Of a stretch of 64,000 nucleotides of DNA, positions 1-64,000 are shown in pieces. The stretch's first letter is position 1, and the number at the start of each line of letters is the position of its first letter. A program made the translations under genes and the position numbers. Source of the DNA: an uncultured Planctomycetaceae bacterium (GTDB lineage Bacteria; Planctomycetota; Planctomycetia; Planctomycetales; Planctomycetaceae); the NCBI GenBank assembly GCA_963813715.1, contig CAWFAK010000005.1, positions 96,001-160,000 of the forward strand, given 5' to 3'. Under the pieces are notes generated by a model. The model was not told the origin of the DNA. It ran no database searches and was given only the letters and a program-made list of their open reading frames with translations.

Positions 1-1374
1 TCTTCGGTGCCGGTGGCCGTGGGGGCAGTGACTTTCGGCGGTTGCTGCGAGCCGTAGCCGGCCAAGTCCGGGACCAGCAAGTTGGCCTTGGGCGTGCCCA
101 GGCCGGTCACCAGGTCGTAGCCGACGCCGGCGCTATAGGTGCCGTTGCTCCCGGTCGTCACGTCGTTGAAGTCGCTGCTCGGCAGTCCATACAGCATGGG
201 CAACGTTTGCGTGGCCCCGTTGAGCGTTGTCTCGCCGGCGAGCACGCGGCCCTGGTCGGCGATGGCGATCATGCCGGCCCACAAGGGACAAGCCAGACTG
301 GTGCCGCCGACGTCGATCCATCCGTTCGCGCCGTACGAGTATGAGTCGTAGACATAAACGCCGGTATTGGGGTCGGCGTCGGCGGACACGTCGGGCACGT
401 TGCGATTGGTCTTGCTCGCTTGGTTGACCCCGTTGATGCCGCTCTGGAAGCTGGGCAGCGTCTCGTAGATGCTGGTGCCGCCGCCCGTATCCGACCAGGC
501 GCTTTCGGAGACGTAGGCGCCGCTGGATTGAATTTGCAGATTCGTCCCGCCGACCGCGACAACGTCGGGAGAGAACGAGGGATAGCCGGCCGGCGTGCCG
601 TCGTCGCCCGTGGAGGCCAGAATCGTGACGCCCTGATGGCCGGGCGGAGTGATGAAGTACGAGCTGTCGTCCTGCGTCTCGGTCGAGTACTCGCCGCCAC
701 CCCAGCTGTTGGAGATGACGGACACTCCCGGGAAGCCCGCTGCTGTCGCCTCAGCCGTGTACAGGTCGCTTCCGTTAGGCGAATTCCCCTCGAAGAGAAT
801 GATGTTGGCCTGCGGGGCCATCGAGTGCACCCACTCGACGTCGAGCGACTCTTCGACATCCCAGCCGAATTGTGGCGCGTTTCTGCGGCAGCGTGGTGCC
901 CCCGTCCTCGTTGAGCACGCGGAACGTCGGTCCGCCCGCGACGTTGAACTGCTGCAGGCCGAATTGAGTGCTGAAGGTGGCTGCGTCGGAAATGATGTTC
1001 GGATCGTTGTAAGCGTCAACGATCGCGACCGTCTGTCCGGCTCCCGTTCCCACCACGCCGTCGAACGAGATCGCGTTGACGCCGTAGGCCGTCGCGACCT
1101 GCACGGGAGTGTAGGGACCCTGGCTACTGGGTTGCGAGGCCGGGGAGGCCATCGGTTTCACGTTGGGATTGATGACAAACGTCGGGACCGCGGTGCCGAG
1201 CACCGCTGGCGTGACGGCCGAGAGCATCTGCCGCCCTTCGAGTTCTTCGACGGTGTGTCCGCAGTAGGCGGGTCCGGGAAAGAAAGCCGAGTCGCGTCGT
1301 CCGCGCTGTCGCGCACGCTTGCGTGGTTTAACAGGCGCGATTTTGCGCAGACTCAGACGCTTCGGAAAAAACAT
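1..1374 (-). CDS. Secreted S53 (sedolisin/kumamolisin-like) serine peptidase with planctomycete LExRxLL-type N-terminal motif; frameshift near 875; runs off the window start
   Basis: N-terminal VEELEGRQMLS and GAGQTVAIVDAY. After the frameshift the minus strand reads GWDVEESLDVEWVHSMAPQANIILFE (catalytic Glu/Asp), then VPDVSADADP, WIDVGGTSLA (catalytic Ser) and GYDLVTGLGTP. Confidence 0.85.
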
Positions 1375-1793
1375 CCTCAGGACTCCCGATTACCGATGCG
1401 CAGTGGGAGGGCGCAGAAAGAAGGAGATCACAGCCAGTCGCGTGGATACGGCGATCTTCTCGGGAAGAAACGGTCAATGGCCCGAGACCAAAATGAACGT
1501 CGTAAATCTTTGTGCAAACCTAGGATTGGACAGTAATCCGGGGGCTCTTTCAAGCCCCTAAATCCGAACAATCCCTAGCCAGACCCTGCCGCTTCCCGCG
1601 ACCGGCCCGCGAGGGATGATGGCATCAGCGGCCCTCGGCCAGAGCGACCCAGGCGTTCGCCCGACGCGTGTCGGACCGCCCGCAAAGGGTCGCGTCGATT
1701 AGACTTCCGCGTTCAGAGCCCCCGAGCCCGTGACGTGAGCGCAACCGTCGAACGGGCCGAAGTTCGCGCCACTGAGCCTGGGACGAGATCGTT

Positions 1794-2812
1794 CTAGTTT
1801 CCGGTCGTCAGCACGACGCGGAAGCGGGCCTTGCCGCTCATCATCCGGTCATAGGCCTCGTTGGCCCGCTCCAGGGGCACGACCTCGTTCATCGAACGGA
1901 CGCCTGTCAGAGAGCTGAATCGCAGCGCGTCCTGTGAATCGATCGAGATGCCGGAGTACCATCCCTTCACGGCCCGCGAGCCCGTGATCAGAAATATGGG
2001 ATTAACCTCGAGGGACCCGACCGCTCCGATGACCAGCATCGTGCCGTTGGTGGCCAGCCCGCCCAGGACCGACTGCATGGCGTCACTGCTCGTCGCGGTG
2101 GCGAGAATCGCCTTGGCCCCTCCCATCCGAGCCAGCTCGGCTGCCGGGTCTTGGGCTTGGTTGTCGATATAGTGCGTCGCGCCCAGCTTGCGAGCCAGCG
2201 GTTCTTTGTCCTTGCCGCGGGCGATCGCCACCGTCTTGAAGCCCATCTTGGCGGCATACTGCACACCGAGATGGCCCAGGCCACCCAAGCCCAGAATCGC
2301 CACCACGTCGCCCGGGGCGGCGCCGCTGTGCCGCAGCGCATTGAACGTGGTCACTCCCGCGCACAGAGCGGCGCCGCATCGATCTCCGACAGCTCCTTCG
2401 GCACGCGGGCGACGGCTGACGATTGGGCGATCATGTAGTCGGCATAGCCGCCGTCCGACGTGATTCCCGTGACGCGAGTCGCCGTCTGGCAGGCGAAGAA
2501 CTCGCCGCGACGGCACGCGTCGCAATAGCCGCAGTAGCCCCCGTTCCAGCCGACACCGACGCGCTCGCCGACGGTCCAGCCGGCGACGTTCGGCCCGAGC
2601 GCGTCGACCAGCCCTACGACCTCGTGCCCGGGCACTCGCGGATATTCGATACCGGGCCACATCCCTTCCTTCGTGAGCGAATCGCTGTGGCAGACGCCGC
2701 ACGCCTGCACTTTGATGCGCACGGTTCCCGGACCCGGTTCGGGAATGTCTCGCTCGACGATCTCAAAGGCTGCTTTCGGCTTGCTAACCTGCACGGCGCG
2801 CATCTTGGACAT
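1794..2812 (-). CDS. Zinc-dependent alcohol dehydrogenase (MDR family); frameshift near 2375
   Basis: CGVCHSD, PGHE, structural-zinc motif CGYCDACRRGEFFAC, CAGVT and Rossmann GLGGLG, split over ORFs 2351..2980 and 1794..2702. Confidence 0.9.
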
Positions 2813-2939
2813 GGGATGGCTCCTGGTTGGTAGTGTCGATCGAGAATCCCGCAGGCGAATTGTACCTGGGTTCGGCTCGAGTGGCCCACTGTCTGAGCGA
2901 ATCGGAAGAACTCGGGGGGCTGACGCCCCCCGCTCGGGC

Positions 2940-4668
2940 TCAAACGATGGTCGGCGGATCGAGGGCGCGGTGCTCGTCATCGACGCGGGGCCAGTCGAGC
3001 ACGAAGCGGCAGCCGAAGCCCGGCTTGGTTTCGACGATCACGTCGCCGCCATGCTCGCGAAGAATCTTCTGGCTGACGGCCAGTCCCAGCCCGGTGCCCC
3101 GCGCTCCCTTGGTCGACTCAAAGATGTTGAAGATCTTGGCCAATTGGTCCTCGGGAATTCCCGGACCGTTGTCGGTGACGGCGACGAAGATCACGTCGCC
3201 CGACGCTTCGTGCCCCGTCTCGACGATCACGTGTCCCCCTTCGATCCCCTCGACTGCGTCGATGGCGTTGGTGACGACATTGAGCACGGCGCGGTGAATC
3301 CCCTCGGCGTCGAACGTGGCCGATGGCAGATCATCCTTGAGCCGCACTTCGAGCCGCACCTTGCAATCGGCGGCCCGGGCCTGCATCAGCTCGCAGACCT
3401 CGGTCACAGTTTGATTGAGCGCGGCGACCTTCATCACGGGCTGCCGCTCTTTGCTGAAGGTGAGCATGTCCATCACAAGCTGGTAGATCTTGTTCTGGTT
3501 CTTTTCGACGATGCCCCAGCCTTGCTCGACGTGGTGTTCGTTGTGCTCCTTGAGCCCCAGGTCGATCAGGTAGCTGCCGCCGCGGATGCCCTGCAAAATG
3601 TTCTTGATGTGATGGCTGAGCATGGCGATCGTCTGACCCATCGCCGCCAGCCGCTCGGCCTTGACCAGCGCCTCTTGGTATCGGCTGTTCTCGATGGCGA
3701 GCGCCGCCTGGCTGCCGATGGCCACGAGCAGACGCAACTGGTCCTCCGAGAACTTGTGCGTCATGCCGCCATCCAGGACGACGCGTTCGGGCGGCGTGGT
3801 CGTGTCGACGTAGATCACGCCCAGCACGTCGACGCGGCCCTGCATGGGGACGCACATCGCCTCGCGGATGCCGGCCTGCAGGATGCTTTGACCGGGGACG
3901 AAGCGGCGATCCGTCCGCGCATCGGACGTGCGCACGCCCTGGCCTTTTTCCAAAACGTAATCGACGATGCTGCGCGAGACGGGCATCCGCGCGCTCTGGT
4001 CGGCCCGCCGGCCGTAGCTCACGACCTTGGGCACGCTCTTGCCCGTCTCCGGATCGGTCACCAGCATGCAGCCGCGATCGGCGCCGACCACGCCGATCGT
4101 CAGGTTGAGGATTCGTTGCAGCAGTTGATCGAGCGAGATCGCCGGGCTGACGGCTTCTTCCGCGATGCGATAAATGGCCTGCAGGTTGGACAGCTCCTGC
4201 GCGTGCGGACTGCCACCCACGCGCCGTTTGCTCGGAAAGGTTTTTGGCCGCCTCCTGCCCCACCTCGCCGACGATGCTCGCCTGGTCGTCGGCGTTCGGC
4301 CGGCTGACGAGATCGATGCGGTCGGCCGCTTCGCGTCCCGGCGCGACGGCGTTCGACTGGTGAAACAAGAGCACCGTGCCGCCCAGCTGCACCTGGTCGC
4401 CGTCGTGCAGCTCCTTCATGCGAATCGCGGCGCCGTTGACGAACGTGCCGTTGGCGCTGCCGCGGTCTTTGACAACGAACGCGCCGTCCACGAATTGGAT
4501 GACCGCGTGTTGCCGGGAAGCTTCGTCGTCGCCGACGCGAATTTCGTTGCGGAGACCGCGGCCCAAGCTGACGGGCTTTTCGCCGATCTCAAAGCGGGAA
4601 CCCTGGTCGGCCCCGCGGATCACGAGGAGCGTCGCCTTCGCCGGCCTGGTTCTCTCGTCCGTTGCCAC
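2940..4668 (-). CDS. FHA-GAF-histidine kinase sensor; frameshift near 4220
   Basis: FHA motifs (LGRG, SRQHA, DRGSANGTFVNG), GAF region (AMCVPM, LGVIYVD), H-box LSHHIKN, N-box NVVTNAIDA, G1 DNGPGI and G2 GTGLGL. Confidence 0.88.
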
Positions 4669-4905
4669 GTCGACTCGACCTGGAAGCGTCCTGTCCATGC
4701 GCCGGGCGGCTCCGTGATCCGCACTTCGGCCCGCGGGAGCATTGCCAACATCATAGCAACGACGGCAATCGCAGGTCCAAAGTCCGGGTTTCACTCGACA
4801 TTGGGAAATCGGCCGCCCAATGTCAACACCCGGCGCACAACGTCGTTACGGCGAACGGGCATTGAATCCGAGACGGAGCGAACTCGAGAAGAGAGACGAG
4901 CGCGC

Positions 4906-5280
4906 TCAGGCAGCATCCGCGGCCGACAGCAGCCGCTCGATCGTGCGGATCAGCTCGCCGTACTGGAACGGCTGCTCGAGGTAATGATCCTCGGTGGCCG
5001 TCTCGCAGGCGTCGTGCACCTTCGTCGATCCGATGACGATCCGCGGCACGTTCTGCCACCCGGCGGGGGCAGCGGCGGGCGCCGGCTCTTCGTCGACGTG
5101 CAGCACCATCACGCTCGGCCGGCGCTTCGACGCCAACTCTTCGGCACCCGCGCTGCGGATGCGGTCGACGGAGAGGCCGCGGGGCTCGAGCACGGCTCGC
5201 AACACTTCTTCCGTCTCTGAAAGTCCGTCGACGACAAGAACGCGCTGCTGAGCCGTCACGCGGATTTCTTTCTCGGACAA
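4906..5280 (-). CDS. Small atypical receiver-like (CheY-fold) protein
   Basis: RVLVVDG start and YLEQPF end resemble a receiver domain, but the canonical phospho-Asp and KP motifs are altered. Confidence 0.55.
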   Translation of the reverse strand: MSEKEIRVTAQQRVLVVDGLSETEEVLRAVLEPRGLSVDRIRSAGAEELASKRRPSVMVLHVDEEPAPAAAPAGWQNVPRIVIGSTKVHDACETATEDHYLEQPFQYGELIRTIERLLSAADAA

Positions 5281-5523
5281 TCGGCTGGTTCTCGCTCAGG
5301 GCGAGAAGCGATTTTTGGGTTGCGTCGCAGGTCGGGTTGAGAGTCGGAGTTCGTTCGTGGGGCGGGAGAATATCGCGATCGCGAATGCGTGTTAAGAGCA
5401 AAATCGCATTCGCGCAGGTCGGCGCACGGCGCTGGAAATGGGAGAAAAACCCGGAGATTTTCGCAGTTTTTGCCTTGCGGCCGACTGTAAAAATTACAAC
5501 GACCGAGCGAGGGCTTCGTGCCT

Positions 5524-6291
5524 TCATTTCGGTGCCATGCGGATCGCGCCGTCGAGGCGGATCGTTTCGCCGTTGAGCATTTCGTTCTCGACGATGTGAG
5601 CGGCGAGCGCGGCGAACTCGTCGGCCCGGCCGAGTCGCGAGGGGAAAGGAATCTGCTGGGCGAGCGATTTGCGGACCTCTTCGGAGAGTTGTCCGAGCAT
5701 GGGCGTCTCGAAGATGCCGGGCGCGATGGTCATCACACGGATGCCCACCCGCGAGAGGTCGCGGGCGATGGGCAGCGTCATTCCAACCACGCCCCCCTTC
5801 GACGCGCTGTAGGCCGCTTGCCCGATTTGCCCGTCGAAGGCCGCCACCGACGCCGTGTTGACTATCACGCCCCGTTCGCCCGACGCGTTGGGCTCGCTCT
5901 TGGACATCGCGGTCGCGGCGACCGCAATCATGTTGAACGTGCCGATCAGGTTGACGTTGATCACCCGCGAGAACGACTCGAGCCGATGCGGCCCTTCTTT
6001 TCCCACGGTCCGCTCGGCCAGCGCGATTCCCGCGCAATTGACCAGCCCGTGCAGCCCGCCCAACTCCTTGAGGGCCGTTTCGACCGCACGCTCAGCCGAG
6101 GCCCGGTTGGTGACGTCGGTCTCGACGAAGCGGACCTTCGGTCCGAGTTCGGCCGCGAGCGCTTCGCCTGCCGCCTTTTGCACGTCGGCAATCACCGCCC
6201 GCCCGCCGCCGGCGACAAACCGCCGCACGCAGGCGGCTCCAAGTCCCGATCCGCCGCCCGTGACCAAGAACGTGTGATCGGCGATCTTCAT
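5524..6291 (-). CDS. 3-hydroxyacyl-CoA dehydrogenase type 2-like short-chain dehydrogenase
   Basis: [32 protein letters not shown] (YxxxK) and C-terminal [13 protein letters not shown]. Confidence 0.92.
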
Positions 6292-6350
6292 GATGGGAGA
6301 TCCGTTGGGTCTAAATGACTGCGCGCGACTTTGGGAATCTGGCTCGAATG

Positions 6351-6402
6351 CCCCCTCACCCCAAGCCCCTCTCCCGCGAGGGGAGAGGGAGAGGGAGAGG
6401 GA
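6351..6402. repeat. REP-like palindromic element (CCCCTCACCCC...CCTCTCCC/GGGAGAGG type)
   Basis: ccccctcaccccaagcccctctcccgcgaggggagagggagagggagaggga forms a hairpin between the thiolase and SDR genes, with a triplicated gagagg tail. Confidence 0.65.
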
Positions 6403-6431
6403 TTGCAGGGTGCTAATGAGGGCGGCACTGC

Positions 6432-7595
6432 TTAGATCCGTTCGATGATCGTGGCGGTCGCCATGCCGTGGCCGATGCACATCACCTGCAAGCCGGTCTT
6501 CCCGCCCGTCGTTTCCAGGCCGATCAGCATCTTGGACATCAGGCCGGCGCCCGTCGCACCCAGCGGATGGCCGTGCGCGATGGCACCGCCCCACGGGTTG
6601 ACCCGTTCCATACGGGGCTTCAACTCGCGGGCCCAACTGAGGACGACCGTGGCGAACGCTTCGTTGATTTCGATCCAGTCGAGATCGTGGATCGTCATCT
6701 TGGCCCGTTCGAGCGCTTTGCGCGTCGCCGGGATCACGCCGGTGAGCTGCATCATCGGATCATCACCGACGGCCACCTTGGCCAGAAAGCGGGCCCGCGG
6801 TTTGAAGCCGTCGGCCTTGGCCGTCTCCCGGTCGCCGACCAGGATGGCGGAGGCGCCGTCGGAAATCTGGCTCGAGTTGCCGGCCGTCACCACGCCGTTG
6901 CCGTTCGGGCGGAACACCGTGGCGAGCGACTTCATCTTCGCCATGTCGAGCTTTTCGCGAATGCCTTCGTCGCGTTTGAGCTCGAACGACTTGCCGTCCG
7001 CGTCGATCCCCGGCGTCGGCAGGATTTCTTTGTTGAAGCTCTGCGCGGCGGCCGCGCTCGCCTTCCGATGACTCTCCGCCGAGTACTGATCGACGTCGTC
7101 GCGAGTGATCTGCCACTTTTCGGCGATCCGCTCGGCACTTTCGCCCTGGTGGATCAGGTCGAATTTTTCCAGCACGGCCGGGTTGAGCTTCTCATAGCCG
7201 CCGCCGATGTCGCTGAACATCGGCACGCGGGTCATGCTCTCGACACCCGCACCGATCGCGTACTTGGCATCGCCCGCCGCGACTTCCTGAGCGGCAAAGT
7301 GCACCGCTTGCTGACTCGAGCCGCACATGCGGTTGAGCGTGACGGCCGGCACCGAAACGGGGAAACCGGCCAGAAGCACGCCGAGCCGGCCGACGTTCGC
7401 ACCTTGCTCACCGACCTGTTGCACGACGCCCGTCACCACGTCTTCAATCTTCGACGGGTCAATGCCGGCGCGCTTGGCGAGGCCCCGCAGCGCGTGGGCC
7501 AACAGAACGTCGGGACGCGTCTCGCGAAAGGCGCCGTTTCGCTTGGCGAACGGAGTCCGCGCGACTTCGAGAATCACCGGTTCAGCCATCGTCAT
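6432..7595 (-). CDS. Thiolase (acetyl-CoA C-acyltransferase)
   Basis: NRMCGSS (catalytic Cys), [14 protein letters not shown] and MCIGHG motifs. Confidence 0.95.
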
Positions 7596-7638
7596 TCTCC
7601 CCCAGCCTCAGGAAACTGCATCACGAATTCGGTTCGAT

Positions 7639-7696
7639 GGGTGGCCGAGGTCGAGCGCAGCGAGCCCCGGGGATTCAACGATCGCTCCAGCCACCC
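7639..7696. repeat. Intergenic palindromic REP-like element (GGGTGG...TCGAGCGCAGCGAG...CCACCC)
   Basis: Terminal inverted arms gggtggc/gccaccc enclose gagcgcagcgag, between the CoA-transferase and thiolase genes. Confidence 0.45.
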
Positions 7697-7723
7697 GACT
7701 CTTCGTTCTTCTCCGCCTCAACC

Positions 7724-8579
7724 TCACTCGCGAACGGCGACGATCGGCAAATCGTGCGCGGCCGCCCACGTTTCCCACGCGGCCGACGTGCGCCGGGCAA
7801 ACGCTACGCCGAGCGCTTCATGTGTGAGCGATTCGGCTGCCAGCTCGCGCGTCAGCCGCTCCGCAAAGTGCGGCTCGAGCGCCGCCACGGCAATCCAGCC
7901 GTCAGCCGTCCGGTAGAGATTGTATCCAGGCCACGCACCGCCGAGCAGTCCCGACGCCAGCGTCAGCCCGTGCTGGTGAGCCAGTGGCAAATCTCGCGGC
8001 GGCTTGGGCCAGACTGACTTGCGCAAAACCGGCCACCCCGGTTCGCTCACGAGCCACCAGCAACGAAACGCCAGTCGACACCGCTTCCTCCGCGCCGCCC
8101 AAATCGGCGATCAGCGTCCGCGGCATTTCCGGAGGCGACACCAGCCCCAGCGTTGCCTGGTACGTGAGATCGTGCCCGGGCCGATTCTCGTCCGGAGGCT
8201 CGTGCCCGATGATGGCCACCTGGCACAGCCGAAGGAATTCCTGGTGCAGTGTGCTCCAGCCGAGGCCCAAGCGATCGAGCGCGGCGGGGCGCGACGAAGT
8301 CAGCAGCAAATCGCTCTCGGCCAGCAGCGGATCGAGATCGCGCCGCTCGGCGGCTTCCTTCAGATCGAGCTTGAGGACGGCGACGTTTTCATGCAGCGCG
8401 CCGTACCAGGCCGCGCAGCCGCGAGCGAGTGGATCCCCGTCGGGCGGCTCGATCTTGGTGACGCTCGCGCCCAGATCGCGCAGGCGGCCGGCAGCGACCG
8501 GTCCCGGTAGATTGATCGCCAGACTGACGACCTTCAGTCCGGCCAGCGGCTTCGACTTTGAAGAAGATGGGGCCGGCAT
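7724..8579 (-). CDS. Family III CoA-transferase (CaiB/BaiF); frameshift near 7985
   Basis: PLAGLKVVSL, LPGPVA, KIEPPDGD, LDLK, GHDLTY, then YNLYRTADGWIAVAALEPHF in the next frame. Confidence 0.88.
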
Positions 8580-8582
8580 GGT

Positions 8583-8658
8583 GGGAGGGCGAAGCTCCTG
8601 CTGAGCCGGTATTTCACTTCGGGCATGGGCCGCAGCTCGGCGGGAGCCTCGCCCTTCC
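8583..8658. repeat. REP-like inverted pair, copy 1 (GGGAGGGCGAAGCTCCTGCTGAGCC ... GCTCGGCGGGAGCCTCGCCCTTCC)
   Basis: Two complementary ~25-bp arms with a variable spacer. The same element recurs at 24660 and 26144. Confidence 0.8.
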
Positions 8659-8661
8659 AGA

Positions 8662-9129
8662 TCACAGTTCGTCCGCGGCCGCCAGCCACGGCGTGATCGA
8701 CTGCTTGCCCGACAGCAGTTCGGCCGGCGTGAAGTAGATTTCGATCTCGCGCTTGGCGGCGTCCGGTCCGTCGCTGCCGTGCATCAAGTTCATCTGGCGG
8801 CTGACGCCGAAGTCGCCTCGGATCGTGCCCGGCGGGGCCTGGCGGCCGTTCGTCGGCCCCATCATGGCTCGCACGACGGCGACGGCGTCTGGGCCTTCAG
8901 CCACAAGAGCCACCACCGGACCCGACGTGATGAATTTCTCAACGAGCGGGTAGAACGGCTTATTCACGTGCTCGGCATAGTGCCGCCGCGACAGCTCGGG
9001 CGTCACCTGCAGGAGCTTCATGCCGACGATCGCCAGGCCCTTGTCCTCGATGCGGCTGATGAGACGGCCGGCGAGGCGGCGCTCGATGGCATCGGGCTTG
9101 ATCAGAATGAGAGTCCGCTCGCTGGGCAT
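8662..9129 (-). CDS. ndk: Nucleoside diphosphate kinase
   Basis: ERTLILIKPDA, HYAEH, PGTIRGDF and NLMHGSD (catalytic His). Confidence 0.97.
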   Translation of the reverse strand: MPSERTLILIKPDAIERRLAGRLISRIEDKGLAIVGMKLLQVTPELSRRHYAEHVNKPFYPLVEKFITSGPVVALVAEGPDAVAVVRAMMGPTNGRQAPPGTIRGDFGVSRQMNLMHGSDGPDAAKREIEIYFTPAELLSGKQSITPWLAAADEL

Positions 9130-9143
9130 GATGAGTCCTGTGC

Positions 9144-10321
9144 TTAGCGGCCCGCCAACGCGGGCTCTGCGCCGCGCATCAGCGTCCGAAATTCTTCGAA
9201 GAGATAGTGGCTGTCGTGCGGACCGGCGGAGGCCTCCGGATGGTACTGCACGCTGAAGGCCGGGAAATCGCGGTGCCGCAGCCCCTCGACGGTTTGATCG
9301 TTCAGGTTGACGTGCGTGATCTCGACGCGGTCGGAGAACGAATTCGCATCGAGCGCGAACCCGTGGTTCTGACTGGTGATTTCGACTCGGTTCGCCCGGC
9401 GGTTCAGGACCGGCTGGTTGGCGCCCCGGTGTCCGAACTTCAACTTATAGATGGTGCCGCCGCAGGCCATTCCCAACAGCTGATGCCCCAAGCAAATGCC
9501 GAAGATCGGCGTTTTGCCCATCAGCCCCTGAATAGCCGTCACCGCGTAATTGAGCGGGCGCGGATCGCCGGGACCATTGGACAAGAACACGCCGTCCGGA
9601 TTGAGGGCCAGAATCTCGTCCGCCGTGCTCGTACCCGGGACGATCGTGACGCGACAACCGAGCGAACGCAGGTGTCGCGGGATGTTCCATTTCATGCCGT
9701 AATCGACGGCAACGACGTGCAACGGTCGCTCGGCATCGCCGTCCTGGGGCGACGCTTGGGGCGTCTTGCCGTCGAGCGGCCGAAAGCCGAGACCGAGCGA
9801 CGACAGTCCGTCCTGCCACTCGGACGACGCCTCGGGCATGACCTCACGGATGAGATCCTGGCCGACCAGCTCGGGGCTGGACTGGGCTTTGCGGACAAGG
9901 CTGGCATCGTCGAGATCGCTCGTCGACAGCACGCCGGTCATCGCGCCTTGCACCCGAATCCGCCGCACGAGAGCCCGTGTGTCGATTCCTTCGAGGCCGA
10001 TGATGCCGGCTTCGCGGAGGTAGTCGTCGAGTGATTTGTTCGCGCGGAAGTTGCTCGGCTCGCGGCACAGCTCGCGGACGATAAAGCCCCGCAGCGACAG
10101 TCCGCGGCTCTCGACGTCTTCCAGATTGACCCCGTAATTGCCGATCAGCGGGTACGTCATCGTGACGATTTGCCCGCAGTACGAGGGGTCAGTGAGGATT
10201 TCCTGGTAGCCGGTCATGCTCGTGTTGAACACGACCTCGCCAAAAACTTCCCCCTGCGCGCAAAGCCGATGCCGGTGAAGACGGTGCCGTCGGCCAGTGC
10301 AAGTTTTGCCGGATGAGGCAT
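9144..10321 (-). CDS. carA: Carbamoyl-phosphate synthase small subunit; frameshift near 10255
   Basis: N-terminus MPHPAKLALADGTVFTG, then FNTSMTGYQEILTDPSY, LSNGPGDP, GICLGHQ and QYHPEASAGPHD. Confidence 0.95.
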
Positions 10322-10453
10322 GCGTTTTTTTGTAGCAGAGCCCCGGAGCAAAGAAAAGCGACGGTCGGCGGCCTTCGGAGTCTCTGCGCTGCCGCCCGCG
10401 TCTCGCGCGGTTTGGCCTGAGAGTTCTCGCTCCGGTAGCTTCGAGCGACGGGC

Positions 10454-10900
10454 TTATTGCTCGTGCGTGACGACGAACTCGTCAAAGCGGAGCTGTCCTT
10501 TGCCCCGATCGCCGATGCTCGTCAGCAGTTGCTCCATCAACCCGCGGAACCGGGACTGCCTCACGGAGTAAAAGTTGTGCTTGCCGTCGCGGCGCGCCTT
10601 GATCAATCCGGCCACGCGGAGCAGGGCGAGGTGATGGCTGACCGCTGGCTGGCTCTGGCCCAGGCGATCGCAGAGCGCGGTGACGTGCAACTCGCCCTCG
10701 CGGGTGAGGTAGACGAGAATCCGCAGCCGCGTTTCGTCGGAGAGGAGCTTGAAGACCTGGACCAGCTCCTTTTCCAGTTCGCTCGACAGTTCGGGAAACC
10801 GGGATTCGGACTCGCGGACTGCGGCAACGGGATTGACGGCTGACGGATGGACGGCCGATACGTGCTCGGTCGCCGGGGCTTCGATCAGATTGGTGGTCAT
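10454..10900 (-). CDS. ArsR/SmtB family transcriptional regulator
   Basis: FKLLSDETRLRIL, SQPAVSHHLALLR and RRDGKHNFY. The start could be 10900 or 10981. Confidence 0.9.
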   Translation of the reverse strand: MTTNLIEAPATEHVSAVHPSAVNPVAAVRESESRFPELSSELEKELVQVFKLLSDETRLRILVYLTREGELHVTALCDRLGQSQPAVSHHLALLRVAGLIKARRDGKHNFYSVRQSRFRGLMEQLLTSIGDRGKGQLRFDEFVVTHEQ

Positions 10901-11594
10901 CGGTTCTTCTGGACTCTCTTTCGCAGGCTCATCGCGGCCGTCCCGTCGGGCATGCTGGGCCGGTCGAGAATCGTCTGCCAACGGTGCAATCCTTTCGTGA
11001 GCCGTGGCTTAAAAGGCGATTGCGCCCCAAGCACCGGCGGCTTCCCACAGCGGAAGCCGACTCAGCTTCAGTCCTTGAAATCCCGAGTCAAATAACTGAT
11101 GCACGTCGCGAAAATGAACGACTCCGTTTGATTCGCTGGAACTGCCGCCGGAACGCCGAGCTCTCCCGGAACGAACGGAACCCGGGACGAACACGTATCC
11201 GCGTCAATGCGAAAACCGGAACCGACGGACCATTTCGTCGAATTGGTCGAAACGACCGAGAGACAGGATCAACGGGAGATGTAGAATCTCACGCCAGACG
11301 TCCGGGAGAATCGCCACAAATGCAAGACCGACTTGCCGCAACAGCGCTCTTTCGTCCGTGCGTCTGGGGCCTATTATGGCAGTCTCCAAATCGGTCGTCA
11401 ATGATTGTCCGACGAATTTGCGAACGTCGTTTTTCTGAGAAAACCGGCCAGAAATCCCGCAAAAACCGTAAGGCCGACGAACTCGAAAAAGCCCGGCGTC
11501 GGGCAGTTTTGTCGCTCGTGACACAAGCCGGCCATGGCTTTACGAGATAAGATTCACACTGGTTGATTCGAGTTCCCCGGTCAATCGGAATCCG

Positions 11595-12341
11595 ATGGAC
11601 AAACAGCTGCGATTGGAGATCCTTCCCCAGCCGGACCACTTGACGTGCGGCCCGACCTGCTTGCAAGCCGTCTATCGCTTTTTTGGCGACTCGATTTCTC
11701 TCAACCAGGTCGTCGACGAAATCCCCCAGCTCGAGGACGGGGGCACGCTGGCCGTCGTGATGGCCTGCCACGCGCTCAAGCGGGGCTATAGCGCCACGAT
11801 TGTCACGTACAACGTGCAGGTGTTCGATCCGACCTGGTTCAAGTCGAGTGCCCCGCCGCTGGCCGAACGACTCGACGCTCAGCGCCAGGTCGCCGACTCG
11901 TCGAAGGTCCAGCTCGCGTGCCGTGAATATCTGGACTTTCTGCACCTGGGCGGTAAACTTCGCATGGAAGATCTGACCAGCGAGCTGATCCGGAGGTTTT
12001 TGAAGAATTCGACGCCGATTCTTACCGGTTTGAGCGCCACGTATCTGTATCGCGCGAAGCGCGAGCTGGGACGGGACTCGGTTCCGGACGACGTGCGCGG
12101 GTTCCCGGTCGGTCACTTTGTCGTGCTCTGCGGCTACGATCAGTCGAACCGCACGGTGCTGCTGGCTGATCCGCTTCACCCCAACCCCCTCGGCAACGAA
12201 CAAACTTACGCCCTGGGAATCGACCGCGTTAAAAACGCCATTCTGCTGGGGATCGTGACGCACGACGCGAATCTGCTAATCATCGAGCCACGGACGAATC
12301 GCAAGCGAGTACCGAGTGCGGATTCTCATCATCGCGAATAG
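11595..12341 (+). CDS. Peptidase C39-like (papain-fold) protein
   Basis: QPDHLTCGPTCL (Gln/Cys), GHFVVLCGYD (His) and LADP (Asp). Confidence 0.8.
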   Translation: MDKQLRLEILPQPDHLTCGPTCLQAVYRFFGDSISLNQVVDEIPQLEDGGTLAVVMACHALKRGYSATIVTYNVQVFDPTWFKSSAPPLAERLDAQRQVADSSKVQLACREYLDFLHLGGKLRMEDLTSELIRRFLKNSTPILTGLSATYLYRAKRELGRDSVPDDVRGFPVGHFVVLCGYDQSNRTVLLADPLHPNPLGNEQTYALGIDRVKNAILLGIVTHDANLLIIEPRTNRKRVPSADSHHRE

Positions 12342-13786
12342 CCATAAGGAATGGCCGTTTCGCATCCCCGACGTGGACGTTGTGGACGCCCGGGCTTATC
12401 TCACCCAGCCCGAGTTCAGCGAAGGCCGCAACGTCAAGGTCTTCAACCTCTGCAAGTCGTACCGCTATCAGACGGTCGGCTACTACGTCTCGCTGTTGGC
12501 CGAGGCCCGCGGCCACAAGCCGCTGCCCAGCATTACGACGCTGCAAGATCTCCGCTCGCAGGCGATGATGCGGATTGTCTCCGAAGAGCTGGAAGACCTG
12601 ATCCAGCACAGCCTCGGGCCGATTCAATCCGAGCGGTTCACACTGAGCATCTACTTCGGGCGGAACCTGGCCAAGCGCTACGAACGCCTCAGTCTGCATC
12701 TCTTCAACCTGTTTCAGTCGCCCCTGCTGCGAGTGCAGTTCAAGCGCTATAAGAAGTGGGTGATCCGCAACGTGGCCACGATCGCGGCCAGCGAAGTGCC
12801 GGAGGGGCACTGGCCGTTCGTGCTGGAGGTGGCCCGCCAGTATTTCGAGGGTCGCCGCGGCGCCCAGCGCAAGCGGGCCCGCATGCGCTACGACCTGGCC
12901 ATTTTGCACGACCCGGACGAAGCCGAGCCCCCCTCCGGGCCCGACGCGCTCAAGAAATTCATCCGCGCGGCCGAGAGCCTGGGTGTGCGAGCCGAGTTGA
13001 TCACGCGGGACGACTATGCCCGCATCGCCGAGTTCGATTCGCTCTTCATCCGCGAAACGACGGCCGTCAACCACCACACGTATCGCTTTGCCAGCCGCGC
13101 TTCGAGCGAAGGCCTGGTCGTCATCGACGACCCGGTGTCGATCGTTCGCTGCACCAACAAGGTTTATCTCGCCGAGCTGCTGAGCCGGCACGACATCCCC
13201 ACGCCCAAGACCGTGGTCATCCATCGCGACAATGCCGAACGACTGCGTGAGGGAATTGGGGTTCCCGCTGGTGCTCAAGCGGCCCGACAGCTCGTTCTCC
13301 CGCGGCGTCGTCAAGGTGGCCACGCCGGCGGAACTCCACACGCAGCTCGAGCAGCTCTTCGAGGATTCCGATCTGCTCGTCGCGCAGGAATTCCTGCCGA
13401 CCACGTTCGACTGGCGAATCGGCATTCTCAACCGCAAGCCGATCTTCGCCTGCAAATACTTTATGGCCGCCGACCACTGGCAGATCGTTCGTACGGACGT
13501 CAACGGTGACGGCCGTTATGGAAAGTCCGAGACGATTCCGGTCGAGCTGGCACCGCGGCGGGCGGTGAGCGCGGCCCTCAAGGCGGCCAACCTCATCGGT
13601 GACGGGCTGTACGGCGTCGACGTGAAGGAGTCGAACAAGAAGTTCTACGTGATCGAGGTCAACGACAATCCGAATATCGACGTCGGTGTGGAGGACGCCG
13701 TGCTGCGCGACGAAGTCTACAACCGCATCATGGAAGTCTTTCTGGACCGCATCGAACGCAGCAAAGCGGGAATTGGCGCCACATGA
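12316..13786 (+). CDS. RimK-family ATP-grasp ligase with long N-terminal (RLAN-type) extension; frameshift near 13232
   Basis: FNLCKSYRYQTVGYYVSLLAEARGH, LFIRETT, CTNKVYL; then FPLVLKRPDSSFSRGV, QEFLPT, DWRIG, YGVDVK and IEVNDNP. Confidence 0.88.
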
Positions 13787-15046
13787 GCTCGGCCGAACCG
13801 TTCCACCTGTTTCAGGCGTTCGGCGTCGAGCTGGAGTACATGATCGTCGATGCGAAATCGCTCGACGTGCGGCCGATCACCGATCGGGTGCTGCAAGCGG
13901 TGGCCGGGGAAATCACGTCCGACTTTGTTGATGGTGAGATCACCTGGTCGAACGAGCTGACCGCGCATGTCATCGAGGTCAAGACCACCGACCCGCGCCG
14001 TCTTTCGATTCTTTGCCCCAGGCTTTTCACGACAGCGTGAAGCGCATCAACGCCGTGCTGGAGCCGTTGGGGGCGCGGCTGATGCCCTCGGCCATGCACC
14101 CCTGGATGGACCCGCACCGCGAGATGGTGCTCTGGCCGCACGAAAACAGCTCGATCTACGAGGCGTTCAATCGCATCTTCGATTGCCGCGGGCATGGCTG
14201 GGCCAACCTGCAGGCCGTCCATTTGAATCTTCCCTTCAGCGGCGATGCCGAGTTCGCCCGGCTGCACGCGGCGATTCGCGTGCTGCTCCCCTTGTTGCCG
14301 GCACTCGCAGCCAGCTCTCCCTTTATGGACGGCAAGGCGGCGGGCCTGCTCGACGCGCGACTGTCAGTCTATCAACAGAATTGTCGACGTATTCCGGCGG
14401 CGACCGGCCGCGTCGTGCCGGAGCCCGTTTTCTCGTCGGCCGAATATCATCGGCTGATTCTCGAACCGCTTTACGCGGACGTCGCGCCCTTCGATGCCGA
14501 AGGCGTGCTTCAGGACGAATGGCTCAACTCCCGCGGCGCCATCGCCCGCTTCGGCCGGGGAACCATTGAAATCCGCGTGCTCGACGTGCAGGAGTGTCCC
14601 CAAGCCGACGTCGCCATCTGCGCGCTGATCACCGACGTGCTCGAAGCGCTGACGACCGGCAAATGGGGAGACCCCGCTCAACTCGAGACCTGGCAGACCG
14701 AAACGTTGTACGGTTCGCTGCAGAACACAATCCGCAATGCCGACCGGGCCATCGTCAACGACGCCGACTATCGGCGGCTGTTCGGCTTCCCAGGACATCA
14801 GGCGGTCACGGCGGGCGAGATTTGGCGACATCTGGCGAGTGCCGTTGATCGACAGGCGCGCTCGCGGCACAGCAACATTCGTCCGGCTCTGGAGACGCTG
14901 CTCGAGCAGGGCCCGCTGGCGCGGCGGATTCTGACGTCCGTGGGGCCCGATCCTTGCGCGAGCGGTTGGCGACCGTCTATCGCGAGCTGTGCGATTGCCT
15001 GGCGGCCGGCCGGATGTTCCTGGGCAAGGACGTGGCTGCGACTTGA
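13783..15046 (+). CDS. Glutamate--cysteine ligase family 2 (GCS2/YbdK-like carboxylate-amine ligase); frameshifts near 14000 and 14960
   Basis: FGVELEYMIVD, NELTAHVIEVKT, MHPWMDP, HLNLPF, ASSPF, NSRGAIARF and IEIRVLD. Stitched C-terminus RERLATVYRELCDCL ends at TGA 15044-15046. Confidence 0.85.
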
Positions 15047-15768
15047 ACGACTTCGTCATCGTGACGTGCGAACACGGCGGCAACCGCGTTCCGGCGGCCT
15101 ATGCCCGGCTGTTCCGTCCGCATCGCGAGTTGCTGCAAAGTCACCGCGGCCATGATCCGGGCGCTCTCGACCTGGCCCGCGCCTGCGCTCGCCGGCTGGG
15201 CGCGCCGCTGCACTTTGCGACGATCACGCGGCTGCTGGTCGAGCTCAATCGCTCTTCGACCCACCGGGCCCTTTTCTCGTCGATCACAAAGTCGCTCCCG
15301 CCCGACGTCCGCGCCTCGCTGGTTGAGAAGTACTACCTCCCTTATCGCCGTGAGGTCACGGCCGACATGGCGCGAGCGATTGCGGCCGGCCACCGCGCGG
15401 TTCACTTCTCGATGCACACCTTCACTCCCGTGCTCGACGGCACCGAGCGCCGTGCCGATGTCGGGTTGCTCTACGATCCGCGGCGTCCGGGCGAAGCGGC
15501 CCTCTGTGCGGCACTGCGTCGTGTTCTGCTATCGCGGCGTCCCGATCTGATCGTTCGCATGAACTACCCCTACCAGGGGAAAGCGGACGGCTTCACCACG
15601 GCTCTGCGGAAGAGCTGGCAGGCGATGGCCTACGTCGGCATCGAAATCGAAATCAACCAGAAGTGGCCGCTAGGTAAGCGAGGCGCGTGGCGACGGCTCG
15701 TGCGCGACGTGTCGCAGGCGATCGAAACGGTCGTGCGGCCGTCCGCACATCCGGGCCCGAGCCGTTAA
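15043..15768 (+). CDS. N-formylglutamate amidohydrolase family protein
   Basis: IVTCEHGGNRVP, SHRGHDPGA, TRLLVELNRS, SMHTFTP, NYPY and IEIEINQ. TTG start overlaps the upstream stop. Confidence 0.85.
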   Translation: MNDFVIVTCEHGGNRVPAAYARLFRPHRELLQSHRGHDPGALDLARACARRLGAPLHFATITRLLVELNRSSTHRALFSSITKSLPPDVRASLVEKYYLPYRREVTADMARAIAAGHRAVHFSMHTFTPVLDGTERRADVGLLYDPRRPGEAALCAALRRVLLSRRPDLIVRMNYPYQGKADGFTTALRKSWQAMAYVGIEIEINQKWPLGKRGAWRRLVRDVSQAIETVVRPSAHPGPSR

Positions 15769-15777
15769 ACTCGTGCC

Positions 15778-16951
15778 ATGAAGGTGAAGTCCCGGCCCGA
15801 GGATTTTCGCGTCGAAGAATTGGCCGAGCCGCGCTTGGACGGCGGCCCCTTCGCGCTTTATCGCCTGGAAAAACAGTCGATCGGCACACCCGAGGCGATC
15901 GACGCGATCTGTCACGCCTGGCGGCTGCGGCGGGAAGCGGTTGGCATCGGCGGCCTCAAAGATCGTCACGCCGTCACGACACAGTTCGTCTCGATCGAGG
16001 CGGGCCCGCGGCGGCCGCTGGCCCAAAAGAGTTTTTCACTTGCCTACCTCGGTCAGACGTCGCGCGAGTTCACCTCCAAGGACATTCTGGCGAACCGATT
16101 CGAGATCGTGCTGCGTGATCTCGCGCCGAGCGCGGCGGAGGCCATCGTTCGCGAACTCCCGAGCGTGATCGCCGACGGCGTGCCGAACTATTTCGACGAT
16201 CAACGGTTCGGCTCGGTTGGCGAATCGGGCGATTTCATCGCCCGCCCCTGGTGCCTGGGAGATTACGAACGCACGCTCTGGCTGGCCATCGCCGAAGCCA
16301 ACGAGCACGACCGGGGCGACGTCCGCGACGAAAAGCGCTTCTTCCGCGAGCGTTGGGGTGACTGGCCCGCTTGTCGTCACGCGGCCGTCCGACCCGTCAG
16401 TCGCGCAGTCTTCGAGCGATTATGCCGTCAGCCGACCGATTTTCGCGGAGCGTTTGTCCGCATTCCCCAGCCCGATCGACGGATGTACCTCGGCGCGTTT
16501 CAAAGCGCGATTTGGAACCGCATCCTGGCCGAAACGATCCGCCTGGCAGTCGATGAGGCTGAACTGTTCGAGGTCGAAATCGCCCGCCAGCGTTTGCCAT
16601 TTTATCGGGCCCTGACTCCGTCGACCGCCGCGGAGACTCTTGCCCAGCCACTCCCGTTGCCATCGGCCCGTGAGCGCCAGGAATTGGGTCCGCGTGCCGA
16701 ATTCTACGATCGCGTGGCGGCCGAGTTCGGCCTGGAGTGCCGCACGCTCCGCGTCAAATACCCCCGCGACAGCTTCTTTTCGCGAGGCAGCCGTGCGGCC
16801 GTGTTTCAGCCACAGTCTCTCTCGCCGACGGTCGGCGAGGACGAGTTGGCCGAACGGACGGGGCCAGAACGCCGCAAAATCACCCTGCGCTTCGACTTGC
16901 CCCCCGGATGTTATGCGACCGTTCTTGATTAAGCGGGTGACCGCTTCCTAG
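15778..16951 (+). CDS. truD: tRNA pseudouridine(13) synthase TruD; probable frameshift in the last codons
   Basis: PEDFRVEE, GLKDRHAVTTQ (catalytic Asp), NRFEIVLR, PNYFDDQRFG, AFQSAIWN and FDLPPGCYAT. Confidence 0.92.
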
Positions 16952-17076
16952 GAGATAACTGGGGCTTCGACTTCCGCCCTCGGCCGCCAGTGAGTACCAT
17001 AACTCCCCCGCCGAAGGTGATTTCGGCCCGGCAATCGACTGCCGCTCACTCAATTGTTGACGTAGAAGCTCGCGCC

Positions 17077-17163
17077 ATGAAACTCACGAAGAAGCAAAAA
17101 CGAAAGTTCCGCCGGCGCGCCAAGCTCCGTCAAACCTTGCGAGCACTCCGCAAGAGGAGCTGA
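17077..17163 (+). CDS. Putative 28-aa highly basic small protein MKLTKKQKRKFRRRAKLRQTLRALRKRS
   Basis: Read directly from the sequence, ATG 17077 to TGA 17163. It has 15 K/R of 28 residues, no acidic residue, and occupies its own intergenic gap. Below the ORF-track length cut-off. Confidence 0.55.
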   Translation: MKLTKKQKRKFRRRAKLRQTLRALRKRS

Positions 17164-17243
17164 AGCAACTCGCTTCAGACGCCTGCAAAGCACGCTGTCA
17201 CAGAAGCCCACGGTCCGTGTGCGTCGCGAGCAGGCGCGTGCTG

Positions 17244-17885
17244 TCACCGACCGTCCGCCACCTTGGCGGTCAGGTAGCGTCTCGACACAAAGTCCGTGGC
17301 GCGTAGCGGGGCGTGGCAGTGGATGCACGACTGGGTATGGTCGGTCGTGACAATGGTCGCGTCGCTGTTCAAAACGAAGAACTGCCAGTCCCCAGCCTTC
17401 GTGTTATAGCCCTTCCCGCGTTTCAGCATTCCCGTAAACAACAGCGGTTTCGTGCCGGCGGCGTCCGCGAACTTTTCCTTGAGAATCACGGTGCCCAGGG
17501 GATAAAGGCCTTTGCCGGTCTTCATCGCGTCGGAACCGCGTGACGTGACAAACACGTGAATCCATTTCCCCTCGTGCGGATCCTGCGGATCTTTTTGCGG
17601 ATCAAATTGAGTGGCGGGCCGACACCCCCACGCGGCTATACTCGTGATCGGAAATGGTTCACGCGTGACGCGCACGAACTTATCCTCCCGGGCTGACTCC
17701 CCAGCGCCGATTTCGCGGAGCCGATACTTGATCGAGGCCAAAACCGCTTGGGGCAATTCCGTCTCCTCGGCGGACCGCTTCAGCGATTCCCCTGCAGCCG
17801 CACCTCGCGAAAGGGCAAGGACGAGCGAGAACACGGTGCCCGCAACTACGAGAGCAATCGCGCACAAGCCAACTTGGGTTCGCAT
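17244..17885 (-). CDS. Cytochrome P460-family periplasmic c-type cytochrome
   Basis: N-terminal signal/TM segment, YPLGTVILKEK, GMLKRGKGY, GDWQFF and C-terminal CIHCH heme motif followed by DFV. Confidence 0.8.
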   Translation of the reverse strand: MRTQVGLCAIALVVAGTVFSLVLALSRGAAAGESLKRSAEETELPQAVLASIKYRLREIGAGESAREDKFVRVTREPFPITSIAAWGCRPATQFDPQKDPQDPHEGKWIHVFVTSRGSDAMKTGKGLYPLGTVILKEKFADAAGTKPLLFTGMLKRGKGYNTKAGDWQFFVLNSDATIVTTDHTQSCIHCHAPLRATDFVSRRYLTAKVADGR

Positions 17886-18566
17886 AGGTTCAACCTTCGG
17901 GACTGGTCTGTCCCACCGAAAGAGGCGCTGCGACACTAGTCGCATATTCGACGCTCGGAGTTTGGATTTGGTTTCATGCGGATTGGGCATCCCCCAATTG
18001 CCGCAACAGCTCCAGCGAAAATATCCCCGAGCTGTGCCGAGCCCCCGGACCGTTTCTGAACGCGGTGGACCGAGCGGCCCGCAAAATTGGTACAAGAAAA
18101 TTGGTACGCCTATCTATCAGTTTTCAGTGTACCGACCCAATTTTGGTCCTGAACGACGGTTTTGTCATCCCGTCCCGGCTCTGCGACGACTCACCATTGC
18201 TCGGCATGGACCGACGGCGCATCGCTCCCGTCGCGAACGACGAAGATCGCCCTAGTTCGATTGAACCATGGTTTGCCGAATGGCCCAAGATCAGTTTTTT
18301 CGGCTTGTGGGAGCACCGGCTTCCGAAGAAGCAGCCGCTCGAGAATCCGTGAGGCTGTCCGGGAATTCTGAGGAAGCTTCGCGCCCGGCTCCGCCAAGCA
18401 TAGCGTGCGGCCCGCAAGAGGGGCCGACATCGGACCGCCCGATAATCGGCCGTAAAAACCGCTGGGCACCAGAGGGGTCGCACGTTCACCAAATGGCGTA
18501 TGCTTAATTCCCAACGGGCCGCTTCGACCATGCCGTTGTGCAGTCGCTCGGCGCTGCCGGCGAGTT

Positions 18567-20234
18567 TCACGGTTTGGCCCCAGTGCGGCGGCCGATGGAC
18601 GCGGTCGATCCGCTGGGCGTCGAGATCCCGTAGCGATAGTGGATGTAATCGATCAGGAATTTCTGGTACATCGGTGCGCCGGGTTGCGCTCCCCACGAGC
18701 GGCCCGACGTCGTGCTCCAGCAGTGCATGCCGAACTCCCCGATCTCGTAGCCCAGGTCTTTTTTCGTGTCGTAGATCTCGGAGAGAAACCACGGATCGGC
18801 CGATGTTGCGCGAAAGCCGAGCCGCACGTGCGAGGCGTCAATGCACTGGATCAACAGGCCCAGCGGCTTGTGCGCCAGAATCGATTCGGGGACCTCGCTG
18901 GGAAAACGGAGCCGGAACGTCGCGCCGGAAACGGTCGGTGCCGCTTCGCCTTGGGATCGTTTTCAACTCCCGGCGTCCACATGCCCCGCGACTTTCCCTG
19001 TTTGTCGATCACGATGAAATTCATCCAGTAGTTCCACGGCCCTGAATCGTCGGGCGGGATGAAGCTGGTCTCGATCTCCCAGGGGGGCGGATAGACGGAC
19101 AGATTGAGCGACGAACCGCCGGCCACGGCAAAGCCGGTGCCGATGTCGGGGCCCAAGAGTTTCAGCATCAAGTAGCCCGGATACGAGTGCGTGTCCATGA
19201 TCGTGCACTGCTCCTGGACCTGCCACTTGCCGAGATAGCCGACGATGTTGAAATCATCGGAGAGTTCCTCGAAGGGTCGCGGCGTCGAGCCCAAGAAAAC
19301 GCAATAGTCGACGTAATACTCGTACGCCGGGTTGGGCGGCTCCGGCTTGGGTGCATGGACCGTCGTCATTTGCGAGGCGCCGTTCCCCAAAAAGAGCGGA
19401 TGCGGGCCTTTCACCTGCGGCAGGTTGCGGCACAGGACGTCGGGGATCCACCGGTCCGCGGAGATGATCGGTCCGATCTCCCAGATTCCGGTAATCTTCC
19501 CGTATTCCGAGCAGTCGATCGTTCGCATGTTCCAGCCGTGCGACGCGTCGAACTTGATCCCGACTGCCAGCGACGTCGGGCTGCTCACCACGCAGCGAAA
19601 AAAGACCTGTGGGCTGGCGGGGCCCGCGTATCGGGCGCCGTCGCCGATCCATACGTAGGGAATCCGCCAATCGCCCATCACCGTGCGGCCCAAGTCGCCG
19701 CGGCCCCACACCAAATACGTTTCGGGATGCGGTTCGGTCGAGAACTGAGGCAAGCCGACCCCCGCCTCGCCCGTCGAGCCGAGGTGCACGTCGAGCAATT
19801 GAAACTCGTGCGTGTTGGGCGGCCGCTTGGTGCGGTCGCGGGGCCACGTCGACGGATCGGAAAACGTGACCGCCACGTTGAGCCCGATCGCCGCGTTGAC
19901 TTGCGTCTTGACGCCGACGCCGGCCGTCAGGTTGAAGCTTTGCACGAACGCAGTCTGAAATTCCCACGGCAGGCGGTACTCGCCGATGCCAATCGGCTTC
20001 TCAAGGATGCCTTTGACGTCGTGTCCGTGGCCGGCCTCGCGAATCATCGCCAGGCCGGGATGCTCTTCGGTCGAGAAGTCCTTGATGTTCTCTTTGGGCA
20101 CGAACATCCAGGGTGAGATCGACTTGCCCGGCTCGTCGAAGTGCTGGTTGAGGGCGGAAATCTCGCCCGCCGAGGCAGCGTGCGCCGACCAGTGCCGTCG
20201 CCATGATTCCGAACGCGAAGGTCCTGAAAGCCAT
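18567..20234 (-). CDS. Secreted hypothetical protein (~550 aa, aromatic/beta-rich); frameshifts near 20180 and 18880
   Basis: Signal peptide MAFRTFAFGIMATALVG. Coding-like frames 20001..20237, 18851..20107 and 18567..18854 join end to end. Confidence 0.65.
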
Positions 20235-20236
20235 CA

Positions 20237-20545
20237 CTAGTCACCCAGTTGCCGCAACAGCTCGAGCGAATAGATTCCGGAGCTGTGGCCGTCGCTGAAG
20301 GAAATGGCGTAGGCGTAGTTCCCCACCGGCCGCATCGAGGCGGGTGCCAGGGGTCGCGCTTCGGCCGGCGAGAGCACGGCCAGCAGGGGTTGCGGCTTTG
20401 CCGGCTTGGAGCGCTCCATCCGGCAGGTCGCGCAGGGGCAGGCATCTCGCAGTTTTCGCCAGGAAATTCGCTGCGTCAGCCCATCGCTCCAGGTGATTTC
20501 CAGTGCGTCGCCGACGTTCTTTAAGTTCTGCGGTGCCAGGGTCAT
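20237..20545 (-). CDS. DUF971 / GBBH-like N-terminal domain protein
   Basis: LEITWSDG, LRDACPCATC and PVGNYAYAISFSDGHSSGIYS. Confidence 0.9.
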   Translation of the reverse strand: MTLAPQNLKNVGDALEITWSDGLTQRISWRKLRDACPCATCRMERSKPAKPQPLLAVLSPAEARPLAPASMRPVGNYAYAISFSDGHSSGIYSLELLRQLGD

Positions 20546-20635
20546 CGCGGGTCCGTTGTGGTGCCGTTCTCATTTAAGAACGAGAATCGCCTATCATTAT
20601 GTGCGACAATGCTTTGGAGCGGAACTGACCCTGCG

Positions 20636-20677
20636 AAAATTCCCGATGTCGGGAATTTTGACACATTTGATTGTCAA
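20636..20677. promoter_or_regulatory. Overlapping palindromes in the divergent DUF971/sufR promoter; candidate operator
   Basis: AAAATTCCCGA-TG-TCGGGAATTTT (20636-20659) and TTGACA-N8-TGTCAA (20658-20677). The latter contains a consensus -35 hexamer on each strand. Confidence 0.6.
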
Positions 20678-20739
20678 TTAGAGGGTGGGTCCCTAAGATT
20701 GAGTGTCAACAGGGAGTTCCGGCTTCGCGGACAAGATTT

Positions 20740-21399
20740 ATGCGGCTCTCCATTCAACCCGGCGATCGACAATTCCTGGAACGCCTCCACGAAATGGGTG
20801 GCGGCACCGTTCAGGACATCTGCCACGCCCAGGGCGTGACTGCCACGGCCGTTCGCCATCGGCTGGTGCGGTTGCAGGAGGCCGGATTCGTCACCCGCGA
20901 GCTTGCGCCGTCCAAGCGCGGCCGCCCCCACCACGTTTATCGCGTGACGCGCAACGCGCTCCGCGAAATGGGCGACAACTACGCCGAGTTGGCTCAGATC
21001 CTCTGGCGTGAAATACGAAACATCGAAGAGCCGGCGATTCGCGAACGTCTGGCCAGCCGCGTGCAGAACGCGCTGGTCGACCAAATCCGCAAAGTTTCCC
21101 CGACCGCTCCGCTGAGCGTTCGGCTCGCGGAGCTGGCGGCCGCCCTGCGGGAGCGCGGCTTTCAAGTCGACACGGACAATAGCGGACTCTTGCCGGTCCT
21201 CCGCGAGAACAACTGCCCGTATTACGAACTGGCGTCCGAGGATCCGGGCATCTGCGAGCTGGAGCAGGCGGTGTTCCGCAAGGTGCTCAATGCCGACGTG
21301 CGGCTCACGCAGTGTTGCCTCAATGGACATTCGTGCTGCGAGTTCCAGGCGGGTGAGTTGCGACAGGTGAATTGCCGACGGGCGAGTTTAGACAGGTGA
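20740..21399 (+). CDS. sufR: SufR-like Fe-S cluster-sensing transcriptional regulator
   Basis: N-terminal wHTH ([18 protein letters not shown]), C-terminal NCPY-x-C with CX12C spacing plus further Cys, and location upstream of sufCBD. Confidence 0.75.
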
Positions 21400-21539
21400 G
21401 CTTCAAGCGGGCGAGCCGGCCCTCGTGGGGAGCGGCTCGTCGGGCGGCGGAATTGATTGAATTGTGAATCGACCTTGCTACAGTTGATGGACTTTTTCGC
21501 GGCCAAAACAGCTGAGAATTCGGGACATAGGACACGATC

Positions 21540-22091
21540 ATGACGTGGATCGACGGGCGGTTTGAAGAGAACGTCATCACGACCACGCTCGAACAGGCCA
21601 TGAACTGGGCCAAGCAATCGAGCGTGTGGCCGATGACCTTCGGACTGGCGTGCTGCGCCATCGAAATGATGGCGACCGGTGCGAGTCGGTTCGACCTCGA
21701 TCGCTTCGGCGCTGGCGCCTTTCGCGCCACGCCGCGACAAGCCGACCTGATGATCGTCGCCGGCACAGTGACCTACAAGATGGCCAGCCGAGTGCGTCGC
21801 CTGTACGAGCAAATGCCCGATCCGAAGTACGTGATCGCGATGGGCGCCTGCACGGTCGGTGGCGGACCGTACTTCAAGTACGGCTATCACGTCGTGAAGG
21901 GCGTCGACCTGGTCGTGCCGGTGGATGTGTACGTTCCCGGTTGCCCGCCGCGGCCCGAAGCGCTGCTCGAGGGCGTGATGCGAATCCAGGATAAGATCAA
22001 GGCCCAGAGGATCACCAAGGGCACGCCGACCGTGCTGCCAGTGCCGCACCACAGCGGTTATGCGGCAGTCTCGGACCTGGTTGAAGTCTAA
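21540..22091 (+). CDS. nuoB: NADH-quinone oxidoreductase subunit B
   Basis: [35 protein letters not shown] and [12 protein letters not shown]. Confidence 0.93.
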
Positions 22092-22292
22092 GCGAAGTTT
22101 GCGAAGCCCGGCTTCGGCGCTTTGAAGCCGGGCATAAAAATAAGGCGGGGGCGGAAACCACGGCCGCCAGTCCGCGAGTTACATGACAGCAAAGTGAGAG
22201 GCGCCGTCTCGATACGGCCAACAGGCACGATCGGGCGGGGCAAGAGCCGACCGGTCGCGAGCGAAAAACAGTCGGGGGACGAGTCGAGCATC

Positions 22293-23159
<867 letters not shown>

Positions 23160-23163
23160 ACAC

Positions 23164-23195
23164 GAAACGAAACAGGCAAGAAACGAAACAGACAA
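23164..23195. repeat. 16-bp tandem duplication GAAACGAAACAG(G/A)CAA in the sufC-sufB spacer
   Basis: Two adjacent copies, 23164-23179 and 23180-23195, with one mismatch. Confidence 0.7.
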
Positions 23196-23241
23196 AACAC
23201 GAAAGAGTACCAAGAGGGCAAACCTGCCCCTGGAGACAGTT

Positions 23242-24652
<1,411 letters not shown>

Positions 24653-24659
24653 TTGCAGT

Positions 24660-24764
24660 GGGAGGGCGAGACGCTCGCTGAGCCGCACTTTCTCGCCAAT
24701 TCGCCCGTTCTTCGGAGAAGGGGCTGCGGTGAGAAACCGTGGCTCGGCAGAGCCTCGGCTTCCC
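24660..24764. repeat. REP-like inverted pair, copy 2 (degenerate)
   Basis: gggagggcgagacgctcgctgagcc ... ggctcggcagagcctcggcttccc between sufB and sufD. Confidence 0.7.
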
Positions 24765-24781
24765 TCGAGTTTTTCAAGATC

Positions 24782-26135
24782 ATGCCCGCACCATCGACTG
24801 CACCGCCTTCGCCGACCTCAGCATCCGCCGCGTCCGTCGGCCTTCGACCGCGCCGCGTTCGAGGCGTTTTTGAAAGCGCGCAACGAACCCGGCTGGATCA
24901 CCGACGCGCGCCGGAAGGCATTCGACATCTACTCGCAAAAGCTCGACGTGCCCCTCGATCCGGAGGAATTCAAGCGGGTCGACCTGCGGGCGTTTCGCCC
25001 CGACGATTACCGGCTGATCCCCTCGACGGCGGCCGCCGCGTCGGCCGAGTTCGCGACGCTCTTGGCCGACCGGGCCCGTTTCGCCGGCGGAGTGGCCCAC
25101 GTGAACGGGCAGGCGACGCGGGCCACGCTCGACGAAAAACTGTCTCGGCAAGGCGTGCTCTTTGGCGACCTGGCGACGCTCGCGCGCGAGCATCGCGCGA
25201 TCTTCGAGCCGCACCTGATGACGCGTGCCGTCCGCCCCGAGACGAATCGCTTCTCCGCCTGGCACGCCGCCTTCTGGACCGGCGGCACCGTGCTCTACGT
25301 TCCGCGGCGCGTCGAGATCACAGAACCGCTGCACAGCCTGATCGGCCTGGCCGAGGCCGGTGCGGCCGACTTCAGCCATACGCTCGTGATCCTCGAAGAA
25401 GACGCGTCCGCCACGCTCTTGGAAGAGACGGCCTCCGCGCAGGCTGACGCTCCGGGCATGCACGTCGGCGCGGTCGAGCTGTTGATTGGTCCGAACTCGC
25501 AGCTCCGCTACGTGCAACTGCAAAACTGGAGCCCGCGGACCTACCACTTCGCCCATCAGGCCGGCCACGTCGACCGCGGGGCCCGCCTGCAGTGGACGGT
25601 CGGCGGCCTGGGCGCGCGGCTGGCCCACATTCATCAGCACGTCTCGCTCGACGGCGCGGGAGCCGAGGCCCAGGTCAACGGCGTCACCTTCGCCACCGAC
25701 CGCCAGCACATCTCCTACTACACGCAGCAGACGCACCGGGCCCCCAGCACGACGAGCGACCTCTTGTACAAAGAGGTGCTCCGCGACAAAGCCCGCGTCA
25801 CCTGGCGGGGCATGATCAAAGTCGAAAAAGCCGCCCAAAAGACCGACGGCTACCAGCGGAGCGACGCCCTCTTGCTCAGTTCGACGGCCCGAGCCGACTC
25901 GATTCCCGGACTGGAGATCGAGGCCGACGACGTCCGCTGCACGCACGGCGCCACGGCCGGCCGCGTCGACGAAGAGCAGATCTTCTACTGCATGTGCCGG
26001 GCGATGTCGCGATTCGAGGCCATGCACATGATCGTCGAGGGCTTCTTCCACTCGATCTACGACCGCATCCCGGTCGAAGCCGTCCGCGACACGCTAAGCA
26101 AGACGGTCGAACGCAAGCTGGGCATCGGCCGGTGA
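24782..26135 (+). CDS. sufD: Fe-S cluster assembly protein SufD; frameshift near 24840
   Basis: EPGWITDARRKAF, SDLLYK, AQKTDGYQ, IPGLEIEADDVRCTHGAT and EEQIFY. Confidence 0.92.
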
Positions 26136-26143
26136 GAAACTTC

Positions 26144-26220
26144 GGGAGGGCGAAGCTCCTGCTGAGCCTCTTTTCTCGGCATTGGAGCGAAATGCAGCTC
26201 GGCAGGAGCCTCGCCCTCCC
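26144..26220. repeat. REP-like inverted pair, copy 3
   Basis: gggagggcgaagctcctgctgagcc ... gctcggcaggagcctcgccctccc. The left arm is identical to that of copy 1. Confidence 0.8.
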
Positions 26221-26249
26221 TTCTGCAAGAAGGACCTCAGGCAGCTGAT

Positions 26250-26564
26250 ATGTCCGACTTCGAGGAAATCGCCCGCATCGACGAAATCCCGCCCGGCGGC
26301 CGCAAATCGGTGATCATCGACGAAACGCCCGCGCTCTTGTTGCGCGTCGGCGACGCCTTCTACGCCATCGAAGACGTCTGCACGCACGACGGCCAGCCCC
26401 TCACCGACGGTCCGCTGCAAGGCTGCGAAATCACCTGCCCCCGCCACGGAGCCCGCTTCGACATCCGCACCGGCAAACCCCTCTGCATGCCGGCGACCGA
26501 ACCCGTGCGGACGTTCGAGATCGAGGTGCGTGGGAACGTGGTGTTCGCTCGCCCGCGCGACTAA
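26250..26564 (+). CDS. Rieske-type [2Fe-2S] ferredoxin (suf-associated)
   Basis: CTH ... CPRH Rieske ligands, followed by GARFDIRTG. Confidence 0.93.
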   Translation: MSDFEEIARIDEIPPGGRKSVIIDETPALLLRVGDAFYAIEDVCTHDGQPLTDGPLQGCEITCPRHGARFDIRTGKPLCMPATEPVRTFEIEVRGNVVFARPRD

Positions 26565-26592
26565 TAACACGAGGGCCCAGTAGAATCGGGCC

Positions 26593-27539
26593 ATGAAACG
26601 AATCTCGCGGCTGTCTCCAATTCTCTCTCAGCGCCGTTTATTCGTGGCGGTGCACTCGTCGCCTTCAATGTTGGTTCCGAGGGCACGATCTATTTGGTTG
26701 TGGCGCTTCAGCCGCTCGACTACCGCGAATCGGAATTGATCGCGAGTTTTCCGAAGACGATCTCCGCTCAGCCTCAAACCTATCGGGTCGTGGGCTTGGC
26801 CGGAAAAGAGATCGTTCTCGACGTGATAATCGAAAGAGAGCCATTCAATATCTACGACGTTCAACCGCTCCGTGATGAACTGCTCCTTGTTTGCGTGAGA
26901 TCGCAATACAGGGGGCCCGGCGACTTCGATCGCAACGGGCGAGTCTATAAGCGCGATGGAACCTTCGCCCGGGAAATCTTGCTGGGCGACGGCATTCAAT
27001 CGGTTCAGACGACGTCCGCCGGTGTGGTTTGGACCAGCTACTTTGACGAAGGCGTTTTCGGCAACTTCGGCTGGCAGCGACCCGTCGGTGAGTGCGGACT
27101 CGTTGCGTGGAGTTCTGGCGGAGAAAAGCTCTATGAGTTCGAAGCCGGTGAGACATTAGACGCGATTTGTGACTGCTACGCGCTCAATGTCGAAACCGAC
27201 AACGACGTCTGGCTCTACTACTACACCGAGTTCCCGCTCGTCCACTTACGCGACCGCAAGATTGTGGAATCCTGGCTGATGCCGGTCTCTGGGAGCAATG
27301 CATTCGCCATTTCGGGCAATCATGCGTTATTTCGAGGCGGCTACAAGGACCGAGACACGCTTCACCTGTTCCGCCTCGGCAACGATGGGGATGTGACGCC
27401 CGTCGCGGACATTGAACTGCAAACCGAGAAGGGCGACGCCCTCTCCGCGAGCCACGTGGTGGGCCGTGCTGACTCCATTCATTTCATTAGCGGCGATTCG
27501 CTGTACCGAGTTGATGTAGGCACCGCTGCGACATCGTGA
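26593..27539 (+). CDS. Hypothetical beta-rich protein; start uncertain, probable frameshift near 26620
   Basis: 281-aa ORF 26694..27539 with GDGIQ, WTSYFDEGVFGN, CDCYALNV and YYTEFPLV. An out-of-frame ATG lies at 26593. Confidence 0.65.
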
Positions 27540-27609
27540 TGCGTTCCAGCCTGTGACGAGTGAGCCGAGCCATCGACACATGAACGACACCGTGTTTTGA
27601 CTTCGGCGA

Positions 27610-28545
27610 TCAAGTGTCCTCGCGCGCCGCCCCGATTCCCGCCGCTTTCACCGCGTACGACACCTTCGACCACCGCCACGCCCAGAAGAGGCGATTGGCG
27701 CCCCAGAGGGCGACGATGGCGGCGGCGATCGGCAGGAGCCATTCGAGGATGCGGTTGGAGGAGCGTTCGAGGATGCCCGTTTTGGGGACGTAGATCGGCG
27801 TGCCGTCCGGGCCGGTGATGATTTCGCCTTTGTCGCCCAGGAGTTCGTCCTTGTAGCGGACGAAGAGGGCCAGGCCGGCGGCGCCGAGCACCGTCTTCGG
27901 ATGCTGCTCGATGAATTGGGCCACTCGCTTTAAGAGGCCCGTCTTCTCGGACGCGGGAAGGGCGGTGAAGCTTTTGGCTTCGCTCGACTTCACGAGCTGG
28001 ATGACGGCGTCGGTGTCGTAGCGTTTGCTCGCCTGGACGCCGGCGGCGCCCAGCCTTTCGACAACTTCGACGCCGACTCCCGGATGCCGGGCGGCCGCCT
28101 CGAGCGCGGCGGGCGTCAACTCGCTGCCCAGTCGTTCGAGCACGGCCCGCTCTTCGGGACGCAACAGGGCTCGCAGGGCGCTCGGGGCCAGTTCGGGTGA
28201 AACGCGTTCGGCCAAGAGGGCGAGGCGCGGAGCGACTTGGGCCGCGCGAATCGCGTCGACGCCGTACGACTTGCTGAGCTTAACGAGCGTTTGGACGCCG
28301 GCCTCGCCGCTCTCGCGGGCCACTTGCTCGAACACGTCGCGAACGGCTGTTTCGCCGCCGAATTCGGCCAGCTCTTTGGCCATCGTCTTCGCGCCTTGCC
28401 GTTCGGCCTGGCCGGCGAAGAATTCGACCGCTTCTTTGGCCGCCGCCCGCACGAGCGTTCCCTCTTGCGCGTGCACCGCCCCGCGCGGCACGACGATCAA
28501 CAGCGTCGCGAGGGGCAACAGCATCCAATTGCGAAAGCTTCTCAT
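27610..28545 (-). CDS. Hypothetical membrane protein (signal peptide, helical body, two C-terminal hydrophobic segments)
   Basis: 311-aa ORF with N-terminal LLPLATLLIVV, and VLGAAGLALFV and WLLPIAAAIVALWG near the end. Confidence 0.7.
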   Translation of the reverse strand: MRSFRNWMLLPLATLLIVVPRGAVHAQEGTLVRAAAKEAVEFFAGQAERQGAKTMAKELAEFGGETAVRDVFEQVARESGEAGVQTLVKLSKSYGVDAIRAAQVAPRLALLAERVSPELAPSALRALLRPEERAVLERLGSELTPAALEAAARHPGVGVEVVERLGAAGVQASKRYDTDAVIQLVKSSEAKSFTALPASEKTGLLKRVAQFIEQHPKTVLGAAGLALFVRYKDELLGDKGEIITGPDGTPIYVPKTGILERSSNRILEWLLPIAAAIVALWGANRLFWAWRWSKVSYAVKAAGIGAAREDT

Positions 28546-28557
28546 GGCCTGGCCTCA

Positions 28558-29684
28558 CTAGAGCGCTCGCAGCGCCGCCTGTGTTTGAATGTCGTAGAAC
28601 TTGTCGGCCGCGCGGTCGAGGGCCTCGCGGAAACCGACCCGCGCGGGTCGATCCGCCGTGGCCGCCACGCCGTCGACCAAATCGCGTTCGAGATTGTCCA
28701 GATAACGCGGTCAATTGCTCGGTCAGATTGGTTTTGAATTTGTCGGTCACCCACCAGTCGACCACCGCTCCGACCGCGAGGCCGGCCCCAACGCCAACCA
28801 CCGCCCCGATCGGCCCGCCCAGCCAACCGGCCGCTCCGCCGAGCGCCGCGCTGCCCGCCGTCGACGAGCCTCCGGCCGCGGCCGCTTCCACGCCGGCAGT
28901 GACCGCTTCGGTGGCCGCCAGGCGGAGGATGAGCTGCGCGACGAGTTGCTCCGCCGCGAACCCGGCCACGCCGTTGCCGATCAGGTTGACCGTCGCATTC
29001 ACCAGCGAATCGGTCGCATCGCTCTGGACGCGATCTGCAATGAAGCGATCGAACTCCCGCTGAAACGACGACAAAGTCGGGCTTGGCAAAATCCAGCTTC
29101 ATGTCGGCCGTGGTGAGGGCGACATTCATCTCGGCCAAGAGCCGATTGCGCGTCGCCGCCACGTCGTCTTTGAATTCGCCCAGGCTCGCCTCGACGGCTG
29201 TTTGCAGCTCGTCCGGCGCGAGGATGTGCCGCTCGAACTTGGCGACCATGTAGTTCTTGACTTCCTCGGAGTCGGCGTCGTCGCCCGCCTTCCAGAAGTT
29301 CTGCCATTTGTCGCGGCCGAGGCGGCGAATAATGCCGAACCGCGTCCGCCACGAGGAAACGTCGTCGACGAAGCCGGGGATGCCCGTGCGAAAGCGGTCG
29401 AACTCCTGGTGCAGCCGCACGAGCGACTTGTCGGCACTCGCGCGATTGCTGGCCCGCGCCTTGTCGATCAACGGCGCCAACTCGCGGCGATAGAACTCGT
29501 CCTTCGAGACGGAGGGCAAAACGATCTGCGGCGTGGGCGGCGGCGCGGCGGATGTGTCGTCCGAGATCGCCGAAGCCGATTCGCGAGCGAGCAACAGCCA
29601 GACCGCGACCAGCCCGGCCGACGCGACCAAGGCCAGACCGCCGGCCGTGATTTGTGAGCGGAGCGAAGGCTGATGCGTGCTCAT
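28558..29684 (-). CDS. Hypothetical membrane-anchored protein with glycine zipper; frameshifts near 29075 and 28705
   Basis: N-terminal TM, helical region, and AALGGAAGWLGGPIGAVVGVGAGLAVGAVVDW. Stitched C-terminus YLDNLERDLV...ALRAL ends at TAG 28560-28558. Confidence 0.65.
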
Positions 29685-30056
29685 AAACGGCTCGATGTCG
29701 GGACGACTTCTCGGCGACGACGCAAGATTCGCAGTCCGTGGCGACAGCCCCGCCGCGAGCCGGGCAGGGACCGAAAACGCCCGGCGTGAATTGTAGGAGG
29801 GGGCGGGGTCCGTAAAGACAAGGGTGGCTGCGAGCACCGGCCAAATTCGGCCGGAGAACGCGGCTGAACTGCGTAAAGCTCTCCGGGCAAACGAGAGCAA
29901 TTTGGCCAGACGCGCCGTGCGCGGCAGCGGTTGGACAAATTGTGTGTCGGTCTCTAATTTCCAAGGACTCTTTGTCGGCATCGTCGATTCGGGCAGTGTT
30001 GCCCGCAGCAACCGCCGACCTCCCTACAAGACGCGAAGAATCCAGGACACTCGGCC

Positions 30057-30431
30057 ATGGAATCTGTGCAACGCGCAGTGCTCGGCGGCATTTTCTTGAA
30101 GGCCCGCGATCCGAAGAAGCTGGCCGACTGGTATCGCCAGAGCTTGGGAATTCCCCTCGAAGAGGGGCAGACCTACGCGTCCTTCCTGTCTGAGGGAGCG
30201 GGCGAAATGACGGTTTGGTCCACCTTCCCGGCCGACACCAAGTATTTCGGCACGCCCTCGCCCTTCATGGTGAACTACCGCGTGCGGGATCTCGACGCCA
30301 TGCTGGCTCAACTCCGCGCGGCGGGTGCCCAAGTCGACGACAAGGTCGAAGACTACGACTACGGCCGCTTCGCCTGGGCCACCGATCCGGAAGGCAACCG
30401 ATTCGAACTGTGGCAGCCATTGCCGGGGTGA
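30057..30431 (+). CDS. VOC/glyoxalase family protein
   Basis: GGIFLKARDPKKLADWY, FMVNYRVRDLD and YGRFAWATDPEGNRFELWQP. Confidence 0.9.
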   Translation: MESVQRAVLGGIFLKARDPKKLADWYRQSLGIPLEEGQTYASFLSEGAGEMTVWSTFPADTKYFGTPSPFMVNYRVRDLDAMLAQLRAAGAQVDDKVEDYDYGRFAWATDPEGNRFELWQPLPG

Positions 30432-30701
30432 CACGCGCCCGGCGTCGCGCTCGAATCGACTGCGAAATCGCGTGCCGTCCCGGCAAGCGGCGAAACTTCG
30501 GCGAACTCAGTCGAGTCGCGATCAGCCCGATGGTGCTTCGATTCGACGCGGATCCTTATCGCAGCGGGTAGTCGCGCCTTGCCGATCTCCAATTGAGGCA
30601 CCTGCCGGCTGACGCCGCCGGCTCGTCGAGTCGTGCAGTCGGTCAGGAGTTCGTTCGATTTCCATCCCTCCGCCGCGCCGCCAATTGCCGTCGCGGAACC
30701 T

Positions 30702-30733
30702 ATTGTTGAAAAATAATTGATGTTTTCAACAAT
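30702..30733. promoter_or_regulatory. Perfect inverted repeat ATTGTTGAAAA-N10-TTTTCAACAAT; likely autoregulatory operator
   Basis: AT-rich 11-bp arms ending 18 bp upstream of the GTG start of the HTH regulator. Confidence 0.7.
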
Positions 30734-30751
30734 GGCCGTTATCTTGGAAGC

Positions 30752-31348
30752 GTGAAACCCAAACCGGCAAAGGCAGACTGTCTCAGCGAACGGCGACGGC
30801 TGGCCGCGATCGCTTCGCCGTCGCGGATGGAGATCATCGGTGCGCTGCGGATGCACGGTCCGCGGTCGATCCGCGAGTTGGCCGCCCAGTTGGACCGGCC
30901 GGCCGACGGGCTCTATCACCACGTGCGGACGCTGCTCAAGGCGGGCATCCTGGTCGAGCGCGGACAGCGCAAGGTCGGCCGGCGGACCGAGGCCGTCTAC
31001 GAACTGACGGCCGAACGCATCGCCGGCCGCCTGGATCCCAAATCGGCCCAGAGCAAGGCGGCCGCCGTTCGTGCCGGCTCGGCCGCGCTGCGACTGGCGC
31101 ACCGCGAGTTCCGCACGGCGATCGAGACCGATGCGATGACCCTCACGCGAGGGCTGCCCAACATCCGTGCCTCGCGGCAGAAAGTCTGGCTCACGGACAA
31201 GGGCCTCGTCGAATTGCATCGTTTGCTCGGACAGGTCGAGCAGTTGCTCACTGCGGACAGCAACGTGAAGCGCGGCCGTCCCCATGCACTCACGATTGTT
31301 CTGGCTCCCTGCGTGAAACGAAGGGTATTTCGCCATGGTGCTCGCTAA
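30752..31348 (+). CDS. ArsR-like winged-HTH regulator with C-terminal extension
   Basis: IASPSRMEII, SIRELAAQL, LYHHVRTLLKAGIL and RTEAVY. Confidence 0.82.
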   Translation: MKPKPAKADCLSERRRLAAIASPSRMEIIGALRMHGPRSIRELAAQLDRPADGLYHHVRTLLKAGILVERGQRKVGRRTEAVYELTAERIAGRLDPKSAQSKAAAVRAGSAALRLAHREFRTAIETDAMTLTRGLPNIRASRQKVWLTDKGLVELHRLLGQVEQLLTADSNVKRGRPHALTIVLAPCVKRRVFRHGAR

Positions 31349-32924
31349 TTCGCTGACGTCGACCACGCCGCTCTCGGCCCTCGGTCTGGTCTGTGTCACG
31401 GTCGCCTCGGTGCTGATGCAGACGACGGGCTCGTCCGCGGCCGAACGAGACGACACGCCCGCGATTCTGGCCCGGATTCGCCATGCGATCGGCTCCCCGG
31501 CGCTTGCCGCCTTCCCGCACGGCGTGCTCATCGAAGGCGTGGCCCAGTATCAGGGTCTGTCGGGGCCGTACACGCTGCTGAGCGATTCGCGGGGAAGATT
31601 CGTGCAGACGATTCGCCTGGCGCGGGACCAGATCGTCGGGTTCGACGGCACGACGGCCTGGGGCGTCGATTGGTCTGGCACCCCCCGCGTGCTCGAGCTG
31701 GCCGATCTCGAGACGGTGCAAACGGAAATGTGGATCCGCACGGGCCGCTGGCTGGCCGAAGACGGCCCCTTCCACATCTCCGTCCGAGAGGACGCGGGCA
31801 AGGCGTCGCCACTGCGACTGCACCTGAAGCTCAAGCAGGGCCTGCGCGAGCTGGACCTCGACGTCGATCGATCGACCTGGTTGCCCACCCGAATGACGGC
31901 GCGGCGCCTCGGAACGGAGGAGACCTGGGACTTCGGCTATCGCGTCCACTTAGGCATGACACTGCCGCAGCACACGATCCACCACCTGGGCGGCGCGGCC
32001 GATACCTACGAAATCCACGACGTGCGTCCAGCGCCGGCAACGACGGACGATCCGTTTAAACCCAGACTCGAGCCCCCGCGCGATACCGAGTTTCGTGCGG
32101 CCGGCACGGAGCGATTCGAAGTGAAACAAGCGACCGGCGGGCACCTGTTCGTGCGGCCCAAAATCAATGGCGTCGACGTCGGCTGGTTCGCCCTCGACAC
32201 GGGAACCGGCGCAGGCATGACGATTTCGCCCACGCTCGCCCAGCGGCTAGCCATGCCCGCGTTTGGCCAGGTGGTGCAGGGGGGCGCGGGGAAACTTGGC
32301 TTGGGTCAGCTCTATCAAGGTCAAACGTTCGAGTTGGGCTCGATCACGATCCACAACAGCGTCTACGTCGAGTTGCCGCAGGCCTTTTGCGACGCGATGA
32401 AAAAACTGTTCGGCTTGGAACTCGTCGGCACGTGCGGCTACGACCTGTTCAGCCGAGCGGTCGTCGAGCTCGATCTGAAGCAGTTGACGGCGTCCTGCCA
32501 CGAGCCGACCAGTTACACGCTCGAGAGCGGCCATTGGCAGGAGTTGCGGCTCAATCGCAAAATCTCCTGCGTCCAAGCCGCGTTCGAAGGTGGGCACGAC
32601 GCCTTGTTCCAATTCGATACCGGGGCCGGCTCGAACATCGTCTTTCACGCGCCGGCCGTAGCACAGCTCAAGCTGCTCGAGCATCGCCGGACGAGGCCCA
32701 TCAAAGTCGGCGGCGTGGGCGGCACGCTCGACGCGCAGCTCGGCCAGCTCGAATGGTTTCAAGTCGGCCAGCAACGGCTCGAGAAATTGAACGCCGTCTT
32801 CCTGTCCCCGCACGAGGGTGCGCTCGACGACCCGTACGTTGCCGGCACGTTCGGCGCGGGGATCCTCAAAGGGATGAAGATCGTCTTCGACTATCCGCAC
32901 CGCCGGATCGCGTTCCGAAAATGA
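31335..32924 (+). CDS. Secreted protein with two retropepsin-like aspartyl protease domains
   Basis: N-terminal hydrophobic segment; GHLFVRPKING...FALDTG...GTCGYDLF and a second FQFDTG...GTFGAGIL...VFDY. Confidence 0.8.
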   Translation: MVLANSLTSTTPLSALGLVCVTVASVLMQTTGSSAAERDDTPAILARIRHAIGSPALAAFPHGVLIEGVAQYQGLSGPYTLLSDSRGRFVQTIRLARDQIVGFDGTTAWGVDWSGTPRVLELADLETVQTEMWIRTGRWLAEDGPFHISVREDAGKASPLRLHLKLKQGLRELDLDVDRSTWLPTRMTARRLGTEETWDFGYRVHLGMTLPQHTIHHLGGAADTYEIHDVRPAPATTDDPFKPRLEPPRDTEFRAAGTERFEVKQATGGHLFVRPKINGVDVGWFALDTGTGAGMTISPTLAQRLAMPAFGQVVQGGAGKLGLGQLYQGQTFELGSITIHNSVYVELPQAFCDAMKKLFGLELVGTCGYDLFSRAVVELDLKQLTASCHEPTSYTLESGHWQELRLNRKISCVQAAFEGGHDALFQFDTGAGSNIVFHAPAVAQLKLLEHRRTRPIKVGGVGGTLDAQLGQLEWFQVGQQRLEKLNAVFLSPHEGALDDPYVAGTFGAGILKGMKIVFDYPHRRIAFRK

Positions 32925-32963
32925 GCGGTCGCGGTTACCCAGAACACGCGCAGCGAACCGGTC

Positions 32964-34087
32964 TCACCCCCGGTCGCCCAGCGGCACGAATTTTCGTTCT
33001 TTCGGGCCCGTGTAGTTCGAGCGGGGGCGGATCAGGCGGTTGTTTTCCGTTTGCTCGATGAAGTGGGCCGCCCAGCCGACGATGCGGCTGGCGACGAACA
33101 GCGGCGTGTAGAGTTCGACCGGCAGGCCCATGTAGTGGTAGAGCCGGGCGCTGGGCCAATCGAGATTCGGCGGCAGCCCTTTCTCCGCGCGGACGTGCGC
33201 TTCGATGGTGTCGGCAATTTGCTCGAGCTCCAGTCGAGCCGCTCTCCTCGGCCAGGCGACGGCAATGCTCGCGCAACAGCACGGCCCGCGGATCGCCGTC
33301 CTTGTAAACGCGATGGCCAAAACCCATGATCCGCCGCTTCTTCGCCAGCGCGTCGCGGACCCATTCCTCGGCCACCTCGGCGGAAGGGACCTCCTGCAAG
33401 ACTTCGATCGCCCGCTCGTTGGCCCCGCCGTGCAGCGGACCTTTGAGTGCGCCGATGGCGGCGGTGATGGCCGAATAAATGTCCGATTGTGTCGACGCGA
33501 CCACTCGAGCCGTGAAGGTTGACGCGTTGAATTCGTGCTCGGCGTACAGGATCAGCGAGACGTCCATCGCCTGCTCGTGCGCAGGGGACGGTTCTTTACC
33601 CGTGATCATGTAGAGCAGGTTGCCCGAAAAACTCAGCTCGGGGTTGGGAGTCACCAGCGGCAAGCCGCGGGAGCCGCGGTGACGGGCGCCGATCAACACG
33701 GGAATCCGCGCCAACATGCGGATCGCCTTGGCGCGATTGGCCTCCGACCCCGTCATCGTCCAACTGCGGATCGAAGTGGGCCAGCGCGCTCACGCCCGTG
33801 CGGAGCACGTCCATGGCGGGAACGTGCAGCGGAATGTGGGCCAAGAACTCGAGAATCGACGGCTCGACCTCTTCCGATTCGGACAACACCGACTGAAAGT
33901 CGGCCAGCTCCTCTTGCGACGGCAGATCGTCGTGCAGCAGCAGGTAGGCAACGTCGAGGAACGAGCCGTGCTTGGCCAACTCTTCGATCGTATAGCCGCG
34001 GTAGGTCAGCCCGCCTTCGACGGTCGAAACGGCCGTCTCGCCGGCGATGACTCCCTCCAGCCCGGGATAATAGCGCTCGTTGCTCAT
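32964..34087 (-). CDS. Citrate / 2-methylcitrate synthase family protein; frameshifts near 33750 and 33240
   Basis: GLEGVIAGETAVS, LYAEHEFNASTF, GPLHGGAN, MGFGHRVYKDGDPRA, PNLDW and NRLIRP. Confidence 0.92.
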
Positions 34088-34204
34088 CAAAGTGTCCTTC
34101 AAGCATCGCGTGCAGTGGACGCGACAATCCAGTCCCAGCGTGCGACGCGATTCTAACCGAATCGACAGACGAAATCCGCCCGGTTCCCGCTCAGGCGGCC
34201 CGTC

Positions 34205-34429
34205 TTAATAGTGCGGCGGCCGCTCTTCCTCGGGGTCGCGAGTTTCGGGCGGCCCGCCGTTGTCGCGGTCGAGCCGCCACTCGAGGCGTTCGACGGCGAC
34301 GCGAAGTGCTTCAAGGGCCCGGTGCTGGGTGACGACGGATTCGCTGAGCTGTTCGACCTCGTGTTCCAGCTGCATAAGCGCCGTTTCGAGTCGAACGAGC
34401 CGATCTTCGGGAGCATTGCCGGGCTGCAT
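34205..34429 (-). CDS. slyX: SlyX family protein
   Basis: Coiled coil RLVRLETALMQLEHEVEQLSESV and C-terminal EERPPHY. Confidence 0.85.
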   Translation of the reverse strand: MQPGNAPEDRLVRLETALMQLEHEVEQLSESVVTQHRALEALRVAVERLEWRLDRDNGGPPETRDPEEERPPHY

Positions 34430-34573
34430 GCCGGGTTCCTCGAGAACGGGCCCTTTTCGTGGAGGGGCCAATTTTTTGGTGCCGCGTTTTCCTTCCGCCA
34501 GTCTCTTTGAGCATAATCAACAATCAGACCGATCGACGCGACTTCCACGAGCTTCTGCGAGGCGCCCACTCCG

Positions 34574-36203
34574 ATGAAACGTCTTTCCGCTGTAACCCGA
34601 ACGCGAGCAACCCGAACCGGCGCGATTCCTACGTGGGCAAATCGACTTTCTGTGCTCCGGATCTCGCTGGCCGCTGCCGGCTTGGCGGTGGCGATCGGTT
34701 CCCCGGCCACGGCCGAGGACTGGCGGTTCGCCGTCAAGTTTTCGGAAAGCGTCCGCCAAGAGCCTTACACGGGCCGCGTCTATATCTTCTTGAATAACGG
34801 GAGCGAGCCGCGGCGCGATTCGGGCTGGTTCAGCCCGGGGCAGATTCTGGCTCGCGACGTGGAAAACTGGAAGCCGGGTGAGCCGTTGGAGTTTGCCAGC
34901 GGAGACAAATCGGTCCTGGCCTATCCGAAGCCACTCGCCAAGATGAAGCTCGCCGAGGAGTCGGCGGAGGCCGTCATCCGCTTCAACCCGTACGAGCGCG
35001 AGGTCGGCAGCGGTCCAGGCAACGGATACAGCCAGGCGATCAAAGTCGGCGAATCATCGGCCAAGCGTCCGGTGCTCATCGTCGATCGCGTGGTGCCGCC
35101 CCGGCGGTTCGTCGAGACCGACACCCGCAAGGAGATCTTCGTCCACTCGAAACTGCTGTCCGATTTCTACGGACGGCGACGTCGAGCTGAGCGGGGCCGT
35201 CTTTCTGCCCAAGAGTTATCGCAACAATTCGACGGCCCGCTATCCGACCTTGTTCATGATTCCCGGCTTCGGCGGGACCCATTACGTGACCCGCACGCCG
35301 CGCTTTGCCGAGGAAGCGGGGGGAGTCGAGTTTATCCGCGTCGTGCTCGAGCCGAGCTGTCCCATGGGCCATCACGTCTTCGCCGACTCGGCCAATAACG
35401 GTCCCGTGGGGCAGGCCCTCGTCACCGAGTTTCTGCCCGGGTTCGACCGGGCATTCCGTTCCGTGAGCGATCCGCGGGCCCGCTTCCTGACCGGGCATTC
35501 GTCCGGGGGCTGGAGCAGCCTGTGGATCCAGATCAGCCATCCGGACGACTTCGCCGGCACCTGGAGCACGTCGCCTGACCCGGTCGATTTTCGCGATTTC
35601 CAGCAGATCGACATCTATCACCCGGGCACGAACATGTACGTCGACGCCAAGGGGAAAGAGCGGCCCCTGGCGCGGCTGGGTTCGGGGCCGGTCCTCTTCT
35701 ATAAGAACTTCTGCCAGATGGAGGACATCCTGGGACCCGGTGGACAGCTGATGAGCTTCGAAGCGGTGTTCGGGCCCAGCCTGCCGACAGCCGGCGGCTC
35801 ACCCGTCACGAGCGGCATCCGGCATCCCCGCCCGCTGTGGAACCGCAAAACAGGGGAGATCGACCCGGCTGTCGCCAAAGACTGGGAGAAGTATGACATT
35901 CACCTGGTGCTCGAGCGGAACTGGGATCAATTGGGGCCCAAGCTGGCGGGCAAACTGCATGTCTACATGGGGACCGAGGACACGTTCTACCTCGAGGGAG
36001 CGGCCCGCCTGCTCAAGAAATCCCTGGCCAAATTGAAGAGCGATGCCGTGGTCGAGCTGATCCCGAAAAAGAACCACATGAACCTGCTCGACCGCGCCCT
36101 GTCCGATCGGCTGCAACGGGAAATGGCCGCCTCCTACCGCAAGTCTTTCCCCGACGCCAAGCACGCCGAACCCGCGGCCGCCGCCACCAGCTCGGCGAAG
36201 TGA
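34574..36203 (+). CDS. Secreted alpha/beta-hydrolase (putative esterase); frameshift near 35175
   Basis: Signal peptide, HSKLLSDFYG, FADSANNGP, nucleophile elbow GHSSGG and GTEDTFYL. Confidence 0.82.
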
Positions 36204-36739
36204 CCGCAAGCCGAAGCAGCGGCCGTCGGCCCTCTACGCGCGACTAACACCCCCTGGTCGCCGTTGTGCATCACTGCGGCGTCGTCACCGGTCGCTTTTA
36301 GATGCGAGCGTACCGGCCGGTCAGGCTCTCTTCAGGGCTCGATTACGTGGCCCCCGCCGACCGGGTCGATCGACCGTTTGCCCCCCATTTGGAGGTCCAA
36401 AATCCCGCTCAGACCCCAATCCATCGGTAATGTAATGAACTTGTGATTATGCCAGTAAGTTATTTCAGGAAAGCATGTTAACGGAAGTGTCTCGCCTGAG
36501 GACCGTCTCGGATCCGTAGCTTTGTACACCCCATTTGGCCATCCCGGGGTTGACCGGTTTTTGCGGAGGCCATACATACGTTGCCACACATGTAACTTGA
36601 TTGATGCGTGGTGGTGTGCTCTAATCTGAGCCCTGCCCGCCTTGGGTGCTCCGACCTGCGGACCGGCCTCTGAAGTCGGTTTCGCCGAGCCCCCTCTACC
36701 TCCCGCCGCGGTTTTCTGTCTGTTACTACCGGAGGGCCA

Positions 36740-38253
36740 ATGATGAAAGCTCTAGTAGCCATACTGGCAATGTCGACTTCTGTCGCCGCAGGTACGGCGG
36801 TCTACCTGTCGACGACTCGGCCAAAGCTGACTCCCAAGCCGACAATGACGGCCACCGTCCCCACAGCGGACGCGCTAGCTGACGTGACTCCCCTTGCTCG
36901 CCGGACGCCGGCTGAACGGACCGACGTGGGCGGCCGGCTGGTGGCGGCCTCGGAATTCGAGGTTCGGGCGACGACGAGCGGCAGCGTCCTGCACGCCCGT
37001 GTCGATCCGGGCGACTTCGTCGAAAAAGGTCAAACTTTGATCGAATTGGAGAACATTGCTGTCGACGAATCGGTCCGACGAGCGGAAACCGGCCTCGAAC
37101 AAGCCAAGAGCGACCTCGAGGCCGAGCAGGCACGGCGGGCCAACATTGAGCAAAGCCAAGCCTCGACGGGCCGATTTGCGTCGCGAAGCGGTCTGGGACG
37201 TTTTGCCCGCAGCGACGAGCAGCAGGCCCGAGCCCGGCTGGCCGAGGCCGAAAATGCCCTCGCCAAGGCTCGCCAGTCACAGGCCGACGCCCAAATCGTC
37301 TCCCCGATCAACGGCTACGTGGCCGAACGGCGGGTCAGCATCGGCGACCGGGTGTCTCCGGGCACGGAGGTCGTTCACGTGGTCGATATTTCGATCCTCA
37401 AGCTGACGGTCGACGTGGTCGACGTCAACTCGTCCGAAACGCTGTCGACCCGCGAAGCACTCGTCACCTGCGAGGCGGTTCCTGGTCGGCAATTCGTCGG
37501 CCGAGTGGTCCGCTCCTTGAGCAACGACACTGCCCCGGGTCATACCAACACGCTGACGATCGAAGTCGCCAATTCCGATCGAGTGCTGAAGCCGGGAATG
37601 GCGGCCCGGCGCGGCTCGTATCCGAATCGTCCGGCGAGTTGGCATACGCCTCGCGGTCGGGCAGCTACGGCTCGCTACGGCGGCAATCCGCGAGCACGGC
37701 CAACGGTCCCAGCGATGGGGACCTCTTCCGCGAAATGGTCTCGAGCATCAAGGGCTTGGCCGTCACGCTGACGGCTGCGGCGGACGCCCAGAACAAAGAT
37801 TTGACGCGCAAGCAGGAAGCCGCCAAGGTGACGGTCGACGCGACGACGCAATACTTCGGACTCCTCGAACGGCAGGTCAACGACCTGCGGCCGGAGAATG
37901 CGGCGCACCACGCGGTCAGCCTCGAGAAATCGGCCGACGAAATCGATAGTCTGCCGATCCTGCACGTCGACGAGGAGCTGTTGGCTTTCGGGGCGGAGGT
38001 AGCCCAAAATCTGCGTTCGATGGCCGAACGCCGGCGGTCGATCAGCCGCTCGCGATCCAATGCCGACGTGACCGTGTCGGATGAAGCGCAGTCCGAGAAC
38101 AGTGCGATTCGCACGCAGGGGATCCAAAGGATCACCATCGGCCTGGCGGGCATGCGGCGCAAGATGACCAAGAAGTACAATCTGGAGTTCCTCGCCAACG
38201 CCGGAAACCTGCGGGCCGCCGCTTCGACGCGGCGACACACCGCCCGACGCTGA
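36740..38253 (+). CDS. RND efflux periplasmic adaptor (MFP)-like protein, probably fused to a C-terminal helical domain; frameshift near 37610
   Basis: Lipoyl halves VDPGDFVEKGQTLIEL and IVSPINGYV, a coiled coil, and LKPGMAA. Frame 37639..38253 continues without a gap. Confidence 0.7.
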
Positions 38254-38317
38254 AACGTGGCCCGTCCCCGGCCGGTGCGTTTCGCGCCGGCCGGACGGGT
38301 TGGCACGAAAGGCCTGT

Positions 38318-39454
38318 ATGAGCCACGCCAATCCGGAAGACGGTTTTCGCGACGCCACGCGAGTCGTGCGCGCGGGACTTCCCGCGCCTGCGCAAGGCGA
38401 GGCCTTCTTGCCCGGGCCCGTCTTTGCCGCGATGTTCCAGTTCTCGGGCGACCCGGCAAGCTCGCCCTTCACATACGGGCGGTTCCACAATCCGACGTGG
38501 AACCACTACGAGGCGGCGCTCGCCGAGCTCGAGGGCGGTCCCGCGGTGGCGTTTGCCTCGGGAATGGCGGCGGTCGCCGCGGTGCTCGGCACGGCGCTGG
38601 GGCCGGGCGACGTCCTCGTGATGCCGTCCGACGGTTACTACACCTGCCGGCTGCTCGCCAAGGGGCATTTTGCAAACGCCCAGATCTCGGTCCGCGAAGT
38701 GCCAACGGCCGCCGTCCCAGCCGAACAGCTGCGCGGCGCCAAGCTGCTGCTCCTGGAGACGCCGACCAATCCCGGACTCGACGTCTGCGATATCCGCGCG
38801 CTGGCGGCCGCCGCAAACGAGCAGGGAGTTCTGGTCGCCGTCGACAACACGACGCCCACGGTGCTCGGTCAGCGTCCCTTGGCGCTCGGTGCCGATTTTT
38901 CGCTGGCGGCCGACACCAAAGCGCTCTCCGGCCACGCCGACTTGATGCTGGGGCACGTCGCCTGCCGGAGCGAAGAGGCGGCCCAAAAACTAAGAACGTG
39001 GCGCACACAGATGGGATCGATCCCAGGACCGATGGAAGTCTGGCTGGCCCACCGCTCTTTGGCGTCACTCGATGTTCGGCTCGAGCGGATGTGCGTCAAC
39101 GCGCTGGCGATCGCGCAGTGCCTGGCCGAACACCGGGTCGTGCGGAGTGTGCGTTATCCCGGGTTGCCGGCCGACCCGGCGCATGCCGTCGCGCGACAGC
39201 AAATGAGCCGCTTTGGTCCCGTCGTCAGTTTCGAGCTGGCCGGCCAGGCGCAGGCTGAGCGGTTCTTCAAAGAGTCGAAGCTCGTGGACGAAGCCACCAG
39301 CTTTGGCAGCGTGCGGACGACGGCCGAACGCCGCGCCCGTTGGTCCAGCGACCCGGTTTCTCCCGGGTTCATCCGGCTGAGCGCAGGCTGCGAGGACACC
39401 GGCGACCTGCTGGCGGATCTGTCGCGAAGTTTGGATGCAGTGTCGCAAGACTGA
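38318..39454 (+). CDS. Cystathionine gamma-lyase / Cys-Met metabolism PLP enzyme
   Basis: YGRFHNPT, FASGMAA, ETPTNP, VDNT, TKALSGH (PLP Lys), YPGL and IRLSAGCE. Confidence 0.92.
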   Translation: MSHANPEDGFRDATRVVRAGLPAPAQGEAFLPGPVFAAMFQFSGDPASSPFTYGRFHNPTWNHYEAALAELEGGPAVAFASGMAAVAAVLGTALGPGDVLVMPSDGYYTCRLLAKGHFANAQISVREVPTAAVPAEQLRGAKLLLLETPTNPGLDVCDIRALAAAANEQGVLVAVDNTTPTVLGQRPLALGADFSLAADTKALSGHADLMLGHVACRSEEAAQKLRTWRTQMGSIPGPMEVWLAHRSLASLDVRLERMCVNALAIAQCLAEHRVVRSVRYPGLPADPAHAVARQQMSRFGPVVSFELAGQAQAERFFKESKLVDEATSFGSVRTTAERRARWSSDPVSPGFIRLSAGCEDTGDLLADLSRSLDAVSQD

Positions 39455-39714
39455 GACACATTCCGCGTCCCTTTGCCCGGCAAAACCGTTCCGATTGGCC
39501 AGATCCGGTCCAAATCTCGCGTTTCTCCGGACCGTCTTCGCTCTGCCGCGCGATCGTAACCTATCGTTTGCCAATACTTTGCGCGGCGGGAGCGGTCTGG
39601 CGCGCGGGCATTCCCGGCATGGCTCTTGCATTTCTTACAGCCTGGGGCGCACGACGGAACGTGCAGTCTCTCATGGGGCAGAACCAAAAGCGAACCAATG
39701 ACGGAGACATCATT

Positions 39715-40059
39715 ATGAGGACTGCGATTCGAGCTTTGACAGTGGCCGGCATCGTCGGAATGGCGATGCTTGCGGGCAATGTTTCGACGGCGAAGGCGGC
39801 ACCGTACTGGAATCGGCCGGGCTACGGACGATTCAATCCGGGCTATCGGGCTTACGTTTATCCGTATGCCGCCGGACCCTACGCGTACGGCTACGGCTAC
39901 TCGTATCCGGGTTATTACGCCGGCTACACGCCGGGGTACTACGGCTACGCGTCGCCGGGCGTTTACGTCGGCGGGGGCTACTGGGGCGGCCGCGGATACT
40001 ACGGTCATGGGTACGGGGGCGGCCGTGGCTACGCGCACGGCGGCCACTGGCGCCGCTAG
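39715..40059 (+). CDS. Small secreted Gly/Tyr-rich low-complexity protein
   Basis: Signal peptide ending AKA, followed by about 85 aa rich in YG/GY/YP. Confidence 0.75.
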   Translation: MRTAIRALTVAGIVGMAMLAGNVSTAKAAPYWNRPGYGRFNPGYRAYVYPYAAGPYAYGYGYSYPGYYAGYTPGYYGYASPGVYVGGGYWGGRGYYGHGYGGGRGYAHGGHWRR

Positions 40060-40084
40060 AGGTCGGGAGCTAGCCAACGAGAAC

Positions 40085-40118
40085 GAAAAGGCGAGGGGGC
40101 AGACCCTCGCCCTTTTTC
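40085..40118 (+). terminator. Rho-independent terminator
   Basis: ggcgaggg-loop-ccctcgcc stem followed by a T tract and preceded by an A tract, about 25 bp after the stop at 40059. Confidence 0.75.
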
Positions 40119-40223
40119 ATTGCGAACGCCGTGGAACTCCGCACGCCGAGGACCCGTCTTAATCACGTTCCCACGTCTCTCTGGTAGAATCGCGGCCCCG
40201 TTTCTCTTGTCGGAGGATCCGTC

Positions 40224-40643
40224 ATGTCGCAGCGACGTCTGGCCGTATTGGGAATCGTCGGCGTTCTCCTGATCGTGGTCGTTGCCGGCGGCTTTTGGAT
40301 ATCTGATCGCCTCGAGCAGCGTCTGGCAGGGCTCGGGCACGAGGTCGCGTCACTCGAAATGGCGTTTCTAAAGCGCGCGTCGGAAACGGGGACGATCCCA
40401 GTTGCCAGTCCCCAGGTTCAGTTGAGTTGGGTAACTCCGGACAACAGCTTCGCGGTGCCCGCGCCCCCGGCGATTGCGACCGTCCGTCAGTCGCCCGGTC
40501 GATTCGCCGACGGCACGCCGCTCCCCGACGGCACTACCGCGCACGAAATCAACGGCATTCCCTATTACATCATGCCGCTGGCGGACAGCGCTTCGATCGC
40601 GCCGCTGGCGGGCGTCGGAACCGTGACGACGACTCGTCGCTAG
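40224..40643 (+). CDS. Hypothetical single-TM protein
   Basis: ggagga RBS, TM LAVLGIVGVLLIVVVAGGFW and C-terminal HEINGIPYYIMPL. Confidence 0.65.
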   Translation: MSQRRLAVLGIVGVLLIVVVAGGFWISDRLEQRLAGLGHEVASLEMAFLKRASETGTIPVASPQVQLSWVTPDNSFAVPAPPAIATVRQSPGRFADGTPLPDGTTAHEINGIPYYIMPLADSASIAPLAGVGTVTTTRR

Positions 40644-40670
40644 CCGAGCCGGGGCGCAATAGACAAAGCC

Positions 40671-43600
40671 TTACTGCCGCTCGCGGTCGGGCGATTGCTT
40701 CACTTTGGCAGCGCCGGAGCGATGGCCCGAGTCGCGCGACTTTTTGCTCGAGCTTGCGGTGCCCGAACCCGCCGTGCCCGATCCTGCCGCCGGGCGCGTG
40801 GCCGGCCGTTCGATCCAGAATCGCTTCCGCTCGAACGGATACGTGGGCAGCACCATGCGGCGGCAACCCGCATCGGCGTAAACGCTCTCCCAATCGACAT
40901 GCAATCCGGCCTGATACAGCTCGGCGAGGGATTGAACGAACGCGAGACGCTCATCGGTCCCCGAGCCCAAGCTTGCCAGCCAGCAGCCCGCCGACTGGAA
41001 TCGCGAATCGTCGCGGAACAATCGCCGCGTCAGCTCGAGCAACGTGCCCCCGGGACCCACCTCGAGGAAGCAATCGCAGGCTTCGGCCAGCGTGCGGGCG
41101 CCTTCGGCAAAGCGGACCGGCTCGAGCAGCTGTCGACACCAATAGTCGGCCGTCGCAATTTCCGCCCCGGCGGGCCGCCCGGTTAGGTTAGACAAGAGCA
41201 GCGTTTGTGGCGGCGAAAGCGAAATCGATTCGACGACCTTGCGGAACTCAATGAAAGCCGGGTCGTCGGCCGACAGGTTGGACCGGCCGGCCAGCGGCAA
41301 TTTGCACGCGGCGATTCGCCGAGAGGTGAGTTCGCGAGCAAAGCGGCAGAGCGCCTCGGCCTCGCCCGCGACCACGACCTGATCGGGACCGTTGATCGCG
41401 GCGAGCGAGATGCCCGGCACGATCGGCAGCAATTCGCGAATCCTGGCTTCGTCCGCGCGAACAGCCAGCAGACCCTCGCGTCGTGTCGTCTCACGTTCGA
41501 GCTTCGCGCGGGCGGCGACCAGACACAGCCCGTCTTCGAGACTGAAGACGCCCGCCACCGCGGCCGCCGCGTACTCGCCCGCGCCGTGGCCGATCAGGGC
41601 CGCCGGTGCGACGCCCCACTCTCGCCACATCTGGGCCAACGCGTATTCGATCGCGAAGAGCAGGGGCTCGGCACTTTCGGGCCGGCTCGCCAGCGGAGCC
41701 GTCTCCTCGAAGAGGGGAGCCAGCAGCGGTTGCGGCAGATCGTTGGCCAACAACTCGGCACAACGATCGAGCGTTTGGCGGAAGCGCGGCTCTGTTTCAT
41801 ACAGCCGGCGGGCCCGTTCGAGCGACTGCGTGCCGACGCCGGGAAACAGAAAGCCGACGCGCGTGCGCGACACGTGCTTCGCCCCGTTCTCGCTGCCGTT
41901 CTTGGCCGCCGAGAGCGCGGCCACGAGTGCGTTGCGGAGCTCGGCCACACTCGAACCGACCGCCGCGAACCGCTCGCCAAAGTGTGCTCGGCCAACGGCC
42001 GCCGTAAAACAAATATCCGCGAGCGAGGAATCGTCCGCGTGTTCAAGCGCATCGCGATAGCGGCCGATCAAGGCCCGCAGCGCCGTGTGACTTCGTGCCG
42101 AGATCGGCAGCACGTGCGGCGTCCCGCCCGGCCGTTGTTGGGTCTTTAGCGACGGAGCCTCTTCGAGGATCACATGCGCGTTCGTGCCGCCGATGCCCAG
42201 CGAATTGACGCCGGCCCGCAACGGCTCTTCGCCGCGCCGCCAGTCCGCCAGATGCTTGTTGACGAAGAACGGGCTGTTGGCAAAGTCGATCCGCGGATTG
42301 GGCGTGTTGAAATGCAGCGTGGGTGGGATCTGCCGATGATAAATCGCCAAGGCCGCCTTGATGAAACCGGCGACGCCCGACGCGATCTGCAAGTGGCCCA
42401 CGTTGGTCTTCACCGAGCCGACCGCACAAAATTCCTTCTCGCCCGTGTGCTCGCGAAACGCCTGCGTGATGGCGCCCAGTTCGATGGGATCGCCCAGCAC
42501 GGTGCCGGTGCCATGCGCTTCGACGAAGCCGATCGTGCGGGGATCGACGCCCGAGCGGGCCAGCGCGTCGCCGACGACGTTCGCCATGCCTTCCTGGCTG
42601 GGGGCCAGATAGCCAACCTTGCCCGAGCCGTCGTTGTTCATCGCCGAACCCTTGATGACCGCAAAAATGTGGTCACCGTCGGCGATCGCTTCGTCGAGCC
42701 GTTTGAGCAGCACCATGCCGGCCCCGTTTCCGAAGACGGTCCCTTGGGCCCGCGCATCGAAAGCGCGGCAATGGCCGTCGGGCGAAACAATCATGTCGTC
42801 GAGGTAGAGGTAGCCGGCTTCCTGCGGCACCTTGATCGACACGCCGCCCGCGAGCGCCATGTCGCACTCACCGTAGCGGACGGACTGCGCCGCCATGTGG
42901 ATGGCAACCAGGGTCGTCGAGCAGGCGGTCTGCACGTTGATGCTGGGGCCGCGGAGGTTGAGCTTGTAGGAGATGCGGGTCGGCAGGTAGTCCTTGTCGT
43001 TGGCCACCATCACCTTGAACCCGCCCATCGAGTCGAGCGTGAAGATCTCCGACGGATCCTGCGGCGACTGGAAGGCCTGCGCGGGGCACAGATTGTTGAC
43101 CAGGTAGGTGTTCATCACCGCGCCGGCATAGACGCCGACCGAGCCGGCATACGCGTGCGGGTTGTAGCCGGCGACCTCGAACGTCTCCCACGCACACTCC
43201 AACATCACCCGCTGTTGCGGGTCCATGAGCGCGGCGTCGCGGGCGCTGAATACTGAAGAACTTCGCGTCGAACCACTCGATGTCGGGCAGGACAGGCGCA
43301 ACCTTCACGTAGTCGGGATTGGCCAGCAGGCTGGGATCGACGCCGGCGGCCAACGCTTCTTCGTCGGAGAAGAACTGCATCGACTCGACGCCGTCGCACA
43401 GGTTCTGCCAGAACTGCTGGAAGTTGCCCGCGCCGGGAAGCGGCAGGCCATGCCGATCACGGCGACGTCGCCCGCAGGGGCGACATTCGTGCGTGCGGCC
43501 TTGCGCCGACGGGCCGCAGTCCGTTCATCCGCCGGCGACCCCGCGTTGGACTTCGCCTGCCGGCTGAGGTAACCCGAGAGCGACTCGATCGTCGGATAGT

Positions 43601-45833
43601 TGAACATCTCGACCAGCGAGATCTGCGGGCCGAAGCGGTCTTGCAGCTTCACGTGCATCCGCGTCAACAGCAGCGAGTCGCCGCCCAGGTCGAACAAGTT
43701 GTCGCGGACGTCGATCTGCTCGAGGGACAGCGCCTCTTTCCAGATCTCGGCGAGCTGCTTTTCGATTTCGTTCTGCGGCAGTTGCGGCTGGGCATGTGCG
43801 GCACGAGCGTCGTCGGGCTGCCGCTGCAGGCGACCGACGGCGGCCAGCACGGCGGCAAACTCGCCGGCGGCGAACCGGCGTGCCAGTTCCATGCGTTGAA
43901 TCTTGCCGATCGCCGTCTTGGGGATCGCCTCTTTCGCGACAGGGAGCAAGAAATCGGGTCGCACGCCGGTCTGGCGGACGAGTCGTTGCTGGATCTCACG
44001 CAACAGCTCGCTCAGCGGCGTTTCTTCATCGGTCGCCGTGTGGAAGAAGACGGCCAATTCCTCGCGGTCGCTGCCGGGGCGACGCACCGCGCAAGCCGCG
44101 GTGAATGAAGGTTCGACGCCGGGCACGCCGCCGACCGTCTCTTCCAACTCGCTGCAGGCGTAATTGACGCCGCGAACGATGATGCTTTCCTTCGCCCGCC
44201 CCGTGATCACCAGTTCGCCGTCGGCCAGAAGTCCCAGGTCGCCGGTTTCAAACCAGCCGTCCGCGTGAAAGACGCGGTTGGCTTCCGGGTTGTGAAAATA
44301 GCCCGGCGTGACGGCCGTGCCGCAAACCTGCAAATGGCCGATCGTCGCTTCCGGAACGACCTGCTGCTCGTCGTCGACGATCCGCAGGCCGACGCCGGGA
44401 ATCGGCGGCCCCAGGCTGGCGAAGGTGCCGGCGCTCTCGACTTCTGACTTGGACGAACCCGCGGAGGGCGCCGGCGCGCCGGACCGCTGCACCGAGAGAA
44501 ACTTCAGCGGCCGATCGTGCCGCACGACTTGATACGTAATGCCCGAGCCTGTTTCCGCCATGCCGAACGCCGGCCGAATCGCGGTCGCGGGAAGTCCATA
44601 AGGCGCGAGCTCTTTCAAGAAGGGCTCGGTCACGGTTTGCGAAACCGATTCGCCGGCCGTCAACATTCCGTCGACGCACGACAGGTCCCACGTCGGCGCG
44701 GGCGAGTTACCCGGCCGCGCGGTGAGTGAGCTCGTCACGAGCGAATACGCAAAGTTGGGCGCCCAGGTGTGGGTGACCCGATATTTGTCGATCAGGTCGA
44801 GCCAGTGCAGCGGCCGGGCGATCACACTTTCCTTTTCGGCATACACCATCCGACAGCCAAGCAGCACGCAGCGGAGGTGCCAGTCCGAAATGCTGCCAAT
44901 GTGATCGAAGGGCAACCAGTTGAGGACGACGTCCTCAGCCGTGTGACCGCACAACAGATTCGCGCCGTGGGCACGCTGAATGATGTTGGCGTGCGTCAGC
45001 ATGATGCACTTGGGTACACCCGTGCTGCCGGACGTGAGGCTGAAGAACGCCGTGTCTTCGGGGCGAGCTGCAAACGTATCGTTCGCGGGAGCCGACGTGA
45101 GCAGGCTCGCAATGTCCGTCGTGCGGACCGATTCGACATCGAGCCTTCCGGCCAATGAGCGGACCGGTTCGAGCAAGTTGCTCTTCGTGATCAAGAGCGG
45201 ACCATCAAGCAGTCGCCAGACCTTGCAAAGCTGCTCGAGGCCTCGGTTTTCTCCGGTGAACGTGGGAGGAATTTGCGCGATGGCCGGTCGAATTCCACCG
45301 AGCAGACAACCCCAGAACGCGGGCAGTACATCGGCACTGCGATCGAGCAACAAGAGTGCGCTGTCACCCGGCTTGAGTCCCAACTTTGCGAGACCACCGC
45401 AGACGGCCGAGGCTTCGCCGAGCAGGTCCCCGAAGTTTTGCCATTTTTCGCTCCCATCCGCGCGGACATGCACGAGGCTCTGGGCCGAGTCGTTTTGCGC
45501 CGTGCGCCGCAGTGCATCGGGCAGCGTTTGCGGGAATTCCGCGAGACCTGGCAGAGCGACCGCCGGGCAGTGCGCAAGAGCGGGAGAGGGGGCAGGAGCA
45601 TCGCTCATTGCCGCGTCCGGCGTTGTAGACAGTGAGGTCACAATCCGCACGTCAACTTGCTCGGCCAGATTGGCTGCACGTTCATTCAGCAGGCCACGCA
45701 GATCGTCCACCGACCGATCGGCTTCGACGACGCAGCGGACCGTCCAGCGCCCGTCCGATCCGGGGAGCACTTCAAATGCGCGGATCCACGCAGCTGAGGC
45801 GAACAGAGAGAGCAATGTCGCCGATGGATCCAT
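40671..45833 (-). CDS. Hybrid adenylation-carrier-KS-AT synthase (McyG/TubE-like A domain, T, KS, degenerate AT); frameshifts near 43435 and 43250
   Basis: A domain: LTSGSTGVPK, NWLPFDH, TWAPNFA, AFGMAET, FETGDLG, PKTAIGK. T: FDLGGDSL. KS: VAVIGMACRFP, MDPQQR, QTACST, EAHGTGT, KTNVGH. AT: GHGAGE, FLEVGPG. Linker LPTYPFER. Confidence 0.9.
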
Positions 45834-46401
45834 AAGCCCGCAATCTCGCGCGACGATTCCGTGCCGGGCAAACTGGTTCGACGCCGAACCCCTGGTCCCA
45901 AGAGTGGCGCAACAAACCATTTCCGCGAGGCATTTTTGATGCCGCGGTTGCCCAGACAGTGAATCGCTTCGTGTTGTTGGAGTTGATGGCCTGACGGTCA
46001 GCCCGGATTCTTAAAGGTCGCGTCATCCGGGACAACGGCTGACTGCGCGTGCAGTCGATGCGGGCTCTGCGACGGGCCTGTTCGACCGCGAACGCCGGTC
46101 AGCGCTCCCAGCTTCGCTCACCTTCGACTGCGGTCCAAAAGTCAGTAGAGAGCCACTGTTATGTTGCGCAAGGCAAAAGTCAAGAACTGAGGCCTAAAAC
46201 CCCCAGATCAAACTTGGACCGTCGCCCGCCGGATCGACGAATCGTTGTGATCGTTTAAGAGTCGCGCCTGACCCAGCAGCTCGTTTGGCCGCGGTGCGGG
46301 CGCCAAAATTAAATGCGGTTTAGAGAACCCAAAGTCTCGCGCGTCTTCGGCAGGGCCGTCGCGACGAATTGAGATCTCCGCGGCCGCTGGCTCGGCAACA
46401 G

Positions 46402-49400
46402 TCAGGTCGCGGGACCCTTGGGGCCGTAGCCTTTGCGCCGTTTGCCTTCGGCCTGCCGTTGTGCGTCGGCGAGGGCGGCGGCCCGATCGGCGAACGCTTT
46501 CGTCACGCCCTGGCCGCGCGAGCCGATGCGACCGAAGCGCACCGTTTGCTCCGACCCGTTCACGGAGATTTCCCAGAACTTCGAGGAGCCGCCCCCCACG
46601 AATTCGAGATATTCTGTCCAGCGGTCGGTGGACTCCTCTGCCGGAGCCGCGGGCGGCTGCGGATGTGCTGTCGGGTCCAACCTCGGGGGGCGGATCGGGA
46701 GGCGGATTGTGGGTCGGACCAGGCAGCGGATCAGGCGGCACGAGTTCGCCCTCGTCGACCGGCTCGTCCAACTCTTCACCCGCCAGCAGTCGTTCGATTC
46801 GCGCCACCACACCGGCCCGATCTTGATACCAGTCGCGGGCCAGCACGACGTAAGTTCGCCAGCCGAACGCGGTGAGTAAGTCGGGCTTGAGCAGCTCGCG
46901 TTCGATCAAGTCCCGCTGGGCGTACCAGTCCGCCGTGTCGACCAGAATGCCCAGCCGATACCCGCGGTCGCCGGCTCGCGAAACGGCCAGGTCGCAGCGG
47001 AAGTGCGATTGGCCGACCGACCGATCGACGCGGTACCCACGTTCTTCTAGTGCGCTGGCCAGCTGGCCAACAACGGCGTCGTCGGTCGGCTCGCGCGCGT
47101 CGGTCGCCGTCCGCGCCTGCGAAAGCGTGGCCAGCAGCTGCGAGGCGATCTCGACGTCACCGATCGAGGCCGCTTCAGCATATCGCAAATAGTTCTTGAG
47201 GCAGTTGGCCCCTTCGTTGTAGTCGTTGGTGATGTCGGAGAAGCGGATCGAGCTGACCAGCGCCATCTGGCAGCGGGCCCGCGAAAAGGCGACGTTGAGC
47301 CGCTTGTGACCGCCCGACACGTTGATCGGGCCGAAGTTCATGCGCATCTTGCCGTCGCGGGTCGGGCCGTAGCAGACGCTGAGGATGATGATGTCCCGCT
47401 CGTCCCCCTGGATGTTCTCCAAGTTTTTGACGAGCAGGCCGACGAATTGCTCGTCTTCCTCCCGTTCCGTTTCCAGTTCCAGCCGGCGGGCGAACTCCGG
47501 ATCCTCGTCGGCCAGGCTGGCCAGTGCCGACTCGATCTCCGCTTGCTGGGCCTCCGAGAACGCGATGATGCCGATGCTGCGGCCTTCCTCGCGCTCCAGA
47601 ATCCGCCGCACGAGCCCGGCGATATAGGCGGCCTCCTCCGCGTTGCGGCGGTTTTCGTAAACGCCGTGCTCCAGGAAGTGGAAGCTCACGGCGCGCTCGA
47701 GTAGCTCGTCCGCGTTCTGGGTCGCGTCGTCCGGCGACTCGACGCGGAGCTCGCGGGCGCCGCGCGTCGAAAGCCGCGCGTCGGGGACGGTCAACAGGCG
47801 GCCGTCGTAGAAGGCATGGTTCGAGAAGCTGATCAACGATTCCGACTGGCTGCGGTAGTGCCAGGCCAGCATGCACGCGGGCAAGTTGCGGGCCGCCTGG
47901 TTGAGGAAGCTGTTGCTGTCGACATCGTAGGTCACCAGCTCGCCGTTCTCCTCGAACGTCAGCTCGTCCCCTTCGTCCGGGCGCTGGCTCACGAAGAAGT
48001 TCGTGGGAGGGAGCTGCATCTCGTCGCCGACGACGATCGCCTGCCGCGCGCGAAAGATCGACGGCACGGCCTCCTCCAGCGTGATCTGGCTCGCTTCGTC
48101 GAAGATCACCACGTCGAAGGTGTCGGCATTGAGCGGCAGCGTGTCGGACACGCTGAGCGGACTCATCAGCCAGACGGGCTTCAAATCGCGGATGACGGCC
48201 CCCGAGTCGCCCGACATCAGGTCGCGGATCGACTTGTAGCGCATGGTCTTGGCGAATTCGTGTTCCAGCTCGCGCCGGCCGCGGTTGTACGTCGGTTTGA
48301 ATGCCTTTTGTGGCACGCTGAGCTGCGCGGCTGGACTGGCGAACGTGTTGACGTGCTCGAGAAACGTCTGGCGAATGATCTCGCGGACGCGCTGGGCATT
48401 TTGTTTCTGCCAGTCGTCGCCCAGACGGCGGAGCCGCGCGAGCTGTCGGCGGCGCGCCGTTCCATCGAAGCGGCCGACGGCCCGGTCGCGCCAGGCGAGC
48501 TGCAGGCTGCGTTCGGCCGTCGCCGCCTCCAGCGCCGGCAGGCTGAGCGGAAAGCTGCGGATCGACTCGGCCAGTTTCGGCGGGAGCGCGCTCAGTTGCG
48601 TCAGGCAATGCAGGTAATCGGGCAGCTCGTCGAGCGAGTCTTCCATCTCGGTGAAAGCGTGTTCCAGCTCGGGCAGGCTCGCGTGCCGATACGCGTCGAG
48701 GAATTCGTCGCAATTGGCCACCAACCGACCCAACTCGTCGGAGAGCGCGGCCACGCCGAGAACCTGCGCGTCGCCACCGGGCGACGTCGTGACGTGCCGG
48801 TGCAGCGAGCGGACGGTCTCGGGCAAGCGATCGATTGTCTGCTCGAGCGACGACAGCTCGGCGGCCAGCTGGTCGAATTCCCCCTCCAAGCCGAAGGCGT
48901 GACAAGTCGCCCGGGCCAGTTCGTCGCGGCGGGCGACGGCCTGATGCTCTTCGCGCAGCTGGTCGAGGATGCGGACCCAGGAAGGGCGGACTTTGTGCTG
49001 CGAGAAGTCGTAGGCCCGATGGAGCACGCCGCGGAGCCGCCACCAGGCCGGCTGGAGGAAGGCAAACATCCGCCCGTCGAATTGGCGGGCTTGGGCGAGG
49101 GCCGTCTCGACGTCGTCGGGCGACAGTTTTTCCCGCCAGGCCTGCGTCGCCTCCCGCTTCTTGGCGATCTCCTGGTCGCCCTGTCGAATCTTTTTTGTCT
49201 CGGCTTGCCAGCGCTGGGCTGCCTCGCTCGAGGGATTCAGAATCGACATCGCCTGCGCGGGCGAGAAAGGCTGCCTGCCGCGCGTAGGCGACGGCCTGGC
49301 ACAAGTTGCCCCAGATCATCGAACGAGCCGCCCGGCAGCGCGAGCCGCTCCAGGTCGGCCTGCAATCGGCGGAGCTCGGCGCCGCTCTGTGTCAGGCAGC

Positions 49401-52034
49401 GGCTGACCAAGTCCAACGGACGCTCGGCTTCGACAACCTTGCCGCTCAAGAGGTGCAGCGGATGATGAGCCAGGATGCCGTCGGCCTGCACGTCGCCGAC
49501 GGTTTCGCCCAGCTCGGTCAGTTGCCCGCGGTGGCGGTGCCAGTCGGCGTAAAACGGGATTCGCTCCCACTCCAGCGGCGACAGGTCGGGCGCCTGGTCG
49601 GCCAGGCGGATTCGCCGATCGAGCGTCGCCCGCAGCGGCCACGCAGCACGTGTCGGGAGCGCTTCGCATGGCGGCATCGAACTGCTCGAGCGGCTGCAGC
49701 TCCTTCTCGAACTGGCCGACGAGACGCCCGCGGCGCGCCGCCGCCTCGTCGCGCTTTTTGTCGGCGGCGGCCAGGTGCGACTCGTACGTCGCCTTGAGAT
49801 CCATCACGAACTCTTTCTTGTCGGCCTGCGAGTCGTGAATCAGGCAGCAGAGTTCGTGCAGGCCGCGCTGCTTGAGCCGATGATAGACGACGTCGATCGC
49901 CGCCCGCTTCTCGCACACAAAGAGCACGCGTTTGCCGCGGACGACGAAGTCCGCAATCAGATTCGTGATCGTCTGCGATTTCCCGGTTCCCGGCGGCCCC
50001 TGGATGATGTAGCTCGCGCCGCTGCGAGCCAGGGCGATGGCGTGGGTCTGCGTCGGGTCGCAGGAGACAACGTGAAACCGCTCGGCCAGCGGCAGCGTTT
50101 CCGTCGTGGCCGGCCGCACCTCGCGCGGCGCGATGGCGAACGTCGCCTCGAACGCCGGATTCACCGACGTGTCGTCCGCCAACTCGCCGTAATCGCGAAC
50201 CAGCGACATGCGACGATATCGCAAGTTCGACAGTGTCACGGAGCAGAGATCGAACTCCCAGTTGTACGGGTTGTCGTCCGCCTGCTTGCGGACCTGGTAG
50301 AACTTGCGCTCGGCTTCGGCGACGGGCGGTCCGTCTGAGGCGGCCGCCGCTGGCTGGCTCTTCCGCGGCTGGGTCTTCCGCACGTCGACCGGCGGCGGAT
50401 CGGTTGTCTGCCCGTCCTGCGGCTCCGCCTCGTCCTTTAACTCGACCATATATTGAGGCGGCGGCGGACCCGTCGACACGATCTGCTCGAGACGCGTTTT
50501 GGCGGGGCGGACAAACTCTTTGAAGATCCGCACGCCCAGCGGATGGTAGTTCGACGAGTCGTAGCTGTAGTCGAGGTCCAGAAACGAGCGGATGCCGCGG
50601 CCGGACAGCCGGGCGTGCCGGCGAAACTGGTCGAGCCGCCGCCGGGCCTTCTCGTGGATCAAATCAATCCGCGGCCGGTCGACCTTCGTCAGCGTCACCG
50701 ACGGATCGCCCGCCTGAATCTGCGCGTTGAGGTCGGCGTGAAACGCGGCGATGCCCTCGGGCGTGGGGTCGATCGAAACGGGCAGATCGATGTCGTACCA
50801 CTGCTTGAAGAGGTGCCGCACCACCGGGTTCACTTCGGCCTGCGTTTCAAGAGCGGTGAGCAAGTAGCGATCGTGAATCCCCTTTTTCACCGCGAGCCTC
50901 ACCGGCAGCATCAACAGCGGCGACTCGTAGCGGCCGGGGGGCTTGTCCTTGAGATTGGCCCACCGCAGGAAACAAATCACCAACCGCAATTGGGCGAAGC
51001 CGTATTCGCGCTCGTCGCGGGCGGCCTCGGCCCGGATGCGGTCGAGCGTGCCCGGCAGGTACACGGCCTCGCGAAAGTTCAGATACTTGTTGAGCGAGAC
51101 GGCCTGGCCGCTGAGGACATCGCGGCAGAAGCGACCGTTCCAGGTGACCAGCTGATCCTCGCGGACATTGCGGTAGTCGAACATCAGCGGGATCGAGGCG
51201 TGCGTCAGGTTGACCGACTGCATCGTCGACTGGAACTCGAGCAGCCGATTGCGGCGCGAGACCTCGAACAGCCGCTCCCGCAACTTGTCGAGAATGATCC
51301 GTCGCTTGGCGGGCGGCGCCGCGCCGCCAAAACCGCGATTGCTGGCGAGATCCGTCTCAAAGTCGACTTCCTGATCGCGATAGTTCTCGAGCGCGTGCAG
51401 CACGCTCCGCAGATCCTGCGGCCGCTGGTGGCGATCGAGTTCGGTCATCGCCCGGATGACCTTCGCCAGCACGGGATGCAGTCCGGGCGTCAATTCGAAC
51501 AGGTTGCCGCGACGAGCGACGAACCGCTCGGTGGTCCGTCGGGATCGGTGAGGTCCAGGCTGCAGGCCAGGCTGGCCAGAATCAGCCCCAAGCTGAAGAC
51601 GTCGGTGAGCGGGTCGTGATGCCCCAGCCGATGTTCCCAGCAGACGTAGCCACGGAGATAGGCGGGTCGCTCGAGTTCGGCGCCGGGCTCGCCGGCCGCC
51701 TTCGATTGGACTTCGTCGACCCCCGTGTCGAGCTGGCGGACGACGGTCGCCCGGTTGACGACCTCGACCCCCTTGGCCTCCGGCTTGAGCAGGCGGCGGA
51801 CGCGCGACAGCTTGCTCTGAGGCGGACAGCGATCCTGCTCAGCCGAAGCCGATCCGCCCGCCATCGACCTGGAGCGCGCTCAGCCCCTCGAGCGGCGCAC
51901 ATCCCAGCCTCGTGCGCAGCGATCACCTGACGTACAAGCGGCAGAAACGCCGCCAGCGCGTCTTCGGTTGTGAAGCCGCCGTGTTCGATGCGCTCGTGGA
52001 GAAATTCGTGAAACGACGTCAGTCGGCTGGACAT
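46402..52034 (-). CDS. Large multidomain SF1 (Upf1/DNA2-like) helicase: kinase-like C-lobe, DUF4011, helicase, Vsr/REase-like and WGR domains; about 7 frameshifts
   Basis: TDVFSLGLIL; LFEVSRRNRLLEF, FLRW, SPLLMLPVRL, EVNP; GPPGTGKSQT, DEASQ, GDEMQLPP, HYRS, ENIQGDERD, RLNVAFSRAR; VGQSHFRCDLAV, LGILVD; SSKFWEI, FGRIGSRGQ, KRRKGY. Confidence 0.85.
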
Positions 52035-53271
52035 CGTCCGGATGTCGTTCGGCCTCGGCCACGATCGTGGCGGCGTTTTTGCGAACGGCTTCAAATTGTC
52101 GTTTGGTCATTCGCAGTTCCTTCCCCGCGATGGCGACCAGGCGATCCTCAATTTCGAGCCGGCGCGCCAGCAAGAGGGCGGCGGCGAACGGGGCCTCTTC
52201 CAGGTCGGCATCCGACGTGGCGAAATCCAGCAGCACGTAGCAGAAGTAATCCCGCAGCGGCTCGTCGCCGGCGGCGATGGCCTGCGTCAGCTCGTCGAGA
52301 TTTCCGTCGCGGCATTCGGTCGCATCGAAGTCTTCAAAAAACTGTTTGGCGTGGGCCAGGATCGTGTCTGTCTGGATCCAGGCGGGCGCGAGAAAGTGCT
52401 CGAGCAGCGCCCGCGTCGACTGGGCGACTCGCTTTTGCCGCAACAGGTCGAGCGTGCCGATGGCCAGCGGCCCTTCGATGAGCGTTTCCAGCGCCGCATC
52501 GACGCTCTTGGGATCGAGCGACCAGAGCTGCAGAGCCCGCGCGCGAATGAACATTTCCGGATGCGTGACGCCTTCGCTCTTGGTCGCCCCGCGCCGCAGC
52601 ACCTCTTCGGCCTGCTTGAGGTAGGCGTCGGCACTCGCCTGCCGCAGGCCAGTTTCCATTTTCACCTGCATCGACACGCAGGCCGCCAGATCGCCGGTCA
52701 TCGCCAGCGTCAGGCGGTCGCAGAACAGCTCGGTGTAGAGCTTGAAGTGCTTCCACGTCCGCTCGTGCGCGGCCGATGCGGCCCGGTCGCCCAGCATGGC
52801 CGCCAACACCTGTTCGACGATCAGATACGCGCCGTCCTCGATCGAGAACAACCAATGGTGCGCGATCTCGTGCCCGAACAGCGCGATCAACTCCGCTTCG
52901 GTCAGCGTCTCCTGCACGGGGCCGTGCAGCACGACGTGCACTTCGCCCGGCAGCCACGCCAGCGACGCATTGAGCCCCTTGGCGTTTTGCGCCTGGTAGA
53001 GCGTGATGGACGTATCGTGGCCGAGGCGGTCGGCCGCCGCCTTCGCCGCCCGGTACAAGTCAGCCGAGGTGGCCGGCTCGAGCCGATAGGTCGACTTGAG
53101 CAGTTCGTGTCGCACGGCCTCGGCGTACTCGGTCCGCACTTTCTGCGAGGCGATCCAATTCCAGATTTCCTGCTCGTCCGTGCGAAGAAATTCGAGCAAC
53201 TCGCGGTGATAGCGCGTCGGTTCGACGACCGGGCGACCCGCGTCTACCGAGGTCGTGAGGGAGGTCGACAT
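52020..53271 (-). CDS. M48-like zinc metallopeptidase; 3' end uncertain, overlaps the helicase start
   Basis: LYQAQ...LNA, LTEAELIALFGHEIAH (HExxH), downstream ELFCDR and THP motif. Confidence 0.8.
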
Positions 53272-53465
53272 CGTGATCCGCACGAGTTGAGAGGGATTGC
53301 GACCAGGCACGCGCGAGCGATCGAAACAGCCGGCGCAAGAGCGCCTGCATCGCCCCGTCATCTTGTCCGACGATATTGCCCCAGAATGACGGGATTCGGC
53401 GGAAAACGCCAGTTCTTGTGCGCAGGCGTGCGGCGAACGATCAGCCGCCGCCCAATCGCGATGCT

Positions 53466-55137
53466 TCAGTGCCCGGTCGCCGCTTCCGACTCCGGCGTCG
53501 GCGGGCGTCGCCCCACCCACCAGCCAAAACTCACAAACACTGCGGCGAACAACAGGTATCCGACGGCGATGCCGAACGTGTGGGCCGCGAATGCTCCTGG
53601 CGCCGGCTCGGCGAAGATGAAGAGGAAGTCGACCACGTTCCCCTTCAACTGGTAGGCGTGTGTCAGCCCCAGCGCGGCAAAGGCGGCAGCGATCAGCGAC
53701 CAGAGTGCGGCCGCGTAGAACTTGCGATCGATGAGGAAGGCGGCAATCGCGGCCAGGATCATGCAGGTGAAGATGTAGCCCCGCTCCATCACCAACAGGC
53801 CGTGCAGCAAAAAGCCGTTCACGTCAAAGTTGTGATTGGCGGTGAGCGCGGCTTGCATCGTCAGTGTGGCGCCCGCCAGCCCCACCATAATAAACGCCCC
53901 TTGCACGACGGTCAGACCCCACGCGGCGATCGCCGGAAACAGGCCCACGGCCACGGCCGGTGCGTGGTCGCGCGGCGTCGTTTGAAACGCCTGGGCCGTG
54001 ATGATCACGCCGATCCAGAGCACGATCGGCATCCCCGCCTCGATGGGGATCACGCTGCGAATCAGGCTCACGGTTCCGGTGAGGCAGATCAGCGTGATCA
54101 CCAGCCCGTTCAAGGTCGAGTAGCCGGCCCGCGCGCCGAGCGCCTTCCAGCCGGGATGCCCGATATAAATCGTCGTGGGAAAGCAGCTGCCAAACAGCGA
54201 CGCCGCGATCGTGGCGATACCGTTCACCGAGAGCGAAGCGGCCGTGGGAAAGCGATCGCCCGCCGCCTCGGCCGACTCGATGTTCTGCAGGCTGCCCAAC
54301 ACGTTGAACAGGCCCATCGGAATGATCACCGACAAAAATCCCAACCACTCGTGCGGGTTGTTGGCGATCTCTTTGAGGAAGTTCCACAGCGGCACGCCGG
54401 CGAAGTGCGGATAGTGCAGACCCGCGCTCGGCCCAGGCGGAGCTGACGGCGCTCGCGCTCATCGCCGGTCCGGCCAGCGACTCCGGCAGCACGCGGGGCA
54501 GCAGCCAGGCGCAGAGCGTGCCGCTGGCAATGGCGACCAGCCCGCCCGGCAGCCCCAGCGGAAAACCGACCCGCGAAAAATACGTGATCAGGATCAGCGC
54601 CAGCGGAAGCATGCCGACGAGCGGCCGCTGAAAGATTTCCAGCGTGAACTTCATCGCGATAAAGCCGATGGCGATGCCCGCCAACGTCGAGAGCAGGGCG
54701 GCCCGCGGCGTGCGGCGACGGATCGGCTCCGCGACGAACGCACCGAAGAACTCGATCAGGCCGCTCCCCAGGCAGGCCACCATTCCCGCCAGCCACGCCG
54801 TCTCCCCGCTGTTGGTCCGTTCAAAGACGGGCTTCATCACGAAGTAGATGTAGATCAACAGCGACGGCGTGTTGATGCCGAAGGGGAGCGCGGTGACATC
54901 GCTGCGGCCGGTGGCCCGGGCGACGAAATGGGCCTGCACGGCGTAGTAGACGTTGCCGATCAGAATGCTGATCGCCGCTCCCGGCAGGATGTACGAGAGC
55001 ATCAGCGACGAACCGCCGCCGATGCCGCAGTCTGCGCACAGTTGCACGATCAGCAGCAACTGCACGAGGTTGTCGACAAACAGGCCGAAAAACCCGTCGA
55101 GATCCCGTTTGACAAAGACCGGGTAGCGTGCCGGCAT
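53466..55137 (-). CDS. NCS2/AzgA-like nucleobase permease; frameshift near 54420
   Basis: [47 protein letters not shown] and many TM segments. Confidence 0.85.
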
Positions 55138-55328
55138 GATGCGGGCAGACTACTGTGCGGCTCGGCAGCCAGTCAAGAACCGATGCGGCGGCCCCCAGAA
55201 CCGCCGTAGTGGAGTGCTTTGAAATCCGCGGCGGGCGGCCGCTAAGATCAAAATTCTAGCATTGGATCGATTCGCCCTCGATGCCCGGGGAGTTTGCGCC
55301 GGAGATTCTCCGGGCAGGAATTGTTTGC

Positions 55329-56666
55329 GTGAGTGCCTCGACAACTTCGACTGCCTCCCTGGCGGCCCGCAACGTGCGGTCGCCGCGACGCGGGCCAACC
55401 GGCAAAAGGCTCTGGTTCTATCGGCTGGCGCTCCTCATCGTACTGCTGCCCCTGCTGGAGCTGATCTCGTGGGTTGGGCTCCGCGTCGCCGACCCGCAAG
55501 TTTCCCTCGCCGACCTGCACGACGATCAGGAGCAGTTGGCCCGCGCGTCCGTGGCGCTGGATCGGCCCGAGGTCGTCCATCCCTACATGGGTTGGGTCCT
55601 CAATCCGCAGACTCACTCCCAGGCCGAGGTCGGCGATCACCTGGAGCCGATCAACGAGATGGGCTTTGCCGACCTGGGGCCCACGCTGCGGAAGCGGGCG
55701 CCGGGCCACTTTCTGTTGGGCATCATCGGCGGCTCGGTCGCGCAGCAGTTCAGCTTCCGCGGGGCCGACGCGCTCATCCGCCGGCTCAAGCAGAGCGAGC
55801 GGTTTCAAGGCGTGACGATCGACATCGTGCGGCTGTCGTTCGCCGGCTTCAAAGAGCCGCAGCAGCTGATGACGCTGAACTATGTCCTCGCGCTCGGCGG
55901 CCAGCTCGATGGGCTGATCAACATCGACGGCTTCAACGAAGTCGCCTTGCCGACGTGCGAGAACCAGGACGATATCTTTGCCGCTTACCCCCGACTCTGG
56001 AACACGCTGACGATCAACCTGGTCGATCCACGGCACAGCGCGGAGGCGTATCGGTTGCTGGAGCTGCGGGCGCTGCGGCAGGAAGCGGCCCGCGCCATGC
56101 TCGATTCCCCGCTCCGCTGGTCGCCGACGCGGAACCTGCTCTGGAAAATTCGCGACAGCTACTTGGCCAAGAAACTCCTCGTACTGGCCAACGTCGTCTT
56201 CACCAAGGAACGGGAGGCGGGCCGCGCCTTTGCCATCGCCGGGCCCCCGCAGCTTTATCACAGCGAGAAGGAGCGGTATCCCCAACTTGCCGAGCTGTGG
56301 GCCAACGGCTCGCGGCAGCTCGATTATCTGTGCCGCGCCAATCACATCGCCTACGTGCACGTGTTGCAGCCCAATCAATACGTGCCCAACTCGAAGTCCC
56401 TCGGCCCGCTCGAAATGAGCGTCGCCTATCACGATGACAACTGCTATGCGAGCGGCGTGAAGGGCGGCTATCCCGAGCTGTTGCGCGCCGGAGAAAAGTT
56501 GCGGGCCGACGGCGTCGACTTTCACGACCTGACGCGGCTCTTCGCCGCCTTTGCCGATCCGATCTACGTCGACGCGTGCTGCCACTACAACCAGAAGGGG
56601 AACGACCTCTTGGCCGAGGCCGTGGCGGAAGCCCTGTTGGCGAACCTCGAGCATGCGTCGCACTGA
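55329..56666 (+). CDS. Membrane-anchored SGNH/GDSL-hydrolase-like protein
   Basis: N-terminal TM, HPYMGW, IIGGSVA, IDGFNE, LQP and DACCHYNQKGN. Confidence 0.65.
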   Translation: MSASTTSTASLAARNVRSPRRGPTGKRLWFYRLALLIVLLPLLELISWVGLRVADPQVSLADLHDDQEQLARASVALDRPEVVHPYMGWVLNPQTHSQAEVGDHLEPINEMGFADLGPTLRKRAPGHFLLGIIGGSVAQQFSFRGADALIRRLKQSERFQGVTIDIVRLSFAGFKEPQQLMTLNYVLALGGQLDGLINIDGFNEVALPTCENQDDIFAAYPRLWNTLTINLVDPRHSAEAYRLLELRALRQEAARAMLDSPLRWSPTRNLLWKIRDSYLAKKLLVLANVVFTKEREAGRAFAIAGPPQLYHSEKERYPQLAELWANGSRQLDYLCRANHIAYVHVLQPNQYVPNSKSLGPLEMSVAYHDDNCYASGVKGGYPELLRAGEKLRADGVDFHDLTRLFAAFADPIYVDACCHYNQKGNDLLAEAVAEALLANLEHASH

Positions 56667-56697
56667 CGGTCGATCGAGTCCGGCACCGACCGGCCGG

Positions 56698-58402
56698 TCA
56701 GATGTAGCCCAGGTCGTGCAGCGTCGCCATCGTCCCCACCGCAATGAAAAACGTGCCAAAGCAGACCATCGCGATGCGGATCACCCAACTGGGCCGCAGC
56801 TCCTTGGGCAACAGCAGCGAGTTGACGACCACCGTGTGGAAGCAACTGAAGCCGAAGGCGAAGTTGTAGACCATGCCGGCCAAGAGCAAGAGTCGCGTCG
56901 GTTCGTTGAACGAGAGCATGACCAGGCTGAACGCCGACAACACGGCCAGCGTGCCGAAATAGACGTAGCGGATTGATCCCGGGTCCATGGCCCGCAGCGT
57001 TTTGCTCGACGTCCAGAAGACGTCGACCCAGCGGCGGACGACGCCGTCGGCCGCCGTTGCCATCGTTGGGGCGAGCACCAGGAATCCGCAGAAGAGCGTC
57101 ATGTACCAGACGAAGTGGCCCCAGGCGGGGCTGCCCATCGACGTCGCCACCCGGTCGCGGACGGCGCCGGCCGTAAAGCCGGCAGCCACCCAGCCGCTCG
57201 ACATCACCTGGCCCCGCTTGAGAAACTCGACCGACAGCATGCTGGGCAGCGCGAGGCCGAAGAAGCAGGCCGGCATCCAAACGGCCGTCTGGTCGCGGAC
57301 GACGTGCCGATACCAGCGCTTCCAGCGGGGCAACGACTCGTCGTCGACCAGGAACACCGTGCCCACGTGCGAGAGCTGGATATTCTGCCCGCCGAACACG
57401 CTGGGAATCGCGCCGACGTGGGCCCCCATGCCCCAGCCCTGGTCGCGCGTGTAGTTGCTGATCGGCGTGTTGGACAGGCCTCCGTTGCCCGAGATGGCCA
57501 CGAGGGCCGAAAGAAAGGCGATCATCGCCCAATCGACGTGCGGCAGCTTGCCGGTCTCCCAGAGTGAGACGAACGCGTTTCGCGTTTCGGCGCCGGGCGG
57601 GATGGCGTCGCTTTCCTTGTCATTTGCCGCGACGGGAGCTTTGTCGCCTGGCGGCTCTTCGACCGAGTGGATCGGCACGCTGCCGAACTTGAAAAAGCCG
57701 CTGGAGATTTCGGCCCACGTCTTCCAGTGCGATTGAAAGATCGCCAGCACGATCAGAAAGCCCATCACCGACGATGATCTTGAACGTCATGATGGCCTTG
57801 AGCGCGTTGTAGATCTTGCCGCCGAAAATCAGCGGCAAGAGCGAGGCCAGAAAGATGGCGTACGCCAGCCCCCGGATCATCTGCCTGTGCGTGAAGACCG
57901 AGGTGAATCCGAGCAAGTGCAGCGTGGCCGAGCCGTGGTCCGCATCGGGAATTCTGCCCAGAATGACGGCCGCGAGCGGCGTGGCCGCGTTGGCGGCCAG
58001 GTACGGGAAGACCGAGCCAAAATCGAGCAGCAGGTACACGATCACCCAGAACTGCGGCCCGGGCAGCGTGCGAAACTTGCCCGTGAAAATCGGCTCGCCC
58101 GAGTACAGCGTGTAGCGGGAGATCTCGATGTTATAGATGACCTGCCCGACGATGCTCAGCGTGGCCAGCCACAAGAGGCTGCCGCCGAACCGCGCGGTAA
58201 CGGCCGGCCCCATCAGCCATTCGCCGCCGCCGATCGCCGCGCCGCCGGCCAGGAGCCCCGGTCCGAGCATCGAGAACCAATTTCGCGAGGTGAAGTGCGG
58301 AGCGTCGGGGAGTTTGCCGACGTTCCAACGCGGCATCTCTCGCGAGCCGGGGTACGGAGCGACGGCCGATTCCGGCGAGGCGGATTGAGGGGGGCGGTCC
58401 AT
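56698..58402 (-). CDS. Nramp/APC-superfamily transporter-like membrane protein; frameshift near 57770
   Basis: LGPGLLAGGAAIGGGEW, NIEISRYTLYSGE and more than 10 TM segments. Confidence 0.75.
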
Positions 58403-58609
58403 GCTGTGTGTCCGCGCGGTAGGAGGGCGAAACGGCCCGCGGGGTGGGTCGAGCGCGCAAAGCGACTTTCTTCCGTTTTGACATGCGTGGCTCGGAACGT
58501 CAAACGCAACGCCCGGCGACCCGCATTCTCAGGCCCTCCGGCACCGTCTACAATTGGCGGTTTGGCCGTCAACGGTCGCTGTGCCGAGCGGAAAGAAATC
58601 GACCTACGA

Positions 58610-59807
58610 ATGAATTGGCTCAACCTCTTTCTCTTGATGCTGCTGACGGTCGGCCACACCGAGCTCCTGGTCACCGTGATCAACCGCATCGAGTCGCTGC
58701 CGTTCCCCAAGCGCGTGCTGCGCGGCTTGCGGATGCTCGAGGATCTGGTGATCGCCGCCTTTCCGATCGTGGCGATTTTCGCAGTCGGGCTGGGAGGCGC
58801 CGGGCTCTTGCGCGGCGGACGCTGGAGCGACCTGCCGACCGGCTGGCTCGTCTACTTTTCGCTCTGCGCGTGCGGTTTCGTCGGGCTGGTGATTGCCGTG
58901 CTCCGCTGGTGGGCGTTGCGGCCGCCGACACTTCAGCTTTCCAATCACTCGCGGACCGTCGACATCGCGCAGACGCTCGGCTACCCGCCGGTTGGGCACG
59001 GCCTCGTCCGCCTGTTCGCGCGGCTCCCCCAGAACCAAATCTTTCGCGTGCAGGTGTCGGACAAGCGCTACGCTCTGCCTCGCGTGCCGAGCTGCGTGGA
59101 ACGAGCTGTCGATCCTGCATCTGACCGACACGCACTTCACCGGCAAGATCGATCGCCCGTTCTTCGAGGAAATCGCCCGGCTGGCCGAACAGACCCCGGC
59201 CGACCTCGTCGTCTTCACCGGCGACCTGCTCGACGACATCGACCTGTTGCCCTGGCTCGCCGCGACCATCGGCCGCCTGAAAGCGCCGCTCGGTTGTTAC
59301 TTCGTCCTGGGCAATCATGACTGGTTCTACGGGGCGGACGAAATTCGAGCCGAGTTCGAGCGGTGCGGTTGGCACAGCGTCGCGGGGAAGGTGATCCGTG
59401 TCGAGCACCGCGGCCAAACGCTCGAGATCGGCGGCACGGAACGTCCGTGGATGGGCCGGCAGCCGCAATTCGCGCCGCCCAGCGATGCCTTTCGCGTGCT
59501 GTTGAGTCACACCCCCGACCATTTCGAGTGGGCGCAGCGAAATCGCGTCGACCTGATGCTCGCCGGACACAACCACGGCGGACAGATCGTGCTGCCGGTC
59601 ATCGGTCCCGTCTTCAGCCCGAGCCGCTACGGCGTCCGCTACGCGGGCGGAGCGTTTTGGGTCGATCCGACACTCTTGTACGTGTCGCGCGGGCTCTCGG
59701 GCCGGCGCCCGATTCGATTCAATTGTCCGCCCGAGATGACGCGACTGATCCTTACGCCCTCCGCCAGCCCTTCGCCAACGGGAACACCGCCATGGGCCGG
59801 CGGCTGA
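58610..59807 (+). CDS. Membrane-anchored metallophosphoesterase (YkuE-like); frameshift near 59090
   Basis: N-terminal TMs; HLTDTH, FTGDL, LGNHD, LSHTPD, AGHNHGGQI and YVSRG. Confidence 0.88.
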
Positions 59808-60917
59808 CGCTGGTCTCCCCGTCGCTCGCACTCGGCGGGGCAGAGCGGGTCGTCTCGCGGATGGCCAACCACTGGGCAGCCGGCGGCGACACCGTCTCCG
59901 TCATCACGCTCTCCGGAACGGCTTGCGACACCTACGCGCTCGACCCGGCCGTCGCGCGCATCGCGCTCGACATGATGGGGGAGTCGAGGGGACCGCTCGC
60001 CGCACTCTTCAACAATTGGCGCCGCGTGTCGCCGATTGAGGAGCGCCATTCGCCAGTCGCAACCCGACACAGTGATCAGCTTCACCGACCGGATGAACGT
60101 CGTGACGCTGTTGGCGGGTCGGCCGCTCGGCGTCGACACCGTCGTCTCCGAACGGATCGACCCGTCGCAGCAGCCGTTCGGCCGGAGCTGGTCGTGGTTG
60201 CGTCGTCGCGCTTATCCGTCGGCACGAGCCCTGGTCGTCCAGACGCAAGCCGCGCGGCGACACCTCGAATCGGTGATGCGCGGCCGGCCGATCTACGTGA
60301 TTCCAAACGCCATCGACGAGCCGACCGCCCCGGGCCCGGCGGGCAATCCACGCCGCTCTGCTGACGGCAAACTGCAACTGGCCGCGATGGGCCGCCTCGC
60401 TCCGCAAAAGGGATTCGACCTGCTCATCGATGCGTTCGCGCAGGCTGCCGAGGATCGGCCGGATTGGTCGCTCGTGATCCTGGGCGAAGGACCGGAGCGA
60501 AAGCACCTCGAGGAACAGATCCAGTCGCGCGGGCTGCAGGGCCGCGTTCGGCTGCTTGGCTGGGTTGCCGATCCAAACGCCGTGCTGCGTGACTGCGATG
60601 CGTTCGTGCTGTCGTCCCGCTTCGAGGGCTTTCCGAACGCGCTGCTCGAGGCCATGGCGCTCGGTTTGCCGGCCGTCGCCGTCGATTGTCCCTCCGGCCC
60701 GGCGGACATCATCCGCGACGAAGTCGACGGTCTGCTCGTTCCCCTGGGAGACGTCCCCGCCTTGACCACGGCCCTCCGCCGGCTGATGTGTGACGAAAAG
60801 CTCCGCCACCGGTTGGGACGAGAGGCGGTGCAGGTTGTCGAGCGTTTCAGCAGCGAGCGCTACTACGCCCGCTGGGAAGCCGTCCTCCGCCACGACCCGC
60901 CGTCAAGCCTCGAATGA
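59792..60917 (+). CDS. Glycosyltransferase family 4; frameshift near 60030
   Basis: GGAERV, VIPN, MGRLAPQKGFD and SRFEGFPNALLEAMALG. Confidence 0.9.
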
Positions 60918-61108
60918 CGCGGGCGAACGTCCGCGCGCTTCTGGCGGCGTTCCCAAAAATCTTCCGACTTGTTTCTACGCCCCTAGAAACTCGCTCTCCG
61001 CGCCCGCGGCTCGGCGCGTCACGATGGGCACTGGATCTCTCACCGCAGCCGACTCGCGGGGTGCCGAATGGTCAGCGTTTGTCCTGCGAGCGAACGGCGG
61101 CTGAAGCG

Positions 61109-61363
61109 GGGACGGGACACGAACATTGGGACGGGACTGCATTGCCCTCACCACGGGACGGGACACGAACGGGACGGGATTCATCCCGGGTAAGGGCAAG
61201 GCTTTGCCTGCCGCCAGCGCCGGTAGCGGGACGGGACAAGTTGTTTGACCCGGGAAAACAGCCGAATCCGGGACGGGACACGAATATTGGGACGGGATTG
61301 AATCGCCCTCATCCCGCCCTCGCCAATCGGGAGCAGTCGGAGGAAAGTCGAATGGGACGGGAC
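61109..61363. repeat. Intergenic array of eight direct GGGACGGGA(C/T) motifs
   Basis: Copies start at 61109, 61128, 61155, 61171, 61228, 61270, 61289 and 61354. Segments 61109-61150 and 61270-61311 match at 38 of 42 bp. Confidence 0.85.
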
Positions 61364-63658
61364 TCAGAAATCCCGGCGTTCGATGTAGACGCACGTGATG
61401 GTCAGCACCACAGCCAGGAAGATCACGTTGCTGATGATCGGCGGCCAAATGTTGACCGGCGGTCGCTCCTCGCGGTTCGGCTCTTCGCGCGGTCCCCGTG
61501 CCTGGTCGAACAGCTCGATCGGGTCCCCTGCCACCAGGTACGTGACGACGTCGTTCAACTCGCCCGGCTTGGGAAAGACCGTGTACAGCGGCGTCACCAC
61601 GAAGCGATAGAGGATTTGCAGTGTGTCCATCGGCGGCAGATAGGCGTTGCCCCGCTCGAACGGGTCGAGCCGATAGGCGTTCACGCGGCCGAACCCGTCG
61701 GCAACGAGCAGCCGATTTTCGGGCGAGAAGGTGATGGCGGTGATGTCCCCCTGGTTGCCGATTCGCAGCTGCAGCTGCTTTTCGACGTCGTACAGCCAGA
61801 CGTGGCCGTCGTCGAACAGCACGGCCAGATAGCGACCGTCGGGCGAGGCGGCCAGCTTCCGCGGCTTGGCCGTGCCGCGCGGCGTGAGATCGAGTTCTTC
61901 GTTGAGCGAGGCCGCGTCGTGGATCCGGACATGTCCGTCGCCCGTCGCCAGGGCAATGCGATTGCCGACGAAGTCGAGGAGGGCCCCTTTTTCGGTGTCG
62001 ATGTCGGCGTCGCGCGTGAGCGTGTAGTGGCCGGCGGCGTCGGGTGTGAACAGGCTGAGCGTGCCATGCGAGAAGATGGCCAATCGCCCATCCTGATGAT
62101 TGATAGCCGCCGCGAACGGTTTGCGCCATTTTTGTTCGGGTGTGGGGCCGATCTTCTCGAACTTGCCGCTGTCCTGCGGAGAGATGTCGACGCCGAACAC
62201 TTTGAACGGCCGATGCTCGTGGGCCGCATCCCCCTGAAAGCGGAAGATGCCGGTCAGGCTGATGACGAGGATCTGCCCCTTGGGATCGATCAACAGGGCC
62301 AGCGGATTGCTAGGAGTGACGGCATTCTCCATGCGGCGCCACTCCTGATTGCGTTCGCCGATCAGCAGCTTCCCCGAGCCGCCGAACATCTCGAACCGCG
62401 TGCGGGCCGATTCGACGGCCACGATACGATTGTGAATCGGATCGTAAACCGGGCCGAGCAGCGATGGGCGAAAGAAGAGGCGGGCGCTCCCTTCATCGCG
62501 CCCGCGGAAGACCTCGTCCCACGCCTGGTGGTCGTTGGCCCACTCGAAGGTCTGCCCGGAGCGGTTGACCGTCAGCAGCTTTTCGCCGGCCGGAATAATG
62601 TTCGAGACGCGGATGGGATCGAGAAACGTCTCCTCGGCCACGCGCTTCGCTGTGCCCACGGTGAAGCAGACGCCCCAGAAGAGGGCCGTGCAACAAACCG
62701 ACACGATGGCGTTGCGCCAAATCACGCCCGTGAGCGCGGAGACCGAGTAGTAGATCACGAACAGGAACAGAAACACCGGCACGCACAGCAGGAGCTTGCC
62801 GCTCCAGATGTCGAACCGCAGCCCGGCGATCAGCCACATCCCGCCGATCAGGTAGATCGAATTCAGCAGAATGAATGTCGACGCGCCGAAGAACTTGGTG
62901 AGAAACAAGAGCGAACGCGAGACCGGCTTGCTCAGCAACAGATCGATGGCCCCCGGCTCGAACGTCTGCGGCACCATCGGCGCCGTCACCAGAATGGCGA
63001 TCAGCACGCCCAGAATGCCGGCCAGAAACGTCATCAGCAACGAGAGGGCATAATTCACCAACAGCGTGAGCTGCTTGGGCTCGAAGGGGAGCGGCGCGCC
63101 CAGCCGATAGCCAAACCACTCGGCGTACAGGTTGCGACCCGGGGCGGGCAAGAGATATTCGGGGAAGGCGGCATCGATCAGCAGGCGATTGAAGCGACGC
63201 TGTTCATCGGTCGAGAGGTTGTCCCAGCCGCGTTCCGCCAGCTTTTGACCTTCGCCGGTCAGACTGCCGGTCGGCCACAGCTTGGGATCGTAGAGATCCT
63301 GTTTGTCGACCATGCCGTTGAACTCGCCGCGCACGTCGCGGAGCACATCGAGCTGCCGATTGATGTTCGTCGGGCTGACGACGTGCAACTCGTGGCGCAG
63401 CGATTCGTCCAACCGCGACCAGATCTTGTGAGCGGCCGACGGTGCCTTCTTCGTTTCCTGCGACGCCAGGAATTGCAAGAACTCGGGGCCGTTGCGGAAT
63501 TCGTTCCGTTGGAAGCGGTAGGCCGTCTCTTCGCGAAGCGCGAAGGGGGCCAAGCCGACAAACAGGACCAGCGTGATCAGGCCGGTGATCAGCCAGAGGA
63601 TCCGCGACGCGAAGGCTTCGCGAAACGAGTCTTTGAAGACAGCCAGGTAGGGTCTCAT
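61364..63658 (-). CDS. ABC transporter permease with large extracytoplasmic WD40/beta-propeller-like domain
   Basis: KDSFREA, GAIDLLLSKPVSRSLLFLTKF, six TMs, C-terminal ERRDF, and WD-like repeats (LATGDGHVRIHD, ASPDGRYLAV, ITAITFSP). Confidence 0.85.
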   Translation of the reverse strand: MRPYLAVFKDSFREAFASRILWLITGLITLVLFVGLAPFALREETAYRFQRNEFRNGPEFLQFLASQETKKAPSAAHKIWSRLDESLRHELHVVSPTNINRQLDVLRDVRGEFNGMVDKQDLYDPKLWPTGSLTGEGQKLAERGWDNLSTDEQRRFNRLLIDAAFPEYLLPAPGRNLYAEWFGYRLGAPLPFEPKQLTLLVNYALSLLMTFLAGILGVLIAILVTAPMVPQTFEPGAIDLLLSKPVSRSLLFLTKFFGASTFILLNSIYLIGGMWLIAGLRFDIWSGKLLLCVPVFLFLFVIYYSVSALTGVIWRNAIVSVCCTALFWGVCFTVGTAKRVAEETFLDPIRVSNIIPAGEKLLTVNRSGQTFEWANDHQAWDEVFRGRDEGSARLFFRPSLLGPVYDPIHNRIVAVESARTRFEMFGGSGKLLIGERNQEWRRMENAVTPSNPLALLIDPKGQILVISLTGIFRFQGDAAHEHRPFKVFGVDISPQDSGKFEKIGPTPEQKWRKPFAAAINHQDGRLAIFSHGTLSLFTPDAAGHYTLTRDADIDTEKGALLDFVGNRIALATGDGHVRIHDAASLNEELDLTPRGTAKPRKLAASPDGRYLAVLFDDGHVWLYDVEKQLQLRIGNQGDITAITFSPENRLLVADGFGRVNAYRLDPFERGNAYLPPMDTLQILYRFVVTPLYTVFPKPGELNDVVTYLVAGDPIELFDQARGPREEPNREERPPVNIWPPIISNVIFLAVVLTITCVYIERRDF

Positions 63659-64000
63659 GAGATGCGCTCGAGCCCTTCCTTGCCGTCAACCGCCGGTTCG
63701 CTTTTCCCGTTCTCTTTGCCGTCGTCGTTGAGCACCAGGTCGAGAAAGACCTGCTCGAGCGACAGTTGCCGCCGGCCCACGGCCGCAATGCTGATGCCGC
63801 CCTGCCGGAAGAGGTCGATCCAATGATCCAACTCTCCTTGATCGCGGGCCTCGACCGTGATGCGCAGATGATCGGCATCGACCGGCTGGGCTGCCAGCAC
63901 GGTGCGTCCGTTGAGCAGCCGGCGGACACGCGCTTCGTCGGCCCGCAGCGTGATCACGGCATCGGTCGAAGTGTTGTGCCGCAACGCGTCGACGGTATCC
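63655..64000 (-). CDS. C-terminal part of an ABC transporter ATP-binding protein (partial)
   Basis: Ends with SLEQVFLDLV, typical of ABC-2 ATPase C-termini, and has an ATGA overlap with the permease. Walker motifs lie outside the window. Confidence 0.7.
   Translation of the reverse strand, partial: DTVDALRHNTSTDAVITLRADEARVRRLLNGRTVLAAQPVDADHLRITVEARDQGELDHWIDLFRQGGISIAAVGRRQLSLEQVFLDLVLNDDGKENGKSEPAVDGKEGLERIS

Follow-up and report, generated by a model that had tools for sequence, protein, structure and literature searches.

The 64,000-nucleotide stretch of planctomycete DNA that was analysed (the window) carries on its minus strand an M48-type zinc metallopeptidase gene followed directly by a much larger gene, the product of which combines, in this order, a kinase C-lobe, DUF4011, a split SF1 helicase, an MTES_1575 nuclease and a WGR domain (Table 1). 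The large gene starts at an ATG (52034) within the final codons of the peptidase frame, in agreement with the first-pass annotation, which had seen an HExxH gene abutting or overlapping a gene of about 1,870 codons. Over the large gene the intact orthologue P0001 aligns by tblastn in six collinear pieces distributed over three frames. In the assembly the peptidase frame extends to 51880, as the TAG stop of the relative G002 reads CAG at this position. A scan of positions 45900-53700 for promoters and terminators gave nothing exceeding shuffled sequences.

Table 1. Coordinates of the two genes and their domains in the window
Feature	Position	Strand	Basis
M48-type zinc metallopeptidase gene	52036..53271	-	412 aa by homology; ORF and one unbroken tblastn piece to P0002
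Large gene	46402..52034	-	~1,875 codons across seven frame breaks; tblastn and G002 alignment
Kinase C-lobe-only domain (pseudokinase remnant)	51340..52034	-	Mapped from orthologue, approximate
DUF4011	50819..51274	-	PF13195, 42.7 bits vs cut-off 22.2, E 7.6e-11; residues 74-225 of ORF 49316-51493
SF1 helicase 1A, N-terminal part with Walker A GPPGTGKS	49829..50059	-	AAA_11 profile 3-93
Insertion of ~500 aa in helicase 1A, poorly conserved	48131..49828	-	AAA_11 split in two
Helicase 1A, C-terminal part, and domain 2A	47249..48130	-	AAA_11 profile 210-253, AAA_12
MTES_1575 (Vsr/DUF559-like) REase-fold nuclease	46790..47062	-	PF18741, 64.8 bits vs 38.2, E 7.8e-18
C-terminal WGR after low-complexity linker	46414..46614	-	PF05406, 56.6 bits vs 22, E 2.9e-15

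Anatomy of the two proteins

The HExxH motif of the peptidase is HEIAH (residues 134-138), and H134, E135, H138, E181, D185, H237, P238, E239 and R243 are invariant in 18/18 sequences, E181 being, as we assume from what is known of the M48 family, the third zinc ligand. The Pfam Peptidase_M48 match is marginal for the window protein (20.4 bits against a gathering cut-off of 20.3), and reaches 26.0 bits in P0004 and 18.1 bits in the 5'-cut P0002. The AF2 model (pLDDT 90.4) adopts the fold of an M48 catalytic domain over residues 27-256, with Z scores of 9.8 to 3c37, 9.4 to ZMPSTE24 and 9.3 to BepA and Ste24p (165-190 residues aligned), and BepA is also the best Foldseek match (E 2.9e-3), while SPRTN reaches a Z of only 4.5 (6mdw) and SprT-like Pfam matches are weak (E 0.006-0.034, below cut-off). 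With the HExxH motif, the downstream Glu and the C-terminal HP motif all present, the peptidase is predicted to be catalytically intact. It shares HExxH, the downstream Glu, the HPE..R motif and the fold with BepA, HtpX and Ste24/ZMPSTE24, and a helical C-terminal domain with BepA, but differs from these enzymes in being predicted soluble and cytoplasmic, as judged from its sequence and from a model without membrane helices, and in the 130-aa helical C-terminal domain having an invariant acidic motif of its own (YxCYVLLDF..D.DLEE). No PADLOC defence model matches the peptidase, and in NCBIfam only HtpX and SprT matches are found, far under their cut-offs. In gene position it can be likened to the M48 peptidase gene in the RRDM defence island of E. 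coli, which reportedly adjoins type I restriction genes and has the helicase-nuclease HsdR next to it (PMC12255303).

The kinase-like N-terminus of the large protein, proposed by the first-pass annotation, is confirmed by its fold, as a C-lobe only. The AF2 model of the domain (pLDDT 84) retrieves kinases as all its top Foldseek matches and aligns with residues 97-278 of PknB (Z 15.2, rmsd 2.9 Å, 155 residues aligned); the protein starts where residue 97 of PknB would lie and has no N-lobe. The lobe spans helix E to helix I and retains recognisable APE-like (WEH) and DxFSLG motifs, while HRD is replaced by A-P-L, DFG by (I)WF, and the catalytic Lys and Asn are likewise replaced, in 34/34 sequences; the consensus at the HRDLKxxN and DFG positions is VAPLEGL and RIWFxEA, as placed by reading of the alignment. 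The C-lobe fold is thus common to this protein, to Ser/Thr kinases such as PknB and to pseudokinases, but since the N-lobe is missing and HRD, Lys/Asn and DFG are replaced, neither usual ATP binding nor phosphate transfer is expected. The domain occurs only at the N-terminus of this large-protein family (493 clusters at 50% identity). In all 73 large genes found adjacent to a peptidase gene the match begins no later than query residue 6, and these genes hence carry the N-terminal region beside the peptidase. A complex prediction for the peptidase (A1) and the N-terminal domain (A2) gave a score of 0.00, against a mark of 0.32, and is uninformative on binding.

The helicase motifs of the large protein are readable in the ORFs of the window, with GPPGTGKS (Walker A), DEASQ and VGDEMQLPP (VGDxxQxPP) in domain 1A and WHYRS, QGDERD and RLNVAFSR (RLNVxFSR) in domain 2A, and are invariant in 34/34 proteins, in which the identity per alignment column falls to 0.21-0.38 over residues 751-1200, within the insertion. 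The MTES_1575 domain was found in 53/53 complete homologues; within it D1669 is invariant, and E1681 and K1703 are kept in 31/34 and 29/34 proteins, respectively. Pfam matches and readable motifs thus bear out the SF1 helicase, the DUF4011 block, the Vsr-like nuclease and the WGR domain seen at first pass. The accompanying idea of added terminal domains stands in part, as the kinase C-lobe, like the peptidase, is a constant addition, while WGR, present in 26/53 complete homologues, is an optional appendix.

The frame of the large gene is broken in the window, and the earlier estimate of about seven frameshifts proved right when the gene was aligned to the 92%-identical relative G002. The indels lie near 51898 (-2), 51844 (+1) and 51538 and 51531 (+1 each) in the upstream part, and near 49645 (+1), 49301 (+1), 49258 (-2) and 46658 (+1) in the downstream part. 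These seven frame changes, together with the absent stop codon of the peptidase in the assembly, might be taken to mean that the large gene is a decaying pseudogene and the module dead in this genome, which is very unlikely on several grounds. Orthologues are intact (1,908 aa in G006 and 1,843 aa in G036), and relatives assembled from short reads have unshifted large genes of 1,843-1,908 aa, whereas other long-read relatives are shifted at different places. Contigs from four independent soil runs have the frame-restoring form at 51894, 51843, 51529-51539, 49645 and 52022/52024, and their gap counts agree with that form at 49301, 49258 and 46658. Moreover, substitutions relative to G002 concentrate on one codon position within each frame segment, with 285/373 in the large gene and 56/80 in the peptidase gene. 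Because of the intact short-read relatives, the indel-free soil contigs and this codon bias, the seven frame breaks are best read as assembly errors and not as decay. Adjoining genes of the window are likewise broken: a KS domain is split at 43305, the citrate synthase is fragmentary, and the neighbouring permease, 572 aa in relatives, is interrupted.

Linkage and distribution of the gene pair

The large gene lies directly downstream of the peptidase gene, on the same strand, in 73/80 fetched loci, which belong to at least seven phyla (Planctomycetota, Myxococcota, Bacteroidota, Verrucomicrobiota, Lentisphaerota, Armatimonadota and Gammaproteobacteria). Non-pathogenic carriers of an intact pair include Blastopirellula marina DSM 3645, Anaeromyxobacter oryzae and Pedobacter helvus. 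Of the seven non-adjacent loci, four have less than 900 nt of DNA downstream and three have the large gene elsewhere, and in these three unlinked cases both genes are still in the genome (3/3). The start and stop of the two genes overlap in 38/64 loci, the overlap being 4 nt long in 34 of them and 1 nt in the other four. Co-location in other genomes, named at first pass as a check on the pair, is thereby established, and the two genes constitute a conserved, translationally coupled pair. That they are unrelated neighbours is scarcely credible in view of this adjacency across phyla, the overlaps and the joint retention in the unlinked genomes. No third conserved gene was found among 193 flanking ORFs from 32 loci, the largest cluster comprising three loci. 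A search for fusions of the peptidase returned two longer proteins, one of them from a long-read contig; the second was rejected as a fusion, being on reading a frameshift read-through. The search extended to 2,060 aa, and a full fusion of ~2,200 aa was beyond its range.

The pair behaves as a cassette that is found at different genomic sites in congeners. The congeners G004, G005 and G006 have only 46416-53284 in common with the window, and those without the pair (G003, G007 and G009) only the neighbouring permease, to ~53500. A simple empty site was not found in congeners without the pair: the two flanks of the window are separated by 1.35 Mb in G003 and fall on separate contigs in G011. The cassette is also rare, occurring in 6/150 genomes (at least 90% complete) of the order to which the window belongs, in 4/51 genera, and in 3/151 genomes of a Bacteroidota family, the seed genome counted. 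The family as a whole is large: across 185,579 species genomes 244/269 pattern matches were confirmed. Peptidase identity across phyla is 44-50%. No relative of the peptidase was found in 50,697 phage records and IMG/VR, and among plasmids it occurs only on megaplasmids of Ralstonia, where the pair adjoins a gene for a 1,945-aa UvrA paralogue.

The neighbourhood of the pair does not resemble a defence island. Of the flanking ORFs, 128 from 22 loci were screened against PADLOC, and five matched at E <= 1e-10, four of these to generic models (Ser/Thr kinase, SNF2, DEDDh and UvrD) and one to a retron-type RT. The enrichment near defence genes suggested as a check hence failed, the retron-type RT being the only specific defence family in the sample. 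The genes next to the pair in the window are metabolic (FAAL-PKS, a permease and others).

Relationship to Prometheus and Hhe

Prometheus (ProA; NCBIfam NF058533) is an anti-phage system from Pseudomonas aeruginosa that consists of one protein, and Hhe (NCBIfam NF042953; PADLOC PDLC02194) is a validated single-gene anti-phage protein with the architecture DUF4011-helicase-Vsr. The primary description of Prometheus is reportedly that of van den Berg et al. 2024. Prometheus is also reported to be experimentally validated as a single-protein defence, and its relatives to be akin to eukaryotic enzymes acting on R-loops (PMC13700489).

Against PADLOC the large protein scores 684-714 bits with PDC-S37 and 306-310 bits with Hhe, and against NCBIfam the scores of two intact orthologues are 694.9 and 688.5 bits with ProA and 448.6 and 456 bits with Hhe. 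Both curated NCBIfam cut-offs (1500 bits for ProA and 2000 bits for Hhe) are missed, the ProA score being under half of its own, and the ProA profile is matched only at positions ~580-1770. A true ProA encoded in the relative G009 reaches 1523.8 bits with the NCBIfam model and matches PDC-S37 end to end (1,869 bits), for which reason PDC-S37 is taken to represent the Prometheus family. ProA/PDC-S37 is the best HMM match of the large protein among all defence models, and the nearest named family by profile score is Prometheus/ProA and not Hhe. The Hhe-like system assumed by the first-pass annotation consequently holds as to the group, DUF4011/SF1 helicase/Vsr-like proteins, while Prometheus/ProA has the higher scores within it.

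The large protein and Prometheus have in common DUF4011, the MTES_1575 nuclease and an SF1 helicase whose domain 1A is interrupted by a long insertion, which is also seen in proteins of Hhe type. The two differ at both ends: DUF3320 (PF11784), present in the ProA of G009, gave no match at E <= 0.1 in P0001 and P0003, the large protein ending in WGR or in nothing, and the N-terminal kinase C-lobe is extra. Furthermore, Prometheus is a single protein (the ProA of G009 is without a peptidase), whereas the large protein has an M48 partner that its gene linkage marks as obligatory. The possibility that the ProA profile has a kinase near its N-terminus was considered and rejected, since the sole Pfam match of a G000 protein aligning with profile positions 108-321 is transglutaminase-like. 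With Hhe the large protein shares the overall plan, the C-terminal half of the helicase and the nuclease being alignable, but Hhe is the weaker match and is encoded by a single gene without peptidase, pseudokinase or WGR. No PADLOC or NCBIfam model covers both genes, and no description of the peptidase/large-gene pair was found in the parts of the literature searched, those on DUF4011 and ProA included, in line with the first-pass annotation, which knew of no described system with this combination. The pair is absent from current defence catalogues.

Possible function of the pair

The explanation we favour, although we would put its chances at about even, is that of a protease-gated, Prometheus-like helicase-nuclease in an autonomous, horizontally moving two-gene cassette acting against mobile elements. 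The upstream gene would provide a soluble M48-type zinc protease, and the downstream gene an enzyme of Prometheus/Hhe type, an SF1 helicase moving along nucleic acid and joined to a Vsr-like MTES_1575 nuclease; compared to the single-gene systems this enzyme has gained the N-terminal kinase C-lobe and, in half of the family, WGR. By analogy with these single-gene relatives the cassette would most likely act against invading DNA (phages and plasmids), with the helicase-nuclease as the effector. The protease would gate this effector via the pseudokinase domain, by a cleavage that switches the enzyme on or by restraining it until a trigger arrives. In favour of this reading are the tight linkage, the rarity and variable sites of the cassette, the homology to validated defence proteins, the invariant helicase and peptidase motifs, the confinement of the pseudokinase to this family and, as a precedent, the peptidase gene of the E. 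coli RRDM island. The defence role, the contact between protease and pseudokinase and the direction of control are all inferred. A more specific version, in which the kinase C-lobe serves as a built-in bait or latch that the M48 protease reads or cuts, thereby licensing the Prometheus-like helicase-nuclease in a widespread two-component immune system, is on the unlikely side. Speaking against defence in general are the lack of a defence-island signal and the metabolic neighbours in the window, the narrow plasmid range of the peptidase and its absence from the phage records and IMG/VR, a divergence across phyla that is slow for an immune gene, and the missed ProA and Hhe cut-offs together with the failure to find DUF3320.

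Several of these observations would be accommodated if the module served DNA repair or genome maintenance instead of immunity, with the helicase-nuclease working on damaged DNA or R-loops, WGR recognising breaks and the protease removing DNA-trapped proteins in the manner of SprT/Spartan. The WGR domain of the window protein and half of its homologues, the Vsr-like nuclease, the weak SprT-like matches of the peptidase, the high conservation across phyla, the lack of a defence-island context, the UvrA paralogue beside the Ralstonia pair and the reported kinship of Prometheus relatives to R-loop-acting enzymes all point in this direction. The pair is, however, too rare and patchy in both groups of genomes surveyed, and too variable in its site among congeners, to sit easily with such a role; the flanks show no recurrent repair gene, half of the family dispenses with WGR, and the peptidase fold is that of M48, with SPRTN far behind. 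We regard a repair function as improbable on balance. Rather less probable again is a selfish pair of toxin-antitoxin type, in which a toxic helicase-nuclease is continuously neutralised by the co-translated protease and the cassette persists through post-segregational killing, whether or not it also confers a defence benefit. The gene order, neutraliser first and effector second, the start/stop overlap, which implies coupled and stoichiometric synthesis, and the autonomy, rarity and variable sites of the cassette are as expected for such a pair, but strict co-translation would not predict that both genes are kept when unlinked, and no carriage on plasmids or phages was found beyond the Ralstonia megaplasmids.

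Were the pair a repair module after all, it might represent a bacterial machine combining helicase and protease for work on damaged DNA. As an enzyme of Prometheus/Hhe type, on the other hand, it looks as if equipped with an added control device, the protease and the dead half-kinase. If the protease does gate the enzyme, the pair would offer a handle on how infection is sensed across the DUF4011 helicase-nuclease group, and would show proteolytic licensing at work in bacterial immunity. Should the latch reading be true, it would represent a proteolytically gated, nucleic acid-degrading defence and a new use of the half-kinase fold.

Gene anatomy and the origin of the frame breaks

The first-pass annotation had described a peptidase gene followed by a frameshift-split helicase/nuclease/WGR gene, and this account is accurate, as ORFs, Pfam, tblastn and the alignment to G002, a 92%-identical relative, all agree. 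The Pfam match of the peptidase to Peptidase_M48 is marginal (20.4 bits, cut-off 20.3). An intact orthologue aligns to the large gene in six collinear pieces (tblastn), across which DUF4011, AAA_11, AAA_12, MTES_1575 and WGR are all found, and each SF1 helicase motif is legible in the window ORFs.

The frameshifts in the large gene are assembly errors. The genome is assembled in 18 contigs, yet its marker completeness is only 82.6%. Few-contig relatives show frame changes elsewhere in the gene (one each in G002 and the congener G005, seven in the congener G004), and in two genomes of hundreds of contigs (G006 and G036) it forms a single open frame of 1,908 and 1,843 aa, respectively. Nearby window genes are also broken: a break at 43305, likely another assembly frameshift, falls inside a ketosynthase domain, citrate synthase is a fragment, and a permease gene that is one 572-aa frame in relatives is interrupted. 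Of the differences from G002, 285 of 373 (large gene) and 56 of 80 (peptidase) fall on a single codon position within their frame segment, and both genes have thus been under purifying selection. Four independent public soil runs have contigs (92-99% alike) with the frame-restoring form; these represent related strains and not necessarily that of the window. Explicit entries show this form at 51894 (GC inserted), 51843, 51529-51539 and 49645, and also at 52022 and 52024, where it restores the start-codon context seen in G002. Over 49258-49301 and at 46658 the gap-letter count of the records matches it, the individual rows lying outside those listed.

Coordinates of the gene pair, its domains and other features
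Feature	Position	Strand	Remarks
M48-type peptidase gene	53271-52036	-	412 aa; HEIAH in translation
Large gene	ATG 52034 to 46402	-	directly behind peptidase gene; coding region spread over three frames
Frame-breaking indels, large gene	near 51898 (-2), 51844 (+1), 51538 (+1), 51531 (+1), 49645 (+1), 49301 (+1), 49258 (-2), 46658 (+1)	-	alignment to G002
N-terminal domain	first ~250 aa		intact orthologues
DUF4011	residues 261-412		intact orthologues
Walker A	residues 649-658		intact orthologues
Insertion inside helicase domain 1A	~500 aa		intact orthologues; poorly conserved
DEASQ, then remaining helicase motifs	DEASQ at residues 1282-1286		intact orthologues
MTES_1575	residues 1639-1729		intact orthologues; low-complexity linker after
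WGR	residues 1819-1886		intact orthologues
Gene junction	52020-52036	-	G002 peptidase stop TAG is CAG here; two extra bases, absent from contigs of three public runs, upset large-gene start-codon context
In-frame 18-nt length difference	52314-52324		vs G002 and one public-run contig; in the peptidase's least conserved stretch
Hybrid PKS gene	40671-46010	-	fatty-acyl-AMP ligase/ACP/ketosynthase (KS)/acyltransferase; two ORFs, split within KS domain; KS profile match begins at position 78
Membrane permease gene	53466-55137	-	two overlapping frames; single 563-572-aa frame in four congeners; no Pfam match at E <= 0.001
Retropepsin-like aspartyl protease domain protein	31317-32924	+	535 aa
ArsR-type HTH regulator	30710-31348	+	adjoins retropepsin-like gene
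Prometheus/ProA gene, congener G009 (L101)	8444-13240	-	bona fide; 1,598 aa; DUF4011, helicase, MTES_1575, DUF3320
Retron-type reverse transcriptase, Candidatus Laterigemmans baculatus (L046)	3526-4539	+	PADLOC RT_VI, 2.4e-53; 3.5 kb upstream of pair; sole specific defence neighbour in 22 loci
Pair, Ralstonia solanacearum megaplasmid (L109)	13161-24723		annotated only generically; followed by 1,945-aa 'UvrA' paralogue, a neighbour not conserved in other loci examined

Linkage and distribution of the pair

Scanning 185,579 species, each represented by a single genome, yielded 244 confirmed peptidase relatives. The loci of the best 80 were fetched, and in 73 of them the large gene follows immediately downstream in the same orientation. 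Four of the seven exceptions have less than 900 nt of DNA downstream of the peptidase; for the remaining three (L023, L027, L045) a different contig of that genome carries the large gene, whose 1.5 kb of upstream sequence contains no peptidase, so that both genes are retained even where unlinked (3/3 genomes). In the 64 loci that gave a one-piece match to the large gene, start and stop overlap by 4 nt (ATGA, GTGA or TTGA) in 34 and by 1 nt in four more. The co-location that the first-pass annotation had proposed to check thus holds, and the pair is a real conserved two-gene cassette, intact in nature. The 193 flanking ORFs taken from 32 loci contain no recurring third gene, their largest cluster comprising three loci.

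The pair is accessory, mobile-like and located outside defence islands. The congeners carrying the pair (G004, G005, G006) have only 46416-53284 in common with the window, those lacking it no more than the permease gene, to about 53500, and G002 is the only relative syntenic throughout. The peptidase occurs in 6/150 genomes of the order (>=90% complete; 4/51 genera) and in 3/151 genomes of one Bacteroidota family, seed genome counted. By record titles, carriers span at least seven phyla, with identities to the planctomycete copies of about 50% in Myxococcota and 35% in Bacteroidota. No peptidase relatives were found in phage records or IMG/VR, and the only plasmid carriers are 14 Ralstonia megaplasmids, whose annotation calls the two genes 'M48 family metalloprotease' and 'WGR domain-containing protein' and places them beside a UvrA paralogue. 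In the window the neighbours are metabolic genes.

Architecture of the two proteins

A search of 5.8 billion proteins (8,000 candidates scored) yielded at least 683 peptidase relatives at E <= 1e-5, of ~400-520 aa in all 120 matches listed. Residues H134, E135, H138, E181, D185, H237, P238, E239 and R243, as well as an acidic C-terminal motif, are invariant in 18 diverse members. The confident AF2 model (pLDDT 90.4) resembles, over residues 27-256, the M48 structures 3c37 (Z 9.8), ZMPSTE24 (9.4), BepA (9.3) and Ste24p (9.3), and also BlaR1 (9.7), the top Foldseek match being BepA (E 2.9e-3). A second, helical domain spans residues 276-400 and gives only weak matches. No PADLOC model matches the peptidase, and NCBIfam gives only HtpX and SprT, far below cut-off.

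Aligned, 34 full-length large proteins drawn from several phyla have 241 invariant positions out of 1,897, all helicase motifs included; in the MTES_1575 nuclease D1669 is invariant, with E1681 in 31 and K1703 in 29. MTES_1575 is found in 53/53 complete proteins, WGR in only 26. The modelled N-terminal domain (pLDDT 84) can be superposed on the PknB C-lobe (residues 97-278; Z 15.2, rmsd 2.9 A, 155 residues), the N-lobe being absent, and all 50 fold matches listed are protein kinases or pseudokinases. The family consensus reads VAPLEGL in place of HRDLKxxN and RIWFxEA in place of DFG. The domain is a half-kinase and cannot be an ordinary kinase. Its profile retrieves 493 clusters (50% identity), 221 of them at E <= 1e-30. 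Every one of the 150 entries listed has the domain N-terminally, in proteins no longer than 1,942 aa, and the shorter ones are probably truncated gene calls. Judged by sequence, the dead half-kinase appears confined to this family among the clusters listed, at the large protein's end in every adjacent pair.

Relation to known systems and proposed function

The primary paper on Prometheus is van den Berg et al., Cell Host Microbe 2024. According to one source, Prometheus (protein ProA) of Pseudomonas aeruginosa is a defence that consists of a single protein and has been validated experimentally, its DUF4011, helicase, nuclease with a characteristic insertion, and DUF3320 all being essential (PMC13700489). 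The pair had been called an 'elaborated Hhe-like system', which stands in that Hhe is matched by the large protein (PADLOC 306-310 bits; NCBIfam 449-456, cut-off 2000), but the Prometheus models score higher (PADLOC PDC-S37, 684-714 bits; NCBIfam ProA, 689-695, cut-off 1500). Since both NCBIfam cut-offs are missed and DUF3320 is absent, the protein is a relative of ProA rather than a member. A true ProA, in G009, scores 1,524 bits, contains DUF3320, is a full-length match to PDC-S37 (1,869 bits) and has no peptidase upstream; as this congener lacks the peptidase-linked pair, both kinds of DUF4011 helicase-nuclease occur in one genus. Compared to Prometheus and Hhe, the window system adds the half-kinase, often WGR in the family, and a protease partner. 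For a protease beside a helicase-nuclease there is a precedent: within the E. coli RRDM island, an M48 peptidase gene adjoins hsdR (PMC12255303). As the first-pass annotation had supposed, the combination is in neither the defence catalogues queried nor the literature searched, and by its sequence the pair appears to be a new, two-component form of Prometheus/Hhe-type system.

The pair is predicted to yield, from one coupled transcript, two enzymes with intact catalytic residues, and the helicase-nuclease is of a kind for which blocking of phages is established in single-gene relatives. Enrichment near defence genes, proposed earlier as a check, failed its test: 5/128 flanking ORFs (22 loci) match PADLOC at E <= 1e-10, four of them generic enzyme families, which counts against the defence reading. 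Of the alternatives, a role of the pair in DNA repair is improbable, and a selfish, toxin-antitoxin-like role is less probable still. In the most likely scheme, the helicase-nuclease would be an effector acting on nucleic acid that is foreign, or damaged, while the half-kinase may serve as a protein-docking or latch domain, and the protease would read or cut it and so control the effector, by either activation or restraint. Many such candidate systems exist, and this and the failed island test are set against the interest of the pair, which lies in an unusual control device and a large family.
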